Positions 1 to 64,000 of a stretch of 64,000 bases of DNA are shown here, piece by piece. Location of the stretch: positions 132,269 through 196,268 of the forward strand of contig CAZWWH010000001.1 of NCBI GenBank assembly GCA_964637365.1, given 5' to 3'. This DNA is from an uncultured Peptococcaceae bacterium. GTDB taxonomy: Bacteria; Bacillota; Dehalobacteriia; UBA7702. Made by a program: the position numbers and the translations under genes. The notes under the pieces are model-generated. The model had not been told where the DNA came from, did not search any database, and saw nothing but the letters and a program-made list of their open reading frames with translations. The stretch's first letter is position 1. Every line of letters begins with the position of its first letter.

Positions 1-30
1 GATGAAAAAACGGGATGAGGAATTAAAGCA

Positions 31-981
31 GTGCAAAAAATAAAAGTCAAAGAACCTAAAAAAATCATGGGCTATCTTGCCGCCATCGTCTCTTCCATCC
101 TTTTTGGAATGATGGCGATTTTGGTAAAGCTCGCTCTAAAAACCGGGCTTGATCCTTTTGATGTGGTTTTCTTCCGCTTTTTCTTCACTTCCTTTATCAT
201 TGCCATTTATGTACTGGTACGCCGCATCAACTTAAAGCTGCAATGGGCGCAAATTTGGCGGATCATCTTTTTGGCCCTGGTAGGATATGCCGCCATGAAC
301 ATCACCTACTACACGGCCTTTGACCGTATGCCGGTATCCCTCGCCGGTATGATGCACTATATCTATCCCGTGGCCGCGGTAGTCATTGGTCGGGTTATAT
401 TTAAGGATCATATTGGCAAAGAGTGCTATTTTGCCGTGGCACTGGCGGTTGGCGGCGCCATGCTCCTTTCCTTCGGTGATTTTCAGGCCTTGGACGCCAT
501 TGGCATCCTTTGCGCTTTGCTTTCCGGGATTCTTTACGGCCTTTACGCTGTGGGACTGGGGCGCCCCGCTTTGGCGGATTTAGACAGTTGCGCCATTGTC
601 TTTTATCTTTGTGTATTCAGCACATTGTTCTTAGGAGGTTTCGAGGCTATTCGGGGAGTCAATCCTTTTGGGATACTCACAACCAAGGGACTCCTTATTA
701 TGCTGGCCAACGCTTTCTTCTGCACCGGCTTTGCCATGATGATTTTCCGAAAGGCCATTGTGTCTGTAGGAGCCGTTCCTACTACCATTCTTTCCACTTT
801 AGAACCAATTACCGCCGCAGGTTTGAGTCTTATTTGTTTCCATGAAACGTTCAATTTTTTGATGATTATGGGTTCCGCTCTGATCTTAATTGCCGTAATT
901 CTAACGGTAAAACCACCAAAGCAAAAAGATACATCGGCGCCATCCCAGGAGGAGGAACAAACAACCGTTACCCACACATAA
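31..981 (+). CDS. EamA/DMT-family drug/metabolite transporter (10-TM permease)
   Basis: 316-aa highly hydrophobic ORF with two tandem EamA-like halves (GxxxALxxG..FFRF motifs); true start may be the M at 67. Confidence 0.65.
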   Translation: MQKIKVKEPKKIMGYLAAIVSSILFGMMAILVKLALKTGLDPFDVVFFRFFFTSFIIAIYVLVRRINLKLQWAQIWRIIFLALVGYAAMNITYYTAFDRMPVSLAGMMHYIYPVAAVVIGRVIFKDHIGKECYFAVALAVGGAMLLSFGDFQALDAIGILCALLSGILYGLYAVGLGRPALADLDSCAIVFYLCVFSTLFLGGFEAIRGVNPFGILTTKGLLIMLANAFFCTGFAMMIFRKAIVSVGAVPTTILSTLEPITAAGLSLICFHETFNFLMIMGSALILIAVILTVKPPKQKDTSAPSQEEEQTTVTHT

Positions 982-984
982 AAA

Positions 985-1022
985 GCAGCGGAGACGTTTT
1001 TTTAGTCTCCGCTGTTTTTTTA
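985..1022. terminator. bidirectional rho-independent terminator between convergent genes
   Basis: perfect 10-bp stem CAGCGGAGAC/GTCTCCGCTG (986-995/1005-1014) with a 9-nt U-rich loop, followed by T7 and preceded by A4. Confidence 0.7.
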
Positions 1023-1027
1023 TTAGC

Positions 1028-3118
1028 TTATTGTACTGTAGGTAATTTGGAGAAATCAGCTTTTTTATCTTTTCCCCAGAATTTGCCCAGCAATGATTTT
1101 TGTTTTTCTTGTACCACACGGTTTTTTGGACGGCCAACCGCAACGATTTCAATATGGCACTCAATGTGGAGGTGGGCGCCGCTCCCCTCTCTTCCCACTT
1201 TGGAATCCTTCCGATCCACCAAAACTTCATAGTCGTTCATTCCCTGAAGCTGCATTTCCACAGTCATTCTCTTTTTGCCCTCTTGAATCGCCAATTCAAT
1301 GGCCGTCTCCATGGGAGTTCGTTCCCCGATTTCGTCCTTATGCTCCGAAGGCTTAAAGTGACTTTTGCCCCAAGGCGCATAAACCTCGATACCGGAAGTA
1401 TCATGATTCTGAACCAAAATACGGTAAATGTTCATGACCTTCCCCGCCGCAGCTCCCACAGCGTTTGCCACTCCGTGATGGGATGGAAATATCGCGTCAG
1501 TATGGAGCTTTTCGCAGGCGGCAGGCAGCCAGAATTCCGTGGGAGCGCCAATGCCGACGACGGGAAGGGACAGAGAAATGTCGGTGGAGACCAAAGGCCC
1601 CTGCTTTTTGCCAAAGGAATTTTCTAAGAAATATTCCATGACCGTTTCTTTGGCAAAGGGATTTAAATCCTTCTTCTCATAAGTCCACATACTATCCAGA
1701 ATGACACGGTACATCTGCTCAGTCATGGCCTGCTTCAGCGTTTCCGTCAGCTCCGACAGCTGAAAATGGTGGGTTTGAGCAACCAAATGAGCAGCCAGAG
1801 TCCCCGCTTCTTGAGAACCGATTTCACATTCTCCCGCAAAATGGAGAAGATCAGTGGGCGTAAAACCTACGGTCCCCAAAATTCCATGATCCACCAAAGG
1901 TTCTATAGATAGAAAATTGGGATTCGTTTCCAAACAGCGGCTGATTTCCACCAGCGTATGGGGGGCTTCCTTCACAATTTCTATGACCTTCCGTTGTTCC
2001 TCGGTGAGCTCTGTATGAGGAGAAGGATGATGCAAGAGCAGATATCCCTCTACAGCCTCATGCCCCAAAAGCCCCACCGGGGAAAGAGAAATCTGTTTCA
2101 ACTCATCCAAATAATGGGGATACTGGCGGCAAATTACTGACACCGGCCAGCTGCGGCGCGGACCGATGCGCCATTCTCTCGTTGTATCGTCATAGCAAAT
2201 ATGACTGTCTCCTCCCAACCCAAAGGTAGTGGCCTCCACAGCAGAAACCCGTGTATGCCAACCGCCGACCTTGGCGCCGTTCTCATCGAGGCGCGGCAGC
2301 CCTTGGCGCAAAATCGCGATATCCGTGGTGGTGCCGCCCATATCAAGAACAATGCCCTCCCGCACGTCGCTTAAAAAAGTAGCTCCGATGATGCTGGCGG
2401 CAGGCCCCGACAGAATCGTTTCAATGGGACGTTCTCTGGCAACAGATTCGTTCATCAAGCTGCCGTCGCCTTTTACTACCATAATGGGAATATCTAATTT
2501 TTTTTCATCCAAAACCGTTCGGACAGCATTAAGAAGCTCATCAATGATATAGAGAAGACGGGCGTTCAACACCGCTGTAACGGTGCGCTCCTGCATACCG
2601 ATGACGGAACTCAACTCATGGGCTGCCACCACGGGGCATTTGAGGATTTTCCGCACCATTTCTTTGACGGTCTTCTCATGGGCGTCATTGCGGATGCTGA
2701 ATATTCCCGAAACAGCCACGGCGTCCACTTTATCCCGGAGGCTTTCAATTTCTTCCTTTATTTCTTCCAAATCAAGTGGTTCCGTTTCCTCCCCGCGGAT
2801 ATTATGTTTCCCGTGGAGAATGCGGTATTCACACTGGGGTAGTTCCGCTTTAGGAGAAAATCCCAGCAAAAGCAAGCCAACACGGCAGCCACGGCTTTCC
2901 ACAATGGCATTGGTGGCTAAGGTAGTGGATAATGCCAAATAATCCACTTGTTCCAACCAAGACTGTGGCAATTGATTAATGGTATTATGAATCCCAATCA
3001 TAAGGTCTTGATGGGTTGTGGACGACTTTGTTGACGCCAAAATTTCTTTTGTATCTAAATTGATGACGACGCCGTCGGTAAAAGTGCCGCCGGTATCAAT
3101 TCCTAAAACAATTGACAT
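1028..3118 (-). CDS. hydantoinase/oxoprolinase-family protein (HyuA-like ASKHA ATPase), 696 aa
   Basis: N-terminus MSIVLGIDTGGTFTDGVVI is the Hydantoinase_A_N signature; length matches HyuA-type proteins; no Cys cluster, so not a RamA-type activator; last gene of the mttB-paralog/BCCT operon. Confidence 0.55.
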   Translation of the reverse strand: MSIVLGIDTGGTFTDGVVINLDTKEILASTKSSTTHQDLMIGIHNTINQLPQSWLEQVDYLALSTTLATNAIVESRGCRVGLLLLGFSPKAELPQCEYRILHGKHNIRGEETEPLDLEEIKEEIESLRDKVDAVAVSGIFSIRNDAHEKTVKEMVRKILKCPVVAAHELSSVIGMQERTVTAVLNARLLYIIDELLNAVRTVLDEKKLDIPIMVVKGDGSLMNESVARERPIETILSGPAASIIGATFLSDVREGIVLDMGGTTTDIAILRQGLPRLDENGAKVGGWHTRVSAVEATTFGLGGDSHICYDDTTREWRIGPRRSWPVSVICRQYPHYLDELKQISLSPVGLLGHEAVEGYLLLHHPSPHTELTEEQRKVIEIVKEAPHTLVEISRCLETNPNFLSIEPLVDHGILGTVGFTPTDLLHFAGECEIGSQEAGTLAAHLVAQTHHFQLSELTETLKQAMTEQMYRVILDSMWTYEKKDLNPFAKETVMEYFLENSFGKKQGPLVSTDISLSLPVVGIGAPTEFWLPAACEKLHTDAIFPSHHGVANAVGAAAGKVMNIYRILVQNHDTSGIEVYAPWGKSHFKPSEHKDEIGERTPMETAIELAIQEGKKRMTVEMQLQGMNDYEVLVDRKDSKVGREGSGAHLHIECHIEIVAVGRPKNRVVQEKQKSLLGKFWGKDKKADFSKLPTVQ

Positions 3119-3150
3119 GAGACTCCTCCTGAAACATGATAAATTTCATA

Positions 3151-4695
3151 TTATTCCGCAGCATCTTTTTTGGCCTCGTTTGTTCCATTGGAACCATAAA
3201 GTCCCCTGACGGCCGAAAGCGCCAGTGCGATCATTAAGAACAGCAACGGGAACGAAGCCAATACCGCCAACATCTTTGTGCCATCAATGCCGGCAAAGCT
3301 TATCATTACCCAAGCCAACGAGCCCATAATGATGCCCCAAGCAAGCTTTAAAAATAGCGGCGGCTCCCCTTCCTCCTGTTGGAACCCACTGGTACTCATA
3401 ATAGCGGCCACAGAAGTCATGGAATCAGCCATGGTGACAAAAGAAATCACAATAATGACCAAAAATAGAATGACCAGGAAGGTGCCGAGGGGGAATTGAT
3501 CGAAAAAGGTAAAAACAGCACTTTCCAAACCGTTGGCCTCCAAAGCGCTCCAAAGGTCAAAGGTACCTTCCAACTGCATATGGATAGAGGTGCCTCCGAA
3601 TACGGTAAACCAAAGAATACCAAAAATTGCTGGTGCTACCAAATTTACTGCCAAAAACTGCCGTATCGTGCGGCCATAGCAGAGGCGGGTGAGGAATACC
3701 CCCACCACAGGAGCGTAAGCAATCCAGGACGCCCAATAGAAAATGCTCCACCAGCGGGACCAGTCCTCTCCAGTGGCGGCGCCAAGATACGTGGATTTAG
3801 CAAAAAAAGTGGTGATAAACTCACCAGTGCTTTCCGCACCCAGCTTCAAGATATAGGTGGTGGGACCTACAATGAGAATGAACAATAGCACGATGACGTA
3901 AAGCTTCAAATTCTGATCTGACAGCCACTTCAAACCCTTGTCCATCCCCACAGCGCTGGAAGCTGTAAAAAACAAAATAATGCAAAGAGCCACCATAGCC
4001 CAGACAAAGGGCGTGGGATCAATGCCTGTTACAAAATTCAAACCACTGGAAATCTGCATGATTCCCATACCCATGGAGGTAGCGATACCGCCAGCCAAGG
4101 AGAACAAGCAAACAGCATCGACCACAGTGCCGATTTTACCATGGCAACGGTCTCCCATAAGAAAATAGAGTCCGGAGCTGATGGTCATTTTCTGATGATA
4201 ATTGTAAACGGCCAAAGCAATAGGAATCGTGGCCGTAACATACAGGGCATAAGGAGTAAAAGACCAATGATGAAAAACAGTGGACATTGAAAACATAATA
4301 GCTTCAGCACTTTCCGGGGTAATGCCGTGAGCAGGAGCTTCTAAATGCTGGATAGGTTCGGCAACGCCCCAAAAGACAATGCCAATGGCAATACCGCCAC
4401 ACAGACTCATGGCAAACCATTGGATAAAAGTATATTTCGGTTTTGCCTCCTCCCCGCCAAATTTGATGCGTCCTGCGGGGCTGCAAAAAATCACAATACA
4501 AAGGAGCACAAACCCCAAAGCAACCAAAGCAAAAAGCCAATCAAATCCATCGGTAATCCATTGATAAGCCCCATTCATTGCTGCGGAAAACCCATCACCG
4601 CTGATAAAGCTGAAAATCACAGAACCCAATAACACCAAAAACGGCGGCCAGAAAACGGCATGATTGATTCTGTGTCCTTTGATAGAATTTTTCAT
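3151..4695 (-). CDS. BCCT-family (betaine/carnitine/choline) transporter
   Basis: 514 aa, 12 TM; N-terminal region and Trp-rich segments (WTVFYWASWIAYAP-like: WSIFYWASWIAYAPVVGVFLTR) typical of BetT/OpuD/CaiT transporters. Confidence 0.8.
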   Translation of the reverse strand: MKNSIKGHRINHAVFWPPFLVLLGSVIFSFISGDGFSAAMNGAYQWITDGFDWLFALVALGFVLLCIVIFCSPAGRIKFGGEEAKPKYTFIQWFAMSLCGGIAIGIVFWGVAEPIQHLEAPAHGITPESAEAIMFSMSTVFHHWSFTPYALYVTATIPIALAVYNYHQKMTISSGLYFLMGDRCHGKIGTVVDAVCLFSLAGGIATSMGMGIMQISSGLNFVTGIDPTPFVWAMVALCIILFFTASSAVGMDKGLKWLSDQNLKLYVIVLLFILIVGPTTYILKLGAESTGEFITTFFAKSTYLGAATGEDWSRWWSIFYWASWIAYAPVVGVFLTRLCYGRTIRQFLAVNLVAPAIFGILWFTVFGGTSIHMQLEGTFDLWSALEANGLESAVFTFFDQFPLGTFLVILFLVIIVISFVTMADSMTSVAAIMSTSGFQQEEGEPPLFLKLAWGIIMGSLAWVMISFAGIDGTKMLAVLASFPLLFLMIALALSAVRGLYGSNGTNEAKKDAAE

Positions 4696-4753
4696 ATTCT
4701 AAAACCTTCTTTCATGTTTCATTTCCAAAGAGCTTTTCGCGGAAAATGAGCTT

Positions 4754-4782
4754 GGAATGGGAAGCGCAACACTTCCCATTCC
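4754..4782 (-). other. intercistronic perfect hairpin (11-bp stem, 7-nt loop) between the methyltransferase paralog and the BCCT gene
   Basis: GGAATGGGAAG cgcaaca CTTCCCATTCC; no U-tract, so more likely an attenuator or processing/stability element than a full terminator. Confidence 0.5.
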
Positions 4783-4797
4783 AATATTAGAGATTGA

Positions 4798-6261
4798 TTA
4801 TTCGCCGATTCTTTTCTGGGCTTTTTCAAGAACTTCGTCTAATTTGGCGATTACATCGGCAGGAAGCTCAGGAACCTCATGTTCGGCCAAAAGTTTTTTG
4901 GTTCTTTCATGCATTCTGGTACGGAAGTCGGTGGGGTTTTCTTTCCATACATCATATCTCTGTCTGTCCATGAGGTTGGGGAACCAGAGTTCACTTTTGA
5001 AGTTTTCAAAAGTGTGCATATGAGTGATGTATTCACCGCCAGGACCAATTTCTTTGATTACATCAAGAGCAAGTTTTTCGGGAGTGATTTCCACGCCACG
5101 GCGGATGCGGCGGGCATAACCGATGGCTTCGTCAGCCATGGTGATGAGGTCGAGGTGGGAGGCGGCGGCGGATTCCATGAATCCCACGTCATGAACGAGG
5201 TTGCCACCGGAGAGGCAGTTTACGAGAGAGGTAAATGCGCATTCCAAAGCGCACTGCTCGTCAACAACTTTGGAGTCGGAGGCGCAGGCCGTTTCCCAGC
5301 AGGGAAGGTCGAGATAATGATAGATATCAGCGACTAAGCTTTCACCGAGGCAGTGTTCGGGAGTACCGTAAGCAGCCTGAGTGGTGTTCATATCGACGGT
5401 CAAGGTTACGCAGGTGGCAACATAGCCGTTACCAGGACGTACAGACTGGCTCAGTACGAGACCGGCGAGGTTTTCCGCAATACCGAGGGTGATGGAGCCG
5501 GCGATGGTCATGGGCGATACGCAGCCGAGCTGTACACCGGAGGGCCAGAGAACGGTCATGCCGCGTTCCGCACAATATACGTGCTTGCGGGCAGCGTCCG
5601 CAGGAACAGTAAGGGGAGTCACAGGATCGCCAGCATAGCAGATGGCGAAGGGTTTTTCAAGGAAAGCTTCCCAGCTGCCTCTTACGGCTGCCATCATTTC
5701 GAACTGTTCTTCCAGACCTTCTACATCAACGCCCCAACAAACGATGGGCTTGGTGGTGTTCTGAAGCATTTCGTGCATTTCGCAGGTATCGGCGATGAGA
5801 GGGTTCCAGTCACGGATACCGGCCAGGGACATGATAAAGTCGATATTGGGAAGAGCGTCGGAAAGTTTTGCGCTGTTGGCAACGTCGCTCTTTCTTGCTT
5901 CACGTCTTTCATAGGTTTCAAAGTCATAGTAGAAGGGATTTGTGGGACCATTGCCAAAGTAGGTGTTGTTGCCGCCTACATCCATGGCATGTTCACCGAA
6001 ACGGTTGTAAACCTGAATATGAGAGGGAGCGGTGCTGATCGCTTTTTTAACGAGTTCTCTGTCGACAAAAACTCGGTTGCCTTCGACGCGGCAGCCATAT
6101 TTTTCCATATAATCACGGGCGCCGGGATCCATGATGTCGGTACCAACTTCTTCAAGAATTTCGAATGCACCGTTAAGAATCAATTCGATCTGTTCTTCGG
6201 TTGCCACATGATAACGCATTACGTTTTCTTTGTAATGGGAGGTGATGCCTTCAATTGCCAT
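4798..6261 (-). CDS. MttB-superfamily methyltransferase without pyrrolysine (quaternary-amine:corrinoid methyltransferase, MtgB/MtcB/MtpB-like)
   Basis: 487-aa uninterrupted ORF homologous along its whole length to the Pyl-containing mttB at 62622-64000; the residue aligned with Pyl is Cys (…ETAC-ASDSKVVDEQ…); operon with BCCT transporter. Confidence 0.85.
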   Translation of the reverse strand: MAIEGITSHYKENVMRYHVATEEQIELILNGAFEILEEVGTDIMDPGARDYMEKYGCRVEGNRVFVDRELVKKAISTAPSHIQVYNRFGEHAMDVGGNNTYFGNGPTNPFYYDFETYERREARKSDVANSAKLSDALPNIDFIMSLAGIRDWNPLIADTCEMHEMLQNTTKPIVCWGVDVEGLEEQFEMMAAVRGSWEAFLEKPFAICYAGDPVTPLTVPADAARKHVYCAERGMTVLWPSGVQLGCVSPMTIAGSITLGIAENLAGLVLSQSVRPGNGYVATCVTLTVDMNTTQAAYGTPEHCLGESLVADIYHYLDLPCWETACASDSKVVDEQCALECAFTSLVNCLSGGNLVHDVGFMESAAASHLDLITMADEAIGYARRIRRGVEITPEKLALDVIKEIGPGGEYITHMHTFENFKSELWFPNLMDRQRYDVWKENPTDFRTRMHERTKKLLAEHEVPELPADVIAKLDEVLEKAQKRIGE

Positions 6262-6339
6262 AGTTTTAAACTCCTTTCAAAATAAACATCATTTGGTTTT
6301 TGGATTGTTTGTTTTTTTGTCGTGAACGTCTTACTATAA

Positions 6340-6355
6340 TGCAAGGAGCGTGCCA
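6340..6355 (-). promoter_or_regulatory. sigma-54 (-24/-12) promoter driving the mttB-paralog/BCCT/hydantoinase operon
   Basis: minus strand reads TGGCAC-GCTCC-TTGCA, an exact match to TGGCAC-N5-TTGCW, about 80 nt upstream of the start at 6261; divergent from the sigma-54 activator gene. Confidence 0.8.
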
Positions 6356-6479
6356 AAATAAATAAAAAAACAAAAAAATTTTTCTTTACAAAAAATCTAC
6401 TTTATATATACGAATGCCAATAGAACTTAAAAATTTTTATCACAAGGGGTTGAATTACATAATTTTCATGTTATAATCT

Positions 6480-6550
6480 ATTATGCAAATATTTTTGCGG
6501 CAAAATTATTTGCTATTGCCAGGAAAAATGCAAATATATTTGCTATTTTA
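6480..6550. promoter_or_regulatory. candidate enhancer (UAS) palindromes for the adjacent sigma-54 activator
   Basis: TTTTTGCgGCAAAAT perfect palindrome plus repeated TTTGCTATT/GCAAATAT half-sites about 150-200 bp upstream of the -24/-12 element. Confidence 0.4.
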
Positions 6551-6594
6551 AAACAATGTAAATTTTTTGCTTACGAAATTTGGGAGCGGAAACT

Positions 6595-8082
6595 ATGGAA
6601 TTAAAAATCACCAAAAAAATTTTGTTTGAGATCATTGAACACCTCAAAGAAGCCGTCTATATCGTAGACGCCCAAGGGAAGGTTGTCTATTTAAACGATG
6701 CAGCTTCCGAGCTGGAACAGATGCCGAAAAAGGATTTTCTGGGGAAAACCATTGCCGATGTTTACTTTAACACAGAATTTCATTCTCACAAAAACTCCCC
6801 TTGTCTCGACGTCTTAGCCAGCGGTGAAGTACAGGAAAACGAAAACCTGGAATGGTACACCGCCGACGGTACCACCATTAATGCCATCACCAATACCTTT
6901 CCCATCATGGAAAACGGTGAGATATTAGGGGTATTTTCCATGGCGGAAAATATCGCGGACCTGAAAAAGCGCCTCATTGAAATAGGAGCCTTTCCCCGAA
7001 AGCAAACCTACCGCATGAAAAAGAAAACCCTCCATAACGGCACCTCTTACATTTTTGATGACATCATCGGCGAAAGTGACGCCCTGCAAAGCACCATCAC
7101 CATTGCCCGGCGGTTTGCCGCCAAAAAGCTGCCGGTCATGATATACGGTGAAACAGGAACCGGGAAAGAGATGTTCGCCCAAAGCATTCACAACGCCAGC
7201 TCCTCGGTGGCAGGCCACTTCATCCCCGTGAACTGCGCCGCCATCCCAGAGAATCTGCTGGAAAGTATCCTCTTCGGCACTGTCAAAGGAGCCTTTACCG
7301 GGGCCATTGACAGTGTGGGGCTTTTAGAGAAAGCGGAAAACGGCTCTGTTTTCTTAGATGAAATCAACTCCATGCCCATTGGCCTGCAAGCAAAAATCCT
7401 TCGAGCGTTACAGGAAAAGGAGGTACAGCGCATTGGCGACAGCAAAACGAGAAAGATCAACTGCCGAATTATCAGCGCCACCAACAAGCTGCCTGCGGAA
7501 GCCATTCGTGACGGAGAAATGCGGGAGGACTTATTCTACCGGTTATCAACTGGGATGATTCTCATCCCACCACTGCGGGAGCGGGGCAATGATTTTGAAC
7601 TCCTGGCAGACTATTTCATCGCAAAGTGTAACGAGGAAATTGACGCCACCGTGACGGCTATGTCGCCGGAGCTGAAAAATCTTTTAAAGACATACTATTT
7701 CCCCGGTAATATCAGAGAGCTTGCCAATATCATTGAAAGTGCCATGAATATGACCATTGAAGGAGAAAATATCCTGGACCTGCGGCATCTTCCCACCTAT
7801 CTGAAAAACCATTTCAAAGAGGAAATTTCCGCCATGCCCAATGCGGAGCAGGTCTTTCAAAGGCATAGTCCCCAAAGCCACAAAAATGTCCCTCAAATGG
7901 ACTTCCATGGCAATCTCAATACCATGATGGCAGAATACGAGAAGGGCCTGATTGAACTCGCTTTGGCCAGCACTCAAGGAAATCTCACCAAATGCGGGGA
8001 AAAGCTGGGGATCACCCGTCAGAATCTCACCTTTAAGATGAAACGGCACAATATTGATTTAAAAAAATTCAAACGCAGATAG
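6595..8082 (+). CDS. sigma-54-dependent transcriptional activator (PAS sensor - AAA+ - HTH)
   Basis: GETGTGKEMFAQSIHNAS Walker A, GAFTGA motif (GAFTGAIDSVG), ESILFG, C-terminal Fis-type HTH, N-terminal PAS-like domain; ATG at 6595 has a GGAG RBS (the ORF track starts at an upstream TTG, 6580). Confidence 0.85.
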   Translation: MELKITKKILFEIIEHLKEAVYIVDAQGKVVYLNDAASELEQMPKKDFLGKTIADVYFNTEFHSHKNSPCLDVLASGEVQENENLEWYTADGTTINAITNTFPIMENGEILGVFSMAENIADLKKRLIEIGAFPRKQTYRMKKKTLHNGTSYIFDDIIGESDALQSTITIARRFAAKKLPVMIYGETGTGKEMFAQSIHNASSSVAGHFIPVNCAAIPENLLESILFGTVKGAFTGAIDSVGLLEKAENGSVFLDEINSMPIGLQAKILRALQEKEVQRIGDSKTRKINCRIISATNKLPAEAIRDGEMREDLFYRLSTGMILIPPLRERGNDFELLADYFIAKCNEEIDATVTAMSPELKNLLKTYYFPGNIRELANIIESAMNMTIEGENILDLRHLPTYLKNHFKEEISAMPNAEQVFQRHSPQSHKNVPQMDFHGNLNTMMAEYEKGLIELALASTQGNLTKCGEKLGITRQNLTFKMKRHNIDLKKFKRR

Positions 8083-8151
8083 ATAAAAGCCTGTTAAGAA
8101 AAACTTAGAGGAGGCCAAGGCCTCCCCTTTTTCCATGCGGCACATCTGAAA

Positions 8152-9612
8152 TTATTTTACGCGGTCTTCTGCCCGGGCCAAAATCGCATCAAGGCGGGCC
8201 ACTACTTCCTCGGGCAAAGCAGGTACCTGGTGCTCAGCCAAAAGGCGTTTTGTTTTTTCGTGAACGCGAGTACGCATATCCGTAGGATTGTTGATCCAAG
8301 ATTGGTAGCGGCTGCGATCCATCAAAGTAGGCTGCCACAGCTCCTTCTTAAAGTTCATGAAAGTATGCTCGTTGGTGAGGAATTCACCGCCGGGGCCGAC
8401 GGCTTTGATAACGTCATAAGCCAAGGTATCATCAGAAATTTCGATACCTCTAGTGATGCGACGGGCATAGCCGATGATTTCATCACACATGACGATCTGA
8501 TCCAAGGAGGCGGACATAGCGCCATCAATAAAGCCCACGTCATGAACGAGATGGCCACCGCTCAAGGCGTTGGACAAGATTTGCATGGACGATTCAATGG
8601 CAGCTTGTTCATCCACTACCTTAGCTTCGGTGACACCGCCGGTTTGGAACATCGGTAAATTGAGATAATGGAAAATATCAGCAATGGCGCTTTCCCCCAG
8701 GCAATGCTCAGGGCTGCCATAGGCCGACTGGGTGGTAGCCATATCCACAGCTAGAATCACAACACCCCCCACAAATACGCTGCCTCTTTTTAACAGCTGG
8801 GACAAAACAAGGCCAATGAAAACCTCAGCCAACCCCATGGCTAAGCCTGCGGCAATGGTTACAGGAGAAGTCGAGCCCAGTTGGGGGCCGGTGGGCCAAA
8901 TGATAGGCAAACCGGCTTCAATGCCACACTCTAATTTATCAAAATTACTGGTATCAATGACTAAAGGCGTTACAGGGCAGCCGGGGAAAATGGCAACAAA
9001 GGGCTTTTCACGCAATTTATCCATACCGCCGGCGACTTCAGCACACATTTCAATTTCATCTTGGAAGCTTTCCACTGTGGTACCCCAAGCCACAAAGGGT
9101 TTTGTGGTATTTTCCAAAATTTCGCGTACTTCTACAACGTCAGCAACATCGGGGTGGCAATCGGAAATTCCAGCGAGGCCCATAATAAAGTCGATGTTGG
9201 GGCAGGCATCGGAAATCCGGGCGTTATTGGCCACGTCTTTACGGAGACCTTCGCGGCGTTCCCCGGTTTCAAAATCGTTGTACATGGGATTAGTGGGGCC
9301 ATTGCCGTAGTAGTTGTTAATACCGCCGGCACGAATGACTTCATTGCCCATGCGGTCGTAAAGCACCATTTCCGAAGGAGCCGAAGCAATGCATTCCTTT
9401 ACAAGGCTGGCAGGGACTTTGACGATGTTATCCTCCGCCGCACAGCCAGCTTTAACCAAAAGCTCAATGGCTCTGGGATTTTTAATCATCATCCCGGTAT
9501 CCTCCATGATATGGAGAGCGGCTTCAATAATTTTTTCACATTCGGCTTCGGTCAAAGCCTGATAGCGAGATTTGTTAACGTGGTAGTAAGATTGAATACC
9601 TTTGATCGACAT
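8152..9612 (-). CDS. MttB-superfamily methyltransferase without pyrrolysine (second paralog)
   Basis: 486 aa, about 50% identical to 4798-6261; the Pyl-equivalent position is Val (…MFQTGGV-TEAKVVDEQ…). Confidence 0.85.
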   Translation of the reverse strand: MSIKGIQSYYHVNKSRYQALTEAECEKIIEAALHIMEDTGMMIKNPRAIELLVKAGCAAEDNIVKVPASLVKECIASAPSEMVLYDRMGNEVIRAGGINNYYGNGPTNPMYNDFETGERREGLRKDVANNARISDACPNIDFIMGLAGISDCHPDVADVVEVREILENTTKPFVAWGTTVESFQDEIEMCAEVAGGMDKLREKPFVAIFPGCPVTPLVIDTSNFDKLECGIEAGLPIIWPTGPQLGSTSPVTIAAGLAMGLAEVFIGLVLSQLLKRGSVFVGGVVILAVDMATTQSAYGSPEHCLGESAIADIFHYLNLPMFQTGGVTEAKVVDEQAAIESSMQILSNALSGGHLVHDVGFIDGAMSASLDQIVMCDEIIGYARRITRGIEISDDTLAYDVIKAVGPGGEFLTNEHTFMNFKKELWQPTLMDRSRYQSWINNPTDMRTRVHEKTKRLLAEHQVPALPEEVVARLDAILARAEDRVK

Positions 9613-9676
9613 ATTTCATTCTCCTTTTTTGTTTTGTCGCAAACAAGTCGTGTCGTGTTTTTCACAAGTATGTAAA

Positions 9677-9692
9677 CGCAAAACCCGTGCCA
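9677..9692 (-). promoter_or_regulatory. sigma-54 (-24/-12) promoter of the second mttB paralog
   Basis: minus strand TGGCAC-GGGTT-TTGCG, about 65 nt upstream of the start at 9612. Confidence 0.75.
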
Positions 9693-9759
9693 AAACCCAT
9701 ATTTTTTCCACGATTCTTTTTCGCTACATATAGATATGGAATAAAGGAGTCAATAACTG

Positions 9760-9910
9760 ATTCTATAGGCGTCATGTAAATATTTATTGCCGCAATAAAT
9801 ATTTCATCTATAAAAAATCGCAATAAAAATTGCTACTTCGGCACAAACTATTTTTGACAATTTTCATTGCCTATTCAGGAAAAACGACATTTTTATTGCG
9901 CAATATTTCT
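9760..9910. promoter_or_regulatory. candidate activator-binding palindromes
   Basis: TTTATTGCcGCAATAAA (perfect 8+8 palindrome), AATCGCAATAAAAATTGCTA and ATTGCGCAAT; same TTGC-N-GCAA theme as at 6480-6550. Confidence 0.45.
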
Positions 9911-9987
9911 TGCGGTATGCTTTTTGCATATATCATATTAACAAAGAGGCACAAAGCATAAACCAAACCGAGAAAGGAGGAAACTCA

Positions 9988-11466
9988 TTGAGAAAAGTAA
10001 TGAATGAATCGCTGCTGCTGGATATCATTGAGCATTTTCATGCCGCAGTCTACATTGTGGATAAAGACGGAAATATGGAATACCTAAACAGTGCAGCCAA
10101 ACGCATGGACCGCCTTACCGATAATGTCATTGGCAAAAACTTATCGGAAATTTATTACAATACAGTTTTCCAGGAAGGCATGAACTCCCCCTGCTTAGAC
10201 ACCCTCAAAACAGGAAATGCCCACATTTACGAAAATTTAGAGTGGTATCTCAAAGACGGTACTACGGTCAACGCCATTACCAGCACTTATCCCATTATCA
10301 AGGAGGGAGAAATCCAGGGTGTATTTGCCCTGTCCGAAGATGTCAATCAATTAAAAAAGTTCCTGATAAAAAATGGTGCTTTCAAACAGAAATTGTCCTA
10401 CCGTTTCCGCAATAAGACCATGAAAAACGGTACTCAATATGTGTTCAACGATATCATTGGGGAAAGCGAATTGATGAAAAATACCATTATGATGGCTCGG
10501 CGGTTTGCCGCCAAAAAGCTGCCGGTAATGATATACGGCGAAACCGGTACCGGTAAAGAAATGTTCGCACAGAGCATCCATAATGCCAGCCCCTATGTGG
10601 CCGGGCCTTTTATTCCCATCAACTGCGCGGCCATTCCCGAAAACCTGCTGGAAAGTATGCTTTTCGGCACTGTCAAAGGAGCCTTTACCGGCGCCCTGGA
10701 CCATGCTGGACTTTTTGAAAAGGCCGAGGGCGGTTCCGTGTTTCTCGACGAAATCAACTCCATGCCCATGTTGCTCCAAGCAAAGATCCTCAGGGTTCTC
10801 CAAGAAAAGGAAGTGCAGCGCATTGGCGATAGTAAAACACGAAAAATCAACTGCCGCATCATTAGCGCTACCAATCAATTACCCACTGAAGCCATCCGCT
10901 CTAACAGCCTGCGTGAGGATTTATTTTACCGTTTATCCACCGGCATGGTCTGGATTCCTTCCTTGAAAGAACGCAGCGAAGATATCTCCCTTTTGGTAGA
11001 TTATTTTATGGAAAAGGCCAATGCGGAATTGGATACCACCATCCTCTCCATTTCACCAGAGCTGGACCATTTGTTCCATGCCTATGACTGGCCGGGTAAT
11101 ATCAGGGAACTGTCCAATGCCATAGAAAGCGCCATGAACATGACGCTGGATGGGGAAACCGTACTGGACCTGCGACATCTACCCACTTACTTAAAGCGGC
11201 ACTTTAGCACGGAATTGATGGGAATGCCCAATGCAGAGGAGGTCTTCTCCGTACGAAACGAGTCCATGGACAACCCTGCGCCCATGCTCCACCTTCATGG
11301 CAATATCAATGAAATGGTAGACGCTTACGAAAAAGAGCTGATTCAATTCGCTTTACGCGCTACTAGGGGCAACCTTTCCAAGGCTGGGGAAAAACTGGGA
11401 ATCTCTCGCCAAAGCCTTTCTGTAAAACTGAAAAAGCATTGCATTGATGCAAAAACTTTTAAATAA
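9988..11466 (+). CDS. sigma-54-dependent transcriptional activator (PAS - AAA+ - HTH), paralog of 6595-8082
   Basis: the same motif set (GETGTGKEMFAQSIHNAS, GAFTGA) and about 65% identity to the first activator; likely TTG start at 9988 (GGAGG 7 nt upstream) or ATG at 10000. Confidence 0.85.
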   Translation: MRKVMNESLLLDIIEHFHAAVYIVDKDGNMEYLNSAAKRMDRLTDNVIGKNLSEIYYNTVFQEGMNSPCLDTLKTGNAHIYENLEWYLKDGTTVNAITSTYPIIKEGEIQGVFALSEDVNQLKKFLIKNGAFKQKLSYRFRNKTMKNGTQYVFNDIIGESELMKNTIMMARRFAAKKLPVMIYGETGTGKEMFAQSIHNASPYVAGPFIPINCAAIPENLLESMLFGTVKGAFTGALDHAGLFEKAEGGSVFLDEINSMPMLLQAKILRVLQEKEVQRIGDSKTRKINCRIISATNQLPTEAIRSNSLREDLFYRLSTGMVWIPSLKERSEDISLLVDYFMEKANAELDTTILSISPELDHLFHAYDWPGNIRELSNAIESAMNMTLDGETVLDLRHLPTYLKRHFSTELMGMPNAEEVFSVRNESMDNPAPMLHLHGNINEMVDAYEKELIQFALRATRGNLSKAGEKLGISRQSLSVKLKKHCIDAKTFK

Positions 11467-11545
11467 TAAAGAATCAACGGCTATAGGCCCCAAATCATCA
11501 GTATTCGATCCTCTCATTCAAATATTTTTATCACATGATAGTTTT

Positions 11546-11561
11546 TGGCATAAAATTTGCA
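11546..11561 (+). promoter_or_regulatory. sigma-54 (-24/-12) promoter upstream of the MFS transporter gene
   Basis: TGGCAT-AAAAT-TTGCA (GG-N10-GC spacing preserved) about 190 nt upstream of the ATG at 11754. Confidence 0.6.
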
Positions 11562-11753
11562 ATATTATATTGACAAATGTCGTGAACAATAAAAAAATCG
11601 TCTGTCGTGAACCATGCAATTATTCCAAATTCGTTTTATCATCTTTTCAAAACGACTCAGAAAACGGGAATCAATGAAACATTTTCATACAACTGAATAA
11701 TGAATTTTCATCTTAATTTGGACTTCTTAATAAAGAATTAGGAGGCATATTTT

Positions 11754-13013
11754 ATGAGTAAAAAAGGATTAAACCGCTGGTTTGTTTTATTCATCTTATC
11801 TCTGGCCTGCGGGCTGATTTATCAACTGCCCTACCTTCGTTATAGCTATTATGATTCCATGATCGTTGCCTTTAACGTCACCAATACCCAGTTGGGGACT
11901 TTCATGACTGCCTTTGGTCTTGGTTCTCTCGTATGCTATCTCATCGGCGGCGTACTGGCCATGAAGTTTTCCGATAAAGCCTTGCTTCCCTTAGGACAAA
12001 TTCTCACAGGGGCTGCGGGACTCTGGTTTGCAACCTTTCCTTCTTACGGCATCTGCCTGTTCATCAGTTTCTTCTGGGCCTTTTCCACTTCTCTGATTTT
12101 CTGGCCCGCAGTTATCAATTTTGTCCGCGGCATGGGCGACTCCAAAGAACAAGGACGTCTATATGGTCTTTTTGAAGGGCTCCGCGGCATCACCGCCACC
12201 ATCATTGGTCTCGGCATTGTAGCGCTTTTCAACGGCGCCTTAAGTGAAACCGCGGGACTCCGCACCGTAATCCTGGCCTATGCCATCATCAATATCGTTC
12301 TTGGGATTATCACCTTCTTTGTAGTACCCAACAACAAAGAGGAAAAGAAAGCACTCAGTGCTGCCAGTGGCGAACAACTATCTCTTGGAGCGGGGTTTAT
12401 GAAAGCCCTGAAGCTCCCCATTACCTGGATTGCTTCGGGCATCGTGTTCTGCACCATGATGGTATTTGACTGTCTCGGTTATACCACGCCTTATCTCACC
12501 GGCGTGATGGGCGCCACCGTTGTATTTGCCGCCACCTTCGGCACCATCCGCACCTGGGGGCTTCAAATTGTCGGCGGTACCTGCGGCGGTATCATTGCCG
12601 ATAAAATCGGTTCCTCTGCCAAAACCCTGATCGGCGCTTTCGTCGTCATCGGCATAGGATTTGCCGCTTTGGCCTTGCTTCCTGCCGGCTCCTTCTGGGT
12701 TGCCACTATTTTGATCCTGGTGTTTGGTATCGCGATTTACGTCAACCGCGGCGTTTACTTCGCGGTTCTGGACGAAGCCAAAGTCCCTGCCAGCATCAAC
12801 GCTGCTGTGGTCGGCATCGTATCCGCCATTGGCTTTACCCCTGATGCTTTCATTTACACTGTCATCGGCTATTGGCTTGACAAATATCCCGGCGCCACCG
12901 GATATCAAATCACCTTTTGGTGCGGCACCATCTGCGCTGCAGTCGGGGTAATTCTCTCCATTATCGCAGTAAAAGTAATTAAAAACAACAAATCCAAAGT
13001 TACATCCGAGTAA
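11754..13013 (+). CDS. MFS transporter
   Basis: 419 aa, 12 predicted TM segments, two MFS-like halves; GGAGG RBS. Confidence 0.75.
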   Translation: MSKKGLNRWFVLFILSLACGLIYQLPYLRYSYYDSMIVAFNVTNTQLGTFMTAFGLGSLVCYLIGGVLAMKFSDKALLPLGQILTGAAGLWFATFPSYGICLFISFFWAFSTSLIFWPAVINFVRGMGDSKEQGRLYGLFEGLRGITATIIGLGIVALFNGALSETAGLRTVILAYAIINIVLGIITFFVVPNNKEEKKALSAASGEQLSLGAGFMKALKLPITWIASGIVFCTMMVFDCLGYTTPYLTGVMGATVVFAATFGTIRTWGLQIVGGTCGGIIADKIGSSAKTLIGAFVVIGIGFAALALLPAGSFWVATILILVFGIAIYVNRGVYFAVLDEAKVPASINAAVVGIVSAIGFTPDAFIYTVIGYWLDKYPGATGYQITFWCGTICAAVGVILSIIAVKVIKNNKSKVTSE

Positions 13014-13096
13014 CACTCATCGAAGCGACATTTTCTTTGCCCAAAAATCTGTTTCTACTTAGCAAAAAAATAACAACCTTCCCATATGTTCTCTTC

Positions 13097-13135
13097 AAAA
13101 AAAAGCCATTGGAATTTTCTCCAATGGCTTTTTCT
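13097..13135. terminator. bidirectional rho-independent terminator
   Basis: AAAAAGCCATTGGA-attttc-TCCAATGGCTTTTT, perfect 11-bp stem flanked by A/T runs. Confidence 0.75.
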
Positions 13136-13136
13136 T

Positions 13137-13868
13137 CTATGGTATTTGCTTTTCTTTCGTATGGTAATCAATATTCGCTTTTCGGGCCTGGGAACAAAGG
13201 TCTTTCACTCCTAAAGTATACTGTTTGCCGTCTTTGATAAAATGGGTACCGCATTGGCGAAATTCAAAGGAAACCCCGTGGGCCATACATTGTTCTCGAA
13301 TACCCAGCACCCAATCGTAATGAAGGGGCCGGGCAAATCGGTCCGACTCTCCTCCCACTACCACAAGGTCGATGCCATCCAGAAACGATTCCAGATTCAC
13401 GGCGCCAATCAAGGGCTGGCAGATAATATTTCTATGTTTGATAGGCAAGGAGGAAAAAATGGAAAGCCGTTCCACGGCTTTGGCCTGATTTTCCACAGTG
13501 CAGCCCACGGTCACATTATCGTAGCCATCCCCCCAGTCCTTGGGAACGCAGTCCATAAAACGATGAATGCGCTTGGTTAGGAAAAGGAAATCTAAATCGG
13601 GGCGTTGTTTCATCATGGCCCAACAGTCATCGCGCCAGGGATCTGCCTCATCCAACAAAAAATCCGAAGAAAAACAAAGATAGACCCGCTGATGGGGCTT
13701 CATTTTATATTGGCCGTTTTTCAATTTTACAATAGGAGCGTCAAACTGAGGGGTTTTTACAATTTGGGAGGTATCAATCTTGCGCTTAGCGTCGCCTTTG
13801 TGAATGTAACAAAACTTGCATCCCTCACTGAAACGGCGGCAGCCCCGCCAAGGATTCCACATTGCCAT
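13137..13868 (-). CDS. phage Gp37/Gp68-family protein (DUF5131)
   Basis: N-terminal MAMWNPWRGCRRFSEGCKFCYIH matches the WNPxxGC…SxGCxxCY signature of the family. Confidence 0.7.
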   Translation of the reverse strand: MAMWNPWRGCRRFSEGCKFCYIHKGDAKRKIDTSQIVKTPQFDAPIVKLKNGQYKMKPHQRVYLCFSSDFLLDEADPWRDDCWAMMKQRPDLDFLFLTKRIHRFMDCVPKDWGDGYDNVTVGCTVENQAKAVERLSIFSSLPIKHRNIICQPLIGAVNLESFLDGIDLVVVGGESDRFARPLHYDWVLGIREQCMAHGVSFEFRQCGTHFIKDGKQYTLGVKDLCSQARKANIDYHTKEKQIP

Positions 13869-14170
13869 AAATATTCCACCCTTCCGCTAGATACCATTAT
13901 AACAATCATCATAGGAAATAGATACCCATCTCAAACAAATTCGGTTTAATTCCTCAGGCGTCCATGACAGAAACAGCCGGAGATGGTATAATAAAAGAAA
14001 CGCAGCGTTGTTTCCATATATATATATTTGAAATCAAAGGTGCTGCTATCGATATCTTTATTTGAGTTTTTATATCAACGCGGTATAAAAGAGAGGTGGT
14101 ATACTGTGAAGCTCTGCATTGTTTAGCCGAAATAGTCTGTGAAACAATACGAAAATATAGGAGGCTTTTC

Positions 14171-14815
14171 ATGGCTATTTCGGGAATAAAAATTTATCCC
14201 CGCACAGAAGATAAAGAAACGATTTACTTAAAAAATGTTATCACAAACCCCAACATAATCGTTGGCGACTACACCATGTACAATGACTTTGTCAATGACC
14301 CAACCTTGTTTGAAAAAAACAATGTATTGTACCATTATCCAGTCAACAATGATAAACTTGTTATCGGTAAGTTTTGCTCCATTGCTTGCGGCACCCGTTT
14401 TCTCTTTAACAGCGCCAATCACGCATTATCTTCATTATCTACTTATCCATTTCCCATATTTTTTGAGGAATGGGGATTGAACGGAAAGGATGTAACCACG
14501 GCCTGGGATCATCAAGGAGACATTATCATAGGAAATGACGTATGGATCGGTTATGAAGCCGTGATTATGGCCGGGGTGACGATTGGAGACGGCGCAGTAA
14601 TCGGCGCCAGGGCATTGGTGACAAAGGACGTCCCTCCATACACCATTGTTGGTGGAATACCCGCTAAGCCCATACGAAAGCGCTTTTCGAAACAAACCAT
14701 TTCCAAACTGACGAAAATAAAGTGGTGGGATTGGTCCCCCCAGAAAATTACCCAAAACATTGATGCCATTCAAGCTGGCGACCTTGAAGCACTCTTGCGG
14801 CAGGTAAATATGTAG
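14171..14815 (+). CDS. vat: Vat-family streptogramin A O-acetyltransferase (xenobiotic acetyltransferase, hexapeptide repeat)
   Basis: YHYPVNNDKLVIGKFCSIACGTRF…NHA…STYPF…GDIIIGNDVWIGYEAVIMAGVTIGDGAVIGA…KIKWWDW motifs characteristic of Vat/Sat proteins; GGAGG RBS before the ATG at 14171 (the ORF track starts upstream at 14096). Confidence 0.8.
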   Translation: MAISGIKIYPRTEDKETIYLKNVITNPNIIVGDYTMYNDFVNDPTLFEKNNVLYHYPVNNDKLVIGKFCSIACGTRFLFNSANHALSSLSTYPFPIFFEEWGLNGKDVTTAWDHQGDIIIGNDVWIGYEAVIMAGVTIGDGAVIGARALVTKDVPPYTIVGGIPAKPIRKRFSKQTISKLTKIKWWDWSPQKITQNIDAIQAGDLEALLRQVNM

Positions 14816-15515
14816 TATGACGCTTTTGCTCCCCCCCTTCTGAGGCGAAAGAGCCCATTTTATTTTAGGACAACATCATCTTTTTGCCGCCCGCAGGAGA
14901 ATTTGTTCATTCCAAGTGATAGATTCACTTGCGGGTGGCTCTCTTTTATGCCTGTTCAAAACGGTTCATGGAAAAAATAAAGTGCGGCGGAACATTATGT
15001 CCGCCGCAAAAGCAATCGATATAAAAATTAAAATATAAGGAGAATTTAGAATCCATATCATAAGTGCACAAATCGCACGAATTTAAGAAAGAAGGGGCAA
15101 ATGCGTAACTTAGGCGAGATAGGCGATTGCCCAACAAAGAAAAAAATAAGGAGTTTGTGTTAAGATTGGCAACTAAATAAAAAAGCCTTGCTTCCGAAGA
15201 ACCAAGGCGATTTTGAGAAATTAAAAATCGCAAACTTCTTACGCGGAAGTTTCCAAATCATCAATGAGGTTTCAGTATCCTGACTTACCTTCAACGTCTT
15301 CCTGCGCCTTCCCGGTTTCCCAGTGGCAAAATGCAGTAGACTCAGAGCTTACAGTGGCGCGACCGTCCGGGATTTAAACCCGATTCCTTCATACCTCAAT
15401 GTAATGTGCTATTCACTTTTGTTGAAGTAATCATAACACATCGAATTGGAAAAATCAAGTACTTTTTTTAAAATCTTGGCATTCCGGTGATTCCAATTTG
15501 TTATCACCAAAACCC

Positions 15516-16943
15516 TCAATTTTGCGATATCAATGCCCCAAGAATCCCCAGAAATAGATCCATGGTAGGCTTTAAGGTGTCCACATGCAGGGTTTCACGG
15601 ACACTATGGGCGTCAGTAATGGTTGGCCCTAAGGAAATAATGTCGAGACCGGGATTTTTTTCGGCAAAATAACCGCACTCCAAACCAGCGTGGATCAATT
15701 CCACACGGATTTCTCTGCCACTCTGACGGAAGTAAACCTCTTTGGCAATATCCAAAATGGGGCTGGGCAACTTCGGTGGCCAAGAGGGATTTTCCGAGTC
15801 CACTATGGAAACCCAACCGCAATCCGCGGCCAACTCCGCTGTTCTTTCTGCCAGACCATGCATGGCCTTACTTTCACTGGCACGATATAAGACCTCCAGA
15901 GTTACACCGTTTTCATCGGTGGAGATTACGCCGAGATTATCGGAAAGCTCCACCAATCCCTCGATTTCCTGGGACATGGAAGCCACACCTTGAGGACACT
16001 GACCCAAAAATGAGGCGATGTTGGCGCTATCCTCTATGGAAAAACCCTGAGTATACTCTTTCATTTCTTTGCAAAGGAAGTAAAAATCCTTTTCCGTATC
16101 GGCAAATTCCTGTTCAAAATCGGTCACTGCGTTTTGAAAGCATTGGGCAAATTGTTCCTTCTGCGAAACCTCCACTACAAGCTTCACCGTAGCGTCGGGA
16201 CAAATGACGTTATGCGCCCGTCCGCCTTGGATGGCAACCAAAGAAAAACCGATCTTTTCATGAATCAGTTGATATAGGAAACGTCCCACTATCGCAATTG
16301 CATTGGGGCGGTGCTCCACAATTTCCACCCCGGAGTGGCCGCCCCTGAGGCCCCTCAAGGTAATTTCATAGCCCGCTCCCTCCATGGGATGAAGCTCACA
16401 TTGCTTTTTATAGATCACTGTCAAACTCCCTGCGCAGCTAACGCACACAGAGCCTTCTTCCTCCCAATCAATGTTAATAAGGTAATCGCCTTGGGTATAT
16501 TGCTCCGCCAGCCCCAACGCACCGCTCATACCGCTTTCCTCATCGGCAGTAAAAATTACCCGCAAAGGTCCGTGAGGTGCATCGCTGTCCAAGAGCGCCA
16601 AAATCATGGCAACGCCGATGCCGTCATCAGCGCCAAGGCTGCTGTTTTGGGCTCTTAATGTTTTTCCGTCATTCACCGTGACAATAGGGCTGGTAAGGGG
16701 GTCGTAAGCAGGGTCCTCACTGACGCATACCATATCGGAATGGGCCTGAACAATGCCAAACGGCGCTGTTTCACAGCCAGGCGTAGCGGGCACCTCAATG
16801 ATAACATTATTGGCGGCATCTCGAAAGGAACGATATCCCAATGCCTCTCCCCGTTTGGCCAAATATTCGGCCACGGCTTTTTCATGCTTTGATTTTCTGG
16901 GAATGAGGTTTAAGGCAGCAAATTCCTTTAAGATTTTTTCCAT
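15516..16943 (-). CDS. pepD: aminoacyl-histidine (Xaa-His) dipeptidase PepD, M20C family
   Basis: HSDMV, GADDGIGVA, DEE metal-binding motifs and about 475 aa length; start taken at the internal ATG with a GAGAGGA RBS. Confidence 0.8.
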   Translation of the reverse strand: MEKILKEFAALNLIPRKSKHEKAVAEYLAKRGEALGYRSFRDAANNVIIEVPATPGCETAPFGIVQAHSDMVCVSEDPAYDPLTSPIVTVNDGKTLRAQNSSLGADDGIGVAMILALLDSDAPHGPLRVIFTADEESGMSGALGLAEQYTQGDYLINIDWEEEGSVCVSCAGSLTVIYKKQCELHPMEGAGYEITLRGLRGGHSGVEIVEHRPNAIAIVGRFLYQLIHEKIGFSLVAIQGGRAHNVICPDATVKLVVEVSQKEQFAQCFQNAVTDFEQEFADTEKDFYFLCKEMKEYTQGFSIEDSANIASFLGQCPQGVASMSQEIEGLVELSDNLGVISTDENGVTLEVLYRASESKAMHGLAERTAELAADCGWVSIVDSENPSWPPKLPSPILDIAKEVYFRQSGREIRVELIHAGLECGYFAEKNPGLDIISLGPTITDAHSVRETLHVDTLKPTMDLFLGILGALISQN

Positions 16944-17172
16944 GATATGTCCTCTCAATGTAATTCAATATTTATTGTAAAAATGAAAGTCCGATGAAAA
17001 GCCTTAAAATCAGAAAAACCTTGGACAACGACTACTAACTGCCAATTTATTGGCAAAGCAAGTCGTCGCAGCTCGGGCCAGACTTTATCGACAGACCCAC
17101 CAAAGCCACGATGACTCGTGGCTTTGGCCTATTTAACGATATAATATGTTATTTTAACACATTTATTTGATG

Positions 17173-18213
17173 TTATTCAACCGCAGATTGACTGAAGTTC
17201 AATCCAATAGAACCGCTTTCACATTCTACCTCCATTTGGTCCGCGGTATTGTTTTTGGAATGCATGGTTCCTTCAATTTTTTTACCATCAATGGAAATAT
17301 CTCCATATTCTGCTTTCAATAGATAACCGTATTCCGCTTCGGCTCCAGTAAGATTTAACGTAATATTACCGTACCCCGCATCAATTTCTGTTTTGCCCCG
17401 TAAATCACCACTGATGTCGGCATCGCCGCTTTCCAAGGAAAGATCCAGACCCTTGGAAGACACCTTCTTCATGGTCAAGCTACCATATTCCACGTCGCAT
17501 TCCAAAGTAGCCAGTTGAGCATTGTCAAAGGTCACTTCACCGCTTTCGGCGTCCAAAATCCAATGATCGGTTCCTTGACATTCCGTGATTTGTACATTGC
17601 CGTATTCTGCGGACATGGTGCTCTTACCCAAACTACATTTTTTCAACACAAGATTACTGCTTTCGGCAGCGATTTCAGCATTTTCCGCTTTCACATTTTC
17701 CAAAGTCAACGCATCACCGTATTCGTTATTCAACACCAAATGATCTGTCGCGAGATCCTTTACCAAAATCTCACCTTCTGCAATGATATTTACCGAAGAA
17801 AATTTTGCATCATTGGGAACTGTTACCGTAATTTTCGCCGAATCATCAATGCCCTCCCCAAACATCATAATGCCATGATAGGAAAATTTATAATGTAGGA
17901 ATAAAGTACCGTCCTTCACTTCATAAGAGGGCTGGCGGTCTTTCAGAAAGTTGGAGCATTGAATGGAATAGCTATCCCCTGGGATAACTTCAACGCTGCC
18001 TAGCTCTGTTGTAATATCAATTGCGGAAAACGCTTCGATCTCCGTTTTATCCATAGTTACAAGGTCTTCTGCTTTATATTCCGTGATTTTTTGGTTCTCG
18101 CTCCAATAAAGGTTCGGAAAACCTCCGGAAATAAATCCCACAGCAGCGATACCGCCGCCGACCACAACAAGTACGATACCGACAATCAAAAGAATCTTTA
18201 CCGGTTTTTTCAT
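17173..18213 (-). CDS. DUF4097-family membrane-anchored beta-helical/adhesin-like protein
   Basis: N-terminal TM anchor, then repetitive beta-strand-rich segments with recurring GD/SG/EYG patterns typical of the DUF4097 'putative adhesin' fold; third gene of the PadR-DUF1700-DUF4097 module. Confidence 0.6.
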   Translation of the reverse strand: MKKPVKILLIVGIVLVVVGGGIAAVGFISGGFPNLYWSENQKITEYKAEDLVTMDKTEIEAFSAIDITTELGSVEVIPGDSYSIQCSNFLKDRQPSYEVKDGTLFLHYKFSYHGIMMFGEGIDDSAKITVTVPNDAKFSSVNIIAEGEILVKDLATDHLVLNNEYGDALTLENVKAENAEIAAESSNLVLKKCSLGKSTMSAEYGNVQITECQGTDHWILDAESGEVTFDNAQLATLECDVEYGSLTMKKVSSKGLDLSLESGDADISGDLRGKTEIDAGYGNITLNLTGAEAEYGYLLKAEYGDISIDGKKIEGTMHSKNNTADQMEVECESGSIGLNFSQSAVE

Positions 18214-18312
18214 ATTTCTTTCCTCCTCTGTTTATGAAAGGCCACCACGCCGCAGACGATGCCGAAAACAGTGGCGAACGCCGTTAAGAAACAGCTAATA
18301 TTTTTCGTTCTC

Positions 18313-18912
18313 TTATTCAACTTCTTGACCATGCTTCCTCCGTTCAATCATAAGGCGGAATAGACGCGCCATCCCGCGGAAAGTTACTTTGGTGAGATAA
18401 TAGGAAAAGAAAAACAATAAAATCCCCGCGCCAATACAACCGATACTGCAGCCGTAATAAGCAACATAATTATAGATGGAATCTGCATGTGCAAAAAATC
18501 CCCAAAAGATACCACCGATTCCCCCGGCCGCTAACGCAATGGATGTGACCCAAAAAGATATTACCACAGAAACAACGGTGATAACCAAAGAGAAAATTAC
18601 AGCGATAATCGCAATGCCTATGGGAAGCGCGATGGGAGAAGCCAATACCGCCAAAATCACCACCCACATGGCTCGGAGTCCCTTTTTCGGTGAAACCGAA
18701 GGTTCTTCCTCCATTTCCTTAACGGCATAGTCAGCGGAAAGCTGCAAAGCGATATCCTTTACGGCCCCCAACTCCGCAATGACCTCATCCTCCCGCTCGG
18801 GCCCGGCTTCAGTCAAATATTCATCATAATATACCAGGGCATTGTCACGTTCCTCCTGAGGAATATGGGATAATTCCCGTTCCAAAGCGGATAAAAACTG
18901 TTCTTTATTCAT
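18313..18912 (-). CDS. DUF1700-family membrane protein
   Basis: N-terminal soluble helical region (MNKEQFLSALERELSHIPQEERDNALVYYDEYL…) followed by 3 TM helices; start overlaps the PadR stop (GGAGGTG RBS). Confidence 0.65.
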   Translation of the reverse strand: MNKEQFLSALERELSHIPQEERDNALVYYDEYLTEAGPEREDEVIAELGAVKDIALQLSADYAVKEMEEEPSVSPKKGLRAMWVVILAVLASPIALPIGIAIIAVIFSLVITVVSVVISFWVTSIALAAGGIGGIFWGFFAHADSIYNYVAYYGCSIGCIGAGILLFFFSYYLTKVTFRGMARLFRLMIERRKHGQEVE

Positions 18913-19225
18913 TGATTTCACCTCCAAACATAATATCTTCCACAGTGGTACGATAATTGATCCATTCCTTACGATATTCCTCCAGCTGCTCACGGCCTTC
19001 ATCGGTAATGGCGTAATAACGGCGGTTCCGTCCCTGGTAAGGTTGGTCATAAGTGGTCAGAAAGCTGTTTTTTTGTAACCGGCGCAGGACTGGATAAAGC
19101 GTGGACTCAGAAATTTCCATTTTTTCCTTCATCCTCTGGGTCAGGATATATCCGTAGGCATCCCCCTGTTCCATAATGGCCAAAACGCAGCTGTCCAATA
19201 AAGCTGCACCAAAAGGAAAGACCAT
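18905..19225 (-). CDS. PadR-family transcriptional regulator
   Basis: 106-aa winged-HTH with the PadR hallmark (GYILTQRM…STLYPVLRRLQKNSFL…RRYYAITDEGRE). Confidence 0.85.
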   Translation of the reverse strand: MVFPFGAALLDSCVLAIMEQGDAYGYILTQRMKEKMEISESTLYPVLRRLQKNSFLTTYDQPYQGRNRRYYAITDEGREQLEEYRKEWINYRTTVEDIMFGGEINE

Positions 19226-19332
19226 ATAATCGCCTCCTTTCTTAATCTATATAATAATATATATTATATAATATAAATTGTCAATCTATATTATAGGATT
19301 TTAATTTTCTTTTAATCATTTCCTAATTTTCC

Positions 19333-19371
19333 ATCAAAAAAGACTTCACTCGCAGTGTTACGAGTGAAGTC
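19333..19371 (-). terminator. rho-independent terminator downstream of the frameshifted sigma-54 activator
   Basis: perfect 11-bp stem GACTTCACTCG/CGAGTGAAGTC followed on the minus strand by TTTTTTG. Confidence 0.7.
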
Positions 19372-19395
19372 ATTATTTGTTTTATATCAGCTCAA

Positions 19396-21374
19396 TCACC
19401 GAAGCTGATATTTTTTTATCTTTTTATATAATGTAGATTTTCCCATATTCAGCATTTTCGCCGCCTGGGCCACGTCATGATCCGTAGCCGTCAGGGCTTT
19501 TTGAATGGTTTCTATTTCCGCATCCCGGATTGGGTCTGGGGAAATTAGAGATTTAGACGGCGCGATTGACGTAGAGAATACGTCATCGGGAAAATTTCCG
19601 GGAACGATCCATTCGCCATTACCGGTAGTTACCGCATAGACAACGGCCTTTTGCAGTTGGCGCACATTACCGGGCCAATCACCATGAAGCAAAATGCTTT
19701 TCGCCTCAGAACTCAGTCGGGGTACCTGCCACTGCATTTTGCCGCAGTACTCCTGAATAAAGTGCTCTGCCAATAAAACGACGTCGTCATCGCGTTCCTT
19801 CAATGGTGGAATGACAATTTTCAATGCAGAAAGACGGTAATATAAATCTTCACGGAACAGGCGTTTCCGCACAAGCTCTTGTAAATCCTGATTGGTGGCG
19901 GCGACGAGACGGAATTCCACGTCAATGTACTTATCGCCGCCAATTCGCATCACCTGATGATTTTCTAAAACCCGTAGCAGCACCGCCTGCACCTCATAAG
20001 GCATGTCCCCAATTTCATCTAAAAACAAGGTGCCCCCTGGGCCAGCTCAATTTTTCCGGGGCGGCCCTTCCGCTCGGCACCGGTAAAGCTGCCGCCCTCA
20101 TATCCCAACAGCTCACTTTCCACCAAATTTCGAGGCATGGAGGCGCAGTTTAACGCGATAAAAGGGCCGTGGGGCCGTGAGGCGTTGTGGATCGCCTGGG
20201 CAAAAATTTCTTTGCCAGTACCGCTTTCCCCTAAAATCAATACATTTTCAAAGGAGGAGGCAAAGCGCATAGAGATATCCTTAGCTTTCACAATGGAGGA
20301 ACTTTCTCCGAGAATATCCTGGAACGTCAGAGTCGCAGTATTATGATTTCTTTGGGCAATGTAGCTGTCAATTTGTTTCGGGTCACTGATACGGATTACC
20401 ATACTGTCGGAAACATCGGCCTGCTCCCCCATAATGGGTCTTAGGCTGAACAGGTAGTTTTTATCTCCCTCCGGCAGAAGCAGTGTATCCTCTAAATTAT
20501 TAACGTTGGCTTGAAGCGACAGCATATGCTTTAACGGCGAATTCTCTCGAAGAAATTCACAAAGGTTGTACTGACGTTCCGAATCCTCCTTGATGCCAAG
20601 GATATTAATGCTTTTTCGATTAGCTTTCAAAATTTTCCCGTGATTCTCCGCCAAAACAATACCTTCATCCATAAAAGTAAGGGTGGCCTCCAGCATTTGA
20701 TTGGTCTTGCGGAGCTCCTCGTTCCGCTTTTTGATTTCCATTTGCTGACCTATGGACAAGGCCATGGAGGACGTCCAGCAAAGAGCATTGATTTGATCCC
20801 GATGATATTCCGTGGTCCAGTATTCCTCCGGCATTAATCGGGCCAAGGCAATGATCCCGACACTCTGCCCCTTTCCATCGAGAATCGGCGCTGCCGACAT
20901 TGTGGTCGGCTGCATGGTATCGTGAAAATTCTCCGGGCCGTTGGTTTGCACGGGACAGCCGTAGCGGAGAGCCAGCATGGTTGCGGTAGTTCCCAGATAC
21001 TCATCTTTCGAGGAAGATGCGATATACTCCGCACCGGAGTCCGTCACAGGGAATCCCTTATTGGCAATGATAGTGAAGTAGGATTTATCCTCCGGGCTGT
21101 TAAAGAAGCAAAGCAAATTCAAATCCCGATCAAATAAAATCACAATAAGGTGGGAAATGGCAAAAAGCTCCATAATTTCATCGGTAATCATTGCCTTTGT
21201 AGTCTCTATCAGCAATTTATTTTTTTGAAAAAGATAATTATTCTGTTCCACACTGGGATCTGGCGGAAAAAGATCCTGATATGGGTGGATGCCATAGGTA
21301 AAGGAGCGCTCCCATGACAGGGCTATTTCCTCCCGAATCAGGGGATTCCCCGAGGGACGAATTCCTTTTTCCAC
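19396..21374 (-). pseudogene. sigma-54-dependent activator (GAF-PAS-AAA+-HTH, AcoR-like) disrupted by a -1 frameshift
   Basis: ORFs 20019-21374 and 19396-20028 are the N- and C-halves of one activator; the break is at a C5/G5 homopolymer (20033-20037). Restoring one G gives …GKIELAQGGTLFLDEIGDMP…, the canonical activator sequence. Confidence 0.75.
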
Positions 21375-22139
21375 ATAATCCCTTTTCGCCCGTTCCAGTA
21401 TTGTACCGGATATGCGCCGTTCAAGGTAAAAGGCAAAGCCATCACTTGCCGAAAATATGCCGCAAGGATCAACCGCAAAGAATATGCCAATGCCAACCCC
21501 ATTATTCGCCTTTACAAAAACCGTTGCTCGGCACTACGTATGGAACGCAAACGTGGTAAGCACGACGATGTACTAATAAATGCCGCCCTTGCCGTTGCCA
21601 AAGAGCGTATGCAACGGGCAAAGAACGATCCCGATTATGCCAACGGACAGTATGAAGCAGATATACTTCGTGAAGAACTCTACGCCGAAGCGGACAGACG
21701 ATTAAACGGCAAATAACACAGATTGGAGGTGAGTGCCGTGAAAGAAAAGTATATTGACGAAAAGGAACTGAATATGTACCGCATCCAGCTGGCACCGCCG
21801 AAGTGGGATTTACAGGAATATATTGTGACCTATCTGAAAGAGCAAGATGACCGAACGAATGATGCTCGCCCAGCGGCTTGGTTTCTGTTTTGATTGCCAC
21901 AGCATATTTTATATGGATTATGACGATTTGGATGAATACGGTGATCCGAAAAAGAAACCAATCAAGCCAATGATGTATACCGATATTGCCACCGACCACG
22001 AATACAGCTCCGCCAATACCGCACACAAAAATGTGAAAAGGCACTTGCTAAACTAAAAGAAACCATAAAAGACTTGATATAACGAAAAAAGCCCCGTTAG
22101 AAATGCAGAATTTACTGCGCTCCCAACAGGGCAATTTAT

Positions 22140-24314
22140 TTATTTCCGCCTTTTGAAAACAAATGCAAAAACAAGCCCTAATGCAAGAAACAATACGCTT
22201 ACAATCATTACGATCCAATCGGTTGCAGGTACAGTATTCTGACCTTGCGATTGGGTTTGACCGTTACTGTTTGGTTGCGCATTGCCGTCAGGTCGTTGCA
22301 TCTGACCGCCGAAATCCCCATTTTCACCGTCAGGCAGTTCAGGCGGTGCGCCACCTTGCATTTGTTCGCCTCCGAAGCCGCCTTGGTTTCCGTTCGGCAT
22401 TTGACCATCAGGCATCTGAGAAATTGAACTATCTTCTGAGCTGCCATTTTCTGTAGCATCCGATTCTCCCGAAGGTGTTTTGTCGGTTGATTCTGTGGTT
22501 TCATTATCCTCAGCATCAGTCTGCGGTTTTTGAGTATTACCATCAAACTTATCTTTGCCGCCGCCCATAGTATTGCCCATAGAACCCATATCATTGATTT
22601 GAATATCACCGGCATCTATAAGGGTATCACTCTTTTGGGTATCAGAGGTAGAGCCAATTGTTCCGTCAAGTTGAGCACTCACGCTTTCTGCACGAAGCAA
22701 ACAGAACTCTTTAAGAGTCGTAATGCCTTTTTCAAATTCTTCATAAGTGCAGAACTTTGTAGGATCCTTTTCAACATATGGAGAAATCATTGCATTGACG
22801 TTATCTATCATCTCTGAGAAATAACCGCTATCGAAATAGGTCACAATAAATTCCGAGAAATACTTATGGTACAGTTCGGTATATTCTTCATTCTCGAAGA
22901 TCCAAGCAATCATCGGTCTATCTTCGGTGTTGCCGCCGGATACAGGAGAGTCAACCGGATAGTTGACAAGGTTGGTAGCACCGCCCGCAGACTCGAATCC
23001 GCCGAAAGCAAGGTTATAGTCCCACGGAACCATTTGCATCTGACCGTCTTTTTCGTAGAGATAATAGTTATGGATCATCGATCCGGTATAGCTGTCAAAA
23101 TTCAAAACAAAGTTATGCACCACGAAATAACGGATTACTTTTTCGATATCAACAGTATCTTCAAGCTCTTCGCCGTTACTCAGTTTTTTGAGAGCTGCGA
23201 TCAAACGTGCTTTATCGCTGTCGGAAACATCAGTTTTCGCATTGTCAAAGATGTTGGCATAGCTTTCGATCTCATCGTCAATGTATTTGAGCAATACATC
23301 GTCGCTGCCATTGGTCATACCGCCTTTATCTCCGCCTTGCATATCTCCACCGGGTATCTGTCCGCCCATTTCGGGAACGGTACCGCCTTGTTGCATCTGT
23401 CCGTTTGTATCTGATGTCGAACCGTCTGTAGTTGTTTCGTTATTAGGAGGTGTCATTCCGCCTTGTGCGTTACCTGCATTGGGCTCTACCGCTGTTTCTC
23501 CGCTCGGTAACTCAGGAGGTGTTGTGCCGCCCTGTGACTGACCACCTTGCATATTTTCGCCTGGCATCTGCGGAGTGGTTTGATCGGTATTACTGCTTGT
23601 TGTATCTTGCGTGGTAGTCGAGGTGTCGGCATCCTCGGTGTTGCCGAGGAAGTCATCCATATCGAACTTCTCGCCGTTGCCTCGTCCACCTCCCATACTT
23701 TGACTGTCGGGCTTATAGAGTTCACCATAATTGTTTCCGTAATTACGTTGCAGGAAAGATTTTTCTACACCTTCTACCGCAATGTAAAGCCCCCAATCTT
23801 CACCGTTTACCGTAATATAAACATAACTGCAAAGCGGTGAAGAAACGCCCATTTCAGCCATCATCTGATAGGCCAGATAATCCTTCATATAGGTGTTGTC
23901 CTGAATGATATTGTTTAGGCACAGCTTATCCAGACCGTAGTAGGTGTTGGTACTGTCGTAATGGTCAAACTCGATTTTGAAGCTGTAACGGTCGTTTCCG
24001 TAGGATGCCACCTGTGTCAGCGAAGTGTTGCCTTTTCCACGAATCGCCACATTTTTATACGCTTCATTATCAATGACAACAGAACAGGCATAGTATTCTT
24101 CGCTTTTGCAGTTTGCCGTAAATTCTTCCCAATCCTCCATAATAATATCAATGGTGTGGACAGCAGAGGTATCAAACAGCTTATTTTCATAGCCCATTAC
24201 GGTAGAAGCCTTTTGAACACCGAAACTTTCGGCATTCATAAACAATACGGTAAGAAGCAACGTAACAGCAAGAACAACACAGCAAATTTTATCAAAATGC
24301 TTATGTGTTGACAT
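22140..24314 (-). CDS. CotH kinase-family protein, membrane-anchored at both ends, with a long Gly/Gln/Met/Pro-rich low-complexity segment
   Basis: 724 aa; CotH-like core (…YGELYKPD…, …YYLYEKDGQMQMVPWDYNLAFGGF…); N-terminal signal anchor and C-terminal TM (WIVMIVSVLFLALGLVFAFVFKRRK). Confidence 0.65.
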   Translation of the reverse strand: MSTHKHFDKICCVVLAVTLLLTVLFMNAESFGVQKASTVMGYENKLFDTSAVHTIDIIMEDWEEFTANCKSEEYYACSVVIDNEAYKNVAIRGKGNTSLTQVASYGNDRYSFKIEFDHYDSTNTYYGLDKLCLNNIIQDNTYMKDYLAYQMMAEMGVSSPLCSYVYITVNGEDWGLYIAVEGVEKSFLQRNYGNNYGELYKPDSQSMGGGRGNGEKFDMDDFLGNTEDADTSTTTQDTTSSNTDQTTPQMPGENMQGGQSQGGTTPPELPSGETAVEPNAGNAQGGMTPPNNETTTDGSTSDTNGQMQQGGTVPEMGGQIPGGDMQGGDKGGMTNGSDDVLLKYIDDEIESYANIFDNAKTDVSDSDKARLIAALKKLSNGEELEDTVDIEKVIRYFVVHNFVLNFDSYTGSMIHNYYLYEKDGQMQMVPWDYNLAFGGFESAGGATNLVNYPVDSPVSGGNTEDRPMIAWIFENEEYTELYHKYFSEFIVTYFDSGYFSEMIDNVNAMISPYVEKDPTKFCTYEEFEKGITTLKEFCLLRAESVSAQLDGTIGSTSDTQKSDTLIDAGDIQINDMGSMGNTMGGGKDKFDGNTQKPQTDAEDNETTESTDKTPSGESDATENGSSEDSSISQMPDGQMPNGNQGGFGGEQMQGGAPPELPDGENGDFGGQMQRPDGNAQPNSNGQTQSQGQNTVPATDWIVMIVSVLFLALGLVFAFVFKRRK

Positions 24315-24325
24315 AGTGTACCTCC

Positions 24326-24997
24326 TTAACCCATATACTCGCCGTTATAGCTCACAAGAACTGCACTGTTTACGCCGGGCATAGTGCTCAGAGCATTGAT
24401 AAAATCGGTATTATCGTTTACCATACGAATTTCGAGATTCAGTTCAATCAATCCTTTGGTTGCCGTCTTGCTCTTAACAACGCATTTTTGAACATTACCT
24501 TTGAGAAAATCCACCGCTTTGTTTTCGGCCATAGAATCAGCGCAGGAAAGAACAACGATATAAGGATTGTAATAAGATTTCTTGTTTACGAACACAAGAA
24601 GGATTGCGCCGATGATAACGCTGCCGATTACTGCAAGAGGAATAAAACCGGCTGCAAGCACAATGCCGACTGCGATTGCCCAGAAAAGAAACGCAATATC
24701 GAGGGGTTCTTTAATAGCGGTACGGAATCGAACAATAGAAAGTGCACCAACCATACCAAGCGAAAGAACCACGTTAGAAGTTACCGCTAAAATAACAACG
24801 GTGGTGATCATCGTGAGGGCAACGAGCGTTGTTCCAAAGCTGGAGGAATACATAACGCCCTGATAGGTCTTTTTATATACGAGGAAAATAAACATACCGA
24901 TGCCGAAGGCAAGAGCCAAGGCAATCGCCATATCGAGAATACCCACGCTTGCGATATTCTCCAAAAAACTTGATTTGAAAATGTCATTGAAAGTCAT
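24326..24997 (-). CDS. DUF4956-domain membrane protein
   Basis: 223 aa, 4-5 TM helices plus a C-terminal soluble domain; fits the DUF4956 family that co-occurs with VTC-domain and CotH proteins. Confidence 0.55.
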   Translation of the reverse strand: MTFNDIFKSSFLENIASVGILDMAIALALAFGIGMFIFLVYKKTYQGVMYSSSFGTTLVALTMITTVVILAVTSNVVLSLGMVGALSIVRFRTAIKEPLDIAFLFWAIAVGIVLAAGFIPLAVIGSVIIGAILLVFVNKKSYYNPYIVVLSCADSMAENKAVDFLKGNVQKCVVKSKTATKGLIELNLEIRMVNDNTDFINALSTMPGVNSAVLVSYNGEYMG

Positions 24998-25026
24998 AAT
25001 ACTTACTCCTTATAATTTTTATTATT

Positions 25027-25698
25027 TTAGCCGTAGATTCTGCAAACGGCGTATTTGGAAAAAGCGCCAACACGGCGGTTATTAAGTTGGACAGCATCCC
25101 GAATAATGTCCGGCAAATACTCGTCCCATTTTACTTCAAGAATGATCGGTGTCTCGCCTGCAGGAACCGTAACACAGTTTGGATTCAGAAAGTCCGTACA
25201 GTTCATTCCTGTGCGGATGTTATAGTCAAGGGTTACTCGAACATTACCGGGTGCAAAAACAAAGGGTTCTCTTAGATAATCCACGATAGTTTTTGGGCGC
25301 AATCCCTGACCTTTCATCTTACTGTATAATTCCTGAATCAAAGGAACACCGCTATCCATCATCCAATTATAATCACCGTTTGCAATCGCCTGCGCTTGTT
25401 CTTTGGACAGTGTTGCATTGTCTTTCAAACACAAACCATTGACTTTGCTTTTCTTCTCTAAATGAATCAAGGATGTGTCGTTGTTATAATATCGAATGCG
25501 GAACTTTTCACGGACATTCACACTGTCAACCTTTTCTCTTAGTGCCTTATCGGATGCGTTATCAAAATATAAACTGCGGATCAGATACTTGCCGTCAATA
25601 GCGTGGGCATCTCGTTTCATAACGGCAGACAAACGCTGACGGAGAACAAGCATATCACCGTAGCTGATTTCGTGCTTCCATTCGTGTCGGTATTTCAT
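25027..25698 (-). CDS. VTC-domain (polyphosphate-polymerase/triphosphate-tunnel-like) protein
   Basis: 223 aa; N-terminus MKYRHEWKHEISYGD…RQRL…IRSLYFDN… and conserved Lys/Arg/Glu pattern of bacterial VTC (CYTH-like) domains. Confidence 0.6.
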   Translation of the reverse strand: MKYRHEWKHEISYGDMLVLRQRLSAVMKRDAHAIDGKYLIRSLYFDNASDKALREKVDSVNVREKFRIRYYNNDTSLIHLEKKSKVNGLCLKDNATLSKEQAQAIANGDYNWMMDSGVPLIQELYSKMKGQGLRPKTIVDYLREPFVFAPGNVRVTLDYNIRTGMNCTDFLNPNCVTVPAGETPIILEVKWDEYLPDIIRDAVQLNNRRVGAFSKYAVCRIYG

Positions 25699-25798
25699 CT
25701 TTTCACTCCTTTCTCATTTAGCTTCATAAAAAAGCCTCCTGTACTTGATAGCATCATTGTACAGGAGGAAGATTGAAGTTTGATTGAAGATTATTAAA

Positions 25799-27058
25799 TT
25801 ATTTTCCTAATGGAATATGCACAGTAAATTCAACCTTACCGTCATAACACAATACATCAATTTTACCACTATGTGTGGAAACGATTGCTTTCGCTATTGC
25901 AAGTCCGAGTCCATAGTGCTTGTCCTCACTATTACGGGCGGTATTCACTCGATAGAAGCGTTCAAATATCTGTTCACGCTGTTCTGCAGGGATTTCATTA
26001 CCTTTGTTTATAACGGAAAGCTTGGCGAGAGCGTGTTCCTTTGTCAAAGACAAATAGACTTCGCCTTGTTCTTTGCTATGACGAATAGCGTTATCAAGCA
26101 GTATTGAAACGATTTGTTTAAGCTGTGTGCTGTTACCTTCGATACTAATACCGTTTGCTATATTGCTGTTCAGCACGAGTCCTTTTTCAAAGGCAACACT
26201 TTCAAATGGGAGGGCTTCACCGGCAACCAAACGGCTGAAATCAATGTGTTCCATCTGCGGTGTTACGGTCTCGGTTCGAGCAAGGTCAAGAAGCTGACCG
26301 ACCAACATTCCCATACGCTCATTTTCATATTGTATATTTTGGAGCCATTGGTTATCGCCGATCTCACGGGACAAGAGTTCTGCATTTGCACTTACCACCG
26401 ATACCGGTGTTTTCAGTTCGTGACCTGCATCGGATATAAACTGCTTCTGTTTTTGATAGCTTTCTTCAAGGGGATTCACAATTTTTCTTGCAAGAAATAC
26501 CGACAGGAAAAAGAACAAAACCAAAGCCACACCGCCAAAAACCAGCGTATAACGGAATAAGGTCAAGGCGTTTTCGTTTACAACAGTATTATCCATAAAG
26601 GTAACAAGGTTGTAGCCACCTTTATCCGCTTTGTAAAAAGCAAGATTATTTTTAGTTCCGGTAGTTTCATTGCTCTTTATAATATCTTTTGCCAACACTT
26701 CCAAATCATCATTGGTATGCACTGTTGGCGGTTCATTCTTTACTTCAATAATATCACCGTCATAGGATACCGCAACGGTATAGAAAGTGGACAACTGAAA
26801 CAACGGTGATTGCGGATCAAAGCCGAGATTGAAACCTTGATTGCCATTAGTTTTTGGTCTGTTTGGCGGAATCATATCTTCAAAGGATTGCGGGAGCACA
26901 TACATTTCAGCGTGTGCCTGAAGCATCTGTTCATTTTGTTTTGCCATTTCAAAATAACTGGATGCATAAATAACACCAAGCGTTCCTACCCATAAAAGCA
27001 CAAGGATGGACATAATGGCTGCAACGATTTTTCTTTTTGATTTTTTAAACATCGTCAC
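25799..27058 (-). CDS. sensor histidine kinase (two TM, HAMP, HisKA, HATPase)
   Basis: H-box ISDAGHELKTPVSV, N/G boxes (IRHS…, GLGLAIAKAIV); overlaps the response-regulator gene by 14 nt. Confidence 0.85.
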   Translation of the reverse strand: MTMFKKSKRKIVAAIMSILVLLWVGTLGVIYASSYFEMAKQNEQMLQAHAEMYVLPQSFEDMIPPNRPKTNGNQGFNLGFDPQSPLFQLSTFYTVAVSYDGDIIEVKNEPPTVHTNDDLEVLAKDIIKSNETTGTKNNLAFYKADKGGYNLVTFMDNTVVNENALTLFRYTLVFGGVALVLFFFLSVFLARKIVNPLEESYQKQKQFISDAGHELKTPVSVVSANAELLSREIGDNQWLQNIQYENERMGMLVGQLLDLARTETVTPQMEHIDFSRLVAGEALPFESVAFEKGLVLNSNIANGISIEGNSTQLKQIVSILLDNAIRHSKEQGEVYLSLTKEHALAKLSVINKGNEIPAEQREQIFERFYRVNTARNSEDKHYGLGLAIAKAIVSTHSGKIDVLCYDGKVEFTVHIPLGK

Positions 27059-27728
27059 ACCTCAATTCATATCCAACACCACGGACTGCCTTAATTTCGG
27101 TTTTAGCTTCGATAAAACTGAGTTTTTTACGGGTAAAAGACATATATACTTCTACATTGTTATACTCGGCTTCACTCTCAAAACCCCAAATTTTTACCGC
27201 AAGTTGTTTACGGGTGAGTATCTGACCGCTATTTGCAATTAAGTATTCAAGGATTCTATATTCCTTTTCACTAAGTCTTACGCTCTGTCCGTTGGTAGTG
27301 CAAGATAATGTAAGGGTGCTTGTATCAAGGGTAATGTCCCCAAATGAAAGAATACCATCTGTTGTTCCAAGTGTTCGTCTACCGAGTGCACGGAGACGGG
27401 CAAGCAGTTCCTTTGTCATAAAGGGTTTTGTTAGATAATCGTCGGCACCGCTATCAAGACCTGTAACCTTGTCGTCAAGCTCTGCCTTTGCCGTGAGCAT
27501 CAATATCGGTGTTGCAACACCTTTGTTGCGAGCCCGTTTTACAATTTCGTATCCGTTCATTCCGGGGAGCATAACATCAAGAATTACAATATCGTAAATG
27601 TTACTCTCGATTGCGGCTAATCCATCAAGACCGTTTGCAAAATGATCTACTTCATATTTTTCAAGACGCAGGATTTCGCAAAGCGCCTGCGCCATTCTTT
27701 TTTCATCTTCGACGAGTAAAATCCTCAT
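27045..27728 (-). CDS. OmpR-family response regulator
   Basis: MRILLVEDE…D(53)VMLPGMNG receiver domain plus a winged-helix trans_reg_C (…VRGVGY); GGAGGT RBS before MRIL. Confidence 0.85.
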   Translation of the reverse strand: MRILLVEDEKRMAQALCEILRLEKYEVDHFANGLDGLAAIESNIYDIVILDVMLPGMNGYEIVKRARNKGVATPILMLTAKAELDDKVTGLDSGADDYLTKPFMTKELLARLRALGRRTLGTTDGILSFGDITLDTSTLTLSCTTNGQSVRLSEKEYRILEYLIANSGQILTRKQLAVKIWGFESEAEYNNVEVYMSFTRKKLSFIEAKTEIKAVRGVGYELRCDDV

Positions 27729-27805
27729 AGCGATACCTCCGCTTATTATCATTATACCATAAAAGATTGAAAAATGATTGAAGTATTTGAAAAACGGCGG
27801 CTCGG

Positions 27806-28189
27806 TTAGTTGTAAATTATATCGTAATTTACGATTTCTGTGGCTCTGCTGCGGATGTTATTCATCCGAGAAACCCATTCCATTTGACTGTCAGCTTTGA
27901 GTTGTTCGGTCACGCCCTCACGCTCTGCCATCTGTTCTACGAGCCGAAAAAACATATCCTCAGTCTGCTTGTTTACATCGGCAAGGTGCCTGTTCAGTTC
28001 ACATTGTGTGAGTAAGGTTGTATAAAACCCTTTGCGGTGCACCTTGATATACTGCAAGTGCCGCTGTCCCCAAATACCGATAGGCTGTTTTTCTTCATTG
28101 GGGAGTGCAAGGTCGGGCAAGTAGTAATCTCCGTGCAGAGTGTAGCTAATGCTCGTCTGTTCGTTATAAATGTGCTTCTCCATCATCAC
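27806..28189 (-). CDS. TnpV-like small protein (transposon-associated, Tn4451-family accessory protein)
   Basis: 127 aa; the …ISYTLHGDYYLPDL…PIGIWGQRHL…QMEWV… pattern resembles, from memory, TnpV proteins carried on Firmicute conjugative/mobilisable elements; not verified by search. Confidence 0.45.
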   Translation of the reverse strand: MMMEKHIYNEQTSISYTLHGDYYLPDLALPNEEKQPIGIWGQRHLQYIKVHRKGFYTTLLTQCELNRHLADVNKQTEDMFFRLVEQMAEREGVTEQLKADSQMEWVSRMNNIRSRATEIVNYDIIYN

Positions 28190-28371
28190 GCCTCCTTGTA
28201 GATCACTTTGAATTTCTTTTGCTTTCTATCAATGATTTTCAGTAAAACCTCATCCACCGCATCGGTGTACTTGCCGTTGGCAATAAGCTTATTCCGCATT
28301 TCATTCAGGCATTTTATAACTACCCGCCGTTCAAAATCATCAAGTGCTATGTAATATTTCTTATCCCGCAT
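28186..28371 (-). CDS. hypothetical 61-aa basic protein
   Basis: AAGGAG RBS 9 nt before its ATG; translationally coupled (ATGA overlap) to the TnpV-like gene. Confidence 0.45.
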   Translation of the reverse strand: MRDKKYYIALDDFERRVVIKCLNEMRNKLIANGKYTDAVDEVLLKIIDRKQKKFKVIYKEA

Positions 28372-28376
28372 ATCAT

Positions 28377-28676
28377 TTACTCCTTTAACAAATCTTGAAA
28401 CGGTGTGTCGGTGACTACGAAGGTATCGTATGTGAAGTTGGCTCCCAAGCGAAACCACATCATATAACTGTCAAGATTGGATTCGCCGTTTACCACGCTC
28501 CACGCATTAACGAAATCGAGAAACTTTTTCTTATTTTCAACCGATAGCCGTTCTGTTAGGAAATCTTCATTGAGCATCAAGACCTTCATTTGCTTTTGCA
28601 CCGCTTTGTTCTGCTTTGTGCTTCGTTCCTGTGGATCAATGTTGCCGTAATAAAATTCTTCTATAAATTTACCCAT
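28377..28676 (-). CDS. hypothetical 99-aa protein (first gene of the same-strand array)
   Basis: ORF with Firmicute codon usage; no recognisable motif. Confidence 0.45.
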   Translation of the reverse strand: MGKFIEEFYYGNIDPQERSTKQNKAVQKQMKVLMLNEDFLTERLSVENKKKFLDFVNAWSVVNGESNLDSYMMWFRLGANFTYDTFVVTDTPFQDLLKE

Positions 28677-28757
28677 ATTGTTACCTCCTTTGATTTTCTA
28701 TCATCATTTTACTCAAAGGCAGTTTGATAGTCGAATGTATGGATATAAAAGCATAAA

Positions 28758-28798
28758 AAGACAGAGAGAAAGGCGATTAAGCCTTTCTCTCTGTCTTT
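28758..28798 (-). terminator. strong hairpin/terminator separating spoIIID from the downstream array
   Basis: 18-bp near-perfect stem AAAGACAGAGAGAAAGGC/GCCTTTCTCTCTGTCTTT, U-run on the minus strand. Confidence 0.6.
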
Positions 28799-28954
28799 CC
28801 CTTTTGCAACGCCCATAAGTTAGTGTTTTGAAATTACTGCCTTATGTGGCGTGTGCAAATGTGCTTTCTCTTTTTTGTTTATCCACGTCACACGACATAA
28901 AACAATCCCATAGGGGCAATTCTTGCACCGTCGATTCATTGGGACACAAAGAGA

Positions 28955-28982
28955 GCCACCACATTTCAAAATGTGGCGGCTT
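28955..28982 (-). terminator. hairpin immediately after the spoIIID stop
   Basis: GCCACCACAT-ttcaaa-ATGTGGCGGC (one mismatch). Confidence 0.45.
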
Positions 28983-28990
28983 CATTGAAA

Positions 28991-29272
28991 CTATGGCTTT
29001 CGTTGAATCTTTACCTTGGCCTGATGCTCTGCAGCATATTTTTTTCGCGTGGCTTCGCCGCCTCGAAGGTGACGTTCGGCCTTGTTGATTTCTAATATCT
29101 GGCGCACTTTTTGTGCCGTTGCTTCATTAATCATCGGCAATCGCTCCGTCATATCCTTATGTACCGTTGACTTACTCACACCAAAAATGGCAGCGGTCTG
29201 ACGTACTGTGGCCGAGGATTCCATGATATAGCTGCTGATCTCCAGGACCCGTTTTTCAATATAATCCTGCAT
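28991..29272 (-). CDS. spoIIID: stage III sporulation transcriptional regulator SpoIIID
   Basis: 93 aa; …FGVSKSTVHKDMTERLP…RHLRGGEAT… is near-identical in the HTH core to Bacillus SpoIIID. Confidence 0.9.
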   Translation of the reverse strand: MQDYIEKRVLEISSYIMESSATVRQTAAIFGVSKSTVHKDMTERLPMINEATAQKVRQILEINKAERHLRGGEATRKKYAAEHQAKVKIQRKP

Positions 29273-29500
29273 GGAAAGGCCTCCCGAAAAAGCTCCTTTT
29301 TAACTATATGGCTTCGCCGCCGCTTTATGCAGGGGAGTCCAAACAGGAAAGAATTTTCGAAAGAATCACCATATAAAACATAGGCCTGTTAAGAGAAGTT
29401 CCAAATAGAGCAACCCTCTCCGCACCGCATGTAATAGGGAGAAATTTTGCCTGAAATAAACCTTTCTTAACAGCCTCAAGCTATCTAAATCGTCATCGTA

Positions 29501-29869
29501 TTAAAGTTTTGGTAAAGATTTCGTTGCAACCATATCAATACCGGTGCCGCAAATATTGGGAATTACCACATCGCCCAAAGCAATACCGTGGCCAGCCGCC
29601 ACTGCAATATGATCAATCGCCGCCATACAAGAAAAAATCGTATCTTTGGGCAAAGGAGTTGCCGAACGGATGGGTAGTAGACGGTCATCATCCGTACGAA
29701 CGGTAGTGGTTAAAGTACGAACGGGATTCACACATTCTGTGCGAGCATAGGCTTCCCCCCGTTTACATTCATTCCCGGAAACACGAATGACCTTTCCATC
29801 CTCCATTTCCACTTTAAGACGGCAGCCCACTGGGCAGACGATACAAGTCAAATATTTGATTTCCTTCAT
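29501..29869 (-). CDS. DUF1667-domain protein (third subunit of a GlpA-like oxidoreductase cluster)
   Basis: 122 aa, Cys-rich (CIVCPVGC…CKRGE…C); co-operonic with the two flavoproteins. Confidence 0.6.
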   Translation of the reverse strand: MKEIKYLTCIVCPVGCRLKVEMEDGKVIRVSGNECKRGEAYARTECVNPVRTLTTTVRTDDDRLLPIRSATPLPKDTIFSCMAAIDHIAVAAGHGIALGDVVIPNICGTGIDMVATKSLPKL

Positions 29870-31134
29870 GACTGCATCTCCACTTCTACGGTAATTTCAT
29901 CAGCGTTGATAGAGGAAATTATCCCCTCCTTCAACACCACCGTGGCCATTTCCCCCGGGGTAATAATGCGTTTCTTTTTACGAAACAGCAATTGCTCACC
30001 GCAAGTTACCGTAATATAGGCATTACGACAAACCTGATCAGGACGGAAAAAAAGTTTTATTTCCTCGTGCGTCGTTTCGATCACTTGGGGCACAACATAG
30101 CGCACCCCAGCGCCACGGTTCACTGCCACGGCATGGCCTGTTCTACGCCGCCCCTGCAAATAACGGGCAGCAGCGCGGCCCGCAATTTCCGCCTCTTCAG
30201 ACACGTAGTCGACTACGTCATGAACGTGAAGAACATTACCACAGGAGAAAATTCCCGGAACACTGCTTTCCCGACGAGCATTGACTACAGCGCCATTGGT
30301 AACAGCATCCAACTGTACCCCAGCCTTCTTTGCCAATTCATTTTCAGGGATTAATCCCACCGAAAGCAATAGGGTATCACAAGGAATATACTGGGCAGAG
30401 TCCGGCACGTATTGGCCGTCAGCTCCCACCTCACAAATGGTAACGCCCTCCACTCGCTGTTTGCCATGAACCTGCACCACTGTATGGCTAAGGAGCAAGG
30501 GAATATCAAAATCCTCCAAACATTGTACAATATTGCGTTTCAAGCCACCGCTGTAAGGCAGGTATTCCAAAACCGCTTTGACATGGGCCCCTTCTAAGGT
30601 CATGCGTCGTGCCATAATCAAACCAATATCACCGGAGCCCAAGACAACAACTTCTTTTCCCGGCAGCATGCCCTTGAGGTTCACGAATTTCTGGGCGGCG
30701 CCGGCGGTATAAATTCCCGCCGGACGGCTCCCCACAATATGAAGAGGCCCACGATTCCGTTCCCGGCATCCCATGGCCAAAATCACCGCTTGCGCATAAA
30801 TGCGGCACACTCCCTGAGGCCCCACAGCGGTGACGACACGCTGGGGCGTTAAATCCGTCACTGTAGTATTCAAACGATATTCAATATTCAACTCCCTTAT
30901 CCGCTGTTCATAGCGGGCGGCATATTCAGGACCTGTCAGTTCTTCATTAAATTTATGCAAACCAAACCCATTGTGAATACATTGCTGCAAAATGCCGCCA
31001 AGAGAATCCTCTCGCTCCAAAATTACGATGCGTTCCAGACCTTCCTCCCGGGCAGCGATGGCCGCTGCCATACCGGCAGGGCCGCCACCAATCAACACAA
31101 GGTCGTAATGTTGTTCATGGTCAATTCGCTTCAT
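29866..31134 (-). CDS. NAD(P)/FAD-dependent pyridine-nucleotide-disulfide-type oxidoreductase
   Basis: two Rossmann motifs (LVLIGGGPAGMAAA and VVVLGSGDIGL); AGGAGG RBS before MKRIDHEQ. Confidence 0.7.
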   Translation of the reverse strand: MKRIDHEQHYDLVLIGGGPAGMAAAIAAREEGLERIVILEREDSLGGILQQCIHNGFGLHKFNEELTGPEYAARYEQRIRELNIEYRLNTTVTDLTPQRVVTAVGPQGVCRIYAQAVILAMGCRERNRGPLHIVGSRPAGIYTAGAAQKFVNLKGMLPGKEVVVLGSGDIGLIMARRMTLEGAHVKAVLEYLPYSGGLKRNIVQCLEDFDIPLLLSHTVVQVHGKQRVEGVTICEVGADGQYVPDSAQYIPCDTLLLSVGLIPENELAKKAGVQLDAVTNGAVVNARRESSVPGIFSCGNVLHVHDVVDYVSEEAEIAGRAAARYLQGRRRTGHAVAVNRGAGVRYVVPQVIETTHEEIKLFFRPDQVCRNAYITVTCGEQLLFRKKKRIITPGEMATVVLKEGIISSINADEITVEVEMQS

Positions 31135-31144
31135 TCTCCGCCTC

Positions 31145-32575
31145 CTACTTGGTTCTTCCCCATAGAACCGCAGAATCATACCCCTTCTTAGTCACTTGCT
31201 CCATGGGAATTCCCAATTCACGGCTGAGAATCTCCGTCACCGAGGGTAAGCAGAAGCCCCCTTGACACCTTCCCATCCCGCTGCGGGTGCGCCGTTTGAC
31301 ACCGTCAACAGTAGTAGCGGGAGGATTACGGTGAATGGCATCAATAATTTCCCCTTCACTGATTTCTTCACAGCGACAAACGATTTTACCATAATGGGGA
31401 TCCTTTTCGATCCATTGCTGACGCACATCATCAGGTAAAGTCCGCAGCGCAGGAACACCGTGACGACAGGGATCAAAACTGGATTTTTTTTGCCCTAAAT
31501 AACCGTTTTCCCTTAATAAACCAGTTACATAGGCGGCAATGGCCGGAGAGGAAGCAAGCCCTGGAGACTCGATTCCCGCTACATGAAGAAAACGAGGAGC
31601 AAACTGAGAAAAACCAATGATAAAATCTCCAGTACTCCCCACGGCTCGTAAGCCCGCAAAGGTAGTGATCACCTGTTTCAAGGAAAGGGAAGGTAATGTT
31701 TTTCCTCCATCTACAATCACCTTGGATTGCCCTGTGGTAGTCGTATCGAGATCTTCCTTATCGGTTAAATCCTCGGCATTGGGACCAATCATCAAATTAC
31801 CGTGAGCTGTTGGCGTCACTAAAACGCCCTTTCCCATGGGGGTGGGAGCCTGAAAAACGGTATGGTGGACTCTATATCCCAATTCTTGATCAAATAAGAG
31901 ATATTCCCCACGGCGAGGATGAATGGAAAAAGAACGATCCCCCACCATAGCTCCGATATCATCGGCAAAAATCCCCGCCGCATTGATAATGATGCGAGCT
32001 TCTACCATAGCATCACCGGAAATGATCTGATAATGGTCGCCGCATGGAACAATTTGTTCCACCGGGAAGTCGCATTGCAAAAAGACACCGTTGTCCATGG
32101 CATTTCCCATAGCGGCAACGGTTAGTGAGTAAGGGCATATGATCCCCGCCGAAGGAGCATAAAGAGCGCCTATGGTTTTGGAGGAAATATTTGGTTCCAT
32201 AGCATGGAGCCTGGCAGCATCAATCAACTCCAGATTTGGAACACCATTGAGAACTCCCCGGGCATAGAGATTTCTCAAAGATTCCATATCCCCTTCATGG
32301 AAAGCAACTACAAGGGAACCATTGCGATGATAGGCAACACCCAATTCTTCAGCGACACGGGGCATCCTAGCTGCCCCCTCAACATTCAGGCGCGCCTTTA
32401 AGGTTCCGGGCTTCGCATCGAAACCAGCATGGACGATGCCGCTATTGGCGCCGGAGCTGCCTTTCGCCACATCCTCTTCCTTTTCCAAAACGATGATAGA
32501 ATTTTCGTATCTGGATAACTCTCTGGCAATCATGGAGCCTACAATACCGGCCCCAATGATAGCAAAATCAAACAT
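31145..32575 (-). CDS. FAD-dependent oxidoreductase (anaerobic glycerol-3-phosphate dehydrogenase/L-2-hydroxyglutarate oxidase-like) with C-terminal BFD-like [2Fe-2S] domain
   Basis: FAIIGAGIVGSMIAREL dinucleotide fold; C-terminal CRCEEISEGEI…GMGRCQGGFC. Confidence 0.75.
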   Translation of the reverse strand: MFDFAIIGAGIVGSMIARELSRYENSIIVLEKEEDVAKGSSGANSGIVHAGFDAKPGTLKARLNVEGAARMPRVAEELGVAYHRNGSLVVAFHEGDMESLRNLYARGVLNGVPNLELIDAARLHAMEPNISSKTIGALYAPSAGIICPYSLTVAAMGNAMDNGVFLQCDFPVEQIVPCGDHYQIISGDAMVEARIIINAAGIFADDIGAMVGDRSFSIHPRRGEYLLFDQELGYRVHHTVFQAPTPMGKGVLVTPTAHGNLMIGPNAEDLTDKEDLDTTTTGQSKVIVDGGKTLPSLSLKQVITTFAGLRAVGSTGDFIIGFSQFAPRFLHVAGIESPGLASSPAIAAYVTGLLRENGYLGQKKSSFDPCRHGVPALRTLPDDVRQQWIEKDPHYGKIVCRCEEISEGEIIDAIHRNPPATTVDGVKRRTRSGMGRCQGGFCLPSVTEILSRELGIPMEQVTKKGYDSAVLWGRTK

Positions 32576-32664
32576 GGAGAAAAGTCTCCTTTCGGAAAGC
32601 GATTTGTAATTATGGTATTACAAAATCATCTTGTTTTATACATCACTTTATCAATAAACCGTAA

Positions 32665-33495
32665 TTACTCCACTTTCGCCAAGTCATTACGGACATAGCC
32701 ACTTTCACCATCGTCCAAAACAATGTGATACCAGCCATCGACTTCTTCCAGGTAAATGCCGGAATCTCCCCGATCCAATCGAGTAACCTCATCGGAGTCT
32801 ACAGTGGCTTCGGAACGGATTCTGGCAAAGCTGTTGGTAATCACTACTTTTCGTGTGGGAGCTGAAGATGGATTGGTTCCATTCGCCTCAGAAACCAAAT
32901 CAGAGGAAACATAACCTTTCGTATCATCTGCCATACGTACATGAATCCAACCGTTGCTTTCCCCCAACTGCTCCATGGTATCGCCCTCTAAGGCGAAAGC
33001 CACTATCTCACTATCTTGGGAAGCTTGGGCGCGAACATTCACATAAAGTCCAACGGGGGAAACCAAAGTTGTTTTTTCTTTTTCTTCGGAATCTTTTTGG
33101 GAAGTTTCTTTTTCCTCTGAAGTGTCTTTATCAGAAGATTTTCCACTGTCCTCTGTGACCAATGACATCTTCACCGAAGGCACATAGCCGGAAACACCAT
33201 CCATAACTTCAACATATAGCCAATTAGGCTCATCCTGATGAATGCATGATACCTCTGTATTTTTGGGAAGGCTCATCAGAACTTCTGAGTCCATATCGGC
33301 ACTGGCATGAACATTAACAATATTGTCTCCCGTAGTGACAATTTTTCCGGAAAGGTCCTTAGTGGCTTCATCCCCGAAACCCAACATGGCAGGGAGTCCG
33401 GCAATTCCACCATTCTGATTAATATGTCCCAACAGAAATCCACCAGCCAAACTCGCCACAGAAATGATAAAGACAGTTACTACTTTTTTCCACAC
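32665..33495 (-). CDS. membrane-anchored protein with three bacterial SH3 (SH3_3) domains
   Basis: N-terminal TM, then three repeats of the N..V.VR…..S.V…L..G…..E..GW..V….G..GYV pattern separated by an acidic/Ser-rich linker. Confidence 0.65.
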   Translation of the reverse strand: MWKKVVTVFIISVASLAGGFLLGHINQNGGIAGLPAMLGFGDEATKDLSGKIVTTGDNIVNVHASADMDSEVLMSLPKNTEVSCIHQDEPNWLYVEVMDGVSGYVPSVKMSLVTEDSGKSSDKDTSEEKETSQKDSEEKEKTTLVSPVGLYVNVRAQASQDSEIVAFALEGDTMEQLGESNGWIHVRMADDTKGYVSSDLVSEANGTNPSSAPTRKVVITNSFARIRSEATVDSDEVTRLDRGDSGIYLEEVDGWYHIVLDDGESGYVRNDLAKVE

Positions 33496-33537
33496 GATTT
33501 TAATTCACCTTTCTGAAATATGAAGATAACTTCCATT

Positions 33538-34557
33538 CTATTTTTCTTTATGGACACTCAACACACCGATTTTTACAGCGCCAGCCATAATCAAAGCCGA
33601 GGCAAAGACCAACAGCAAAATGCTGTAAACCGAGGGCAACAGTGTTACCATTACGGCAAAAGCCCCCAGCAGGAAGGTAATGCCGTAGATAAACAAAACT
33701 GTATCCTTATGGCTGAATCCACGGGCCATCAACTGATGATGCAGGTGCCCCTTGTCCGCTTCAAAAATAGGCTTATGATTCATTTTTCTGCGGATGATGG
33801 CAAAAAGCGTATCAAGAATAGGGATCCCCAACACCATGATAGGGATAAAGAAGGAAATAATGGTAGCCCCTTCCGATAATCCCAAGAGGGACAGCGCTCC
33901 CACCACGAAACCAAGGAACAAGGCGCCGCAATCCCCCATAAAAAGCTGGGCAGGATGAAAATTATAGCGCAGGAAGCCCAATATACATCCCACCAGGATA
34001 ATAGCAATACTGCCACTGACGGTAAAACCTTTCGCCAAAGCCACCACAGCCAGAGACAGTGCGGCAATTCCCGAAACCCCGGAGGCCAAACCATCAAGAC
34101 CATCAATGAGATTCACAGCATTGGAAACCCCCACGAGCCATAGAAGCGTAATAGGATAACCCAGCCAACCCATATCGAAAATAACGCCATTAATTGGATT
34201 GGTAATAAATTCTAAACGGACGCCAAACCCCATCAGCACCAATGCCGCAATGATTTGACCCAATAATTTCATTTTGGGAGATATATTTTTAATATCATCG
34301 TAAAGCCCTACGGCAACGACAATCGACGCACTGAGAGCCAAACCCACAATCGTATGGGAAAACTCGCCATAAACCAGAATCCCCGCAATAAAACCGCAGT
34401 AAATGCCAAGGCCACCCAAGCGAGTCATAATACCGGTATGAACTTTACGGGCATCGGGTTCGTCATATACACCAAAATGCATGGCCATTTTTTTTGTCAA
34501 TGGCGTTACCAACAATGATATAACGACTCCGGCCAGGAAAGCAATCAATAATCTCAT
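33538..34557 (-). CDS. tagO: UDP-GlcNAc:undecaprenyl-phosphate GlcNAc-1-phosphate transferase (TagO/WecA, MraY-like GT4 family)
   Basis: polytopic; DD..N (YDDIKN), NAVNLIDGLDGLA and HHQLM motifs of the MraY/WecA family; TGAGGT RBS before MRLL. Confidence 0.8.
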   Translation of the reverse strand: MRLLIAFLAGVVISLLVTPLTKKMAMHFGVYDEPDARKVHTGIMTRLGGLGIYCGFIAGILVYGEFSHTIVGLALSASIVVAVGLYDDIKNISPKMKLLGQIIAALVLMGFGVRLEFITNPINGVIFDMGWLGYPITLLWLVGVSNAVNLIDGLDGLASGVSGIAALSLAVVALAKGFTVSGSIAIILVGCILGFLRYNFHPAQLFMGDCGALFLGFVVGALSLLGLSEGATIISFFIPIMVLGIPILDTLFAIIRRKMNHKPIFEADKGHLHHQLMARGFSHKDTVLFIYGITFLLGAFAVMVTLLPSVYSILLLVFASALIMAGAVKIGVLSVHKEK

Positions 34558-34606
34558 AATAACCTCAATTTGCCAAAACAGAATCACAACTTATTTGCAA
34601 ATTATT

Positions 34607-36142
34607 TTAAGAAGATGCACGTTTTAATTTATGGAGCAAAATCTCTTTCGTATCATTAAATTCCCGCACTTTAAGGATTGCCGCAAAGAGCAAGTAGACA
34701 GTAACGCCCATGATAATACAGCAAAGCACAAGCAGGAACACACTGTTAATGCTGAATACCCCCAGGCACCACTCAGTAAGTTTTACGGCGGCTGCCATCA
34801 ATAATGAGGAAAAGAAGATTTTCCCAAAGGACTGTACCAAGGGGCCGTAATGAAAATGGGGCATATGCTTTTTTAATGCAATAAAGAATACAAGCATATT
34901 TGCAGTTCCGGCCAAAGACGTGGCTAAGGCCAAGCCACCGACACCCATCCATTTCATGGTGAGGAAGCTAATCGCCAGGTTCACAAGAATCCCCGCACCA
35001 CCAGCATAAAGCGGCAGTTTATTATCCTCAAAAGCATAAAAGACTTTTACCATCACCAGTACAACAGCAAAAGGCAGCAGGCCGATAGCATACCACAACA
35101 AGGCAGATGAGGTCATCGCAGTAGCCGTAGCATCAAAGGCACCTCGTTGAAACAACAACGTAATAATGGGTTGGCGTAAAACCATTAAACCAACCGCCGA
35201 AGGAATTCCTAAGAACATGACCAGACCAACGCCTTTATGGATGACGCGATCCAGTCGTTCTTCTTCCCCCTTCATGGCGTATTCCGTCAGATAAGGATAA
35301 ATAGCCACCGCCATGGCAGCTACAAAAATGCCGCCGGGCAGGTTCACGACTTTGCTGGCATAGTTCAGGGCTGAAATACTGCCCTCTGCCAAGCCGGAAG
35401 CAAAAATTCGATTGATAATATAATAAATTTGATTGACCGACGTTCCCAGCACAATAGGAACCAAAGAAACCATCGCCGCCCGAACATCAGGATGATGCCA
35501 TGATAATTTCGCCTGGTAACGAAAGCCTGTTTGGGCCACACTGGGGAGGTGAATCAACATAAAGCCGACAAATCCCAATAAGGTACCAATGGCCAAGCCT
35601 TGAATCCGTGAAACCAAGCACACAGAAATGATAATAATTGCACTGCATAGCGCAGGAGCCGAAGCACTTACCAGAAAACGGTGATTGGCGTTGAGATATC
35701 CTGACAGGACCATGCCGATGCTCATAAACAGAATAGCAGGGAACATGATGCGGGTCAGCTGTACTGCCAAGGCCGCAGTTTCCCCATCAAATAACGGTGC
35801 TGTGATTTTCACCAAAATTGGCGCAAAGGCAATGCCAAGGATCGTGACGATTAGCATGACCAAGGCAACCAGGTTCAAAAAGTAATTTCCTACCAAAAAG
35901 GCTTCTTTTTTATTTTCTTCCAACAAATATTTGGTTAGCAATGGTACTGTTACTGTTACCAAGGCCGAACCCAATACTGCCTGTAAAGAATAGGGTAACG
36001 TATAGGCGACGAGATACGCGTCGGTATACATTGTTGCGCCAAAAGCGCCGGCAATGGCCATCTCCCGGACAAAGCCCAGAAGTTTTGCCACAAAATTCAT
36101 CACAACGATGACTGCCGCCGCCTTTGTAATATTGTTTGCCAT
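34607..36142 (-). CDS. murJ: lipid II / polysaccharide flippase MurJ (MOP superfamily)
   Basis: 511 aa, 14 TM; N-terminal …KLLGFVREMAIAGAFGATMYTDAYLVAYTLP… typical of MurJ/MviN. Confidence 0.8.
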   Translation of the reverse strand: MANNITKAAAVIVVMNFVAKLLGFVREMAIAGAFGATMYTDAYLVAYTLPYSLQAVLGSALVTVTVPLLTKYLLEENKKEAFLVGNYFLNLVALVMLIVTILGIAFAPILVKITAPLFDGETAALAVQLTRIMFPAILFMSIGMVLSGYLNANHRFLVSASAPALCSAIIIISVCLVSRIQGLAIGTLLGFVGFMLIHLPSVAQTGFRYQAKLSWHHPDVRAAMVSLVPIVLGTSVNQIYYIINRIFASGLAEGSISALNYASKVVNLPGGIFVAAMAVAIYPYLTEYAMKGEEERLDRVIHKGVGLVMFLGIPSAVGLMVLRQPIITLLFQRGAFDATATAMTSSALLWYAIGLLPFAVVLVMVKVFYAFEDNKLPLYAGGAGILVNLAISFLTMKWMGVGGLALATSLAGTANMLVFFIALKKHMPHFHYGPLVQSFGKIFFSSLLMAAAVKLTEWCLGVFSINSVFLLVLCCIIMGVTVYLLFAAILKVREFNDTKEILLHKLKRASS

Positions 36143-36156
36143 GGTTCTCCTTTTAA

Positions 36157-37932
36157 TTACGCCTCTTCGGAAGAAAGTTCTTTCTCAGTAGTTTCCTCTA
36201 CGTCAGCTTCCATGGAAAAGATGGAGACCTCCATCTCATCGTCATCCTGTTCCGAAAAGAGATTTGCAGCGTCGACTGAAACGTCGACCGAATTTTCTGT
36301 TCCTGTCGCAGCTCTCGCTGCTTTGCGTTCTTCCAGCAGGGCCATTTTTTCTGCCCGGGTCCGTTTCACATGATCGGATTTACGAATCACCCGCTGGACA
36401 ATGACATCCAATAAAAAATTAATTTGATTGGCTTCTTCACAAAGATTGGGAAGATTTGCCTCCAATGCGGCAACCACTGCGTCAGTATCCCCTACCAGCT
36501 TGCGATAATTGGCAAAGAAGGCGTCACTGTCATACTGTTCCGAATTCCCACAAAGAGGCACACCCACATTGTGACAAAAACTGCTTATCCCCTCTTCACC
36601 GCTGATTGCGGCAAAGGGTTTATATCTCAACGCCGCCATGGTCAAAACAGGCAAATTCATACCGATCACAAGATCTGCGGCGGAAATAATATCCATCAAT
36701 TCCTGAGGCAACAAGGAATCTCCAATATCAAAAATTTCCGCAAATTCTGTCATCTGAGACAGAACGTCTTTGGATATTTTTAAATCACGCTCATATTGGA
36801 AAGGCACAAAAACAACTGTATAACCAAAACGAACGGAATCATCAGCCAAGGACACCAAATCTCCCACGGGTATATGTTCCGATTCGGAAAGGAAGAACAC
36901 GGCCAATTTGGAATCCTCCAAAGCCCACTGCCAAGGAGTCTCATTTAAAAGACGGTGTGAACAAGAAATTTCATTCTGTAAGGAGAGGTCTTCTTTTTGA
37001 ACCGTTTCCTCATCATCAGCCGCTGTCTGGACTACGGTCTCCTCAGTAGACTCATGTTCCGGCTCAGTAATGATAATTTCAATTTCCATGGGAGTATCAA
37101 CGGTGAAACGAGCATCAGCTGCGACTAAAGGTTCTTCATCTTTCGGCAAAAGGCCTTCGGGAACCACTGTAGCAAACTGCTCCATGGGAATATCTATATC
37201 GTCAAGGCCATCAGCGTCAGATTCTTTCTTTGCTTCTTTTTCCAAGGAAGCAAAAGCTTCCGGATCCATCACCACAATTTGCAGTTCCATATCATCATTT
37301 TGATTCACTTCCACAGCAGAATCTGCCGAAGCAGACACTTCCTCCTCTTCTTTCTTCAAGGATTCTTGTTGGATCTTTTCTGACATCGCGACATATTTAT
37401 CCAAATCCCAGCAATGACTGATGGAGGTAAGATTTAGCAACGGGTCCGCAGTGATACTGATACGTCCACGGCGCATTCCCCAATCGCGTAGGCACTCTGC
37501 GGAGTCCTTATCCCGCACTGTGACGCGGGAAACCTTACGCAAGGCATTCACGATCAATTTGCGGCCCAAACCACTTTCCAGGCTACGGAATCCTTGGCCA
37601 TAAACAAATACAGGCTTTTTACGGCGTACGGCCATGCGGATCACTCTGGTATATTCGTAGTAAGAACGAAAATCTGTTTTTTCCCGCATTAAGCTGCTGT
37701 CACCGCAAATCACGATATCTGATTCAAGAATCCCCTTGTGAAGCTGGGACCACCGGCTACGGTCATAGGCAATGACTCCATAAGCAGCTGCGGTTTCCTC
37801 TGGATCGTCAGAAAAAACAACGATTTCTACATCTTCAATATGATTCCGCAGTGACTCTATTAATGAAAGTAAAGTCAACTCGTCGGCGGCAATTCCGCAA
37901 CCATAATACCCGGAAATACAAACTTTTATCAT
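36157..37932 (-). CDS. polysaccharide pyruvyl transferase (CsaB-like) with an internal ~120-aa highly acidic insertion and acidic C-terminal tail
   Basis: N-terminal pyruvyl-transferase fold (ISGYYGCGI…DIVICGDSS…VFVYGQG) interrupted by an E/D-rich low-complexity region (EEEEVSASADSAVEVNQNDDME…EEPLVAADARFT…); fold resumes afterwards; tail DDDEMEVSIFSMEADVEETTEKELSSEEA. Confidence 0.6.
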   Translation of the reverse strand: MIKVCISGYYGCGIAADELTLLSLIESLRNHIEDVEIVVFSDDPEETAAAYGVIAYDRSRWSQLHKGILESDIVICGDSSLMREKTDFRSYYEYTRVIRMAVRRKKPVFVYGQGFRSLESGLGRKLIVNALRKVSRVTVRDKDSAECLRDWGMRRGRISITADPLLNLTSISHCWDLDKYVAMSEKIQQESLKKEEEEVSASADSAVEVNQNDDMELQIVVMDPEAFASLEKEAKKESDADGLDDIDIPMEQFATVVPEGLLPKDEEPLVAADARFTVDTPMEIEIIITEPEHESTEETVVQTAADDEETVQKEDLSLQNEISCSHRLLNETPWQWALEDSKLAVFFLSESEHIPVGDLVSLADDSVRFGYTVVFVPFQYERDLKISKDVLSQMTEFAEIFDIGDSLLPQELMDIISAADLVIGMNLPVLTMAALRYKPFAAISGEEGISSFCHNVGVPLCGNSEQYDSDAFFANYRKLVGDTDAVVAALEANLPNLCEEANQINFLLDVIVQRVIRKSDHVKRTRAEKMALLEERKAARAATGTENSVDVSVDAANLFSEQDDDEMEVSIFSMEADVEETTEKELSSEEA

Positions 37933-38100
37933 GGTTTCATCCCTTCCCAACCCGATCCTTGGTCATAGAACCTTTCTAATATTCATCGGATCTGTGGTTT
38001 TATACATATAAAACTAACCTATATTATAATAAAAAAAAGACAATTCATCAAGTTTTTTCACAATAAAAGTGGAAAAGCGACACAGAAAGATGCCGCAAAC

Positions 38101-38135
38101 CAAAAAGAGCAGGGGAGGTTTGCCCCCATGCTCTT
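38101..38135 (-). terminator. rho-independent terminator after tagA
   Basis: AGAGCAtGGGGG…CCCCTGCTCT hairpin followed by TTTTT on the minus strand. Confidence 0.6.
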
Positions 38136-38142
38136 TATATAA

Positions 38143-38868
38143 TCATTTACAATCCTTCTTGACTAAGGACATAAACTTGGGTAACGCCATGGTGCGTTTC
38201 AAACGCTTTGGATCGGCGCAAAGGCGGTAAAACCATTCCAGACCGGTTTTCTGAAAAAACCTCGGCGCTCGTTTCACATTACCGGAAAGCACATCCAAGC
38301 TGCCGCCAACGCCAATTGCTACATGAATATTTGCAGCGTCATGGTACTGCGTAATCCATTGATCCTGACGGGGGAATCCCATGGCCACGAAGAGGATATC
38401 TGTTTGAGCCGCAGCAATTTCCCGAGCGATGGCGGGACTTTCTTCCTCCTTAAAGTAACCGTCACGATAACCGACAATTTCCGCTTGAGGATAATCCCGG
38501 CGAATATTGGCCACAGCAGCCTCCACCACTTCAGGATGGGCTCCCAAGAAATAAAAACGATGTTTTCCTTGGGACAACAAATTTTGTACCAGGTCAATGC
38601 CGGAGACGCGCTCTCTCAGGGGTGTACCATACCGTTCCGCCGCCCAGAGAATCCCCGAGCCATCGGCAGTAATATAATCCGCAGTCTCTACAATAGAGCG
38701 AATTTCACTGTTAGTAGCTGCAGCATAGGCAATTTCCGCATTCATGGTCACGATGCGGGAAAAGCCTCCTTCATCTACCACACGATCAATATAGGCCAAG
38801 GTTTCTTCCATAGATGCATCCACCACAGGAAGTCCCAGGACATGAATTTCTTTTCCTTTTGTCGCCAT
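38143..38868 (-). CDS. tagA: WecB/TagA/CpsF-family glycosyltransferase (UDP-ManNAc transferase, TagA-like)
   Basis: 241 aa; …ITADGSGI…FFLGA…FVAMGFPRQ(D/E)…WFYRL… family signature. Confidence 0.8.
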   Translation of the reverse strand: MATKGKEIHVLGLPVVDASMEETLAYIDRVVDEGGFSRIVTMNAEIAYAAATNSEIRSIVETADYITADGSGILWAAERYGTPLRERVSGIDLVQNLLSQGKHRFYFLGAHPEVVEAAVANIRRDYPQAEIVGYRDGYFKEEESPAIAREIAAAQTDILFVAMGFPRQDQWITQYHDAANIHVAIGVGGSLDVLSGNVKRAPRFFQKTGLEWFYRLCADPKRLKRTMALPKFMSLVKKDCK

Positions 38869-38869
38869 T

Positions 38870-39937
38870 TTATTGCGAATCCCCCGTGCTGTTATTACCG
38901 ACAGAGACTTTCCCTGCGCTACGTTCCATGGATTCTATAACGTCTGAAGGCATTTCTTCATAATTGTTCAAGGCGTTAAAGAAAGCGTCCCTGGTAGAAT
39001 CGAAAATAAAGAAATAGCTGACTCCATCCTGGTAACGGCCTTCACCCGGCGGTGTATAGGTGCTCATTTCCACACCGTCCTTCAGATTCATAAAAATCTG
39101 CAAGAGCTGTGTGCCGGTGAGGTTCGTAGATACATTGGTCTTAATAGCAGTGCAGAGATCAGGAATTTTCAATAAAGTACCAGCGGAGAACATTTGCTCC
39201 TTCAGAGTGGTCATAAACAGTTGCTGACGGGCCACACGACCGATATCGCCCTGCCCATCACTGCGGAAGCGGCAGAACTGGAGCGCTTGGTCACCGTTGA
39301 GCGTTTGGAGACCCGGCTGAAGGTCAATGCCTTCGCCATCATATTTCATGCGCATGGGAACATCAATGGTGATACCGCCCAAGGCGTCGATAACATCACG
39401 GAAGCCCTGAAAATCAATTTGCGCCATAAAGTCAACTTCAATATCGAAATTATGCTCTAGCGTCGCTTTGGACAGCTCAATGCCGCCATAAACGAAGGCG
39501 TGATTAATTTTCGTTTTTTGCCCGGCATAGGAGCCGCCTTCCGGAGGAATTTCAATATAGGTATCCCTAGGAATGCTTAAAAGGCGCATTTCTTTGGCTT
39601 TCATATCAACGAAAGCAATCATCATGGTATCGGAACGACTTTTCGTTTCTCCAGGACGAGCGTCGCATCCCATCATCAAAACGGTGAATTGATCCTTGTC
39701 AAAGGCAATTCCCTCATCCTCGGCAGCTTCCAGTTCAGCAGTGCCACTGAGATCGCCCCAAATCAGAGGATAAACGTAAGCCCCTACATAACCGACCCAA
39801 CCAAAAACCAGGACACATACGGCGAGTATACCCACAAAAATCCAGTTATGAATTTTTTTGCGCCGTTTTAAACGGTCTTTTTCCGTTTTTATGGGGTTTG
39901 ATATGATTTCATCTTTCGGCGTTTTTTTTCTGAACAT
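38870..39937 (-). CDS. LytR-CpsA-Psr (LCP) family cell-wall polymer ligase
   Basis: N-terminal TM plus LCP domain (…TVLMMGCDAR…RSDTMM…SIPRDTY…). Confidence 0.8.
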   Translation of the reverse strand: MFRKKTPKDEIISNPIKTEKDRLKRRKKIHNWIFVGILAVCVLVFGWVGYVGAYVYPLIWGDLSGTAELEAAEDEGIAFDKDQFTVLMMGCDARPGETKSRSDTMMIAFVDMKAKEMRLLSIPRDTYIEIPPEGGSYAGQKTKINHAFVYGGIELSKATLEHNFDIEVDFMAQIDFQGFRDVIDALGGITIDVPMRMKYDGEGIDLQPGLQTLNGDQALQFCRFRSDGQGDIGRVARQQLFMTTLKEQMFSAGTLLKIPDLCTAIKTNVSTNLTGTQLLQIFMNLKDGVEMSTYTPPGEGRYQDGVSYFFIFDSTRDAFFNALNNYEEMPSDVIESMERSAGKVSVGNNSTGDSQ

Positions 39938-40092
39938 GATATCGAAATCCTCAAATAAATTCTTTTGTAAACCAATAAACTTGAGTAATTATATCATATT
40001 ATTTCATATAATTCAAAAAAAATTGTGACAGAATTAGGCATTTTAATAAATATTTCGCATTAATTCAGCAAATATACATTAATTCTCCATAT

Positions 40093-41379
40093 TTAAAGCT
40101 GTTCCACGATGATTTTATAATGAGATTCTACTTCATAAACAACTTTTTCCAAATCAATGGTAGGAAATTCTCCATCACGGTAGACAATTCGTCCATCACT
40201 CATGGTAAGGCAAACATCACTGCCTTCTGCAGCGTAGACCAAATGATTTACTAAATGAGTGGCAGGCTGCCAATGAGGCTCTTTTAAATCAATCACAATC
40301 AAATCCGCCCGCATTCCAGGTTTGATAACACCACAATCATCACGGCCCTGGGCTTTTGCGCTGTTGACAGTAGCGGCGGCCAAGGTTTGTGCCGGCGTGA
40401 TCACCGTGGGGTCGTTACTGCTCCCTTTATGAATCAGGGCGAAAACATTCATTTCCTGAATCATGCTTAAATTATTATTACTAGCCACACTGTCGGTTCC
40501 CAGAGCCACATTGATACCTTTTTCAAAAAATTTGGGAACCGGAGCAATGCCGCTGGCCAATTTCAGATTGCTGACAGGGCAATGGCCCACGGAAACACCT
40601 TTTTCCGCCATAATTGCCATGTCATTTTCATCCACCCAAACACAGTGAGCGGCAGTCGTGGGCAAATCAAAAATCCCCAATTCATTGAAGTAGGCTGCCG
40701 GCGTTTTGCCGTGACGCTCCAGGGAAGCCTCATGCTCTGCTTTCGTTTCGGAAAGATGGAGATGCATCCGGCAATTCTTCGTTTTGGCGTATTCCGCCAC
40801 ACCGGTCACCACCTTAGGCGAAGAGGTATATTCCGCATGAAGACTCATGTCAATGCGGATACGACCGTCTTCTGCCATATGGTACTCGGAAAACAGCATT
40901 TCATTGGCGGGGTAATCCTCCAATTCATAAAAGCTCCGATCATCAAAACAGAGGGTACCAGTACTGTAATTCGTTTTAGCACCACTTTCAATAAAGGCCT
41001 TCAGCAATGCTTCAGCCTGCATATACATGTCAGTAGTGGCCACAGTACCACTGCGGAACATCTCAGCGATCCCCAGAAGCGCTCCATAATAAACGGAATC
41101 CGCTGTGAGATGGGACTCAAAGGGAAAAATTTTTTGATTGAGCCAATCCTGAAGAGCCATATTTTCGCCATAGCCCCTCATCAAAGTCATGGGCGTATGG
41201 GCATGGGAATTGTAAAAAGCGGGCGTCAACAGTTTACCGCTGCCATCGTATATTTCGCCGAAATCATCTTGGGGCATTTCACTTCCCACATACATAATAC
41301 GGCTATCCTTAACACCGATATAGCGATTAGGCTCAATCTCAAAATTCTCATTTAACAACAAAACATTTTTAAAAAGCAT
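40093..41379 (-). CDS. amidohydrolase-family deaminase (5'-methylthioadenosine/S-adenosylhomocysteine deaminase MtaD-like)
   Basis: HAH…H metal-binding site (YNSHAHTPMTLMRG), HLSE, GTDS motifs of the MtaD/chlorohydrolase family. Confidence 0.7.
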   Translation of the reverse strand: MLFKNVLLLNENFEIEPNRYIGVKDSRIMYVGSEMPQDDFGEIYDGSGKLLTPAFYNSHAHTPMTLMRGYGENMALQDWLNQKIFPFESHLTADSVYYGALLGIAEMFRSGTVATTDMYMQAEALLKAFIESGAKTNYSTGTLCFDDRSFYELEDYPANEMLFSEYHMAEDGRIRIDMSLHAEYTSSPKVVTGVAEYAKTKNCRMHLHLSETKAEHEASLERHGKTPAAYFNELGIFDLPTTAAHCVWVDENDMAIMAEKGVSVGHCPVSNLKLASGIAPVPKFFEKGINVALGTDSVASNNNLSMIQEMNVFALIHKGSSNDPTVITPAQTLAAATVNSAKAQGRDDCGVIKPGMRADLIVIDLKEPHWQPATHLVNHLVYAAEGSDVCLTMSDGRIVYRDGEFPTIDLEKVVYEVESHYKIIVEQL

Positions 41380-41393
41380 TGATGTCTCCTAAT

Positions 41394-41804
41394 TTACTTT
41401 TCCAGGGTTTCCAGCAATTCACAAGCGCAATCAATATAACCGGAGCAAAGTTGTTTTTTATAAGCAGGATCTTCCTTTGCTCTATCATTCACCAATTTGG
41501 CGCATTTCAAGGAGCCATTTTTGGCTTTAAACTGTTTACACAGCTCCTGCACGTTTGCATAGGTATCCTGCTTTGTTTGACCTACCTTGTCCAAGGAGGC
41601 GTCAGACTTCATCCCAGCCACCATAATCATGCCGCTGACAGCGCCGCAAACATCCTTCATACCCATACCGCCGCCGAAGCCCTCAGACAGACGATAGGCA
41701 GCGCTTTCATCAATGCCCAGTTCCTCTGCGTAAGCGCAGAGCACCGATTGAGCGCAGTTGTATCCGCAAGTAAATTTTTCCTTCGCTTTTTCTCTTTGAC
41801 TCAT
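41394..41804 (-). CDS. C_GCAxxG_C_C-family protein
   Basis: FTCGYNCAQSVLCAYAEELGI… matches the C-GCAxxG-C-C signature. Confidence 0.7.
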   Translation of the reverse strand: MSQREKAKEKFTCGYNCAQSVLCAYAEELGIDESAAYRLSEGFGGGMGMKDVCGAVSGMIMVAGMKSDASLDKVGQTKQDTYANVQELCKQFKAKNGSLKCAKLVNDRAKEDPAYKKQLCSGYIDCACELLETLEK

Positions 41805-41847
41805 TATTTCCGTTCCTTTCAATGATGTTTTCTTTTAAATTTATTAT

Positions 41848-44073
41848 TTATTTTTGCAAAAGCTGCCGCAAATAGGCTTCATTTTTGTGGGCCCGTTCCT
41901 TCATTAAGGCAGAGTTTTTTTTCAGATGCTCGGCATACTGTTGATAATGTTCCGTCAAATCCTTGACTTTTTCGGAAAGCTCCCGCAAATCAAGGTTTTC
42001 CACATTGCCACCATTGGGCATAGAGAAAGCGTCAAGATAATAAAGGATTTTAGGGTCATAAACCAAGCCGATAAAGGGAATCGCCATATGGGCGGAAAAA
42101 ATCAGAGTATGAAGCCGCATGGCAATAATAAATTCCGCTTCTCCGACCACACTCATGAGCTCCTTAGAGGAAACCGGAGAGTCAAGAACATAGGCGGGAT
42201 GCTTCATCATGTTCCGTATCTCGCGACTGATGGCAACATCATGAGGCACCTGCATGGCAATAAATAAAATATTTTTGCCATAGAATTCATGAATCTCGTC
42301 ACAGAGTGCCGCGATTTTTTCGCAAAAACCTTCCATATTGGGCCAATTACGAACTGATACTGCGACAAATGGACGATCCCGCGGAACGCCACACTGCTCT
42401 AAAAGCGTATCGGCATAATGCTCCGGCGGCGCTTCCATGGTGAAAACAGGGTCGCTTGTCACATAAACATGTTCGTTGACAATCCCCATAAGCTGCAGTT
42501 CTTTGGCAGAATTCTCATCCCGTAAAGTGATGATATCAGCTTTATTCAATAATCTTCGTACAAGATGACGGTTAAATTTTTTCCGCACTGGACCAATGCC
42601 GTTGGCATAGAGCATTACCTTTTTTCCCATCAATTCTGCCAAGCAAATAATAGAGAGATAGTACCACAGAGAACGGGTAGATGTACGGTCCTGCAAAAGA
42701 CTGCCGCCGCCGGATACCAAAACGTCGCAGCGACGGATGGCGCGCATTACCTCCCGAAAATGGAAGCGGTGGGTGGTTTGGTAACCATAGGCCTTGGCTG
42801 TGGCTTCGGGGTCATTGGACAACACCGAAATTTCCACTCGTTCCCCTATGGACTGAATATTGGCATAAACTGCCTGTAAAATGGCCTCATCACCACTGTT
42901 GCCAAAGCCATAATAGCCGCTGATTAAAACGTGATACGTTTTCTCTTTGCTCCACACTGTGTCGTAAGCCTTGAGACAGTCATCGGTCATACGGGCAACA
43001 GAGTAATATTTCAAAATGACGCTGCGTCCATAATCTCCTATGGCTTGTTTTTGCTCCGCTTCCATATGGCGGAAAAAATGCATGATGTCATCAAACAGCA
43101 ATTGAGCCGTCGGCATCTGGCAGCCACGGCAACAAAAATTTCCTTCCCGAGCCACTGCCAAATGCTCTTGGGAAAATAAACCGATATAGCCCTGACTTCC
43201 GGCTACAATAACAGGTTTGGAGGTAGCCATGGCCTCCAAAGCGGCGCGGGACACCCCGACGAACAAATCACCTACTGCCACAATTTCATTGATATCAGTG
43301 CGGGGGCCTGCCATAATAACACACTGACGGCCTAAAGCCTCATTGATAGTTTGAGCTCTGGCCTTCAATTCCTGAAAGACATCACCGCCACCCACAATCA
43401 GTAGGCGGATTCCAGGAAGTTCCTCAGATAACTGCGGGGCAAGCTCAATCAGCTGGCGGGCGATCATATCAGTCTCCTGATCCAAACGGCTAACATGGCA
43501 GATAACAGGCCCCCCTTCGGAGAGACTGAATTCCTCCCGAATTCGCGCCCCAGAGGTTTGGGGAGCAAACTTTTTGGTATCAATGCCATTGATGGTAAGG
43601 AAAATGTCCTCTTCAGCAGTATTATATTGTTTCATCAGATACTGTTTGATATCTTCGCTGACGGCAATGGTTTTTTGCCCCCAATCGGTAATATAGCGCA
43701 AAATCCCGTCAGTATCAAAAACCCCATGAGCCGAGGTAACAAAGGGGAAGCCATACTTTTTATGAAGCTTCCCGCAAATAAAACCGGGAATACGGGCATG
43801 GGCGTGAACAATATCGGGTTTTTCCTTTTGGATAATTTTCTTCATGGAACGGTACGATTGCCACATGGTGAAAACATTGCGGCGATTCATGGGAACACAG
43901 TAATGGCGAATTCCCGCCGCCTCAATTTCCGGCACATACACGCCGCCATTGGAAGCAATAAGGACGTCGTATCCTCGCTGCTTTAACTCCTTGGCCAATT
44001 CCACGATATGGGTTTCAGCGCCGCCGATATCAAGGCCCATTGTGGCCATTAAAATCTTATATTTCTGTTCCAT
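41848..44073 (-). CDS. fusion protein: N-terminal GT4 glycosyltransferase + C-terminal polysaccharide pyruvyl transferase (CsaB-type)
   Basis: residues 1-~380 look like GT-B/GT4 (GG.E…, EALA…KPVI); residues ~385-741 repeat the pyruvyl-transferase pattern seen in 36157-37932 (ISGYYGFGNSGDEAIL…VLVSGGGSLLQD…MLYANGIGP). Confidence 0.65.
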   Translation of the reverse strand: MEQKYKILMATMGLDIGGAETHIVELAKELKQRGYDVLIASNGGVYVPEIEAAGIRHYCVPMNRRNVFTMWQSYRSMKKIIQKEKPDIVHAHARIPGFICGKLHKKYGFPFVTSAHGVFDTDGILRYITDWGQKTIAVSEDIKQYLMKQYNTAEEDIFLTINGIDTKKFAPQTSGARIREEFSLSEGGPVICHVSRLDQETDMIARQLIELAPQLSEELPGIRLLIVGGGDVFQELKARAQTINEALGRQCVIMAGPRTDINEIVAVGDLFVGVSRAALEAMATSKPVIVAGSQGYIGLFSQEHLAVAREGNFCCRGCQMPTAQLLFDDIMHFFRHMEAEQKQAIGDYGRSVILKYYSVARMTDDCLKAYDTVWSKEKTYHVLISGYYGFGNSGDEAILQAVYANIQSIGERVEISVLSNDPEATAKAYGYQTTHRFHFREVMRAIRRCDVLVSGGGSLLQDRTSTRSLWYYLSIICLAELMGKKVMLYANGIGPVRKKFNRHLVRRLLNKADIITLRDENSAKELQLMGIVNEHVYVTSDPVFTMEAPPEHYADTLLEQCGVPRDRPFVAVSVRNWPNMEGFCEKIAALCDEIHEFYGKNILFIAMQVPHDVAISREIRNMMKHPAYVLDSPVSSKELMSVVGEAEFIIAMRLHTLIFSAHMAIPFIGLVYDPKILYYLDAFSMPNGGNVENLDLRELSEKVKDLTEHYQQYAEHLKKNSALMKERAHKNEAYLRQLLQK

Positions 44074-44096
44074 GTTTTGATAACTCCTACTTATCT

Positions 44097-45659
44097 TTAC
44101 TTGTGAAAATGAAACACTTTTTTACATAGAGATACTGCCGCCAGCCCCTCTTCAATGCGTAACGCAATGGCTGCCAGAAAATAAACGACAAGCCCGCCTA
44201 AAGTAGGTAGAAAAACCGTGATGATTTTACCAATCATTCCTGAGACAACCCCCTCTACCAGTAGACGAAGGCCATAAACCGCCGCCGCCATAATGAAAGC
44301 GGCCGCAATCACCTTTAGCATATCGAGACAGAATTTTTTGGAAAAAAAACCCATTCCTTTTTTTTCCAAAAAGATCACCAAAATCAGGGCATTGACAACA
44401 CAGGAAATGGATGAAGCCACGGCTAAACCAGCGACATCAAAAGGCTCTGTGAGCACTATACAAAGGAGAATATTGGTGGCAATGGCAAAAATCCCCGCTA
44501 CCAACGGAACTTTGCCGCTTTGCTCCGCAAAGAAAGCGCGGCTCAAAATCGTCTGCACAGTATAGGCTACCATTCCCAATGATAGGAATACCAGGGCACG
44601 GCCGGTAATATCTACAGAAAAGGCGTCAAATTGACCGCCGCCATAAATCAAATCCACACAAGGACGAGCCAAAGTCATGAGTCCCGCCATCAGTGGGATA
44701 ACAAAAAATAAAGATGAGTGTATGACGCTGGCAATCGTTTCCCGAAAGGCGGCATTGTCGTTCCGTGCTGTAAGCCGGGACAATCGTGGAAAGACCACAT
44801 TGGTCACTGACAATACAAAAACTCCGGTCACAATCAAATAAAGGTTGTTGGCAAATTCAATGGCCGAGACACCCGCTCCGTTGAACAAATGAGAGCCAAA
44901 CCGCGTATTAATAGCCAAATTAATCGGCTGCACCCAGGTACTGACCATAACAGGGATCATCAAGGCAAAGACTTTTTTCAGCCCCTCGGAACGAAAATGA
45001 AAAGAGGGACGGTAAAAATATCCTTTTTTCAACAACGAAGGCACTTGAACCGCTGCCTGCAAAAACCAGCTAAACAAAAAGGCTAAGGCCAAGCCGTAAA
45101 TGCCAAAACGGTCATTGAAAAAAATAAAGTACAGAATTACCGCCACATTGGAAACGACGCTAATCAAGGCAGGAATATTAAACTCGTCCATGGATTGGAG
45201 AACACCCACCATGGAAAAGGCAATGCCGGTAAAAAGCACCGAAGGGAACATTACCCGGGTCAGAGACACGCAGAGAGCCGCGGTTTCCTCATCAAATCCA
45301 TTGGCAAAGAGCGTCACAAGCTGGTCGGCAAAAACGATCCCCAAAACCGTCAAAACACAGCAAAGCAGGGAAATCAGAGAAAAAAAATCATTGGAGAAGC
45401 CAAAGGCCACCTTTTTTCCCTTTTTCGTCAAATATTCGCTGAACACAGGAATGAAGCAGGCCGCTACAGCTGAAGCAAAAATAGCGTCAAAAAAGACCCT
45501 GGGAATGCGGCTGGCAGTAAGAAATGCGTTGGTTTCCATGCCGCTGCCATAGGTAACGGAAAGCATACGATCCCGCAAAAGTCCCAATATTTTTCCCAGT
45601 AGAGTCAATATCATGACCCCGCTCACTGTTTTGACTGCGCTTTTTTTTTGTTCTGCCAT
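44097..45659 (-). CDS. second MurJ-family flippase
   Basis: 520 aa, 14 TM; …LLGKILGLLRDRMLSVTYGSGMETNAFLTASRIP… MurJ/MviN N-terminus. Confidence 0.75.
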   Translation of the reverse strand: MAEQKKSAVKTVSGVMILTLLGKILGLLRDRMLSVTYGSGMETNAFLTASRIPRVFFDAIFASAVAACFIPVFSEYLTKKGKKVAFGFSNDFFSLISLLCCVLTVLGIVFADQLVTLFANGFDEETAALCVSLTRVMFPSVLFTGIAFSMVGVLQSMDEFNIPALISVVSNVAVILYFIFFNDRFGIYGLALAFLFSWFLQAAVQVPSLLKKGYFYRPSFHFRSEGLKKVFALMIPVMVSTWVQPINLAINTRFGSHLFNGAGVSAIEFANNLYLIVTGVFVLSVTNVVFPRLSRLTARNDNAAFRETIASVIHSSLFFVIPLMAGLMTLARPCVDLIYGGGQFDAFSVDITGRALVFLSLGMVAYTVQTILSRAFFAEQSGKVPLVAGIFAIATNILLCIVLTEPFDVAGLAVASSISCVVNALILVIFLEKKGMGFFSKKFCLDMLKVIAAAFIMAAAVYGLRLLVEGVVSGMIGKIITVFLPTLGGLVVYFLAAIALRIEEGLAAVSLCKKVFHFHK

Positions 45660-45833
45660 GGTAAACCTGCTTTCCTTCGGATAAATTACATGACAATCAT
45701 CATTTTATCATAAAGAATATTGTACCCCAAAACGGCGGCGTTTTCAACTTTATTGCTTATATCACATCAAAAAAACAAGAATCGGACGACTTCTTTTCAA
45801 AAAAGCATCCGATTCTGATCTACGATTCCATGA

Positions 45834-46589
45834 TTACCCACGGCGCTGGCGCAGCACTTCATAAATCATTACCGCCGCTGCTACCGAAGCATTGAGGGAT
45901 GTAATGTGGCCCGCCATGGGGATGGTCACTTTGAAATCGCAATGCTCCATCAGCAGACGGGGAATACCCCGATCCTCCCCGCCAATTACCAGCAGCATGG
46001 GACCTTTCATATCTTGATCCCACATGGGAGCACCATCCATATCAGCACCATAAACCCAGAGTCCCTGTTCCTGCAACTGTTTGGCAGTTTGAGTCAAATT
46101 AGCAACCCGAGCTACGGGAACATATTCCGCCGCTCCCGCTGCGATTTTTGCCACGGTGGCGTTTAGTCCTACACTGTTGTTTTTGGGAATGATAATACCG
46201 TGAACACCGGCGATGTCTGCCGTTCGCATGATGGCGCCTAGATTCTGAGGACTCTCAATTTCCGCCAGCATTAAGAGAAAGGGCTCCTCCCCCTTTTCTC
46301 TGGCGGCGGCCAGCATATCGTCAACATCACCGTATTCATAACCAGCGATTTCGGCGATAACCCCTTGGTGTTTGCCGTGAAACATCTCGTCCAATCTGCG
46401 GCGCGGTACCAAAGCAGTGGGGATTTTCAACTCCTTAGCCTTGGCCATAATTTGGCGGGCAGAGCCTTCCAGTTTGCCTTCGGCAAAATAAATTTTATGA
46501 ATGGAATGCCCGGCCTTGATGGCTTCCAGCACACCATTGCGGCCGGGGATGTATTGATTTAAATTTTGTTCCTCATGTTTTTTCATCAT
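45834..46589 (-). CDS. rlmB: 23S rRNA (guanosine-2'-O)-methyltransferase RlmB (SpoU/TrmH family)
   Basis: SpoU motifs …LVIGGEDRGI…SLNASVAAAVMIYE…. Confidence 0.8.
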   Translation of the reverse strand: MMKKHEEQNLNQYIPGRNGVLEAIKAGHSIHKIYFAEGKLEGSARQIMAKAKELKIPTALVPRRRLDEMFHGKHQGVIAEIAGYEYGDVDDMLAAAREKGEEPFLLMLAEIESPQNLGAIMRTADIAGVHGIIIPKNNSVGLNATVAKIAAGAAEYVPVARVANLTQTAKQLQEQGLWVYGADMDGAPMWDQDMKGPMLLVIGGEDRGIPRLLMEHCDFKVTIPMAGHITSLNASVAAAVMIYEVLRQRRG

Positions 46590-47002
46590 TTTTTTGATTC
46601 CTTTTCGATCAACGCAAACAGACAGTGAAAAATTTCCTCCAGACGTTGGGTCTTACCGGCCAAATACAACGCCCCTACCAGAGCCTCCACCGCCGTGGCC
46701 TTACGGTAATCCTGCACATCGGTATGCTTAGGCTGATGGCCGGATTTGCTGTTCCTCCCCCGCTTCAACACTGCCGCCTCCTGTTCCGAAAGGGTTGGGA
46801 GAATTTCATGGTAAAAACGGCTCTGGAAAGTGGCCTTCACATACTCCACAGCCTTATGGTGCAGCTCCTCAGGCTTACGAATTCCCTGTTCCAACAGATA
46901 ACGGCGAATAGCCATTTCGTAAACGCCGTCGCCAATATAGGCTAACGTCAACGACGGCAAATTGATAGCGTCAATCCAGGAATATGGTGACATCGCTGTC
47001 AT
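46586..47002 (-). CDS. mrnC: mini-ribonuclease III (MrnC)
   Basis: 138 aa; LAYIGDGVYEMAIRRYL RNase III signature, lacks dsRBD; conserved cysS-mrnC-rlmB order. Confidence 0.8.
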   Translation of the reverse strand: MTAMSPYSWIDAINLPSLTLAYIGDGVYEMAIRRYLLEQGIRKPEELHHKAVEYVKATFQSRFYHEILPTLSEQEAAVLKRGRNSKSGHQPKHTDVQDYRKATAVEALVGALYLAGKTQRLEEIFHCLFALIEKESKK

Positions 47003-47005
47003 TGC

Positions 47006-48445
47006 TCAGTTCTCCTTTTTCCAACGGGGACCGTTGGGAGTATCTTCAATGATGATGCCGATTTTTTTCAGTTCATCACGGATAAAGTCCGCTGTGGGCC
47101 AATCCTTCTGACTCCGGGCTCTGGTACGGATTTCCATGAGAATGTTTAAGAGGTCATTGCTCATGTCGTCCCCTTCTTCCTCCTGGGGTACGATAACGTT
47201 CATCACTTCGTTGATTTCTCCGAAAAAGGCCAAAACTTCTTTGATGGTGGACAAAGTCTTTTCACCACCGCTGAATCCTTGAACGTTAATGATGCCATTG
47301 ACGTCACGGCAGAGGTCAAATACCGAGGCCAAGGCAAGGGAGGTGTTGAAGTCATCATCCATGGCGGCGATAAATTTTTCTCTCGTTTCGTTGACGATGG
47401 CAGTCAAGCGGTCCGCAACGTCACTATCCGAAGCAGGGTTCTTTTCCAACAAGGCCGCCTTTTCTTCGGCAATACGGTAGGTGTTCCAAATGCGGTGGAG
47501 AGATTTCTCGGCCGCTGTCAGCTTCTGGTCATCGAAGTCCAGAGGGCTTCTGTAATGGGTAGACATCAGATAAAACCGCACCACAGGGCCGGGAAATTTA
47601 TCGAGGATATCCCGAAGGAGGAAGAAATTTCCCAGAGATTTAGACATTTTTTCCGAATTGATGGTAATAAATCCGTTATGAATCCAGTAATGTACCGACT
47701 CACAGCCGTTGCAGCCTTCGCTTTGGGCGATTTCATTTTCATGATGGGGGAAAATTAGGTCGGCGCCGCCGCCGTGAATATCGAAGGTTTTGCCCAAATA
47801 TTTGGTAGACATGGCGGAGCATTCAATATGCCAACCGGGGCGGCCTTTGCCCCAGGGGCTGTCCCAAGCGGGTTCACCTGGTTTGGCAGCTTTCCACAAA
47901 GCGAAATCCAAAGGATCCCGCTTCTGTTCGCCCACGGCAATCCTGGCACCGGACTGCATTTCATCCAAAGAGCGACCGGAAAGCTTGCCGTAGGGTTCAA
48001 ATTTTCGCACTTCGTAATAAACGTCGCCGTTGACCTCGTAGGCCAATCCATTGTCGATGATGGTCTGAACCATGTCGATAATTTCCTGCATATGCTCGGT
48101 GACACGAGGATGCACATCAGCCCGTTTCACCCCCAGACGGTCAGCGTCTTCAAAGTAAGCATCGATATATTTTTCCGCCAGCTTTTTGGGGTCCATGTTT
48201 TCTTCATTGGCCCGATTGATGATTTTATCGTCCACATCAGTGAAGTTTTGAACATAGGTCACATCATAACCGCGGTAGGCGAAATAACGGCGGATGACGT
48301 CAAAAGCCACGATGGGGCGGGCGTTGCCTAAATGGATGTAGTTATAGGTCGTAGGGCCGCAGACATACATTTTGACCTTTCCCTCTTCCACTGGGACAAA
48401 TTCTTCTTTGGTGTTGCGCAGTGTGTTATAAATTTTAATGGACAT
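47006..48445 (-). CDS. cysS: cysteine--tRNA ligase
   Basis: HLGNARP (HIGH) and KMSKSLGN motifs, 479 aa. Confidence 0.95.
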
Positions 48446-49082
48446 CTTTTTTCTCCTTTAACAGATTTTCCAGATATTCAACTTTTTCAGTCAATTCATT
48501 GATTTTTTCAAATACAGGATCGTTGAATCTGCCGTCTTCCACTTCCTCCCCTTCGTTGACGCGGCAGCCATCTTTCACTACAATGCGTCCGGGGACCCCC
48601 ACCACGGTACAGTTATCTGGTACGTCGTTCAGCACCACGGAGCCTGCGCCGATTTTCACATTATTACCAATGGTAATGGAACCCAGTACAATGGCGTTGG
48701 AGCTCACAACAACGTTGTGGCCGATGGTGGGGTGGCGCTTGCCATGCTCTTTTCCGGTACCCCCAAGAACCACGCCTTTATAAAGGGTCACATTTTCCCC
48801 GATCTCCGTAGTCTCCCCAATGACAATCCCCATGCCGTGGTCGATGAAAAATCCCTCGGAAATCTTGGCGCCGGGATGGATTTCCACCCCTGTCATAAAA
48901 CGGTTGATATGAGCGATCCAGCGGGCCATGACAGTCCAATGATGACGAAAAAACCAATGGGCCAGACGGTGTCCCCAAATGGCGTGAAGGCCGGGAGAAC
49001 AGAGAAAAACCTCCCACGCCGAGGTAGCGGCGGGGTCACGATCCATGACTGCTTTGATATCTCGTTTGGCACGGTCAAACAT
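48435..49082 (-). CDS. cysE: serine O-acetyltransferase
   Basis: SATase N-terminal helical domain plus hexapeptide repeats (…[24 protein letters not shown]…); start at MFDRAKRD, with a GGAGG RBS. Confidence 0.85.
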
Positions 49083-49099
49083 CTCAAATCCTCCTGTTT

Positions 49100-49370
49100 T
49101 GACTCCTGAATCTTTTACCAAAACAAAAAAACCGCACCCAATCCAGAGACAGGGTTCGGCTGTGGTTCCACTCTGATTTACGGCGAAAAGCCGCATCTCA
49201 ATTCCTTTAACGCAGGTCATACGTCGTCGCCTAAAGAAAAAAATCCCTCAGCGCCGCGGCTCCCAAGTGCACTTCAGAAAAGTTATTGCCGAGACCGCTT
49301 TCAGCCGGTGACGGTCTCTCTCTGCTGCCAGCCCTTTTCTTACTCTCTTGTTCAAAGCCTTTGCATTTGT
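49100..49370 (-). ncRNA. probable T-box riboswitch leader (Cys-specific) of the cysE-cysS operon
   Basis: leader contains AGAGAG (stem I base), a UGCA candidate specifier, a T-box-like AAUCAGAGUGGAACCACAG (consensus AAnnnGGGUGGnACCGCG), then the terminator CCGAACCC…GGGUGCGG + U7 directly before the cysE RBS. Confidence 0.5.
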
Positions 49371-49375
49371 ATTTA

Positions 49376-49404
49376 AATTTACCAAATCCCATGGCCATTG
49401 TCAA
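49376..49404 (-). promoter_or_regulatory. putative sigma-A promoter for the T-box leader
   Basis: TTGACA-17 nt-TAAATT on the minus strand. Confidence 0.4.
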
Positions 49405-49500
49405 TAGGTTTCCGTGTCTTTCCAAAAAGAAAATATGGACGGGATTTCGACATCATGATATAATTAAATCATATGAAAAGTAAAATAAAGGAGTGATCCT

Positions 49501-50358
49501 ATGAAAAAATTACGGCAAAAACTCCCGGTACTTGTAGCCATCCTTGCCTTGGTCTGCCTCTTTGCTACGGGCTGCGGTGAGGAAACTGATACGAAAACCC
49601 CTTCGGACAATACCACGGAACAAAACCCCGCAACGCAGGAAACAGTCATCACAGAAAAAGAAGCCACTGCGTATTTTGAAGAAATCACCACCAATGTCTA
49701 TTATCATCTTCTGGAAACCCCTGTCGATGAATTGAAAACCGGCATCGATCCCTATTACTGGATCTGGCTGGCCAAGCCCGCCGCTGAAGGCGGCTTGGAA
49801 GAGCTTTCCGAACCCTATATTACCCAAGAAGAAAAGGATGCCCATACCGGTGACGGCTACCAGTTATCTTATGCGGCTTATGCCAAAAACGACATTCAAA
49901 AGGGACTCGACGGAGTTTGGGGCCAAGGAAACATTACTTGCGGTGATATCATCAAAAATTTGGAAGAGCCGTCGGTCATCGTTACAGAAAATTATTTGTT
50001 GGCAGCACAGGGTTTTGGCGGCCCTTATAACCAACAATTTTTTCAAATCAAAGAAGTGACCTGCGACGGAGCCACTGCCGTGGTTCACGCATACGTTTTG
50101 GAACAAAACCACATGGATGGTGAGGTTTTTGACCTCTCCTCCCGTACCGTTACGGAGACATCCAATACCAACGGCATGAAACAGATACATTACCAATACA
50201 AGTCTCTGGGGTCTGCCGGGTATCAGGACAGCGCCTCGGTGGAAAGTCTCTTGCACGAAGTGAATTCCTCTCTGGATGCATTGGGCGTTGTTGATTTTAC
50301 CTTAAAAAAGGACGGCAACGGCCTTCATCTCGTTTCAATCGATTGCAGTCAATCTTAA
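49501..50358 (+). CDS. lipoprotein of unknown function
   Basis: signal peptide with lipobox LFATGC. Confidence 0.7.
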   Translation: MKKLRQKLPVLVAILALVCLFATGCGEETDTKTPSDNTTEQNPATQETVITEKEATAYFEEITTNVYYHLLETPVDELKTGIDPYYWIWLAKPAAEGGLEELSEPYITQEEKDAHTGDGYQLSYAAYAKNDIQKGLDGVWGQGNITCGDIIKNLEEPSVIVTENYLLAAQGFGGPYNQQFFQIKEVTCDGATAVVHAYVLEQNHMDGEVFDLSSRTVTETSNTNGMKQIHYQYKSLGSAGYQDSASVESLLHEVNSSLDALGVVDFTLKKDGNGLHLVSIDCSQS

Positions 50359-50384
50359 CAATTAAATTTTGTTACCCCAAAAGC

Positions 50385-50412
50385 CGAAGCAATAAAGCTT
50401 CGACTTTTTTTT
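50385..50412 (+). terminator. rho-independent terminator
   Basis: CGAAGC-aataaa-GCTTCG followed by T8. Confidence 0.6.
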
Positions 50413-50695
50413 CCTCAATTGTTCCGTCAGTTCTTTGGTACAACAAAAGGAGCGCTTCAGAATGGCCAAATAAAAGAACAACGGTTGGGGCCATACTACC
50501 CTTCTCCCATTGCGACAGGGTATTCCTGCGAAAAAAATCTTACCAATACCACCATCAAAGTCAATTCTGAAATGATCCATGAAGGAAGATGTGCGACTGT
50601 TACAACAGTAAAAAAAGGATCCAATACTTGGTCCTTTACTGTCAAGGTTGGGATTGGAGAGTATCCAACATTATAAAAAGGAACGGAGGTAGACC

Positions 50696-51304
50696 ATGAA
50701 CAAGGCACTGCAAACCATCATGATTATCGCCACGACTGTTTTTCTCTGCGCGGGATGCGGCGAGGACGCGGGCATCAGCCAAAAGAACTTGGAACCCTAC
50801 GAGGCTCTCATCTGCGCCACCGACGCCGAGGTGGTGGAGGCCATGGGGGAAGGCGTTGCCCAGGATTATCCCGATACAGAAAATCAGCTGGAGAGCCCCG
50901 TCATGTGGCAGAGGGAATATAAAGGCTGTTTATTTGCCGACGGCTCTGCGGAAAACCAAGGGAAAACCGTGGTGCGTTATTATCTGCCCGACCTTGAGGA
51001 TGTAATTTCCGGGGCTGCAAAGGACGATCCTCGGAAGGTCTCCTGCGTCATCATGTCCGCAGCCCTTTCCACAGAGGACAGCGTTTCCCTCTATGAAGAG
51101 GTTATGAAAACGCTGGGGGATCCCACTTCTGAAGAAGCGCCCTTTGATAAGGCCCAGCAATACAGCGGCTTTTGGAACGGCGAAAAATGCGCCTATCAAT
51201 TTTGGTATACTCCGCCGGACAACGACGGTGAACAATGCGGAGTCGTATTTGCCATATCTGACATGGAATATTATTCTAACGAGGAATCGGCGGAATTCCA
51301 ATGA
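50696..51304 (+). CDS. lipoprotein of unknown function
   Basis: signal peptide with lipobox FLCAGC. Confidence 0.7.
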   Translation: MNKALQTIMIIATTVFLCAGCGEDAGISQKNLEPYEALICATDAEVVEAMGEGVAQDYPDTENQLESPVMWQREYKGCLFADGSAENQGKTVVRYYLPDLEDVISGAAKDDPRKVSCVIMSAALSTEDSVSLYEEVMKTLGDPTSEEAPFDKAQQYSGFWNGEKCAYQFWYTPPDNDGEQCGVVFAISDMEYYSNEESAEFQ

Positions 51305-51321
51305 CAAAACGTTATCAAGAC

Positions 51322-51353
51322 AGCGACACAGGCACTGCTTGTGTCGCTTTTTA
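51322..51353 (+). terminator. rho-independent terminator
   Basis: AGCGACACA-ggcactgct-TGTGTCGCT + TTTT. Confidence 0.65.
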
Positions 51354-51397
51354 TCTATGTAAGTCACATCACATCCTTGCCATGAAAAGAATGCAAG

Positions 51398-52009
51398 TCA
51401 ATTTTTCGTTTCCATATTGGGCATGGAGGTGTTGTAATACCCCAATTTGTGAAAATGATACCATTCCATGATATTCTCTTCAGACGCGACTTCTAAAGCC
51501 AGCAGGACCTCTCTGGCGAATTCCAAGGCGGCTGTGCCATTTGCCGTAATAATATTTTTATCACTTACAGCCTGATCCATAATATAGTTATCTTCCCCGG
51601 CATAGGAATCACCGGCCCACTGTTTCAAGTCCTTCAAATCATTGGAGGTATGCTTTCCATGGTTTAATACGCCGATGGTTCCCAAAAATGCAGAAGCGTC
51701 GCATATACCGCCTAGAACCTTGCCATCGTTCAAACACTTTTCTACCAACGGTCTAAGCTGCCGGGCGTTTTTGTTTCTCCAGGTCATCCCGCCGACCAAA
51801 ATCAAAGCTTCATACTCTGTGGGAACGGTATAAATATCATAATCAGGCAGCATACGAAAGCCACCGATGGAGCAAACATTTTCCTTTGTCAAAGATACTG
51901 TTTTCGTTTCAAAATTCCCCTGCCCAAGCATATGGATTGCCGAAGACAGATAAGCCGCTTCCCAATCAGCATATTGGTCCAATAAAACGAACAGAACAAT
52001 TTTTGCCAT
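51398..52009 (-). CDS. DJ-1/PfpI-family protein (class I glutamine amidotransferase-like)
   Basis: …ALILVGG…GICDASAFL… nucleophile-elbow Cys pattern of the DJ-1/PfpI family. Confidence 0.65.
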   Translation of the reverse strand: MAKIVLFVLLDQYADWEAAYLSSAIHMLGQGNFETKTVSLTKENVCSIGGFRMLPDYDIYTVPTEYEALILVGGMTWRNKNARQLRPLVEKCLNDGKVLGGICDASAFLGTIGVLNHGKHTSNDLKDLKQWAGDSYAGEDNYIMDQAVSDKNIITANGTAALEFAREVLLALEVASEENIMEWYHFHKLGYYNTSMPNMETKN

Positions 52010-52455
52010 AATCCACACTCCTTTGAGAGTTCCATAATTTATTTATTTGTTTATTATAATATAAACTGAGTGACCTTATTAATCATAATCAAAACGAATC
52101 AATCGTCTGCTGGAAAATAACAATTCATCATGCTTACAGTTGTCATTTTTTCTATTTTTTACAATCATTTGGGGTAGATTTTTTACCGTGCTTTCTTACT
52201 CGCCACAAAAACGTACTCTTACTTAAAAAAATTAGCAATGTTTCAATGAGGTACAAAATAACAAACGCTCCCGGGAATACTGACTGACAATTGTATGAAT
52301 GTAAGAATTTTATGTTCTCGAAAAATCACCACAAAATAGAATACAAACCTGGCGTTTTATAAACAAATCATTAAAACCATTACAAATTTCTATTCTTGAA
52401 ATCTTCTTTCAATCACTTAAAATGGAACTATAAGATTCAGGAAAGGAGATTTGCG

Positions 52456-53061
52456 ATGAACGGTTACGACGCTATTTACGATCAACTATTGCCTCGCTTA
52501 AAACAATGCGATTTGGAAAAACACGCGAAAAATTTGGGTCTCGTGTACGAAGACAGCCGAGTGAAGGTGGATTTTATGGGAGAAGAATTCACAGTAACCA
52601 ATGAGGGAGTCACCCCTTATGAGGAGGATGGCAATGCCATATCGGTTCCCATTACTCTCGTTTATTATATACTTTCCGAAGGTATTGGCGAGGCCTCGGA
52701 TCATTTTGTCGCCAGACACAATCTTTCCAATGCGATGGCGGGAATGTTCAATAAGCCCAGACTCACCGAGCCAGTACTAATCGCCGCCAAAGGACGTTAC
52801 GATATCTTTGCCCAAGCTGCTGAAAAACTAGGAGGAAAATATATGGGGGAAAGAAAAGGTGGTCATTTCTGGGTCTTTGCTCCCCTACCGAAGACTCCCA
52901 TCGGCTTCAATTTTATCGAAGCCGACGATGAACTCCCGGCAGAACTGCTGATTACTGTATCTGCCAATGCCACGGATTTTCTGGAATATGAATGCTTAGA
53001 CAGCTTGGAGGGCATTGTCATCGACCGCATTAAAAAAGAAGCAGCCCGCTTAACGAAATAG
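52456..53061 (+). CDS. hypothetical protein (~200 aa)
   Basis: AGGAGA RBS; no recognised motif; preceded by a ~430-nt AT-rich untranslated region. Confidence 0.5.
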   Translation: MNGYDAIYDQLLPRLKQCDLEKHAKNLGLVYEDSRVKVDFMGEEFTVTNEGVTPYEEDGNAISVPITLVYYILSEGIGEASDHFVARHNLSNAMAGMFNKPRLTEPVLIAAKGRYDIFAQAAEKLGGKYMGERKGGHFWVFAPLPKTPIGFNFIEADDELPAELLITVSANATDFLEYECLDSLEGIVIDRIKKEAARLTK

Positions 53062-53350
53062 TTTTCTGTGCCGTACAAAACATTGATGGAATGAGGTGAT
53101 ATATATGGAATGAAGTTTACTTTTATATCTCATTTTAATTGTAGCCCTATCCGCCTTTGCTCAGGGCATGACTGAATTCGGCATCGGCATCTTTATGATG
53201 TGTTTTCTTATCGCTAAGGTTCAGTTATTAATTGTCATTATTTGTCTGGTTTGTGCCCTGATGATAGGCTGTATCCTGATTTATCGTTTGCGGCACTATG
53301 TGGAAGTTAAAAAAGTTTTGCCCACGATGCTTGCGGCAATAAAGCAGTAG

Positions 53351-53539
53351 ATTATTTTGACTATATTCAGGGGATCAAAGATAATCCCATCGCAAAAACC
53401 GTAAAACTGGCTGATCTTGCTCACAACTCGGATGAAACACGATTGGACGGCGTAAAAAGCGTAACAGAAAAAGAACGTTGCAGACTCCGTGATAAATATC
53501 AAAAAGCGAAAGCACTACTGACCGATGGAGATCTCTAAA
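53351..53539 (+). pseudogene. 3'-terminal remnant of an HD-domain phosphohydrolase gene (RelA/SpoT-like hydrolase motif)
   Basis: frame reads DYFDYIQGIKDNPIAKTVKLADLAHNSDETRLDGVKSV…* with the KLAD(R/L)xHN HD-domain motif, but no start codon and no upstream HD (H…HD) half. Confidence 0.5.
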
Positions 53540-53566
53540 TCTCATTGGTACACACTCGCACAAGTA

Positions 53567-53603
53567 AAAAAATGGCGATGAGACAATCTCATCGCCGTTT
53601 TTT
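53567..53603. terminator. bidirectional rho-independent terminator
   Basis: AAAAAA-TGGCGATGAGA-caa-TCTCATCGCC-GTTTTTT. Confidence 0.75.
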
Positions 53604-53614
53604 CTGATTTTAAT

Positions 53615-54361
53615 TCACTGTTCCAGAGTCCGTTTGAGGAATTCTCTGGTACGGTTATGCTTGGGATTGGTAAACATCTCTTTGGGGTCCCCTTCTTCCA
53701 CGATAACGCCTTGATCCATAAAAACCACACGGTCAGCGACATCACGGGCAAAGGCCATTTCATGAGTAACCACCAGCATAGTGAGACCCATTTCCGCCAA
53801 AGATTTAATGACCTTCAGAACTTCTCCCACCATTTCGGGGTCCAAGGCCGAAGTAGGCTCATCAAAAAGCAAAGCATCAGGCTCCATGGAAAGGGCGCGG
53901 GCAATGGCCACACGCTGTTTCTGACCGCCACTGAGCTGCGCTGGACGGGCTTCAATATATTCGGCCATTCCCACTTGTTTCAAATATTTCAAAGCCGTTT
54001 CACGGGCTTCCTGTTTCGATTTCTTTAGAACTTTGATGGGACCAACGGTGCAATTATCCAAAACAGAGAGGTTGTTAAACAAATTAAATTGCTGGAACAC
54101 CATACCAAGCTTCGTACGATATTGAGCACCGGTGATCTTACCGCTGTGAATATCATCACCACGGTAATAGATATCGCCACTGGTAGCAATTTCCAAGAGA
54201 TTAATACAGCGGAGCAAGGTGCTTTTTCCGGAGCCCGACGAACCGATGAGACAAACGACCTCACCTTCGGATACATCAAAGTTGATGTCCTTCAAAACTT
54301 CGTTGGCGCCAAAGGATTTTTTCAGGTGGCGTACTTCGATTACTTTTGTTTTATCGCCCAT
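53615..54361 (-). CDS. polar amino acid ABC transporter, ATP-binding protein
   Basis: Walker [25 protein letters not shown] signature, Walker [12 protein letters not shown]. Confidence 0.9.
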
Positions 54362-55157
54362 GGGTATCCTCCACTTTGATTTCTGATTCCGGCGTTGTCT
54401 GGGAACCGTGGATCGTGTAGGTCGAAGACCCAGCCAGTTTCCGTTCTAAAAGTCGCAGGAGACGAGTGACGGTAAAAGTCATGATCAAGTACATGATACA
54501 GGTAATAAGGAATACCTGAAAGTATTTAAAGTTAATCCCTGCAATCCCCTTAGATGCAAAGAACAACTCCGTCACGGAGATGACACTTAACACGGAAGTA
54601 TCTTTAATATTGATAACGAATTCATTACCGGTGGCAGGCAGGATATTCCGTAAAACCTGAGGCATGACTACATTGACCATCGTCTGCCAATGGTTCATGC
54701 CGATGGAATGAGCCGCTTCAAATTGGCCCTTATCCACAGCAATGATGCCACCGCGGACGATTTCCGCCATATAAGCGCCGGTATTGATGGATACAATTAA
54801 GAAACCCGCAAACAACACAGGAAGGGATTTCCCGGTGGCCAAAGCAATACCATAATAGATGACCATGGCCTGTACAATCATAGGCGTGCCACGGAATACT
54901 TCAATATAGACCGACAGCAGCCAGTTAATAAACTTAAAGAAGCCACGTTTCAGCTTGGAGTCAGCAGGGCTTACCGGTATGGTACGAATCATCCCGATAA
55001 CAAGGCCAATTAATGAACCGGTGATTGTACCGGTAATGGCAATAAGCAAGGTGACGCCAGCGCCTTTCAGGAAAAGAGGCCAGTAAGTCTGGAGGATTTG
55101 CCAGGATTGTGCTAGGAATCCCGGATCCGATGAAGTTGCGGCAGCGAGTTCAAACAT
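54351..55157 (-). CDS. amino acid ABC transporter permease
   Basis: HisM/GlnP-type EAA-like loop and 5-6 TM. Confidence 0.8.
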
Positions 55158-55239
55158 AAATAGCTCCTATTTCAGACATTGGGGACAGGCAAGCCTGTCC
55201 CCTGGATTGTCAAAAACTTCATTGATTCAAGATGTTATC

Positions 55240-56097
55240 TTAGTCAGCTGCGGGCTGATTTGCCACGGCATTGTCCATGATTTCAAGGCGTTCTTCATCA
55301 CTGATACCGGCAAGAATTTCGTTGATTTGGTCTACGAATTCATCTCTGCCTTTTTTGATACCAACGGCAATGGCCACATCGTCGTCACTGGCTTCAAAGC
55401 CTTGTCCTTCATCAAAAACCACAAAGGTGAAGTTACTGTTAGCCGAGGAAGCGGAGATACCTTCAGGACGTTCGGAAACATAACCATCAATAACGCCAGA
55501 TTCCAAAGCTACGCGCATAGCGGGGAAATCGTCCATAGCAGCTTGTTTATTTACGCCTTCAATCTGATCAATTACAGTGTAGTGGAAAGTATTCAACTGC
55601 GCGGTTACTTTTGCGCCAGAGAAATCCTGAATGCTGGTGGCGTTTTCATATGCGCCGCCTTTTTTCACAACCATAACAAGGTCGCTTTTGTAATAATTAT
55701 CAGTGAAGTCAATGGTTTTTTTGCGTTCTTCTGTGGGAGACATCCCTGCGATAATAGCATCAATGGTGCCGGCCTGTAAAGCCTGGGGAAGACCATCCCA
55801 GCTAGTTTTTACAATTACGAGTTCCTTACCGAGACCTTCCGCAATTTTTTTAGCGATTTCTACATCATAACCACCGGCATAACCGCCGCCTTCCACAGCG
55901 ACGCCACCGTTACTGTCGTCAAGCTGAGTCCAGTTAAAAGGGGCGTAACCGCATTCCATACCGACACGGAACTGATCGGAAGAATCTCCAGTGGCAGCAG
56001 CGTCGTCGGAATCCTTGTCGGTACCGCAGGCAGTGAATGCCATGGCGGCAAATGCCATCATTAAAACAGCGAGCATTATCCCAAATTTCTTTTTCAT
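55240..56097 (-). CDS. amino acid ABC transporter substrate-binding lipoprotein
   Basis: lipobox AFTACG; periplasmic-binding-protein type 3 fold signatures (…VGMECGYAPF…, …IDAIIAGMSPT…). Confidence 0.8.
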   Translation of the reverse strand: MKKKFGIMLAVLMMAFAAMAFTACGTDKDSDDAAATGDSSDQFRVGMECGYAPFNWTQLDDSNGGVAVEGGGYAGGYDVEIAKKIAEGLGKELVIVKTSWDGLPQALQAGTIDAIIAGMSPTEERKKTIDFTDNYYKSDLVMVVKKGGAYENATSIQDFSGAKVTAQLNTFHYTVIDQIEGVNKQAAMDDFPAMRVALESGVIDGYVSERPEGISASSANSNFTFVVFDEGQGFEASDDDVAIAVGIKKGRDEFVDQINEILAGISDEERLEIMDNAVANQPAAD

Positions 56098-56324
56098 AGT
56101 TTCTCATTCCTTTCCAAAATTCGTAAAATTACTATAAAAATAATATAAAAATATTTTCACCCAAAACGAGCGAAATGTCAAGCAGAAATCACAGGGAAAA
56201 TCCATATTCCGGGAAAAAAATGAGAAAATATAAAGCCATAAAAAATTTCAAATGTTTTCGCTAAAAATCACTGACAAAAAATTCCAGCAAATAACAAAAT
56301 ACTCTTCCTTCCGTCAATAAAATG

Positions 56325-56333
56325 TGCTATAAT
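56325..56333 (+). promoter_or_regulatory. extended -10 (TGcTATAAT) promoter upstream of asnS
   Basis: TGCTATAAT about 80 nt before the asnS start; weak -35. Confidence 0.35.
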
Positions 56334-56414
56334 GAATATAATCATTAGAAATATTCCACCATTACTTCAAATTTTTACACAATCACTTCAAGGACAATGG
56401 AAAGGATTTTTATC

Positions 56415-57809
56415 ATGGCAAAGATTGATTTAAGAATGATTTTCACACATCCTGAATCATACGGAGATAAAACCATTTCTATTTGCGGTTGGGTTCGTAC
56501 CATTCGCAATTCTAAAACATTGGGTTTTCTCGAGTTGAATGACGGGACTTCTTGTCAAAATCTGCAAGTTGTTTTTGAAAACAGTAAGCTCCGGAATTTC
56601 TCAGAAATCGCCAAAGCCAATGTCGGAGCTGCCATGGTGGTAAAAGGTACCGTATTGCTGACTCCCAAAGCAAAACAACCTTTGGAAATTCATGCCGACG
56701 AGGTTCAAATTGTGGGTGAATCGTCGCCAGACTATCCCTTACAAAAAAAGCGCCATACATTGGAATATCTTCGCACCATACAACATTTTCGTCCTCGCAC
56801 CAATACGTTATCCGCAGTATTCCGTCTGCGCTCCGCCGCGGCTTGGGCCATTCATAAGTTTTTCCACGACAATGGTTTTTGGTATATCCATACTCCTATC
56901 ATTACCGGCAGCGACTGCGAAGGCGCCGGAGAGATGTTTCACGTTTCCACTCTGGATTTTGAGAATCTTCCCCGCACAGAAGAAGGGATGATTGATTATA
57001 AAGAAGACTTTTTCCATAAACCCACCAGTTTAACGGTATCAGGACAACTGGAAGCGGAGTGTATGGCACTAGCTTTTTCTAAAGTTTATACCTTTGGCCC
57101 GACATTTCGCGCTGAAAACTCCAATACGCCGCGGCATGCAGCAGAATTTTGGATGATAGAGCCGGAAATCGCCTTCGCAGATCTGAGTGACGATATGGAA
57201 CTTGCAGAAACTATGATAAAATCGGTTCTGAAGGAGACCATGGCGCAATGTGCCGATGAAATCCGCTTTTTTAATGATTTTTACGATAAAAATCTCATGG
57301 AACGTCTGACACACATTATGGAATCCGATTTTGCGCGCATTACATATACCAAAGCCATTTCCCTTCTGGAAGAAGTCAAAGATCGCTTTGAGTACCCTGT
57401 TTCCTGGGGGTTGGACCTTCAGACAGAACATGAACGATACCTCACTGAGGAAGTTTACCAGAAGCCCGTTTTTGTAACGGATTACCCCAAAGAAATCAAA
57501 GCCTTTTATATGCGTCTTAACGAAGACCAGAAAACTGTGGCTGCCATGGATTTATTGGTTCCCGGCGTGGGAGAAATTATCGGCGGCTCCCAAAGGGAAG
57601 AACGCCTAGATGTACTCACTAGTCGCATGGAAGAATTAGGGTTGGATCCTGAGGATTACTGGTGGTATCTAGATTTAAGAAAATACGGCAGTACAAAACA
57701 TGCCGGGTTTGGCTTGGGATTTGAGCGGCTCATTATGTATATGACGGGAATTTCCAATATCCGTGACGTCCTCCCCTTCCCCCGCACTACTGGTCAAGCT
57801 GATTTTTAA
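56415..57809 (+). CDS. asnS: asparagine--tRNA ligase
   Basis: class IIb synthetase: N-terminal OB-fold plus motifs 2/3 (FRAE, GGSQRE…GFGLGFERL). Confidence 0.85.
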
Positions 57810-57895
57810 GTTCACGATATATTCACTAATTTTACATTAAAGAGATATAAACTGAACAATAGAATAAGTATTTAGAGAATTGGAGGTAAATAACC

Positions 57896-58441
57896 ATGAG
57901 TAAAATTGTAATATTCAACGGCAGTCCCAGAAAAAAGGGGATTTGCTCCCAAGTGCTCAATGAGATGATCCAGGGCGCAGAAGAAAAAGGGAACGAAGTA
58001 ACTTATTTTAATCTCAATGATAAAGGCGTTCGCGGCTGCCAAAGCTGCTTCTATTGCCGTAAGCACGAAGGCTGCGCCACCAAAGATGATTTGCAGCCCA
58101 TGTACGAGGCCATCAAAGAGGCGGATGCCATTGTATTCAGTTCCCCCATCTATATGAGCAGAATTACCGGTCAGGCAAAATTGTGGATTGACCGTCTTTA
58201 TCCCTTCATTAACAATCAATTCCAACCCCGTAATCCCGGGAAAAAAGTTTTTGCCCTTTATGTACAGGGAGCCTTTGACGACACGATGTACCAAAGTGAA
58301 GTTGACACCATGGAAGAAGTTTTCAAAAAATTCGGTTGGGAAGTCGTGGAAAATATGATTGTCAGCAATACAAGCTCCCCGGAATTTGTTCTCAGCGACG
58401 ATATCAAAGCGAAAGCCCGTCAGATCGGCGCAGAACTTTAA
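57896..58441 (+). CDS. flavodoxin-like NAD(P)H-dependent FMN reductase family protein
   Basis: IVIFNGSPRKKG…SSPIYMSRITG pattern of NADPH-dependent FMN reductase / iron-sulfur flavoprotein family. Confidence 0.65.
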   Translation: MSKIVIFNGSPRKKGICSQVLNEMIQGAEEKGNEVTYFNLNDKGVRGCQSCFYCRKHEGCATKDDLQPMYEAIKEADAIVFSSPIYMSRITGQAKLWIDRLYPFINNQFQPRNPGKKVFALYVQGAFDDTMYQSEVDTMEEVFKKFGWEVVENMIVSNTSSPEFVLSDDIKAKARQIGAEL

Positions 58442-58486
58442 AAACAGGCAAAACCATTTAAATTAGAATAAAATTATGGCACCTTT

Positions 58487-58520
58487 AGACCATACCCTAA
58501 TTGGTATGGTCTTTTTTTAT
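58487..58520 (+). terminator. rho-independent terminator
   Basis: AGACCATACC-ctaatt-GGTATGGTCT + T7. Confidence 0.7.
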
Positions 58521-58589
58521 GTAAATCTGGAATGATTTCACAAAAAACAGGGCATATTAGGAAAAACAAACATCGGGAGGATATTTTCA

Positions 58590-59204
58590 GTGAAAACAGA
58601 TTTCAACAGCAGTGAAACGAAAATCAATCTGCTCCGCGCCTTCGCAGGGGAAAGCCAAGCCAGAAACCGTTACACCTTTGCGGCTTCCACCGCCAAAAAT
58701 GCAAATCTCCATGTAGTAGAAGCGGTGTTCACCTTTACCGCTAACCAGGAAAAAGAACACGCAGAAATTTTCTATAAGCATTTGGCCGAAGCCGCGGGAC
58801 AAAATATCACCATTGATGCGGCCTACCCCGTGGATAATGGCAAAGATGTACTCTCTCTACTGAAGGCGGCCCAACATAATGAATATGAGGAATTTGGAGA
58901 CGCTTATCCCGCCTTCGGAAAAATTGCCGAGGAGGAGGGTTTCCCCGTCATTGCCCAGCACTTTAAAATGATCGCGGAAATTGAAAAGACTCACGGCGAC
59001 CGTTTTGGCAAATTCGCGGAGCTACTAGAGCAGGAAAAGTTGTTTATTTCCGACGTGGAAACCGGTTGGATATGCTTAAACTGCGGCCATATTTTAACAG
59101 GCCGTCAAGCGCCAATGGTCTGCCCCGTTTGCGACCATAACCAGGGCTATTTTGTACGTCTCACCATGGCCCCCTTTACCGGATGCGACCTCCAAGCCCA
59201 ATAA
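58590..59204 (+). CDS. rbr: rubrerythrin (ferritin-like di-iron domain + C-terminal rubredoxin-like CxxC…CxxC)
   Basis: E..E..H ferritin-like motifs and C-terminal CLNCGH…CPVCDH; GTG start with a GGGAGG RBS. Confidence 0.85.
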   Translation: MKTDFNSSETKINLLRAFAGESQARNRYTFAASTAKNANLHVVEAVFTFTANQEKEHAEIFYKHLAEAAGQNITIDAAYPVDNGKDVLSLLKAAQHNEYEEFGDAYPAFGKIAEEEGFPVIAQHFKMIAEIEKTHGDRFGKFAELLEQEKLFISDVETGWICLNCGHILTGRQAPMVCPVCDHNQGYFVRLTMAPFTGCDLQAQ

Positions 59205-59273
59205 CGTACGGCAATGATATCTTTTTCCAAAGATATTTTTGTATAAAACTTATCTCTGAATCTCTAAATGCAA

Positions 59274-59301
59274 AAAAACCGCTTTGAAAGCGGTTTTTTT
59301 G
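59274..59301. terminator. bidirectional terminator between rbr and cdd
   Basis: AAAAAAACCGCTTTgaaAGCGGTTTTTTT. Confidence 0.75.
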
Positions 59302-59332
59302 CTATCTCTTTTTATGAAAATTATGGGCATCC

Positions 59333-59755
59333 TCAGCGATCTAAGGAATGATTCATAGAAAAGCCATGAGGCAAAAGTTCCTTTAAAGTATAAACCGCAT
59401 AGTCATTGCAGCTTTTAGCTACGATAATTTCAAAATCCCGCTCACAAAATTCCAACATTACCTGGCGGCAACTGCCGCAGGGAAAGCAATAATCCAAATC
59501 AAAACTATCCTTATCTTCATGCCCTCCAATAATCGCAATGGCCACAAATTTTCTATGTCCATCGACAATGGCAGAATAGAATGCCGAGCGTTCTGCGCAC
59601 ACAGACGCAGGATATGCCGCATTCTCGATATTGCAGCCACGGTAAATCTTTTCATCCTCAGTGAGAAGGGCCGCACCTACGGTAAAATGCGAATATGGAG
59701 CATAAGAAGTCTCACGAGCTTCTATTGCCGATTGAATCAAAGTTTCAACATTCAT
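59333..59755 (-). CDS. cdd: cytidine deaminase
   Basis: CAER…PCGSCRQ zinc-binding motifs, 140 aa. Confidence 0.9.
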   Translation of the reverse strand: MNVETLIQSAIEARETSYAPYSHFTVGAALLTEDEKIYRGCNIENAAYPASVCAERSAFYSAIVDGHRKFVAIAIIGGHEDKDSFDLDYCFPCGSCRQVMLEFCERDFEIIVAKSCNDYAVYTLKELLPHGFSMNHSLDR

Positions 59756-59780
59756 AATGACTGTTACCGCCTTTCCAAAC

Positions 59781-60476
59781 TTAATTCTCTAAATCATTTT
59801 CATCGGTCAGAGCCGCAACTGCGTTGCTGGCGCCGATTCGCTTGCAGCCTAGGGCTAGATACTTTTCCAACTCTTCTTTGGTACGGATGCCTCCGGCTGC
59901 TTTGATTTTAACGTTCTGACCAATATGCTTCTTCATCAGTCGGACGTCATCTTCTGTTGCCCCACCACTTCCAAAACCAGTAGAGGTTTTAATATAGTCA
60001 GCCCCACCCTCTGTGACACAGCGGCAAAGGGCTATTTTTTCATCTTCCGTCAAATAACAGGTTTCAATAATTACCTTTAAAATATGATTCCCACAAATAC
60101 CCTTCATGGTTCGAATTTCTTTGGTAACTTCTTCCATATCCCCATTTTTCACATGACCAAGATTTACCACCATATCAATTTCCGAAGCCCCTTTATCCAA
60201 AGCTTGCTTGGCCTCAAAAACCTTGGTTTCTGTTGTATGGTATCCCAGAGGAAAGCCTACCACAGTACAAATAGCAAGATCGGGATAGACTCGATGAACG
60301 CGTTCTACATAGGAGGGAGGTATACAAACTGAAGCTGTTCCATGGGAAACAGCCTCTTCACACAGAGACCGAATCCCTGTCCAATCTGCTACTGCCTTCA
60401 ATAACGTATGGTCAACATGGGCTAAAATACGTTTTTTCTGGTTTTCTGTGGAGAAATCCTTTTTTTGATTTGTCAT
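59781..60476 (-). CDS. deoC: deoxyribose-phosphate aldolase
   Basis: …IDHTLLK…, KTSTGF (Schiff-base Lys), KAAGGIRT; AAGGAGG RBS before MTNQ. Confidence 0.9.
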   Translation of the reverse strand: MTNQKKDFSTENQKKRILAHVDHTLLKAVADWTGIRSLCEEAVSHGTASVCIPPSYVERVHRVYPDLAICTVVGFPLGYHTTETKVFEAKQALDKGASEIDMVVNLGHVKNGDMEEVTKEIRTMKGICGNHILKVIIETCYLTEDEKIALCRCVTEGGADYIKTSTGFGSGGATEDDVRLMKKHIGQNVKIKAAGGIRTKEELEKYLALGCKRIGASNAVAALTDENDLEN

Positions 60477-60858
60477 TTCATATGCCTCCTTTCCCAAATA
60501 TTCTATAAAGTATAGGGAAATACTTTTGGATTATATCATATTTGAATCAAAATTGTAACCCAAATTACTAAAAAGCAATCAAACTGCTATTTTCAAAAAT
60601 TCTTACATATTATTTAGTTTTTTTGAAAACTCTTTATGATGATTCCGACACAAACCATATTTGCCCTCTTACCCCTCCATTATCAGCATAAAAAACGGAC
60701 AGTCGCTGACTGTCCGTTTCAGATTGTCAAAAAACTCTGCTTTCAATGAAATGATAGCGATTAGTATAGACCGTAAATCAGAAAAACCTTCTGAACTGCG
60801 AATAAGGATAACGAGCTACTCCAAGGAAGGTTTTTTTCAATCCGCCAAATACCGTCTC

Positions 60859-61350
60859 TTAATACCAGGGACGATCTTTGGAATGATCCGGAGGCTGAGG
60901 AAAAGCTCTTATTTTTTCAAAAGTGACCGTTTTCTCTTCATTGATATCACATTCATCACAACACTCCGCATATTCCGCTTCTTCCGTAATTTGTGTCTCT
61001 TCAAGTTCCCGAGACTCTTGTGCTTTTTTTACAGAGTATTTTTCGTAAACAACATCTTTATACTTACGATTTAAAACACATCTTGCAAAAAGATTCCCTA
61101 AAAGAACACCGAAAAGATATCCGAGCGTAATATAAAGAAAACCGTTGGTATGAATATGTCTGCCCACATGAATGGCAACAAACATATAAATTACAATAGC
61201 ACCGATGGACAGCATATTGCGAATCAGAACACCGTTTTTTCCGCTTTCCTCTTTGCCTATATTGAAATATGGATGTTTCCATGCGGCAATCATATATGTC
61301 ACAAAGGATAAAATAAATATTAAGACAGTACATATGTATACAATTGTCAT
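60859..61350 (-). CDS. hypothetical membrane protein (3 TM + acidic Cys-containing tail)
   Basis: hydrophobic N-terminal half; no recognisable family. Confidence 0.45.
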   Translation of the reverse strand: MTIVYICTVLIFILSFVTYMIAAWKHPYFNIGKEESGKNGVLIRNMLSIGAIVIYMFVAIHVGRHIHTNGFLYITLGYLFGVLLGNLFARCVLNRKYKDVVYEKYSVKKAQESRELEETQITEEAEYAECCDECDINEEKTVTFEKIRAFPQPPDHSKDRPWY

Positions 61351-61648
61351 AACATCGGTCCTCCCGTAAAGGATAAATCAAGCTACAAGGTCCACGATTC
61401 ACAAAGTGCCTTCTATGCTCCTCAGGCAGAAGCAGTAGAAGCAAAAACGATTTACAACTATTTCATCAGCAGACTCTCCTGTATCAATAAAAAAATGACA
61501 AGCAATTTTTTTGCCGGTTCAGGGAAGCCGGCCCTATGACAACAAATCGGGATTATTCGAACACCACCACAGACTTGCGAAAGAACGCAAATCTATGGTG
61601 GCGCCGATACAAACAAACACAACCTTCACTATTTGCCATAAAGGACTT

Positions 61649-62593
61649 TTATTCTATCAATTCTTTCTCCGTCTGAACAGCATTCTTTGTGTTCCTAAAT
61701 GCTGCGTAAAGCATGGTAGCAGAAGTGTAGAACAAGATGACAACGATGAGCCAGAACAATACATTAATCGGCATGGACTGGAAGATAAAGTATGCCAGCA
61801 ATACACCGACAACGCCACCAATATTACCAAAGGCATTTGCTCTGTAGTCGAGGGCTTCGTTTTTCAGGAAGGTAAGACCACTGGCCAGCATCAAGAAGGT
61901 ATAGGAACCGAACATGATGGGGAATGCGCATCTGGGATCCATACCAAAACCGTAACAAATGGCAATCATGAAGGCATAACCGCCAACACCACCGGCAGCA
62001 AGAATACCAACAAAGAAGAAAAGGATCGTTGCGATAACGAGCTGCACACCATAAATACCAATTTCCATACCGCCAACTGCCCAGAGGCCAAGGTTACGGA
62101 GAATCATGGTAACGGTAACAACAGCAAGGCCAAAACCGATAATAAAACGGATGGGTCTGAGCGGTAAATGGGAAACATATTTTGCACCTAATTTTGTACC
62201 GATGGTAACGGCAGCGATCAGGCAAATCAAGGTAAGGGGATCCACGGTAACGGTGGATACGAACAACATGGTTTCGGTTGCGGAACCTAATAAAGACGCA
62301 GTATTCAACGTACCGGGAATCAGTCGTTCGTCCGTAGCTTTTGTCAGCTTCAAAAGAGCGGTATGAGGAGCATTACCACCGATACCAAGGGTATCACCAA
62401 ACATGATGAAAGCAACAATAAAGAAGTGAATAAGAGAAAGCAGTTTTGTTTTACCGCGGCTTTGATAGTAAGGATTCTGAAGCATCAAACCGGGGTTTTT
62501 AAGCAGCTTGCGGTAAAATACAATAATCCAAGTAATCGCATTGACAGCGGCGCCAATGACTACTAATTTAACCAATAATGCACCAATATCCAT
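61649..62593 (-). CDS. polytopic membrane protein immediately downstream of mttB; candidate methylamine permease
   Basis: 314 aa, about 8-9 TM, Gly-rich helices; position directly 3' of mttB parallels the mttB-mttP (permease) arrangement in methanogens. Assignment is by context only. Confidence 0.4.
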   Translation of the reverse strand: MDIGALLVKLVVIGAAVNAITWIIVFYRKLLKNPGLMLQNPYYQSRGKTKLLSLIHFFIVAFIMFGDTLGIGGNAPHTALLKLTKATDERLIPGTLNTASLLGSATETMLFVSTVTVDPLTLICLIAAVTIGTKLGAKYVSHLPLRPIRFIIGFGLAVVTVTMILRNLGLWAVGGMEIGIYGVQLVIATILFFFVGILAAGGVGGYAFMIAICYGFGMDPRCAFPIMFGSYTFLMLASGLTFLKNEALDYRANAFGNIGGVVGVLLAYFIFQSMPINVLFWLIVVILFYTSATMLYAAFRNTKNAVQTEKELIE

Positions 62594-62621
62594 TGCACAC
62601 CTCCCAAATAATTTTCAAGTT

Positions 62622-64000
62622 TTATTCCTTGATACCGTATTCTTCGGCGGCTTCGGAGATAATATCACGCATGCCAGCTTCTACGCCGTCAGCAAGAGGA
62701 GCGACTTTATGGTTTTCCATGATGTATTTTGCGCGTTCATAAGCACGTTCAGCCAAGTCGGTTTTGCCTTCCATTTCCCAAGTTTCACGCATGGTGCGGC
62801 AGAAGAGGCTGCTGGTGCTTTGTTCTTTTCTGAAGCGTTCAAAGGTATGAGGATGGCTGACCAATTCGCCGCCAGGCCCGATCTCCTTGATCAGATCAAC
62901 GGCGAGATTTTCGTCAGTTACTTTGATACCTTCAATGACTTTGCGGATCATGGTATAGATTTCGTTATCAATGACGAACTGAGCATAGTCGAAAGTGATA
63001 CCGAGGTCTAACATCCCGGCCCCATAAATGATGTTGGCGCCGCCCTGGGCTGCCAAAAGGGCTGTCAATGTTTTTTCATGAGCTGCTTGAGCATCGGGGA
63101 GTTTGCTGTCTGCCTAACCACCGGCTACGAAGCTGGGGAGATTATAGAACTGAGCCAGACGTGCAACGGAAGCACTGATCATGCCCAATTCAGGAGCACC
63201 AACAGGAGCGGTAGTATAACGCATATCCATGATGGTGGTGGAGCTAGCATAGATGCAGGCCGCGCCTTTTTGGGTCAACTGAGAAAGAACGATAACGCTC
63301 AAAACTTCAGCATTGTGGGTAACGAGAGTACCGGCCAAAGTTACAGGAGAAGTAGCACCAGCCATAGCCATGGAAATGATGTTAATGGGAACACCTTCTT
63401 TGGCAGCAAGAATTACGACGTCAGTGCATTCAGGAATCAATTTCAACAAACTGGTGGGGCATACATTGAAAGTGACCAAAGGTCTTTTGCGAAGGTTTTC
63501 TCTGCCGCCAGCAACGAGGGAAGCCATACGAATGATTTTCTTAGCATTTTCAGCGCCATCGGGACCGATGAAAACGTGTTTGGTGGTATTGGGGAAAATC
63601 GCTTCCGCATTGTGGAGTGCTTGAAGAGGACCAGGGATGTCCTGAGAAGCAACGGCACGGTAAGTGATATCCATATTGGAAAGGTAGTCGCTCATGATGG
63701 AACATTTTACCAAGTCAGCTTTGGTGCTGGGACGATATTCTTTGGTTTCGATATCGCGAACAACAACGCCTTCACCGAAGTTAACAAAACCAACTCTATT
63801 TTTTTCTACCACATAGTCCTTTTGAGGATCTCTTGCAGCCAAGAGAACAGTGGGGGGAGCGGTACGGATGGCATCTTCCACCACATAGGGAGGGATGCGG
63901 ACGATATTGGTTTCAGGATCTACTACAGCGCCGCCAGCGGCAAAAATTTCTCTGGCTTCTGCGCTATCTACTCGTACCCCGACATTTTGCAGGAGATCGA
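62622..64000 (-). CDS. mttB: trimethylamine:corrinoid methyltransferase MttB with in-frame UAG (pyrrolysine) codon at 63114-63116; 5' end lies beyond the window
   Basis: ORFs 63114-63884 and 62622-63068 are in the same frame and joined through a single TAG: …LAQFYNLPSFVAGG-[UAG]-ADSKLPDAQAAHEKTLTALLAAQGGANIIYGAGMLD…. Both flanks align with the uninterrupted paralogs at 4798-6261 and 8152-9612, and the upstream frame continues to the window edge with MttB-like sequence. Confidence 0.85.

Follow-up and report, generated by a model that had tools for sequence, protein, structure and literature searches.

A Probable Pseudo-Pyruvyltransferase Beside a GT4::CsaB Fusion in Two Wall-Glycopolymer Modules of an Uncultured Gut Clostridia Genome

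Why should a single wall-glycopolymer locus carry two CsaB-type pyruvyltransferase genes and two MurJ-type flippase genes? The question is raised by a 64-kb stretch of DNA (the window), in which one CsaB homologue contains an acidic insert and the other is fused to a GT4 glycosyltransferase. In the reading preferred here, to which a probability of about 0.58 is assigned, the locus combines two wall-glycopolymer modules; the resident CsaB is dead and kept as a non-enzymatic helper, and the fusion is the working pyruvyltransferase.

Gene Content of the Locus

The host genome is that of an uncultured gut Clostridia, and the sugar-polymer gene cluster itself is ordinary. The genes described in the earlier note were all recovered (8/8) on the minus strand where it had located them, and their domain assignments hold in an ORF check and in Pfam and NCBIfam profile searches (Table 1). 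Its reading of the region as a wall-glycopolymer locus of the TagO/TagA/LCP kind, in which two genes are of the CsaB family and two encode MurJ-type flippases, was likewise borne out. The fusion gene had been proposed to be embedded in this pathway, but it lies outside the stretch between the TagA and TagO genes and is set apart from both by the C_GCAxxG_C_C and amidohydrolase genes. Since ERZ27271638 and SRR16188865, assembled independently, both show this gene order, the locus is not an assembly artefact.

Table 1. Features of the locus, with positions in the window.
Feature	Coordinates	Strand	Evidence
MurJ2, MurJ/MOP-family flippase, 520 aa	44097..45659	-	PF03023 3e-89; TIGR01695 347 bits
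GT4::CsaB fusion, 741 aa, single ORF	41848..44073	-	GT4 families residues 1-375; CsaB 382-687
C_GCAxxG_C_C protein	41394..41822	-	PF09719
Amidohydrolase, MTA/SAH-deaminase or chlorohydrolase type	40093..41379	-	PF01979
LCP (LytR-CpsA-Psr) glycopolymer-peptidoglycan ligase	38870..39937	-	PF03816 4.7e-46
TagA/WecG-family ManNAc transferase	38143..38868	-	PF03808 2.4e-62
Acidic degenerate CsaB homologue, 591 aa from ATG at 37932	36157..37932	-	PS_pyruv_trans
MurJ1, MurJ/MOP-family flippase, 511 aa	34607..36142	-	TIGR01695 356.5 bits
TagO/WecA-type UDP-GlcNAc:undecaprenyl-phosphate GlcNAc-1-P transferase	33538..34557/34587	-	PF00953 6e-41
Membrane-anchored protein, three SH3b (SH3_3) domains	32665..33495	-	PF08239 x3; N-terminal hydrophobic segment

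The profiles PF00953, PF03808 and PF03816 all score above their cut-offs, predicting TagO and TagA, which would provide a lipid-PP-GlcNAc-ManNAc acceptor, and an LCP ligase. TagO shares 92% identity with its copy in the compared locus L001 and 71-76% with the L036 and L038 copies. The TagA protein reaches 196 bits against the TarA model NF041710, which is under the equivalog cut-off, and its gene has a terminator-like hairpin at 38128-38110. A promoter-like site with an extended -10 was found for the LCP gene at 40016-39988. The SH3b gene always comes after the TagO gene in this lineage and is syntenic in L001, L003-L006, L016, L036 and L038. The C_GCAxxG_C_C and amidohydrolase genes are probably resident neighbours outside the pathway; L001 and L036 show the former in synteny with the genes for the amidohydrolase and LCP, and the latter is kept upstream of the LCP gene in L001-L003, L005, L006, L016 and L036.

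No match to the SLH domain (PF00395) was found in the scanned ORFs of the 64-kb window. A crude SLH regular expression found no repeats in the window, L001-L006, L016 and L032-L040; the same expression does pick up repeats in L013, L015 and L020 (Aquicultor/Actinomycetota), the positive control.

The GT4::CsaB Fusion

The fusion joins a GT domain of the retaining GT-B glycosyltransferase type directly to a ketal-pyruvyltransferase domain. Its CsaB part scores 298.7 bits against TIGR03609 (cut-off 213.1; profile positions 2-293 of 301) and 164.8 bits against PF04230 (positions 1-280 of 280), and its GT part matches PF13439 at 7.5e-31, with PF00534 and PF13692 also passing. The AlphaFold2 (AF2) model has a mean pLDDT of 88.3, and Foldseek matches the GT part to 7mi0, BshA, HepE, MshA, PglA and PimA at a TMt of 0.7-0.8 (0.71-0.79 for 7mi0, BshA, MshA and PimA). 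Of the two Glu residues of the EX7E motif, the whole fusion family keeps the second (E280, in 'LEAMA') and lacks the first ('VGVSRAALEAMA').

CsaB of Paenibacillus alvei is inactive when it carries R148Q/K, R207D, H308A/R or Y14A, and its PEP site is lined by R306 and K328 (PMC10435577). All mutagenesis-defined residues of this enzyme are kept in the fusion, plus the GGGS and QD motifs: R518, R575, R653/H655 and K675 correspond to R148, R207, R306/H308 and K328 in the numbering of that study. An alignment of 41 fusion-family sequences shows R518, R575, M652-R653-L654-H655, D673-P674-K675 and G455-G457 to be invariant. Judged by these residues, the fusion is the only predicted intact pyruvyltransferase within the window. 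The architecture had been considered unusual, but it is not: a database search with the fusion gave 4118 matches, the best 120 of which all have 735-832 aa and the same architecture, include cultured Anaerotignum and Chakrabartyella, and are already named CsaB by NCBI.

The Acidic CsaB Homologue

The PF04230 domain that had been expected in both proteins is present in the acidic homologue as well, at 104.5 bits, although it passes via its N half alone (profile positions 4-157); the C-lobe by itself gives 21.1 bits, under the cut-off of 25.3. Against TIGR03609 the protein scores 182.4 bits and stays under the cut-off of 213.1. It consists of an N-lobe (residues 1-~176), an insert (~181-335), a C-lobe (336-515), a basic helix (516-545) and an acidic tail (546-591). 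The insert and tail of the earlier note were confirmed (the tail has 37% D+E). The description of the insert needs correction: it comprises ~150 instead of ~120 aa between the lobes and, at 28% D+E and a net charge of -33, is no extreme poly-Glu/Asp stretch. In 97 canonical CsaBs the same linker has 14-60 aa. A DNA tandem repeat was sought in the insert and none was found. The protein type is rare, with ~11 clusters at 50% identity among 1.84 billion representatives.

The AF2 model (pTM 0.71) shows a two-lobe Rossmann-like (GT-B-like) fold with both lobes at a pLDDT >90, and its top PDB matches are GT-B enzymes. Residues 241-308 and 547-591 fall under 50, and the linker insert is accordingly predicted to be largely disordered.

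The residues of the active site are largely replaced, which the earlier note had missed. Among 136 representative canonical CsaBs used as reference, R148, R306, H308 and K328 are each present in 134/134, Q91 in 134, D92 in 131 and the GGG motif in 135. In the acidic protein, GGGSLLQD has become G77-D-S-S-L-M-R-E84 (GGG to GDS and QD to RE), MRLH has become M-N426-L-P428 (R306 to N426, H308 to P428) and YDPK has become G-E-E-G448 (K328 to G448). R207 seems to be replaced by S349, as read from a comparison of 'KLAVFFLSESEHIP' with 'KLAVFSIRQWDNLP' of the intact relative P0151, in an alignment that crosses the insertion point. Only R148 (as R140) and the tyrosines Y13/Y14 of the GYYG motif, on the acceptor side, are retained. 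The acidic CsaB is therefore probably a pseudoenzyme, and since its PEP-binding and catalytic residues are gone, the "polyacidic CsaB variant" is better called a probable pseudo-pyruvyltransferase.

It is quite unlikely that the protein is still an active PEP-dependent pyruvyltransferase, with a site rebuilt from other residues and the insert as mere decoration. The retained fold, the R148 equivalent and Y13/Y14 in the window clade, and the canonical csaB operon position would fit such an enzyme, as would the basic residues conserved across the whole insert-bearing family (R154-R155-G-R157 and K438), and these leave room for a re-wired site or a different anionic donor. However, at least five positions conserved in 131-135 of 136 canonical CsaBs are replaced, and at three of them single substitutions inactivate the P. 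alvei enzyme. Moreover, RRGR is not compensatory, because the intact relatives P0151 and P0152 carry it too, and the other degenerate clade (L002-L006, L016) has lost R148 as well (ITVAD).

The protein might instead act on the same lipid-linked disaccharide as another kind of enzyme, with another donor or modification. This would fit the strong conservation within the family, with 69 invariant columns spread over both lobes, the conserved acceptor side of the N-lobe and the GT-B enzymes among the top fold matches, e.g., UDP-GlcNAc 2-epimerases. The epimerase match, however, reflects the common GT-B fold only (TMt ~0.6, 10% identity), and the cleft replacements differ between the degenerate clades (NLP vs EIY; GDSS vs GGGH) and do not resemble one new active site common to both; we regard this explanation as improbable.

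The gene is not decaying, since its ~590-codon ORF has been kept open in at least 18 sequences with identities down to ~30%, 69 columns are invariant within the family and both lobes are modelled with high confidence. No other gene of the locus evolves as fast (63% overall identity to L001 vs 71-92% for its neighbours), as might be expected of a functionless pseudogene in slow decay, but the ORF is intact in all lineages sampled and in independent assemblies, the lobes are conserved at 74-75% between the window and L001 as against 37% for the insert, and the gene has its own promoter-like site (38051-38023) and tight spacing to the MurJ1 gene. Slow decay is thus very improbable.

Relatives Carrying the Linker Insert

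Two relatives, P0151 (GCA_019415505.1) and P0152, contain the insert and keep all catalytic motifs. They occupy the same syntenic locus as the degenerate CsaBs and are sister to them in a neighbour-joining tree, which carries no support values and in which long-branch attraction could have drawn the degenerate sequences together. As intact insert-bearing sequences share locus and sister position with the degenerate ones, they indicate an order of events in which the insert came first and the catalytic loss later. The intact insert-bearing CsaBs always adjoin a gene for a DUF5693 membrane protein, whereas all degenerate loci are without it. In L002-L006 and L016, the loci of the other degenerate clade, a range of 10 kb showed no second CsaB. 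Should one be missing from these genomes altogether, pyruvylation has either been lost in them or is still carried out by the degenerate protein.

The earlier note took the fusion and the polyacidic variant as hints of a non-canonical polymer or of metal/cation binding at the membrane; for such binding, nothing in support was found. That the acidic regions are the functional part, binding divalent cations or basic partners there, is unlikely. Their charge would suit such a role, and a short E-hydrophobic-E-I-x-hydrophobic-V motif, which recurs in P0151 and in 16/18 degenerate members, points to conservation of a linear motif and not to pure filler. Against this, the insert varies from 61 to 207 aa across the family and strongly in sequence, is predicted to be disordered and matches no Pfam family, and a known metal-binding motif was sought in the acidic regions and not found. 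The insert is also not tied to the catalytic loss, because intact enzymes carry it too.

Two Flippases and the Origin of the Modules

Both MurJ proteins exceed the TIGR01695 equivalog cut-off of 235.55 bits, MurJ1 with 356.5 and MurJ2 with 347.2 bits. A gap of 14 nt separates the acidic CsaB gene from the MurJ1 gene downstream of it. MurJ1 shares 56-58% identity with the MurJ beside intact insert-bearing CsaBs (L036, L038) and 47% with that of a canonical CsaB-MurJ-TagO operon in L008. MurJ2 is the partner of the GT4::CsaB fusion: its gene has a promoter-like site at 45747-45719 and lies 23 nt upstream of the fusion gene, and the protein shares 48-51% identity with the MurJ portion of MurJ::Wzy_C fusions adjoining GT4::CsaB in Chakrabartyella and Anaerotignum, vs only 26-31% with MurJ1-type proteins. 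For MurJ2 and the fusion as a pair, identity to their Anaerotignum/Chakrabartyella counterparts is 48-62%, and the two CsaB domains of the window are mutually only 26% identical. On sequence comparison, the two CsaB genes thus belong to two modules of different ancestry, a point absent from the earlier note.

In many other loci, MurJ homologues adjoin CsaB or are fused to CsaB (P0015) or to Wzy_C (L032, L033), which makes the proposed MurJ-type exporter of a lipid-linked precursor reasonable. Because of this linkage to CsaB genes, the substrate is suggested to be an SCWP precursor rather than lipid II.

A Proposed Pathway

The resident module would represent an operon type widespread in Firmicutes, CsaB-MurJ-TagO with upstream LCP-TagA; its CsaB would have turned non-catalytic, keeping the fold and the acceptor-side tyrosines and losing the PEP and catalytic residues. 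The second module, MurJ2 with GT4::CsaB, would be the type that Anaerotignum and related Clostridia carry. From these genes we infer a route in which TagO would make Und-PP-GlcNAc and TagA would add beta-ManNAc. The CsaB domain of the fusion would then move pyruvate from PEP to the ManNAc, and its GT4 domain would add one further sugar. A MurJ-type flippase would export the lipid-linked unit and the LCP enzyme would ligate it to peptidoglycan. Judging by its operon position, the presumably dead CsaB most likely acts on the cytoplasmic face of the membrane, as a scaffold or as an adaptor that holds substrate, together with the co-transcribed MurJ1 and TagO.

A speculative and rather improbable extension has two export streams drawing on one TagO/TagA disaccharide pool: the fusion would pyruvylate and extend a part of it for export by MurJ2, the dead CsaB, as a decoy or chaperone that captures substrate, would shield another part from pyruvylation and hand it to MurJ1, and DUF5693 would be the partner of pyruvylated SCWP. 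If this were true, the pseudoenzyme would control how much of the wall polymer is pyruvylated relative to the rest, and the loss of DUF5693 along with catalysis would mark it as the long-sought polymerase or ligase specific to pyruvylated SCWP.

Comparison With Known Systems

The CsaB of P. alvei and Bacillus anthracis (TIGR03609, PF04230) is the closest reference for both proteins. In P. alvei, the operon orf1-csaB-tagA-tagO (PMC6030368) has the TagA and TagO genes near csaB, as in the window. The C-terminal domain of the fusion likewise exceeds the cut-offs and keeps the mutagenesis-defined residues, but the fusion differs in its N-terminal GT4 domain. The acidic protein shares fold and operon position with these enzymes and differs in the loss of R207, R306, H308, K328, GGG and QD, in the ~150-aa disordered insert between the lobes and in the acidic tail. 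A further difference is that no SLH protein was found near the locus.

The fusions of Anaerotignum lactatifermentans and Chakrabartyella piscis ("polysaccharide pyruvyl transferase CsaB") have the same two domains, are 55-58% identical over the full length and also have a MurJ-type flippase nearby. There, the flippase carries a fused Wzy_C polymerase-like domain, whereas MurJ2 stands alone, and their locus adds NAGPA, a second GT4, two DUF4330 and TagA, which in the window belongs to the other module.

P0151 and P0152 share with the acidic CsaB the linker insertion site, the acidic C-lobe, RRGR and the basic helix followed by an acidic tail, as well as the synteny C_GCAxxG-amidohydrolase-LCP-TagA ... 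CsaB-MurJ-TagO-SH3b-GlpA. They differ in keeping all catalytic motifs and in the DUF5693 gene that overlaps their start, and the P0151 locus, unlike the window, has no MurJ2 and GT4::CsaB module upstream.

Finally, GtfB is a non-catalytic GT-B paralogue that assists GtfA in the glycosylation of streptococcal serine-rich-repeat adhesins. Although GtfB and GtfA belong to another protein family and the likeness is one of analogy only, there too a two-Rossmann-lobe protein without catalysis is kept beside pathway genes, possibly for binding the acceptor.

Organization of the wall-polymer locus

The source organism is an uncultured member of the Bacillota from a gut Clostridia lineage, with Candidatus Cryptoclostridium obscurum as its closest named relative. 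Between 32.6 and 45.7 kb on the minus strand, its ORFs form an unbroken series, for which domains were assigned with Pfam and NCBIfam profiles. The coordinates and domain guesses of the earlier note agree with the ORF calls and both profile collections, and the gene arrangement recurs in two independent assemblies; the note's interpretation was partly supported. Gene spacing and simple consensus scans suggest three transcription units.

Features of the locus in transcription order, putative transcription signals, and DUF5693 genes in two related loci (L036 and L038, encoding intact CsaB proteins with an insert)
Feature	Position	Strand	Basis
MurJ2	44097-45659	-	Pfam/NCBIfam
GT4::CsaB fusion, 741 aa	41848-44073	-	Pfam/NCBIfam
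C_GCAxxG_C_C protein	41394-41822	-	Pfam/NCBIfam
Amidohydrolase	40093-41379	-	Pfam/NCBIfam
LCP ligase	38870-39937	-	Pfam/NCBIfam
TagA/WecG	38143-38868	-	Pfam/NCBIfam
CsaB-like protein with long acidic insert (acidic CsaB)	36157-37932	-	Pfam/NCBIfam
MurJ1	34607-36142	-	Pfam/NCBIfam
TagO/WecA type	33538-34557	-	Pfam/NCBIfam
Triple-SH3b membrane-anchored protein	32665-33495	-	Pfam/NCBIfam
Promoter-like site, unit MurJ2-fusion-C_GCAxxG-amidohydrolase	45747-45719	-	Consensus scan
Promoter-like site, unit LCP-TagA	40016-39988	-	Consensus scan
Terminator-like hairpin, unit LCP-TagA	38128-38110	-	Consensus scan
Promoter-like site, unit acidic CsaB-MurJ1-TagO(-SH3b)	38051-38023	-	Consensus scan
DUF5693 gene, about 650 aa (L036)	8046-10004
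DUF5693 gene, about 650 aa (L038)	8043-10004

In this type of pathway, TagO primes undecaprenyl phosphate with GlcNAc-1-P, TagA adds a beta-ManNAc residue, a flippase of the MOP family moves the unit across the membrane, and an LCP enzyme joins it to peptidoglycan. CsaB takes pyruvate from PEP and attaches it to the lipid-PP-disaccharide, a substrate shown for Paenibacillus alvei (PMC6030368, PMC6801904). No polymerase, either Wzy-like or DUF5693, was found in the 64-kb window.

The SH3b domains of the triple-SH3b protein are parted by acidic Ser/Glu/Lys-rich linkers, and its gene always lies 3' of the TagO gene in this lineage (window and loci L001, L003-L006, L016, L036 and L038). The protein may bind the wall as a partner of the polymer; nothing found ties it to pyruvate.

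No SLH domain was matched among the window ORFs scanned, representing 64 kb of the genome. A crude SLH regular expression gave no hit in the 64-kb window or the Clostridia loci. In Aquicultor and further Actinomycetota loci it revealed clear repeats beside the CsaB::TagA fusions, with several flanking ORFs in loci L013, L015 and L020.

The GT4::CsaB fusion

A word-indexed search for homologues of the fusion gave 4118 matches. The best 120 of the 4118 are all 735-832 aa long and combine PF04230 with GT4 families; they include proteins of the cultured Anaerotignum lactatifermentans and Chakrabartyella piscis and carry the NCBI label 'polysaccharide pyruvyl transferase CsaB'. This fusion type is already known and annotated.

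The proposed pyruvyltransferase domain was confirmed by TIGR03609 (298.7 bits, cut-off 213.1) and retains all functionally defined residues. An AF2 model with a mean pLDDT of 88.3 is confident for each domain and of low confidence for their mutual orientation (pTM 0.58). By structure comparison, the GT part resembles the retaining GT4 enzymes 7mi0, BshA, HepE, MshA, PglA and PimA; throughout the fusion family, the EX7E motif lacks its first Glu. Two motifs of the GT4 domain that lie outside the usual GT4 signature, 'HxHARIP' at residues 90-96 and 'NFCCRG' at residues 312-316, are invariant in 41/41 aligned fusions. The fusion would perform pyruvylation as well as one glycosyl transfer.

The CsaB domain of the fusion alone had no match among PDB sequences. 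A canonical CsaB profile found Pvg1p (5ax7) weakly (E = 0.16), in an alignment which landed exactly on the RLH and N-terminal GD motifs and served for residue mapping only.

Loss of catalytic residues in the acidic CsaB

According to mutagenesis of P. alvei CsaB, the enzyme cannot do without R148, R207 and H308 or, on the acceptor side, Y14; R306 and K328 line the PEP site (PMC10435577). These positions, together with the GGG and QD motifs, are conserved in 131-135 of 136 canonical CsaB representatives. In the acidic CsaB most of them are replaced, and the GYYG tyrosines are retained along with R148. A second clade of degenerate proteins (L002-L006, L016, P0146-P0149) has lost R148 too.

Canonical CsaB motifs and their counterparts in the degenerate proteins
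Motif in canonical CsaBs	Window protein	Second degenerate clade
GGGSLLQD	G-D-S-S-L-M-R-E	GGGHLLRE
ITVRD (R148)	Kept, as R140	ITVAD
S-x-R-x-W (R207)	F-L-S349-E-S	F-T-V-S
M-R-L-H	M-N426-L-P428	S-E-I-Y
Y-D-P-K	G-E-E-G448

Because hmmalign to the canonical profile dropped most of the C-lobe of the degenerate proteins, C-lobe mapping is based on MAFFT alignments and direct comparison with P0151, an intact homologue. In the acidic CsaB, the predicted pyruvyltransferase domain was recovered in part: the Pfam profile covers the N-terminal half only, and the C-lobe on its own stays under the cut-off.

The acidic CsaB gene is the fastest-evolving one of the locus. Its nearest relative, the copy of Candidatus Cryptoclostridium obscurum, is only 63% identical, so that synonymous sites are saturated. 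Since the lobes are more conserved than the insert (74-75% versus 37% identity to this copy), the ORF is intact in all sampled lineages and 69 columns of the family are invariant, the gene is evidently under selection. For P0001, gene callers take a TTG start.

The inter-lobe linker comprises about 171 aa compared with a canonical median of 26 aa. The insert (residues 181-335) contains 28% D+E with a net charge of -33; the C-lobe is acidic too (net -18) and is followed by a basic helix (516-545) and an acidic tail (546-591). In the AF2 model the fold is predicted to be GT-B-like, with both lobes above pLDDT 90 and residues 241-308 and 547-591 disordered. No Pfam family matched the isolated insert, and a repeat check led to rejection of a tandem-repeat origin. 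An E-hydrophobic-E-I-x-hydrophobic-V motif near the insert start, present in 16/18 degenerate members and in P0151, could speculatively be regarded as a docking element.

When 1.84 billion representatives were searched exhaustively by HMMER with a profile built from the acidic family, about 11 clusters scored above 290 bits, below which scores fall sharply to ordinary 365-aa CsaBs (3856 representatives with E <1e-10). A metagenome scan added just two loci. The earlier note had called both the fusion and the polyacidic protein unusual, which holds for the latter and not for the former, whose best 120 of 4118 matches are alike.

The residue losses are the decisive point, and the acidic CsaB is probably a pseudo-pyruvyltransferase. 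Overall, this CsaB derivative is rare and conserved, and it is probably non-catalytic. It may have been kept for a non-catalytic role with MurJ1 and TagO, either as a scaffold or as an adaptor holding the acceptor.

Insert-bearing intact relatives and DUF5693

The homologues P0151, P0152 and the partial P0154 share the insert at the same site, an RRGR motif, the acidic C-lobe and the acidic tail, and keep all catalytic motifs. A quick NJ tree places them as the sister group of the degenerate sequences, with the CsaB domain of the fusion in another clade.

The P0151 locus (C_GCAxxG - amidohydrolase - LCP - TagA - DUF5693 - CsaB - MurJ - TagO - SH3b x3 - GlpA - Pyr_redox - DUF1667) is syntenic with the window. 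Unlike the window, it has a 652-aa DUF5693 membrane-protein gene overlapping the csaB start, and it is without the MurJ2 and GT4::CsaB pair. The P0152 locus reads DUF5693-CsaB-MurJ-TagO-SH3b, and DUF5693 lies directly 5' of canonical csaB in five further loci (L007, L008, L009, L012 and L030). The DUF5693 protein has a TM segment at its N terminus, then a large soluble domain, and is polytopic in its C-terminal region. DUF5693 and catalytically intact csaB form a conserved gene pair, often overlapping. Neither the window nor any degenerate locus (L001-L006, L016, L040) contains DUF5693; disappearance of the pair coincides exactly with the loss of catalytic residues from CsaB. A literature search found no paper mentioning DUF5693; orf1 upstream of csaB in P. 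alvei may be a member.

MurJ1 groups with resident-type MurJ (56-58% identity) and MurJ2 with the MurJ portion of MurJ::Wzy_C of the Anaerotignum type (48-51%). Composition gave no support for horizontal acquisition of the MurJ2/fusion module (GC 47% versus 45-46% nearby). The simplest account comprises three steps. An active, insert-bearing CsaB would have stood in a DUF5693-CsaB-MurJ-TagO operon; its catalytic residues and DUF5693 would then have been lost; and in the window/Cryptoclostridium lineage MurJ2 and GT4::CsaB, the sole intact pyruvyltransferase seen, would now lie nearby. No second CsaB was found within 10 kb of the loci of the second degenerate clade.

Other CsaB neighbourhoods and fusions

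MurJ-type flippases, TagA and GT4 recur as neighbours or fusion partners of CsaB. The Anaerotignum/Chakrabartyella cluster has the order NAGPA - MurJ::Wzy_C (about 1040 aa) - GT4 - DUF4330 x2 - GT4::CsaB - TagA. Its MurJ::Wzy_C proteins measure 1038-1049 aa (L032 4831-7947, C. piscis; L033 4770-7919, A. lactatifermentans). A flippase fused to the polymerase/ligase-like Wzy_C lends circumstantial support to the idea that pyruvylated wall polymers follow a route of the Wzx/Wzy type.

CsaB fusions of other kinds are also common. MAGs of Candidatus Aquicultor and further Actinomycetota encode 581-aa CsaB::TagA fusions (L013-L015, L020; match in L013 at 10001-11746), and a MurJ homologue follows there. 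P0015 is a CsaB::MurJ fusion, and several more fusions are among the top 150 representatives.

Other genes in the window

An MttB-family methyltransferase gene (62622-63998, minus strand) exceeds the window end and contains a single in-frame TAG (63114-63116, '...SFVAGG*ADSKLPD...') with Pfam MTTB on both sides (profile positions 84-337 and 357-498). Of the 56 ORFs listed, 9 end in TAG. The in-frame TAG fits the pyrrolysine-codon pattern, and the organism may therefore decode UAG as Pyl. Uninterrupted MttB-family genes (4798-6261, 8152-9612), a BCCT betaine/carnitine/choline transporter gene (3151-4695) and two PAS-domain sigma-54 activators lie together at 3151-11466, which looks like a quaternary-amine demethylation cluster.

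A frameshift at a G5 run close to position 20030 breaks another sigma-54 activator gene (19396-21374, minus strand) into two ORFs that overlap. The Walker-B region 'GTLFLDEIGDM' is legible when the other frame is read, so that either the sequence is in error here or the gene is a pseudogene. A cluster of CotH kinase (724 aa), DUF4956 and VTC-domain genes is located at 22140-25698, and GC is lower (41%) at 24-28 kb. TnpV (27806-28189) and DUF6809 (28377-28676), which look like mobile-element remnants, lie between a two-component system and the SpoIIID gene (28991-29272). The SpoIIID and CotH genes point to a spore-former.

Implications for late steps of wall-polymer synthesis

As the organism belongs to an uncultured gut Clostridia lineage, practical impact is modest. 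If true, the conserved, naturally inactivated CsaB would give the pathway its first proposed pseudoenzyme and serve as a natural probe of non-catalytic CsaB roles. Nothing is overturned; the proposed pseudoenzyme and the co-varying DUF5693 provide handles on the late steps of pyruvylated wall-polymer synthesis. On the export and polymerisation of pyruvylated secondary cell-wall polymers after the CsaB step, a 2019 review states that no P. alvei data favour either a Wzx/Wzy or an ABC-transporter route (PMC6801904). For these missing steps, the comparison offers MurJ-type flippases, MurJ::Wzy_C and the DUF5693-CsaB pair as testable candidates.

Follow-up and report, generated by a model that had tools for sequence, protein, structure and literature searches.

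An uncultured Peptococcaceae bacterium carries, at the end of a 64,000-nucleotide stretch of its DNA (the whole of which we call the window), a gene of the trimethylamine methyltransferase (MttB) superfamily that gene callers report as two open reading frames separated by an in-frame TAG codon. The question raised by this locus is whether the TAG is a true stop, an error of sequencing or assembly, or a codon at which the 22nd amino acid, pyrrolysine (Pyl), is inserted into an otherwise intact enzyme, as an initial inspection of the DNA without database searches (the sequence-only reading) had proposed.

An in-frame amber codon in an mttB gene

The gene lies on the minus strand and runs over the end of the window. 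The parts of it that bear on this question are the following:

62622..64000 and beyond the window end, minus strand: mttB, predicted pyrrolysine-type trimethylamine:corrinoid methyltransferase, a continuous frame with one TAG
63114..63116, minus strand: in-frame UAG, predicted pyrrolysine codon, residue 328, aligned to X = Pyl334 of the Methanosarcina barkeri MttB structure 7XCL
63069..63113, minus strand: the 15 codons from TAG to TTG, encoding ADSKLPDAQAAHEKT, conserved in orthologues

Codons 34-491 of mttB lie inside the window and end with a TAA stop at 62622-62624, while the first 97 nt (32 codons plus one base) fall outside its end, where the sequence-only reading had placed the 5' end of the gene. 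These nucleotides were found on an independent contig (L001), from which the complete gene can be read (L001:8497-9975), giving a stitched protein of 491 aa. Translation of 63998-62622 on the minus strand yields a single unbroken MttB sequence with one '*', the amber codon, which appears as 'cta' on the plus strand and is read in the order 63116-63114. Coordinates and translation both bear out the earlier description of a gene split by the TAG, with a TTG at the 16th codon past it and the frame kept. Each of the two called pieces, namely the TAG-terminated ORF of 256 aa (63114-63884) and the TTG-started ORF of 148 aa (62622-63068), is matched by the Pfam MTTB model, in agreement with their assignment to the MttB superfamily. 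The 256-aa ORF as first delimited holds at its TAG end but not at its start, which is a mechanical GTG; the true N-terminal piece is 327 aa in length, and AAGGAGG precedes the true mttB ATG.

The 15 codons from the TAG to the TTG do not form a spacer but belong to the protein. Their counterpart in M. barkeri is SDAKVPDDQAGHEKT, conservation at the protein level is seen in all orthologues, and the differences in the DNA alignment are, by inspection, mostly at third codon positions. The window also contains two full-length paralogues (4798-6261 and 8152-9612, both on the minus strand and both PF06253), which had been described as non-Pyl proteins with an ordinary residue at the TAG column. That is indeed what they have: the residue given for the second, Val, was correct, whereas the 'C' given for the first becomes Ala in a MAFFT alignment.

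Likeness to pyrrolysine enzymes and conservation past the amber codon

The MttB of M. barkeri is defined both structurally (PDB: 7XCL, 7XCM and 7XCN) and biochemically. Comparison of the stitched protein with it, which the sequence-only reading had called for, gave an alignment to 7XCL/7XCM spanning residues 35-484 of the 491-aa protein (e-value = 1e-106; 44% identity over 448 residues). In this alignment the TAG at codon 328 falls exactly on Pyl334, with 'AGGXADSKLP' in the stitched protein facing 'AGSXSDAKVP' in 7XCL, which upholds the claim that it marks the catalytic pyrrolysine site. Alignment mapping further located the equivalents of three active-site residues, the last of them downstream of the TAG:

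63774..63776, minus strand: codon of Gly108, equivalent to Gly110 of M. barkeri MttB
63369..63371, minus strand: codon of Met243, equivalent to Met249 of M. barkeri MttB
63024..63026, minus strand: codon of Tyr358, equivalent to Tyr364 of M. barkeri MttB

In the M. barkeri enzyme the carbonyl of Gly110 holds a water bound to the Pyl imine, and this glycine is 100% conserved in Pyl-MttBs; Met249 is an active-site residue that shifts when MttC binds; and Tyr364, likewise 100% conserved, is a proposed proton shuttle, the Y364F mutant losing most activity (PMC9842639). All three are kept here, and the residue that follows Gly108 is Glu, where M. barkeri has Thr111.

With the NCBIfam equivalog model TIGR02369 ('trimeth_pyl') the stitched protein scores 688.9 bits, the cutoff being 525. 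Since a Val-type homologue in Candidatus Formimonas warabiya also passes this cutoff (588.6 bits), the TIGR02369 score alone is no proof of Pyl. The non-Pyl MtgB of Desulfitobacterium hafniense (PDB: 2QNE and 9YCE) shares PF06253 and the fold family with the present protein, but matches it at an e-value of 4e-60 as against 1e-106 for the M. barkeri enzyme. The non-Pyl members of the superfamily, i.e. MtgB and the paralogues, differ from it in having an ordinary residue at the Pyl column, His (TAG-less window paralogues) or Gly (a 470-aa paralogue on L001) at the column of Tyr358, and scores below the TIGR02369 cutoff (323-369 bits for three TAG-less paralogues). Taken at the level of sequence, these comparisons show the gene to be a member of the Pyl-MttB equivalog and not of the adjacent non-Pyl betaine-type paralogues.

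The same TAG is present in three independent assemblies (the window, the Logan assembly of SRR16188865 and NCBI GCA_036306385.1), which differ by one synonymous change in the 1.4 kb of mttB, so that the assembly error which the sequence-only reading had allowed for does not account for it. The organism itself is represented in SRR16188865, SRR10165008, SRR32687604, ERZ27271638 and GCA_036306385.1. Among the loci of relatives, 18 gene copies have TAG at the same codon with the frame kept: a genome scan gave 13 orthologues (45-84% identical over the N-terminal piece), to which 5 more copies are added. In a collection of 5.8 billion proteins, 69 of 70 clusters of homologous N-terminal fragments have a length of 327-332 aa. 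The best matches are 84% identical in the genome collection and 90% identical in the protein collection (the 90% relative being GCA_032941855.1); by these identities, the window organism is a different species from the matched relatives. After the TAG, dN/dS is 0.09-0.19 in the 7 orthologue comparisons out of 11 in which it was measurable, and in the remaining four, where synonymous sites are saturated, pN is 0.16-0.34. As measured by these comparisons, the 163 codons after the UAG are shown to be conserved and selected as protein.

The DNA immediately 3' of the amber codon also matches a described RNA family:

63017..63116, minus strand: match to Rfam RF02510 PYLIS_3 ('pyrrolysine insertion sequence mttB'), 88.5 bits with a gathering score of 38

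A conserved stem-loop 3' of the UAG was nevertheless rejected. Of the approximately 8 pairs of the PYLIS_3 model, 4 are non-canonical at this site, the MFE z-score of the region is +1.13, and the consensus fold of 14 orthologues reaches only -3.99 kcal/mol, with a compensatory change in 2 of 12 predicted pairs. Moreover, the model also matches a TAG-less Val-type mttB with 64 bits. The PYLIS_3 match is a sequence signature of Pyl-type mttB, i.e. of conserved coding sequence, and not a supported RNA structure.

Alignment and assemblies confirm that the TAG is real and at the Pyl insertion codon of known trimethylamine methyltransferases; it follows that gene callers have split what would be a normal, functional mttB of a type known from bacteria. 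Accordingly worded, our preferred reading, which we hold with high confidence, is that of an intact mttB, predicted to encode a trimethylamine:corrinoid methyltransferase in which the UAG at codon 328 is decoded as pyrrolysine.

Pyrrolysine machinery, gene neighborhood and a proposed mechanism

Neither ARAGORN nor the pylT covariance model detected pylT (consensus sequence GGGGGGTGGATCGGCAGGATCGCATGGACTCTAAATCCATGTAGCCGGGTGTAACTCCCGGACTCCCCGCCA) in the window, L001 or L020-L022, and tblastn gave no match to pylB, pylC, pylD or pylS in the window or its flanks, which were covered for 8.6 kb past the 3' end (L001) and about 7 kb past the 5' end (L020). Homologues of PylD (Formimonas query) and MtbB (RUG11176 query) that were looked up all came from samples other than those listed above for this organism. 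An ARAGORN call of 'tRNA-Stop(tta)' in L009 was rejected as a long hairpin rather than a tRNA. The MAG AnMBR.bin323 combines an 83% orthologue (L004) with pylT, pylB, pylC and pylSn (L019), and Ca. Formimonas warabiya has pylD and pylT at L010 and pylB at L011, in each case beside an orthologue. In such Formimonas-like loci pylD (with pylT in L010) is situated between FTHFS and the activator gene, a place occupied here by a non-Pyl MttB paralogue instead. The pyl genes of Bilophila are unlinked to mttB, as is often the case in bacteria (PMC7593587). By analogy with these organisms, we infer that the host carries pylTSBCD elsewhere in its genome.

A window-wide scan for TAG codons with at least 90 open codons on either side recovered mttB plus three antisense shadow frames only. 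UAG serves as the stop of 7 of the 54 ORFs counted in the window, one of these being a frameshift artefact, and read-through at these stops would extend the products by 4-54 residues at most. The TAG that ends a 451-aa sigma-54 activator ORF was also considered as a read-through site and discarded as a frameshift artefact.

Extension of the contig, as had been suggested, was achieved in both directions. The 8.6 kb upstream of mttB (L001) hold argG, a CAT-family acetyltransferase gene, FTHFS, a non-Pyl MTTB gene and a sigma-54 activator gene, and the approximately 7 kb at the other end (L020) hold BCCT, a hydantoinase-like gene, two MTTB genes and a gene for a B12-binding protein. The corrinoid partners that the sequence-only reading expected just past the window did not appear on the upstream side, where none is encoded in the 8.6 kb; the gene for the B12-binding protein lies about 7 kb past the other window end, beside non-Pyl paralogues. 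The formate-tetrahydrofolate ligase gene (FTHFS) is located 4.5 kb upstream of mttB, an observation that is only circumstantial for a Wood-Ljungdahl link.

Directly upstream of mttB, and just outside the window, are the gene for a PAS-domain sigma-54 activator and a perfect sigma-54 promoter, TGGCAC-N5-TTGCA (L001:8419-8433), 78 nt ahead of the ATG. The promoter is also kept ahead of the orthologues in L004-L008 and L012, and sigma-54 activators with PAS sensor domains adjoin every MttB paralogue. On the downstream side mttB is followed by a further gene:

61649..62593, minus strand: TauE/SafE-family membrane protein, 314 aa (Pfam TauE, 50.4 bits)

This gene is positioned 28 nt past the mttB stop and has its own GGGAGG ribosome-binding site; it is probably co-transcribed with mttB, and its product is a candidate methylamine permease. 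Another TauE gene comes after mtbB(TAG)-mtbC in L039 and L041. The conserved module consists of the sigma-54 activator, the sigma-54 promoter, mttB(Pyl) and the TauE-family permease, with the activator-mttB-TauE arrangement, including the TauE homologue after Pyl-mttB, recurring in L004-L008, L012 and L044.

In this respect the locus departs from the M. barkeri system: the host is a bacterium, neither mttC nor a pyl cluster is adjacent, and the gene is predicted to be sigma-54 dependent, with a TauE-family permease after it. The Pyl-MttBs of Ca. Formimonas warabiya DCMF (L010 and L011), an organism with 7 Pyl-containing MttB-superfamily proteins (PMC9768040), are 71-72% identical over the N-terminal piece and share the TAG codon and the FVAGG-O-ADSK motif, and there too many MttB paralogues are under sigma-54 activators. 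However, the Formimonas copies adjoin pylD and pylT, mtbB(TAG) and mtbC, or pylB and a corrinoid gene, none of which is a neighbor here, where the TauE permease gene comes after mttB instead. In uncultured Bacillota from the gut, the rumen and digesters (L004-L008, L012, L017 and L044), the Pyl-mttB genes are 79-90% identical and have the same activator-mttB(TAG)-TauE module.

In the mechanism that we propose, the UAG would be read by tRNA-Pyl(CUA) charged by PylS, in competition with release factor 1, the Pyl being supplied by PylBCD, whose genes would lie in another part of the genome; a dedicated RNA element downstream would be neither needed nor detectable for this decoding. Pyl328 would then, with Gly108 and Tyr358, bind and activate trimethylamine, whose methyl group would be passed to the Co(I) of a corrinoid protein whose gene lies at another locus, and thereafter probably to the methyl branch of the Wood-Ljungdahl pathway. 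Transcription of mttB from the sigma-54 promoter would be driven by the adjacent PAS-domain activator, and the operon would run on into the gene for the TauE-family permease, which might import the substrate.

Alternative readings and implications

Could the TAG be a true stop, the Pyl machinery having been lost recently or never been present, so that the locus is a fresh pseudogene or makes a 327-aa product? The failure to find pyl genes in about 80 kb of this organism's sequence, the lack of pylD and pylT where Formimonas-like loci have them and the continued use of TAG as a stop all speak for this. Nevertheless, we judge it improbable: the 163 downstream codons are intact and include that of the catalytic Tyr358, purifying selection acts on them throughout the clade, and the gene is the same in samples of different studies but for the single synonymous change. 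Furthermore, in the closest MAG for which linked data exist the orthologue occurs together with pyl genes, and an unlinked position of the pyl genes is common in bacteria, as noted above for Bilophila. A similarly small probability attaches to conditional decoding, in which Pyl would be inserted only under induction (e.g. by trimethylamine) and the UAG would otherwise act as a stop, with both products being made. Tight substrate control is suggested by the PAS-domain activators that accompany every MttB paralogue, and TAG remains a common stop in the window; in Acetohalobium arabaticum the pyl genes have been described as being expressed in a substrate-dependent manner. The pyl genes were not located in the window or its flanks, however, and this reading adds detail to our preferred one and does not contradict it.

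The two remaining alternatives we regard as scarcely credible. One is a split enzyme, assembled without read-through from the 327-aa piece and the TTG-started 148-aa piece, for which one might cite the TTG 16 codons past the TAG and the two ORFs given by gene callers. Against this, the protein sequence encoded by the intervening 15 codons is conserved in M. barkeri as well as in all orthologues, no Shine-Dalgarno sequence is seen before the TTG, the called length of the second piece varies among relatives (130, 135, 146 or 148 aa), and the catalytic residue itself would be deleted. The other is an error of sequencing or assembly, suggested by a true homopolymer frameshift elsewhere in the window but already refuted by the recurrence of the TAG in the three assemblies and in every Pyl-type orthologue examined.

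If codon 328 of an intact mttB is read as pyrrolysine, as we prefer, the host is likely to be a user of the 22nd amino acid and an anaerobic trimethylamine demethylator. The MAG copy of this gene is labelled 'family protein, partial' at NCBI, and because gene callers split the gene everywhere the trimethylamine-consuming capacity of such bacteria is under-counted. The problem of TAG-truncated annotation has been described for gut mttB sets, both in MAGICdb and in Bilophila (PMC10653893, PMC7593587), and the MAGICdb set lists seven bacterial genera (PMC10653893). Bacterial Pyl-mttB genes are already well documented, and current understanding is unchanged by this one. The lineage has relatives in the human gut, the rumen and digesters, where the removal of trimethylamine is of medical and methane-cycle interest. 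A more specific proposal, which we put forward tentatively and consider possible but doubtful, is that of a Pyl-MttB that is unlinked to pyl genes and to an adjacent corrinoid gene, is switched by a dedicated activator, and is paired with a previously unrecognised methylamine transporter of the TauE family. If that setting is true, the clade would act as a bacterial sink for trimethylamine, with a transport and regulatory logic of its own.

An MttB gene with one in-frame amber codon

The minus strand of the window carries, from 63998 to 62622, a single uninterrupted MttB-like translation in which the sole internal stop is the TAG at 63116-63114 and the terminal stop is the TAA at 62624-62622. 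The mechanical ORF list bears out the split seen in the sequence-only reading, with a 256-aa ORF up to the TAG and a 148-aa ORF from a TTG 16 codons on in the same frame. A contig from the Logan assembly of SRR16188865 (L001) overlaps the window end with one synonymous base differing over 1.4 kb, and from it we read the start, an ATG 97 nt past the window end preceded by AAGGAGG, so that the full gene comprises 327 codons, TAG, 163 codons and TAA. The reading had named an assembly error as a possible origin of the TAG; this can be rejected because independent assemblies share it, the identical codon being present in the window, in L001 and in a 3.2-kb contig of the NCBI MAG GCA_036306385.1 ("Bacillota bacterium").

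When the whole PDB was searched with phmmer, Methanosarcina barkeri MttB (7XCL, 7XCM) was the best match (E 1e-106; 44% identity over 448 residues), followed by the glycine betaine enzyme MtgB with only E 4e-60. As had been proposed, the TAG occupies the catalytic pyrrolysine (Pyl) site, aligning with the "X" of 7XCL (Pyl334; AGSXSDAKVP versus AGGXADSKLP). A MAFFT alignment with the two full-length paralogues used in that proposal (4798-6261 and 8152-9612, both minus strand and Pfam MTTB) upholds the Val assigned to this column in the second; the first has Ala there, the earlier assignment being one residue off. In M. barkeri MttB, Gly110 and Tyr364 are reported to be fully conserved across Pyl-MttBs and important for Pyl activation, and Met249 is named as an active-site residue (PMC9842639); these correspond to G108, Y358 and M243 of the window protein, whereas Thr111 is replaced by Glu. 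Tyr358 is encoded downstream of the TAG, and its column contains His in the TAG-less window paralogues and Gly in a 470-aa paralogue on L001. Against a cutoff of 525 bits, the NCBIfam equivalog TIGR02369 (trimeth_pyl) gives 688.9 bits for the stitched protein and 323.5, 358.9 and 368.7 bits for three paralogues of this organism that lack the TAG.

A Formimonas-like MttB (L010 5866-7347; L023 12880-14367), 47% identical to the window protein, has Val in place of Pyl, keeps Tyr364 and also passes TIGR02369 (588.6 bits). As a non-Pyl protein so closely related to its sister Pyl-MttB, this Val-type MttB would be mislabeled by annotation pipelines.

Conservation and probable read-through of the UAG

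By scanning one genome per species we collected 16 related loci. In 13 orthologues, whose N-terminal piece is 45-84% identical to that of the window, the TAG lies at the same aligned codon and the frame after it stays open for about 163 codons until a normal stop is reached; five additional gene copies show the same pattern. Two loci are frameshifted, with the TAG still visible in L019 and L013 unreadable across the site, and the sole TAG-less locus is a non-Pyl homologue, 29% identical. Relative to the window gene, dN/dS after the TAG is 0.09-0.19 in the seven of 11 comparisons with measurable dS; in the other four synonymous sites are saturated and pN is just 0.16-0.34. Before the TAG, three measurable comparisons gave 0.08-0.10. 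Further, 69 of 70 clusters matching the N-terminal piece at E <= 1e-120 in a collection of 5.8 billion proteins are 327-332 aa long (off-length are one 259-aa partial and one 371-aa entry), which fits gene callers halting at one shared codon. A two-piece enzyme, split at the TAG and restarting at the TTG, is ruled out because the 15 codons from TAG to TTG are conserved at the protein level as far as M. barkeri and no ribosome-binding site is present ahead of the internal TTG. Taken as a whole, the gene very probably encodes a functional Pyl-MttB.

A match to Rfam RF02510 (PYLIS_3; 88.5 bits) starts at the TAG. Of the few base pairs in the model, four are non-canonical in the window sequence, the 100-nt region folds no better than shuffled sequence (z = +1.13), the consensus fold of 14 orthologues reaches -3.99 kcal/mol with compensatory change in just two of 12 predicted pairs, and the model also matches the TAG-less Val-type mttB of Formimonas (64 bits). 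On these grounds the match does not speak for an insertion element; it is a marker of coding sequence.

Seven of the 54 window ORFs counted end in TAG, one via a frameshift; if read through, they would be extended by no more than 4-54 residues, and no plausible internal UAG was found in other window genes. The frameshifted case is a sigma-54 activator gene (19396-21374, minus strand) that falls into two ORFs of 451 and 210 aa, each in its own frame, with the break near 20019-20036, where one extra G in the G run of CAGGGGGCACCTTGTTTTTAGATGAAATTGGGGAC would restore the Walker-B motif GGTLFLDEIGD. Either the gene is a pseudogene or the homopolymer was misread in sequencing, and the TAG there is a frameshift by-product, not a Pyl codon. 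A TAG-terminated DUF3786 protein (52396-53061, plus strand) has a possible extension of only 10 residues; this family is frequent near corrinoid methyltransferase systems.

Gene neighborhoods of mttB and its paralogues

Seven relatives' loci of the window's clade (L004-L008, L012 and L044, the last from a 90% relative, on a GCA_032941855.1 contig of 1.1 Mb) share the order sigma-54 activator, mttB(TAG), TauE-family permease, and in most a non-Pyl MTTB gene lies near this module, usually just upstream. A perfect sigma-54 promoter, TGGCAC-N5-TTGC, stands 78 nt ahead of the mttB ATG on L001; the orthologues in L004-L008 and L012 are also preceded by such a promoter, and the exact pattern is absent within 300 nt upstream in L044. 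The TauE genes are:

61649-62593, minus strand: TauE/SafE-family membrane protein, 28 nt after mttB, with its own GGGAGG site
L039 12136-13056: TauE homologue after mtbB(TAG)-mtbC in one relative
L041 12140-13072: TauE homologue after mtbB(TAG)-mtbC in a second relative

The window's TauE-like protein is sequence-identical on other public contigs and has no NCBIfam match. Since a homologue also follows mtbB(TAG)-mtbC, it is a reasonable guess that this protein is a candidate methylamine permease. The corrinoid partners expected beyond the window did not materialize on the upstream side: no corrinoid protein gene adjoins mttB, and a single B12-binding gene is located roughly 7 kb past the opposite window end amid non-Pyl paralogues.

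The two window paralogues have the following associated features:

6341-6355, minus strand: perfect TGGCAC-N5-TTGC sigma-54 promoter of a non-Pyl paralogue
9678-9692, minus strand: perfect TGGCAC-N5-TTGC sigma-54 promoter of a non-Pyl paralogue
6580-8082, plus strand: PAS-domain sigma-54 activator, divergent from a paralogue
9910-11466, plus strand: PAS-domain sigma-54 activator, divergent from a paralogue
3151-4695: BCCT transporter, after the first paralogue (4798-6261)
1028-3118: hydantoinase/oxoprolinase-like protein, after the first paralogue

The two promoter matches compare with 0.16 expected. As each paralogue has its own promoter and divergent activator, this arrangement suggests one dedicated sensor for each methyltransferase. 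Beyond the window start, contig L020 repeats the pattern with two further MTTB genes, a BCCT gene and a second hydantoinase-like gene.

Elsewhere in the region, a ZMP/ZTP riboswitch (L001 2062-2139; 48 bits) lies outside the window, ahead of the gene for formate-tetrahydrofolate ligase, which precedes mttB by 4.5 kb. A cobalamin riboswitch match (15275-15387, minus strand; 74 bits), covering only model positions 47-167 of 189, has no credible ORF behind it on that strand; a 95-aa low-complexity ORF is all that follows before a hexapeptide transferase gene in convergent orientation, and the riboswitch is possibly an orphan or remnant. A T-box leader (49142-49364; 96.7 bits) before genes for a serine acetyltransferase-like protein (48435-49220) and cysteinyl-tRNA synthetase (47006-48445), all on the minus strand, is an ordinary layout for Bacillota. 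At 27806-29272 (minus strand) the transposon-encoded protein TnpV is followed by several small ORFs, of which 28991-29272 appears by eye to resemble the sporulation regulator SpoIIID; together with CotH at 22140-24314 these suggest that the host is a spore-forming member of the Bacillota and that a mobile-element remnant may be present.

Pyrrolysine machinery and comparison with known systems

In the window and contigs L001 and L020-L022, ARAGORN reported no tRNA and a covariance model trained on four pylT genes of relatives found no match; tblastn with relatives' PylB, PylC, PylD, PylSc and PylSn recovered nothing in the window and flanks. All eight PylD and Pyl-dependent MtbB homologues traced to loci came from samples other than this organism's. 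A recent loss of the Pyl machinery in this organism, though possible, is highly improbable because the selection data on the post-TAG part speak against it. Relatives provide good evidence. Candidatus Formimonas warabiya, whose orthologues are 71-72% identical to the window MttB in the N-terminal piece, has the row FTHFS, pylD, pylT, sigma-54 activator, mttB(Val), mtbB(TAG), mtbC, mttB(TAG), with a second mttB(TAG) adjoined by pylB; seven Pyl-containing MttB-superfamily proteins are described from Formimonas (PMC9768040). In the MAG AnMBR.bin323, the 83% orthologue is on L004, and pylT, pylB, pylC, pylSn and mtbB(TAG) are on a separate contig, L019. The pyl genes of Bilophila are known to be unlinked to mttB (PMC7593587). 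Where pylT sits in Formimonas, ARAGORN called a 96-nt "tRNA-Stop (tta)" on L009 (262-357); with a weak hairpin-like Rfam match and no match to the pylT model, it is probably a long hairpin miscalled as a tRNA.

That bacteria have Pyl-encoding mttB genes, and that gene callers truncate them, is well documented (PMC7593587, PMC10653893, PMC9768040). The window mttB adds one new member, at the species level, to this known group, its closest matches being 84% (genome collection) and 90% (protein collection). What sets it apart is modest and of putative function: it lacks linkage to pyl or corrinoid genes, is under sigma-54 control and has a TauE-family protein as its partner.
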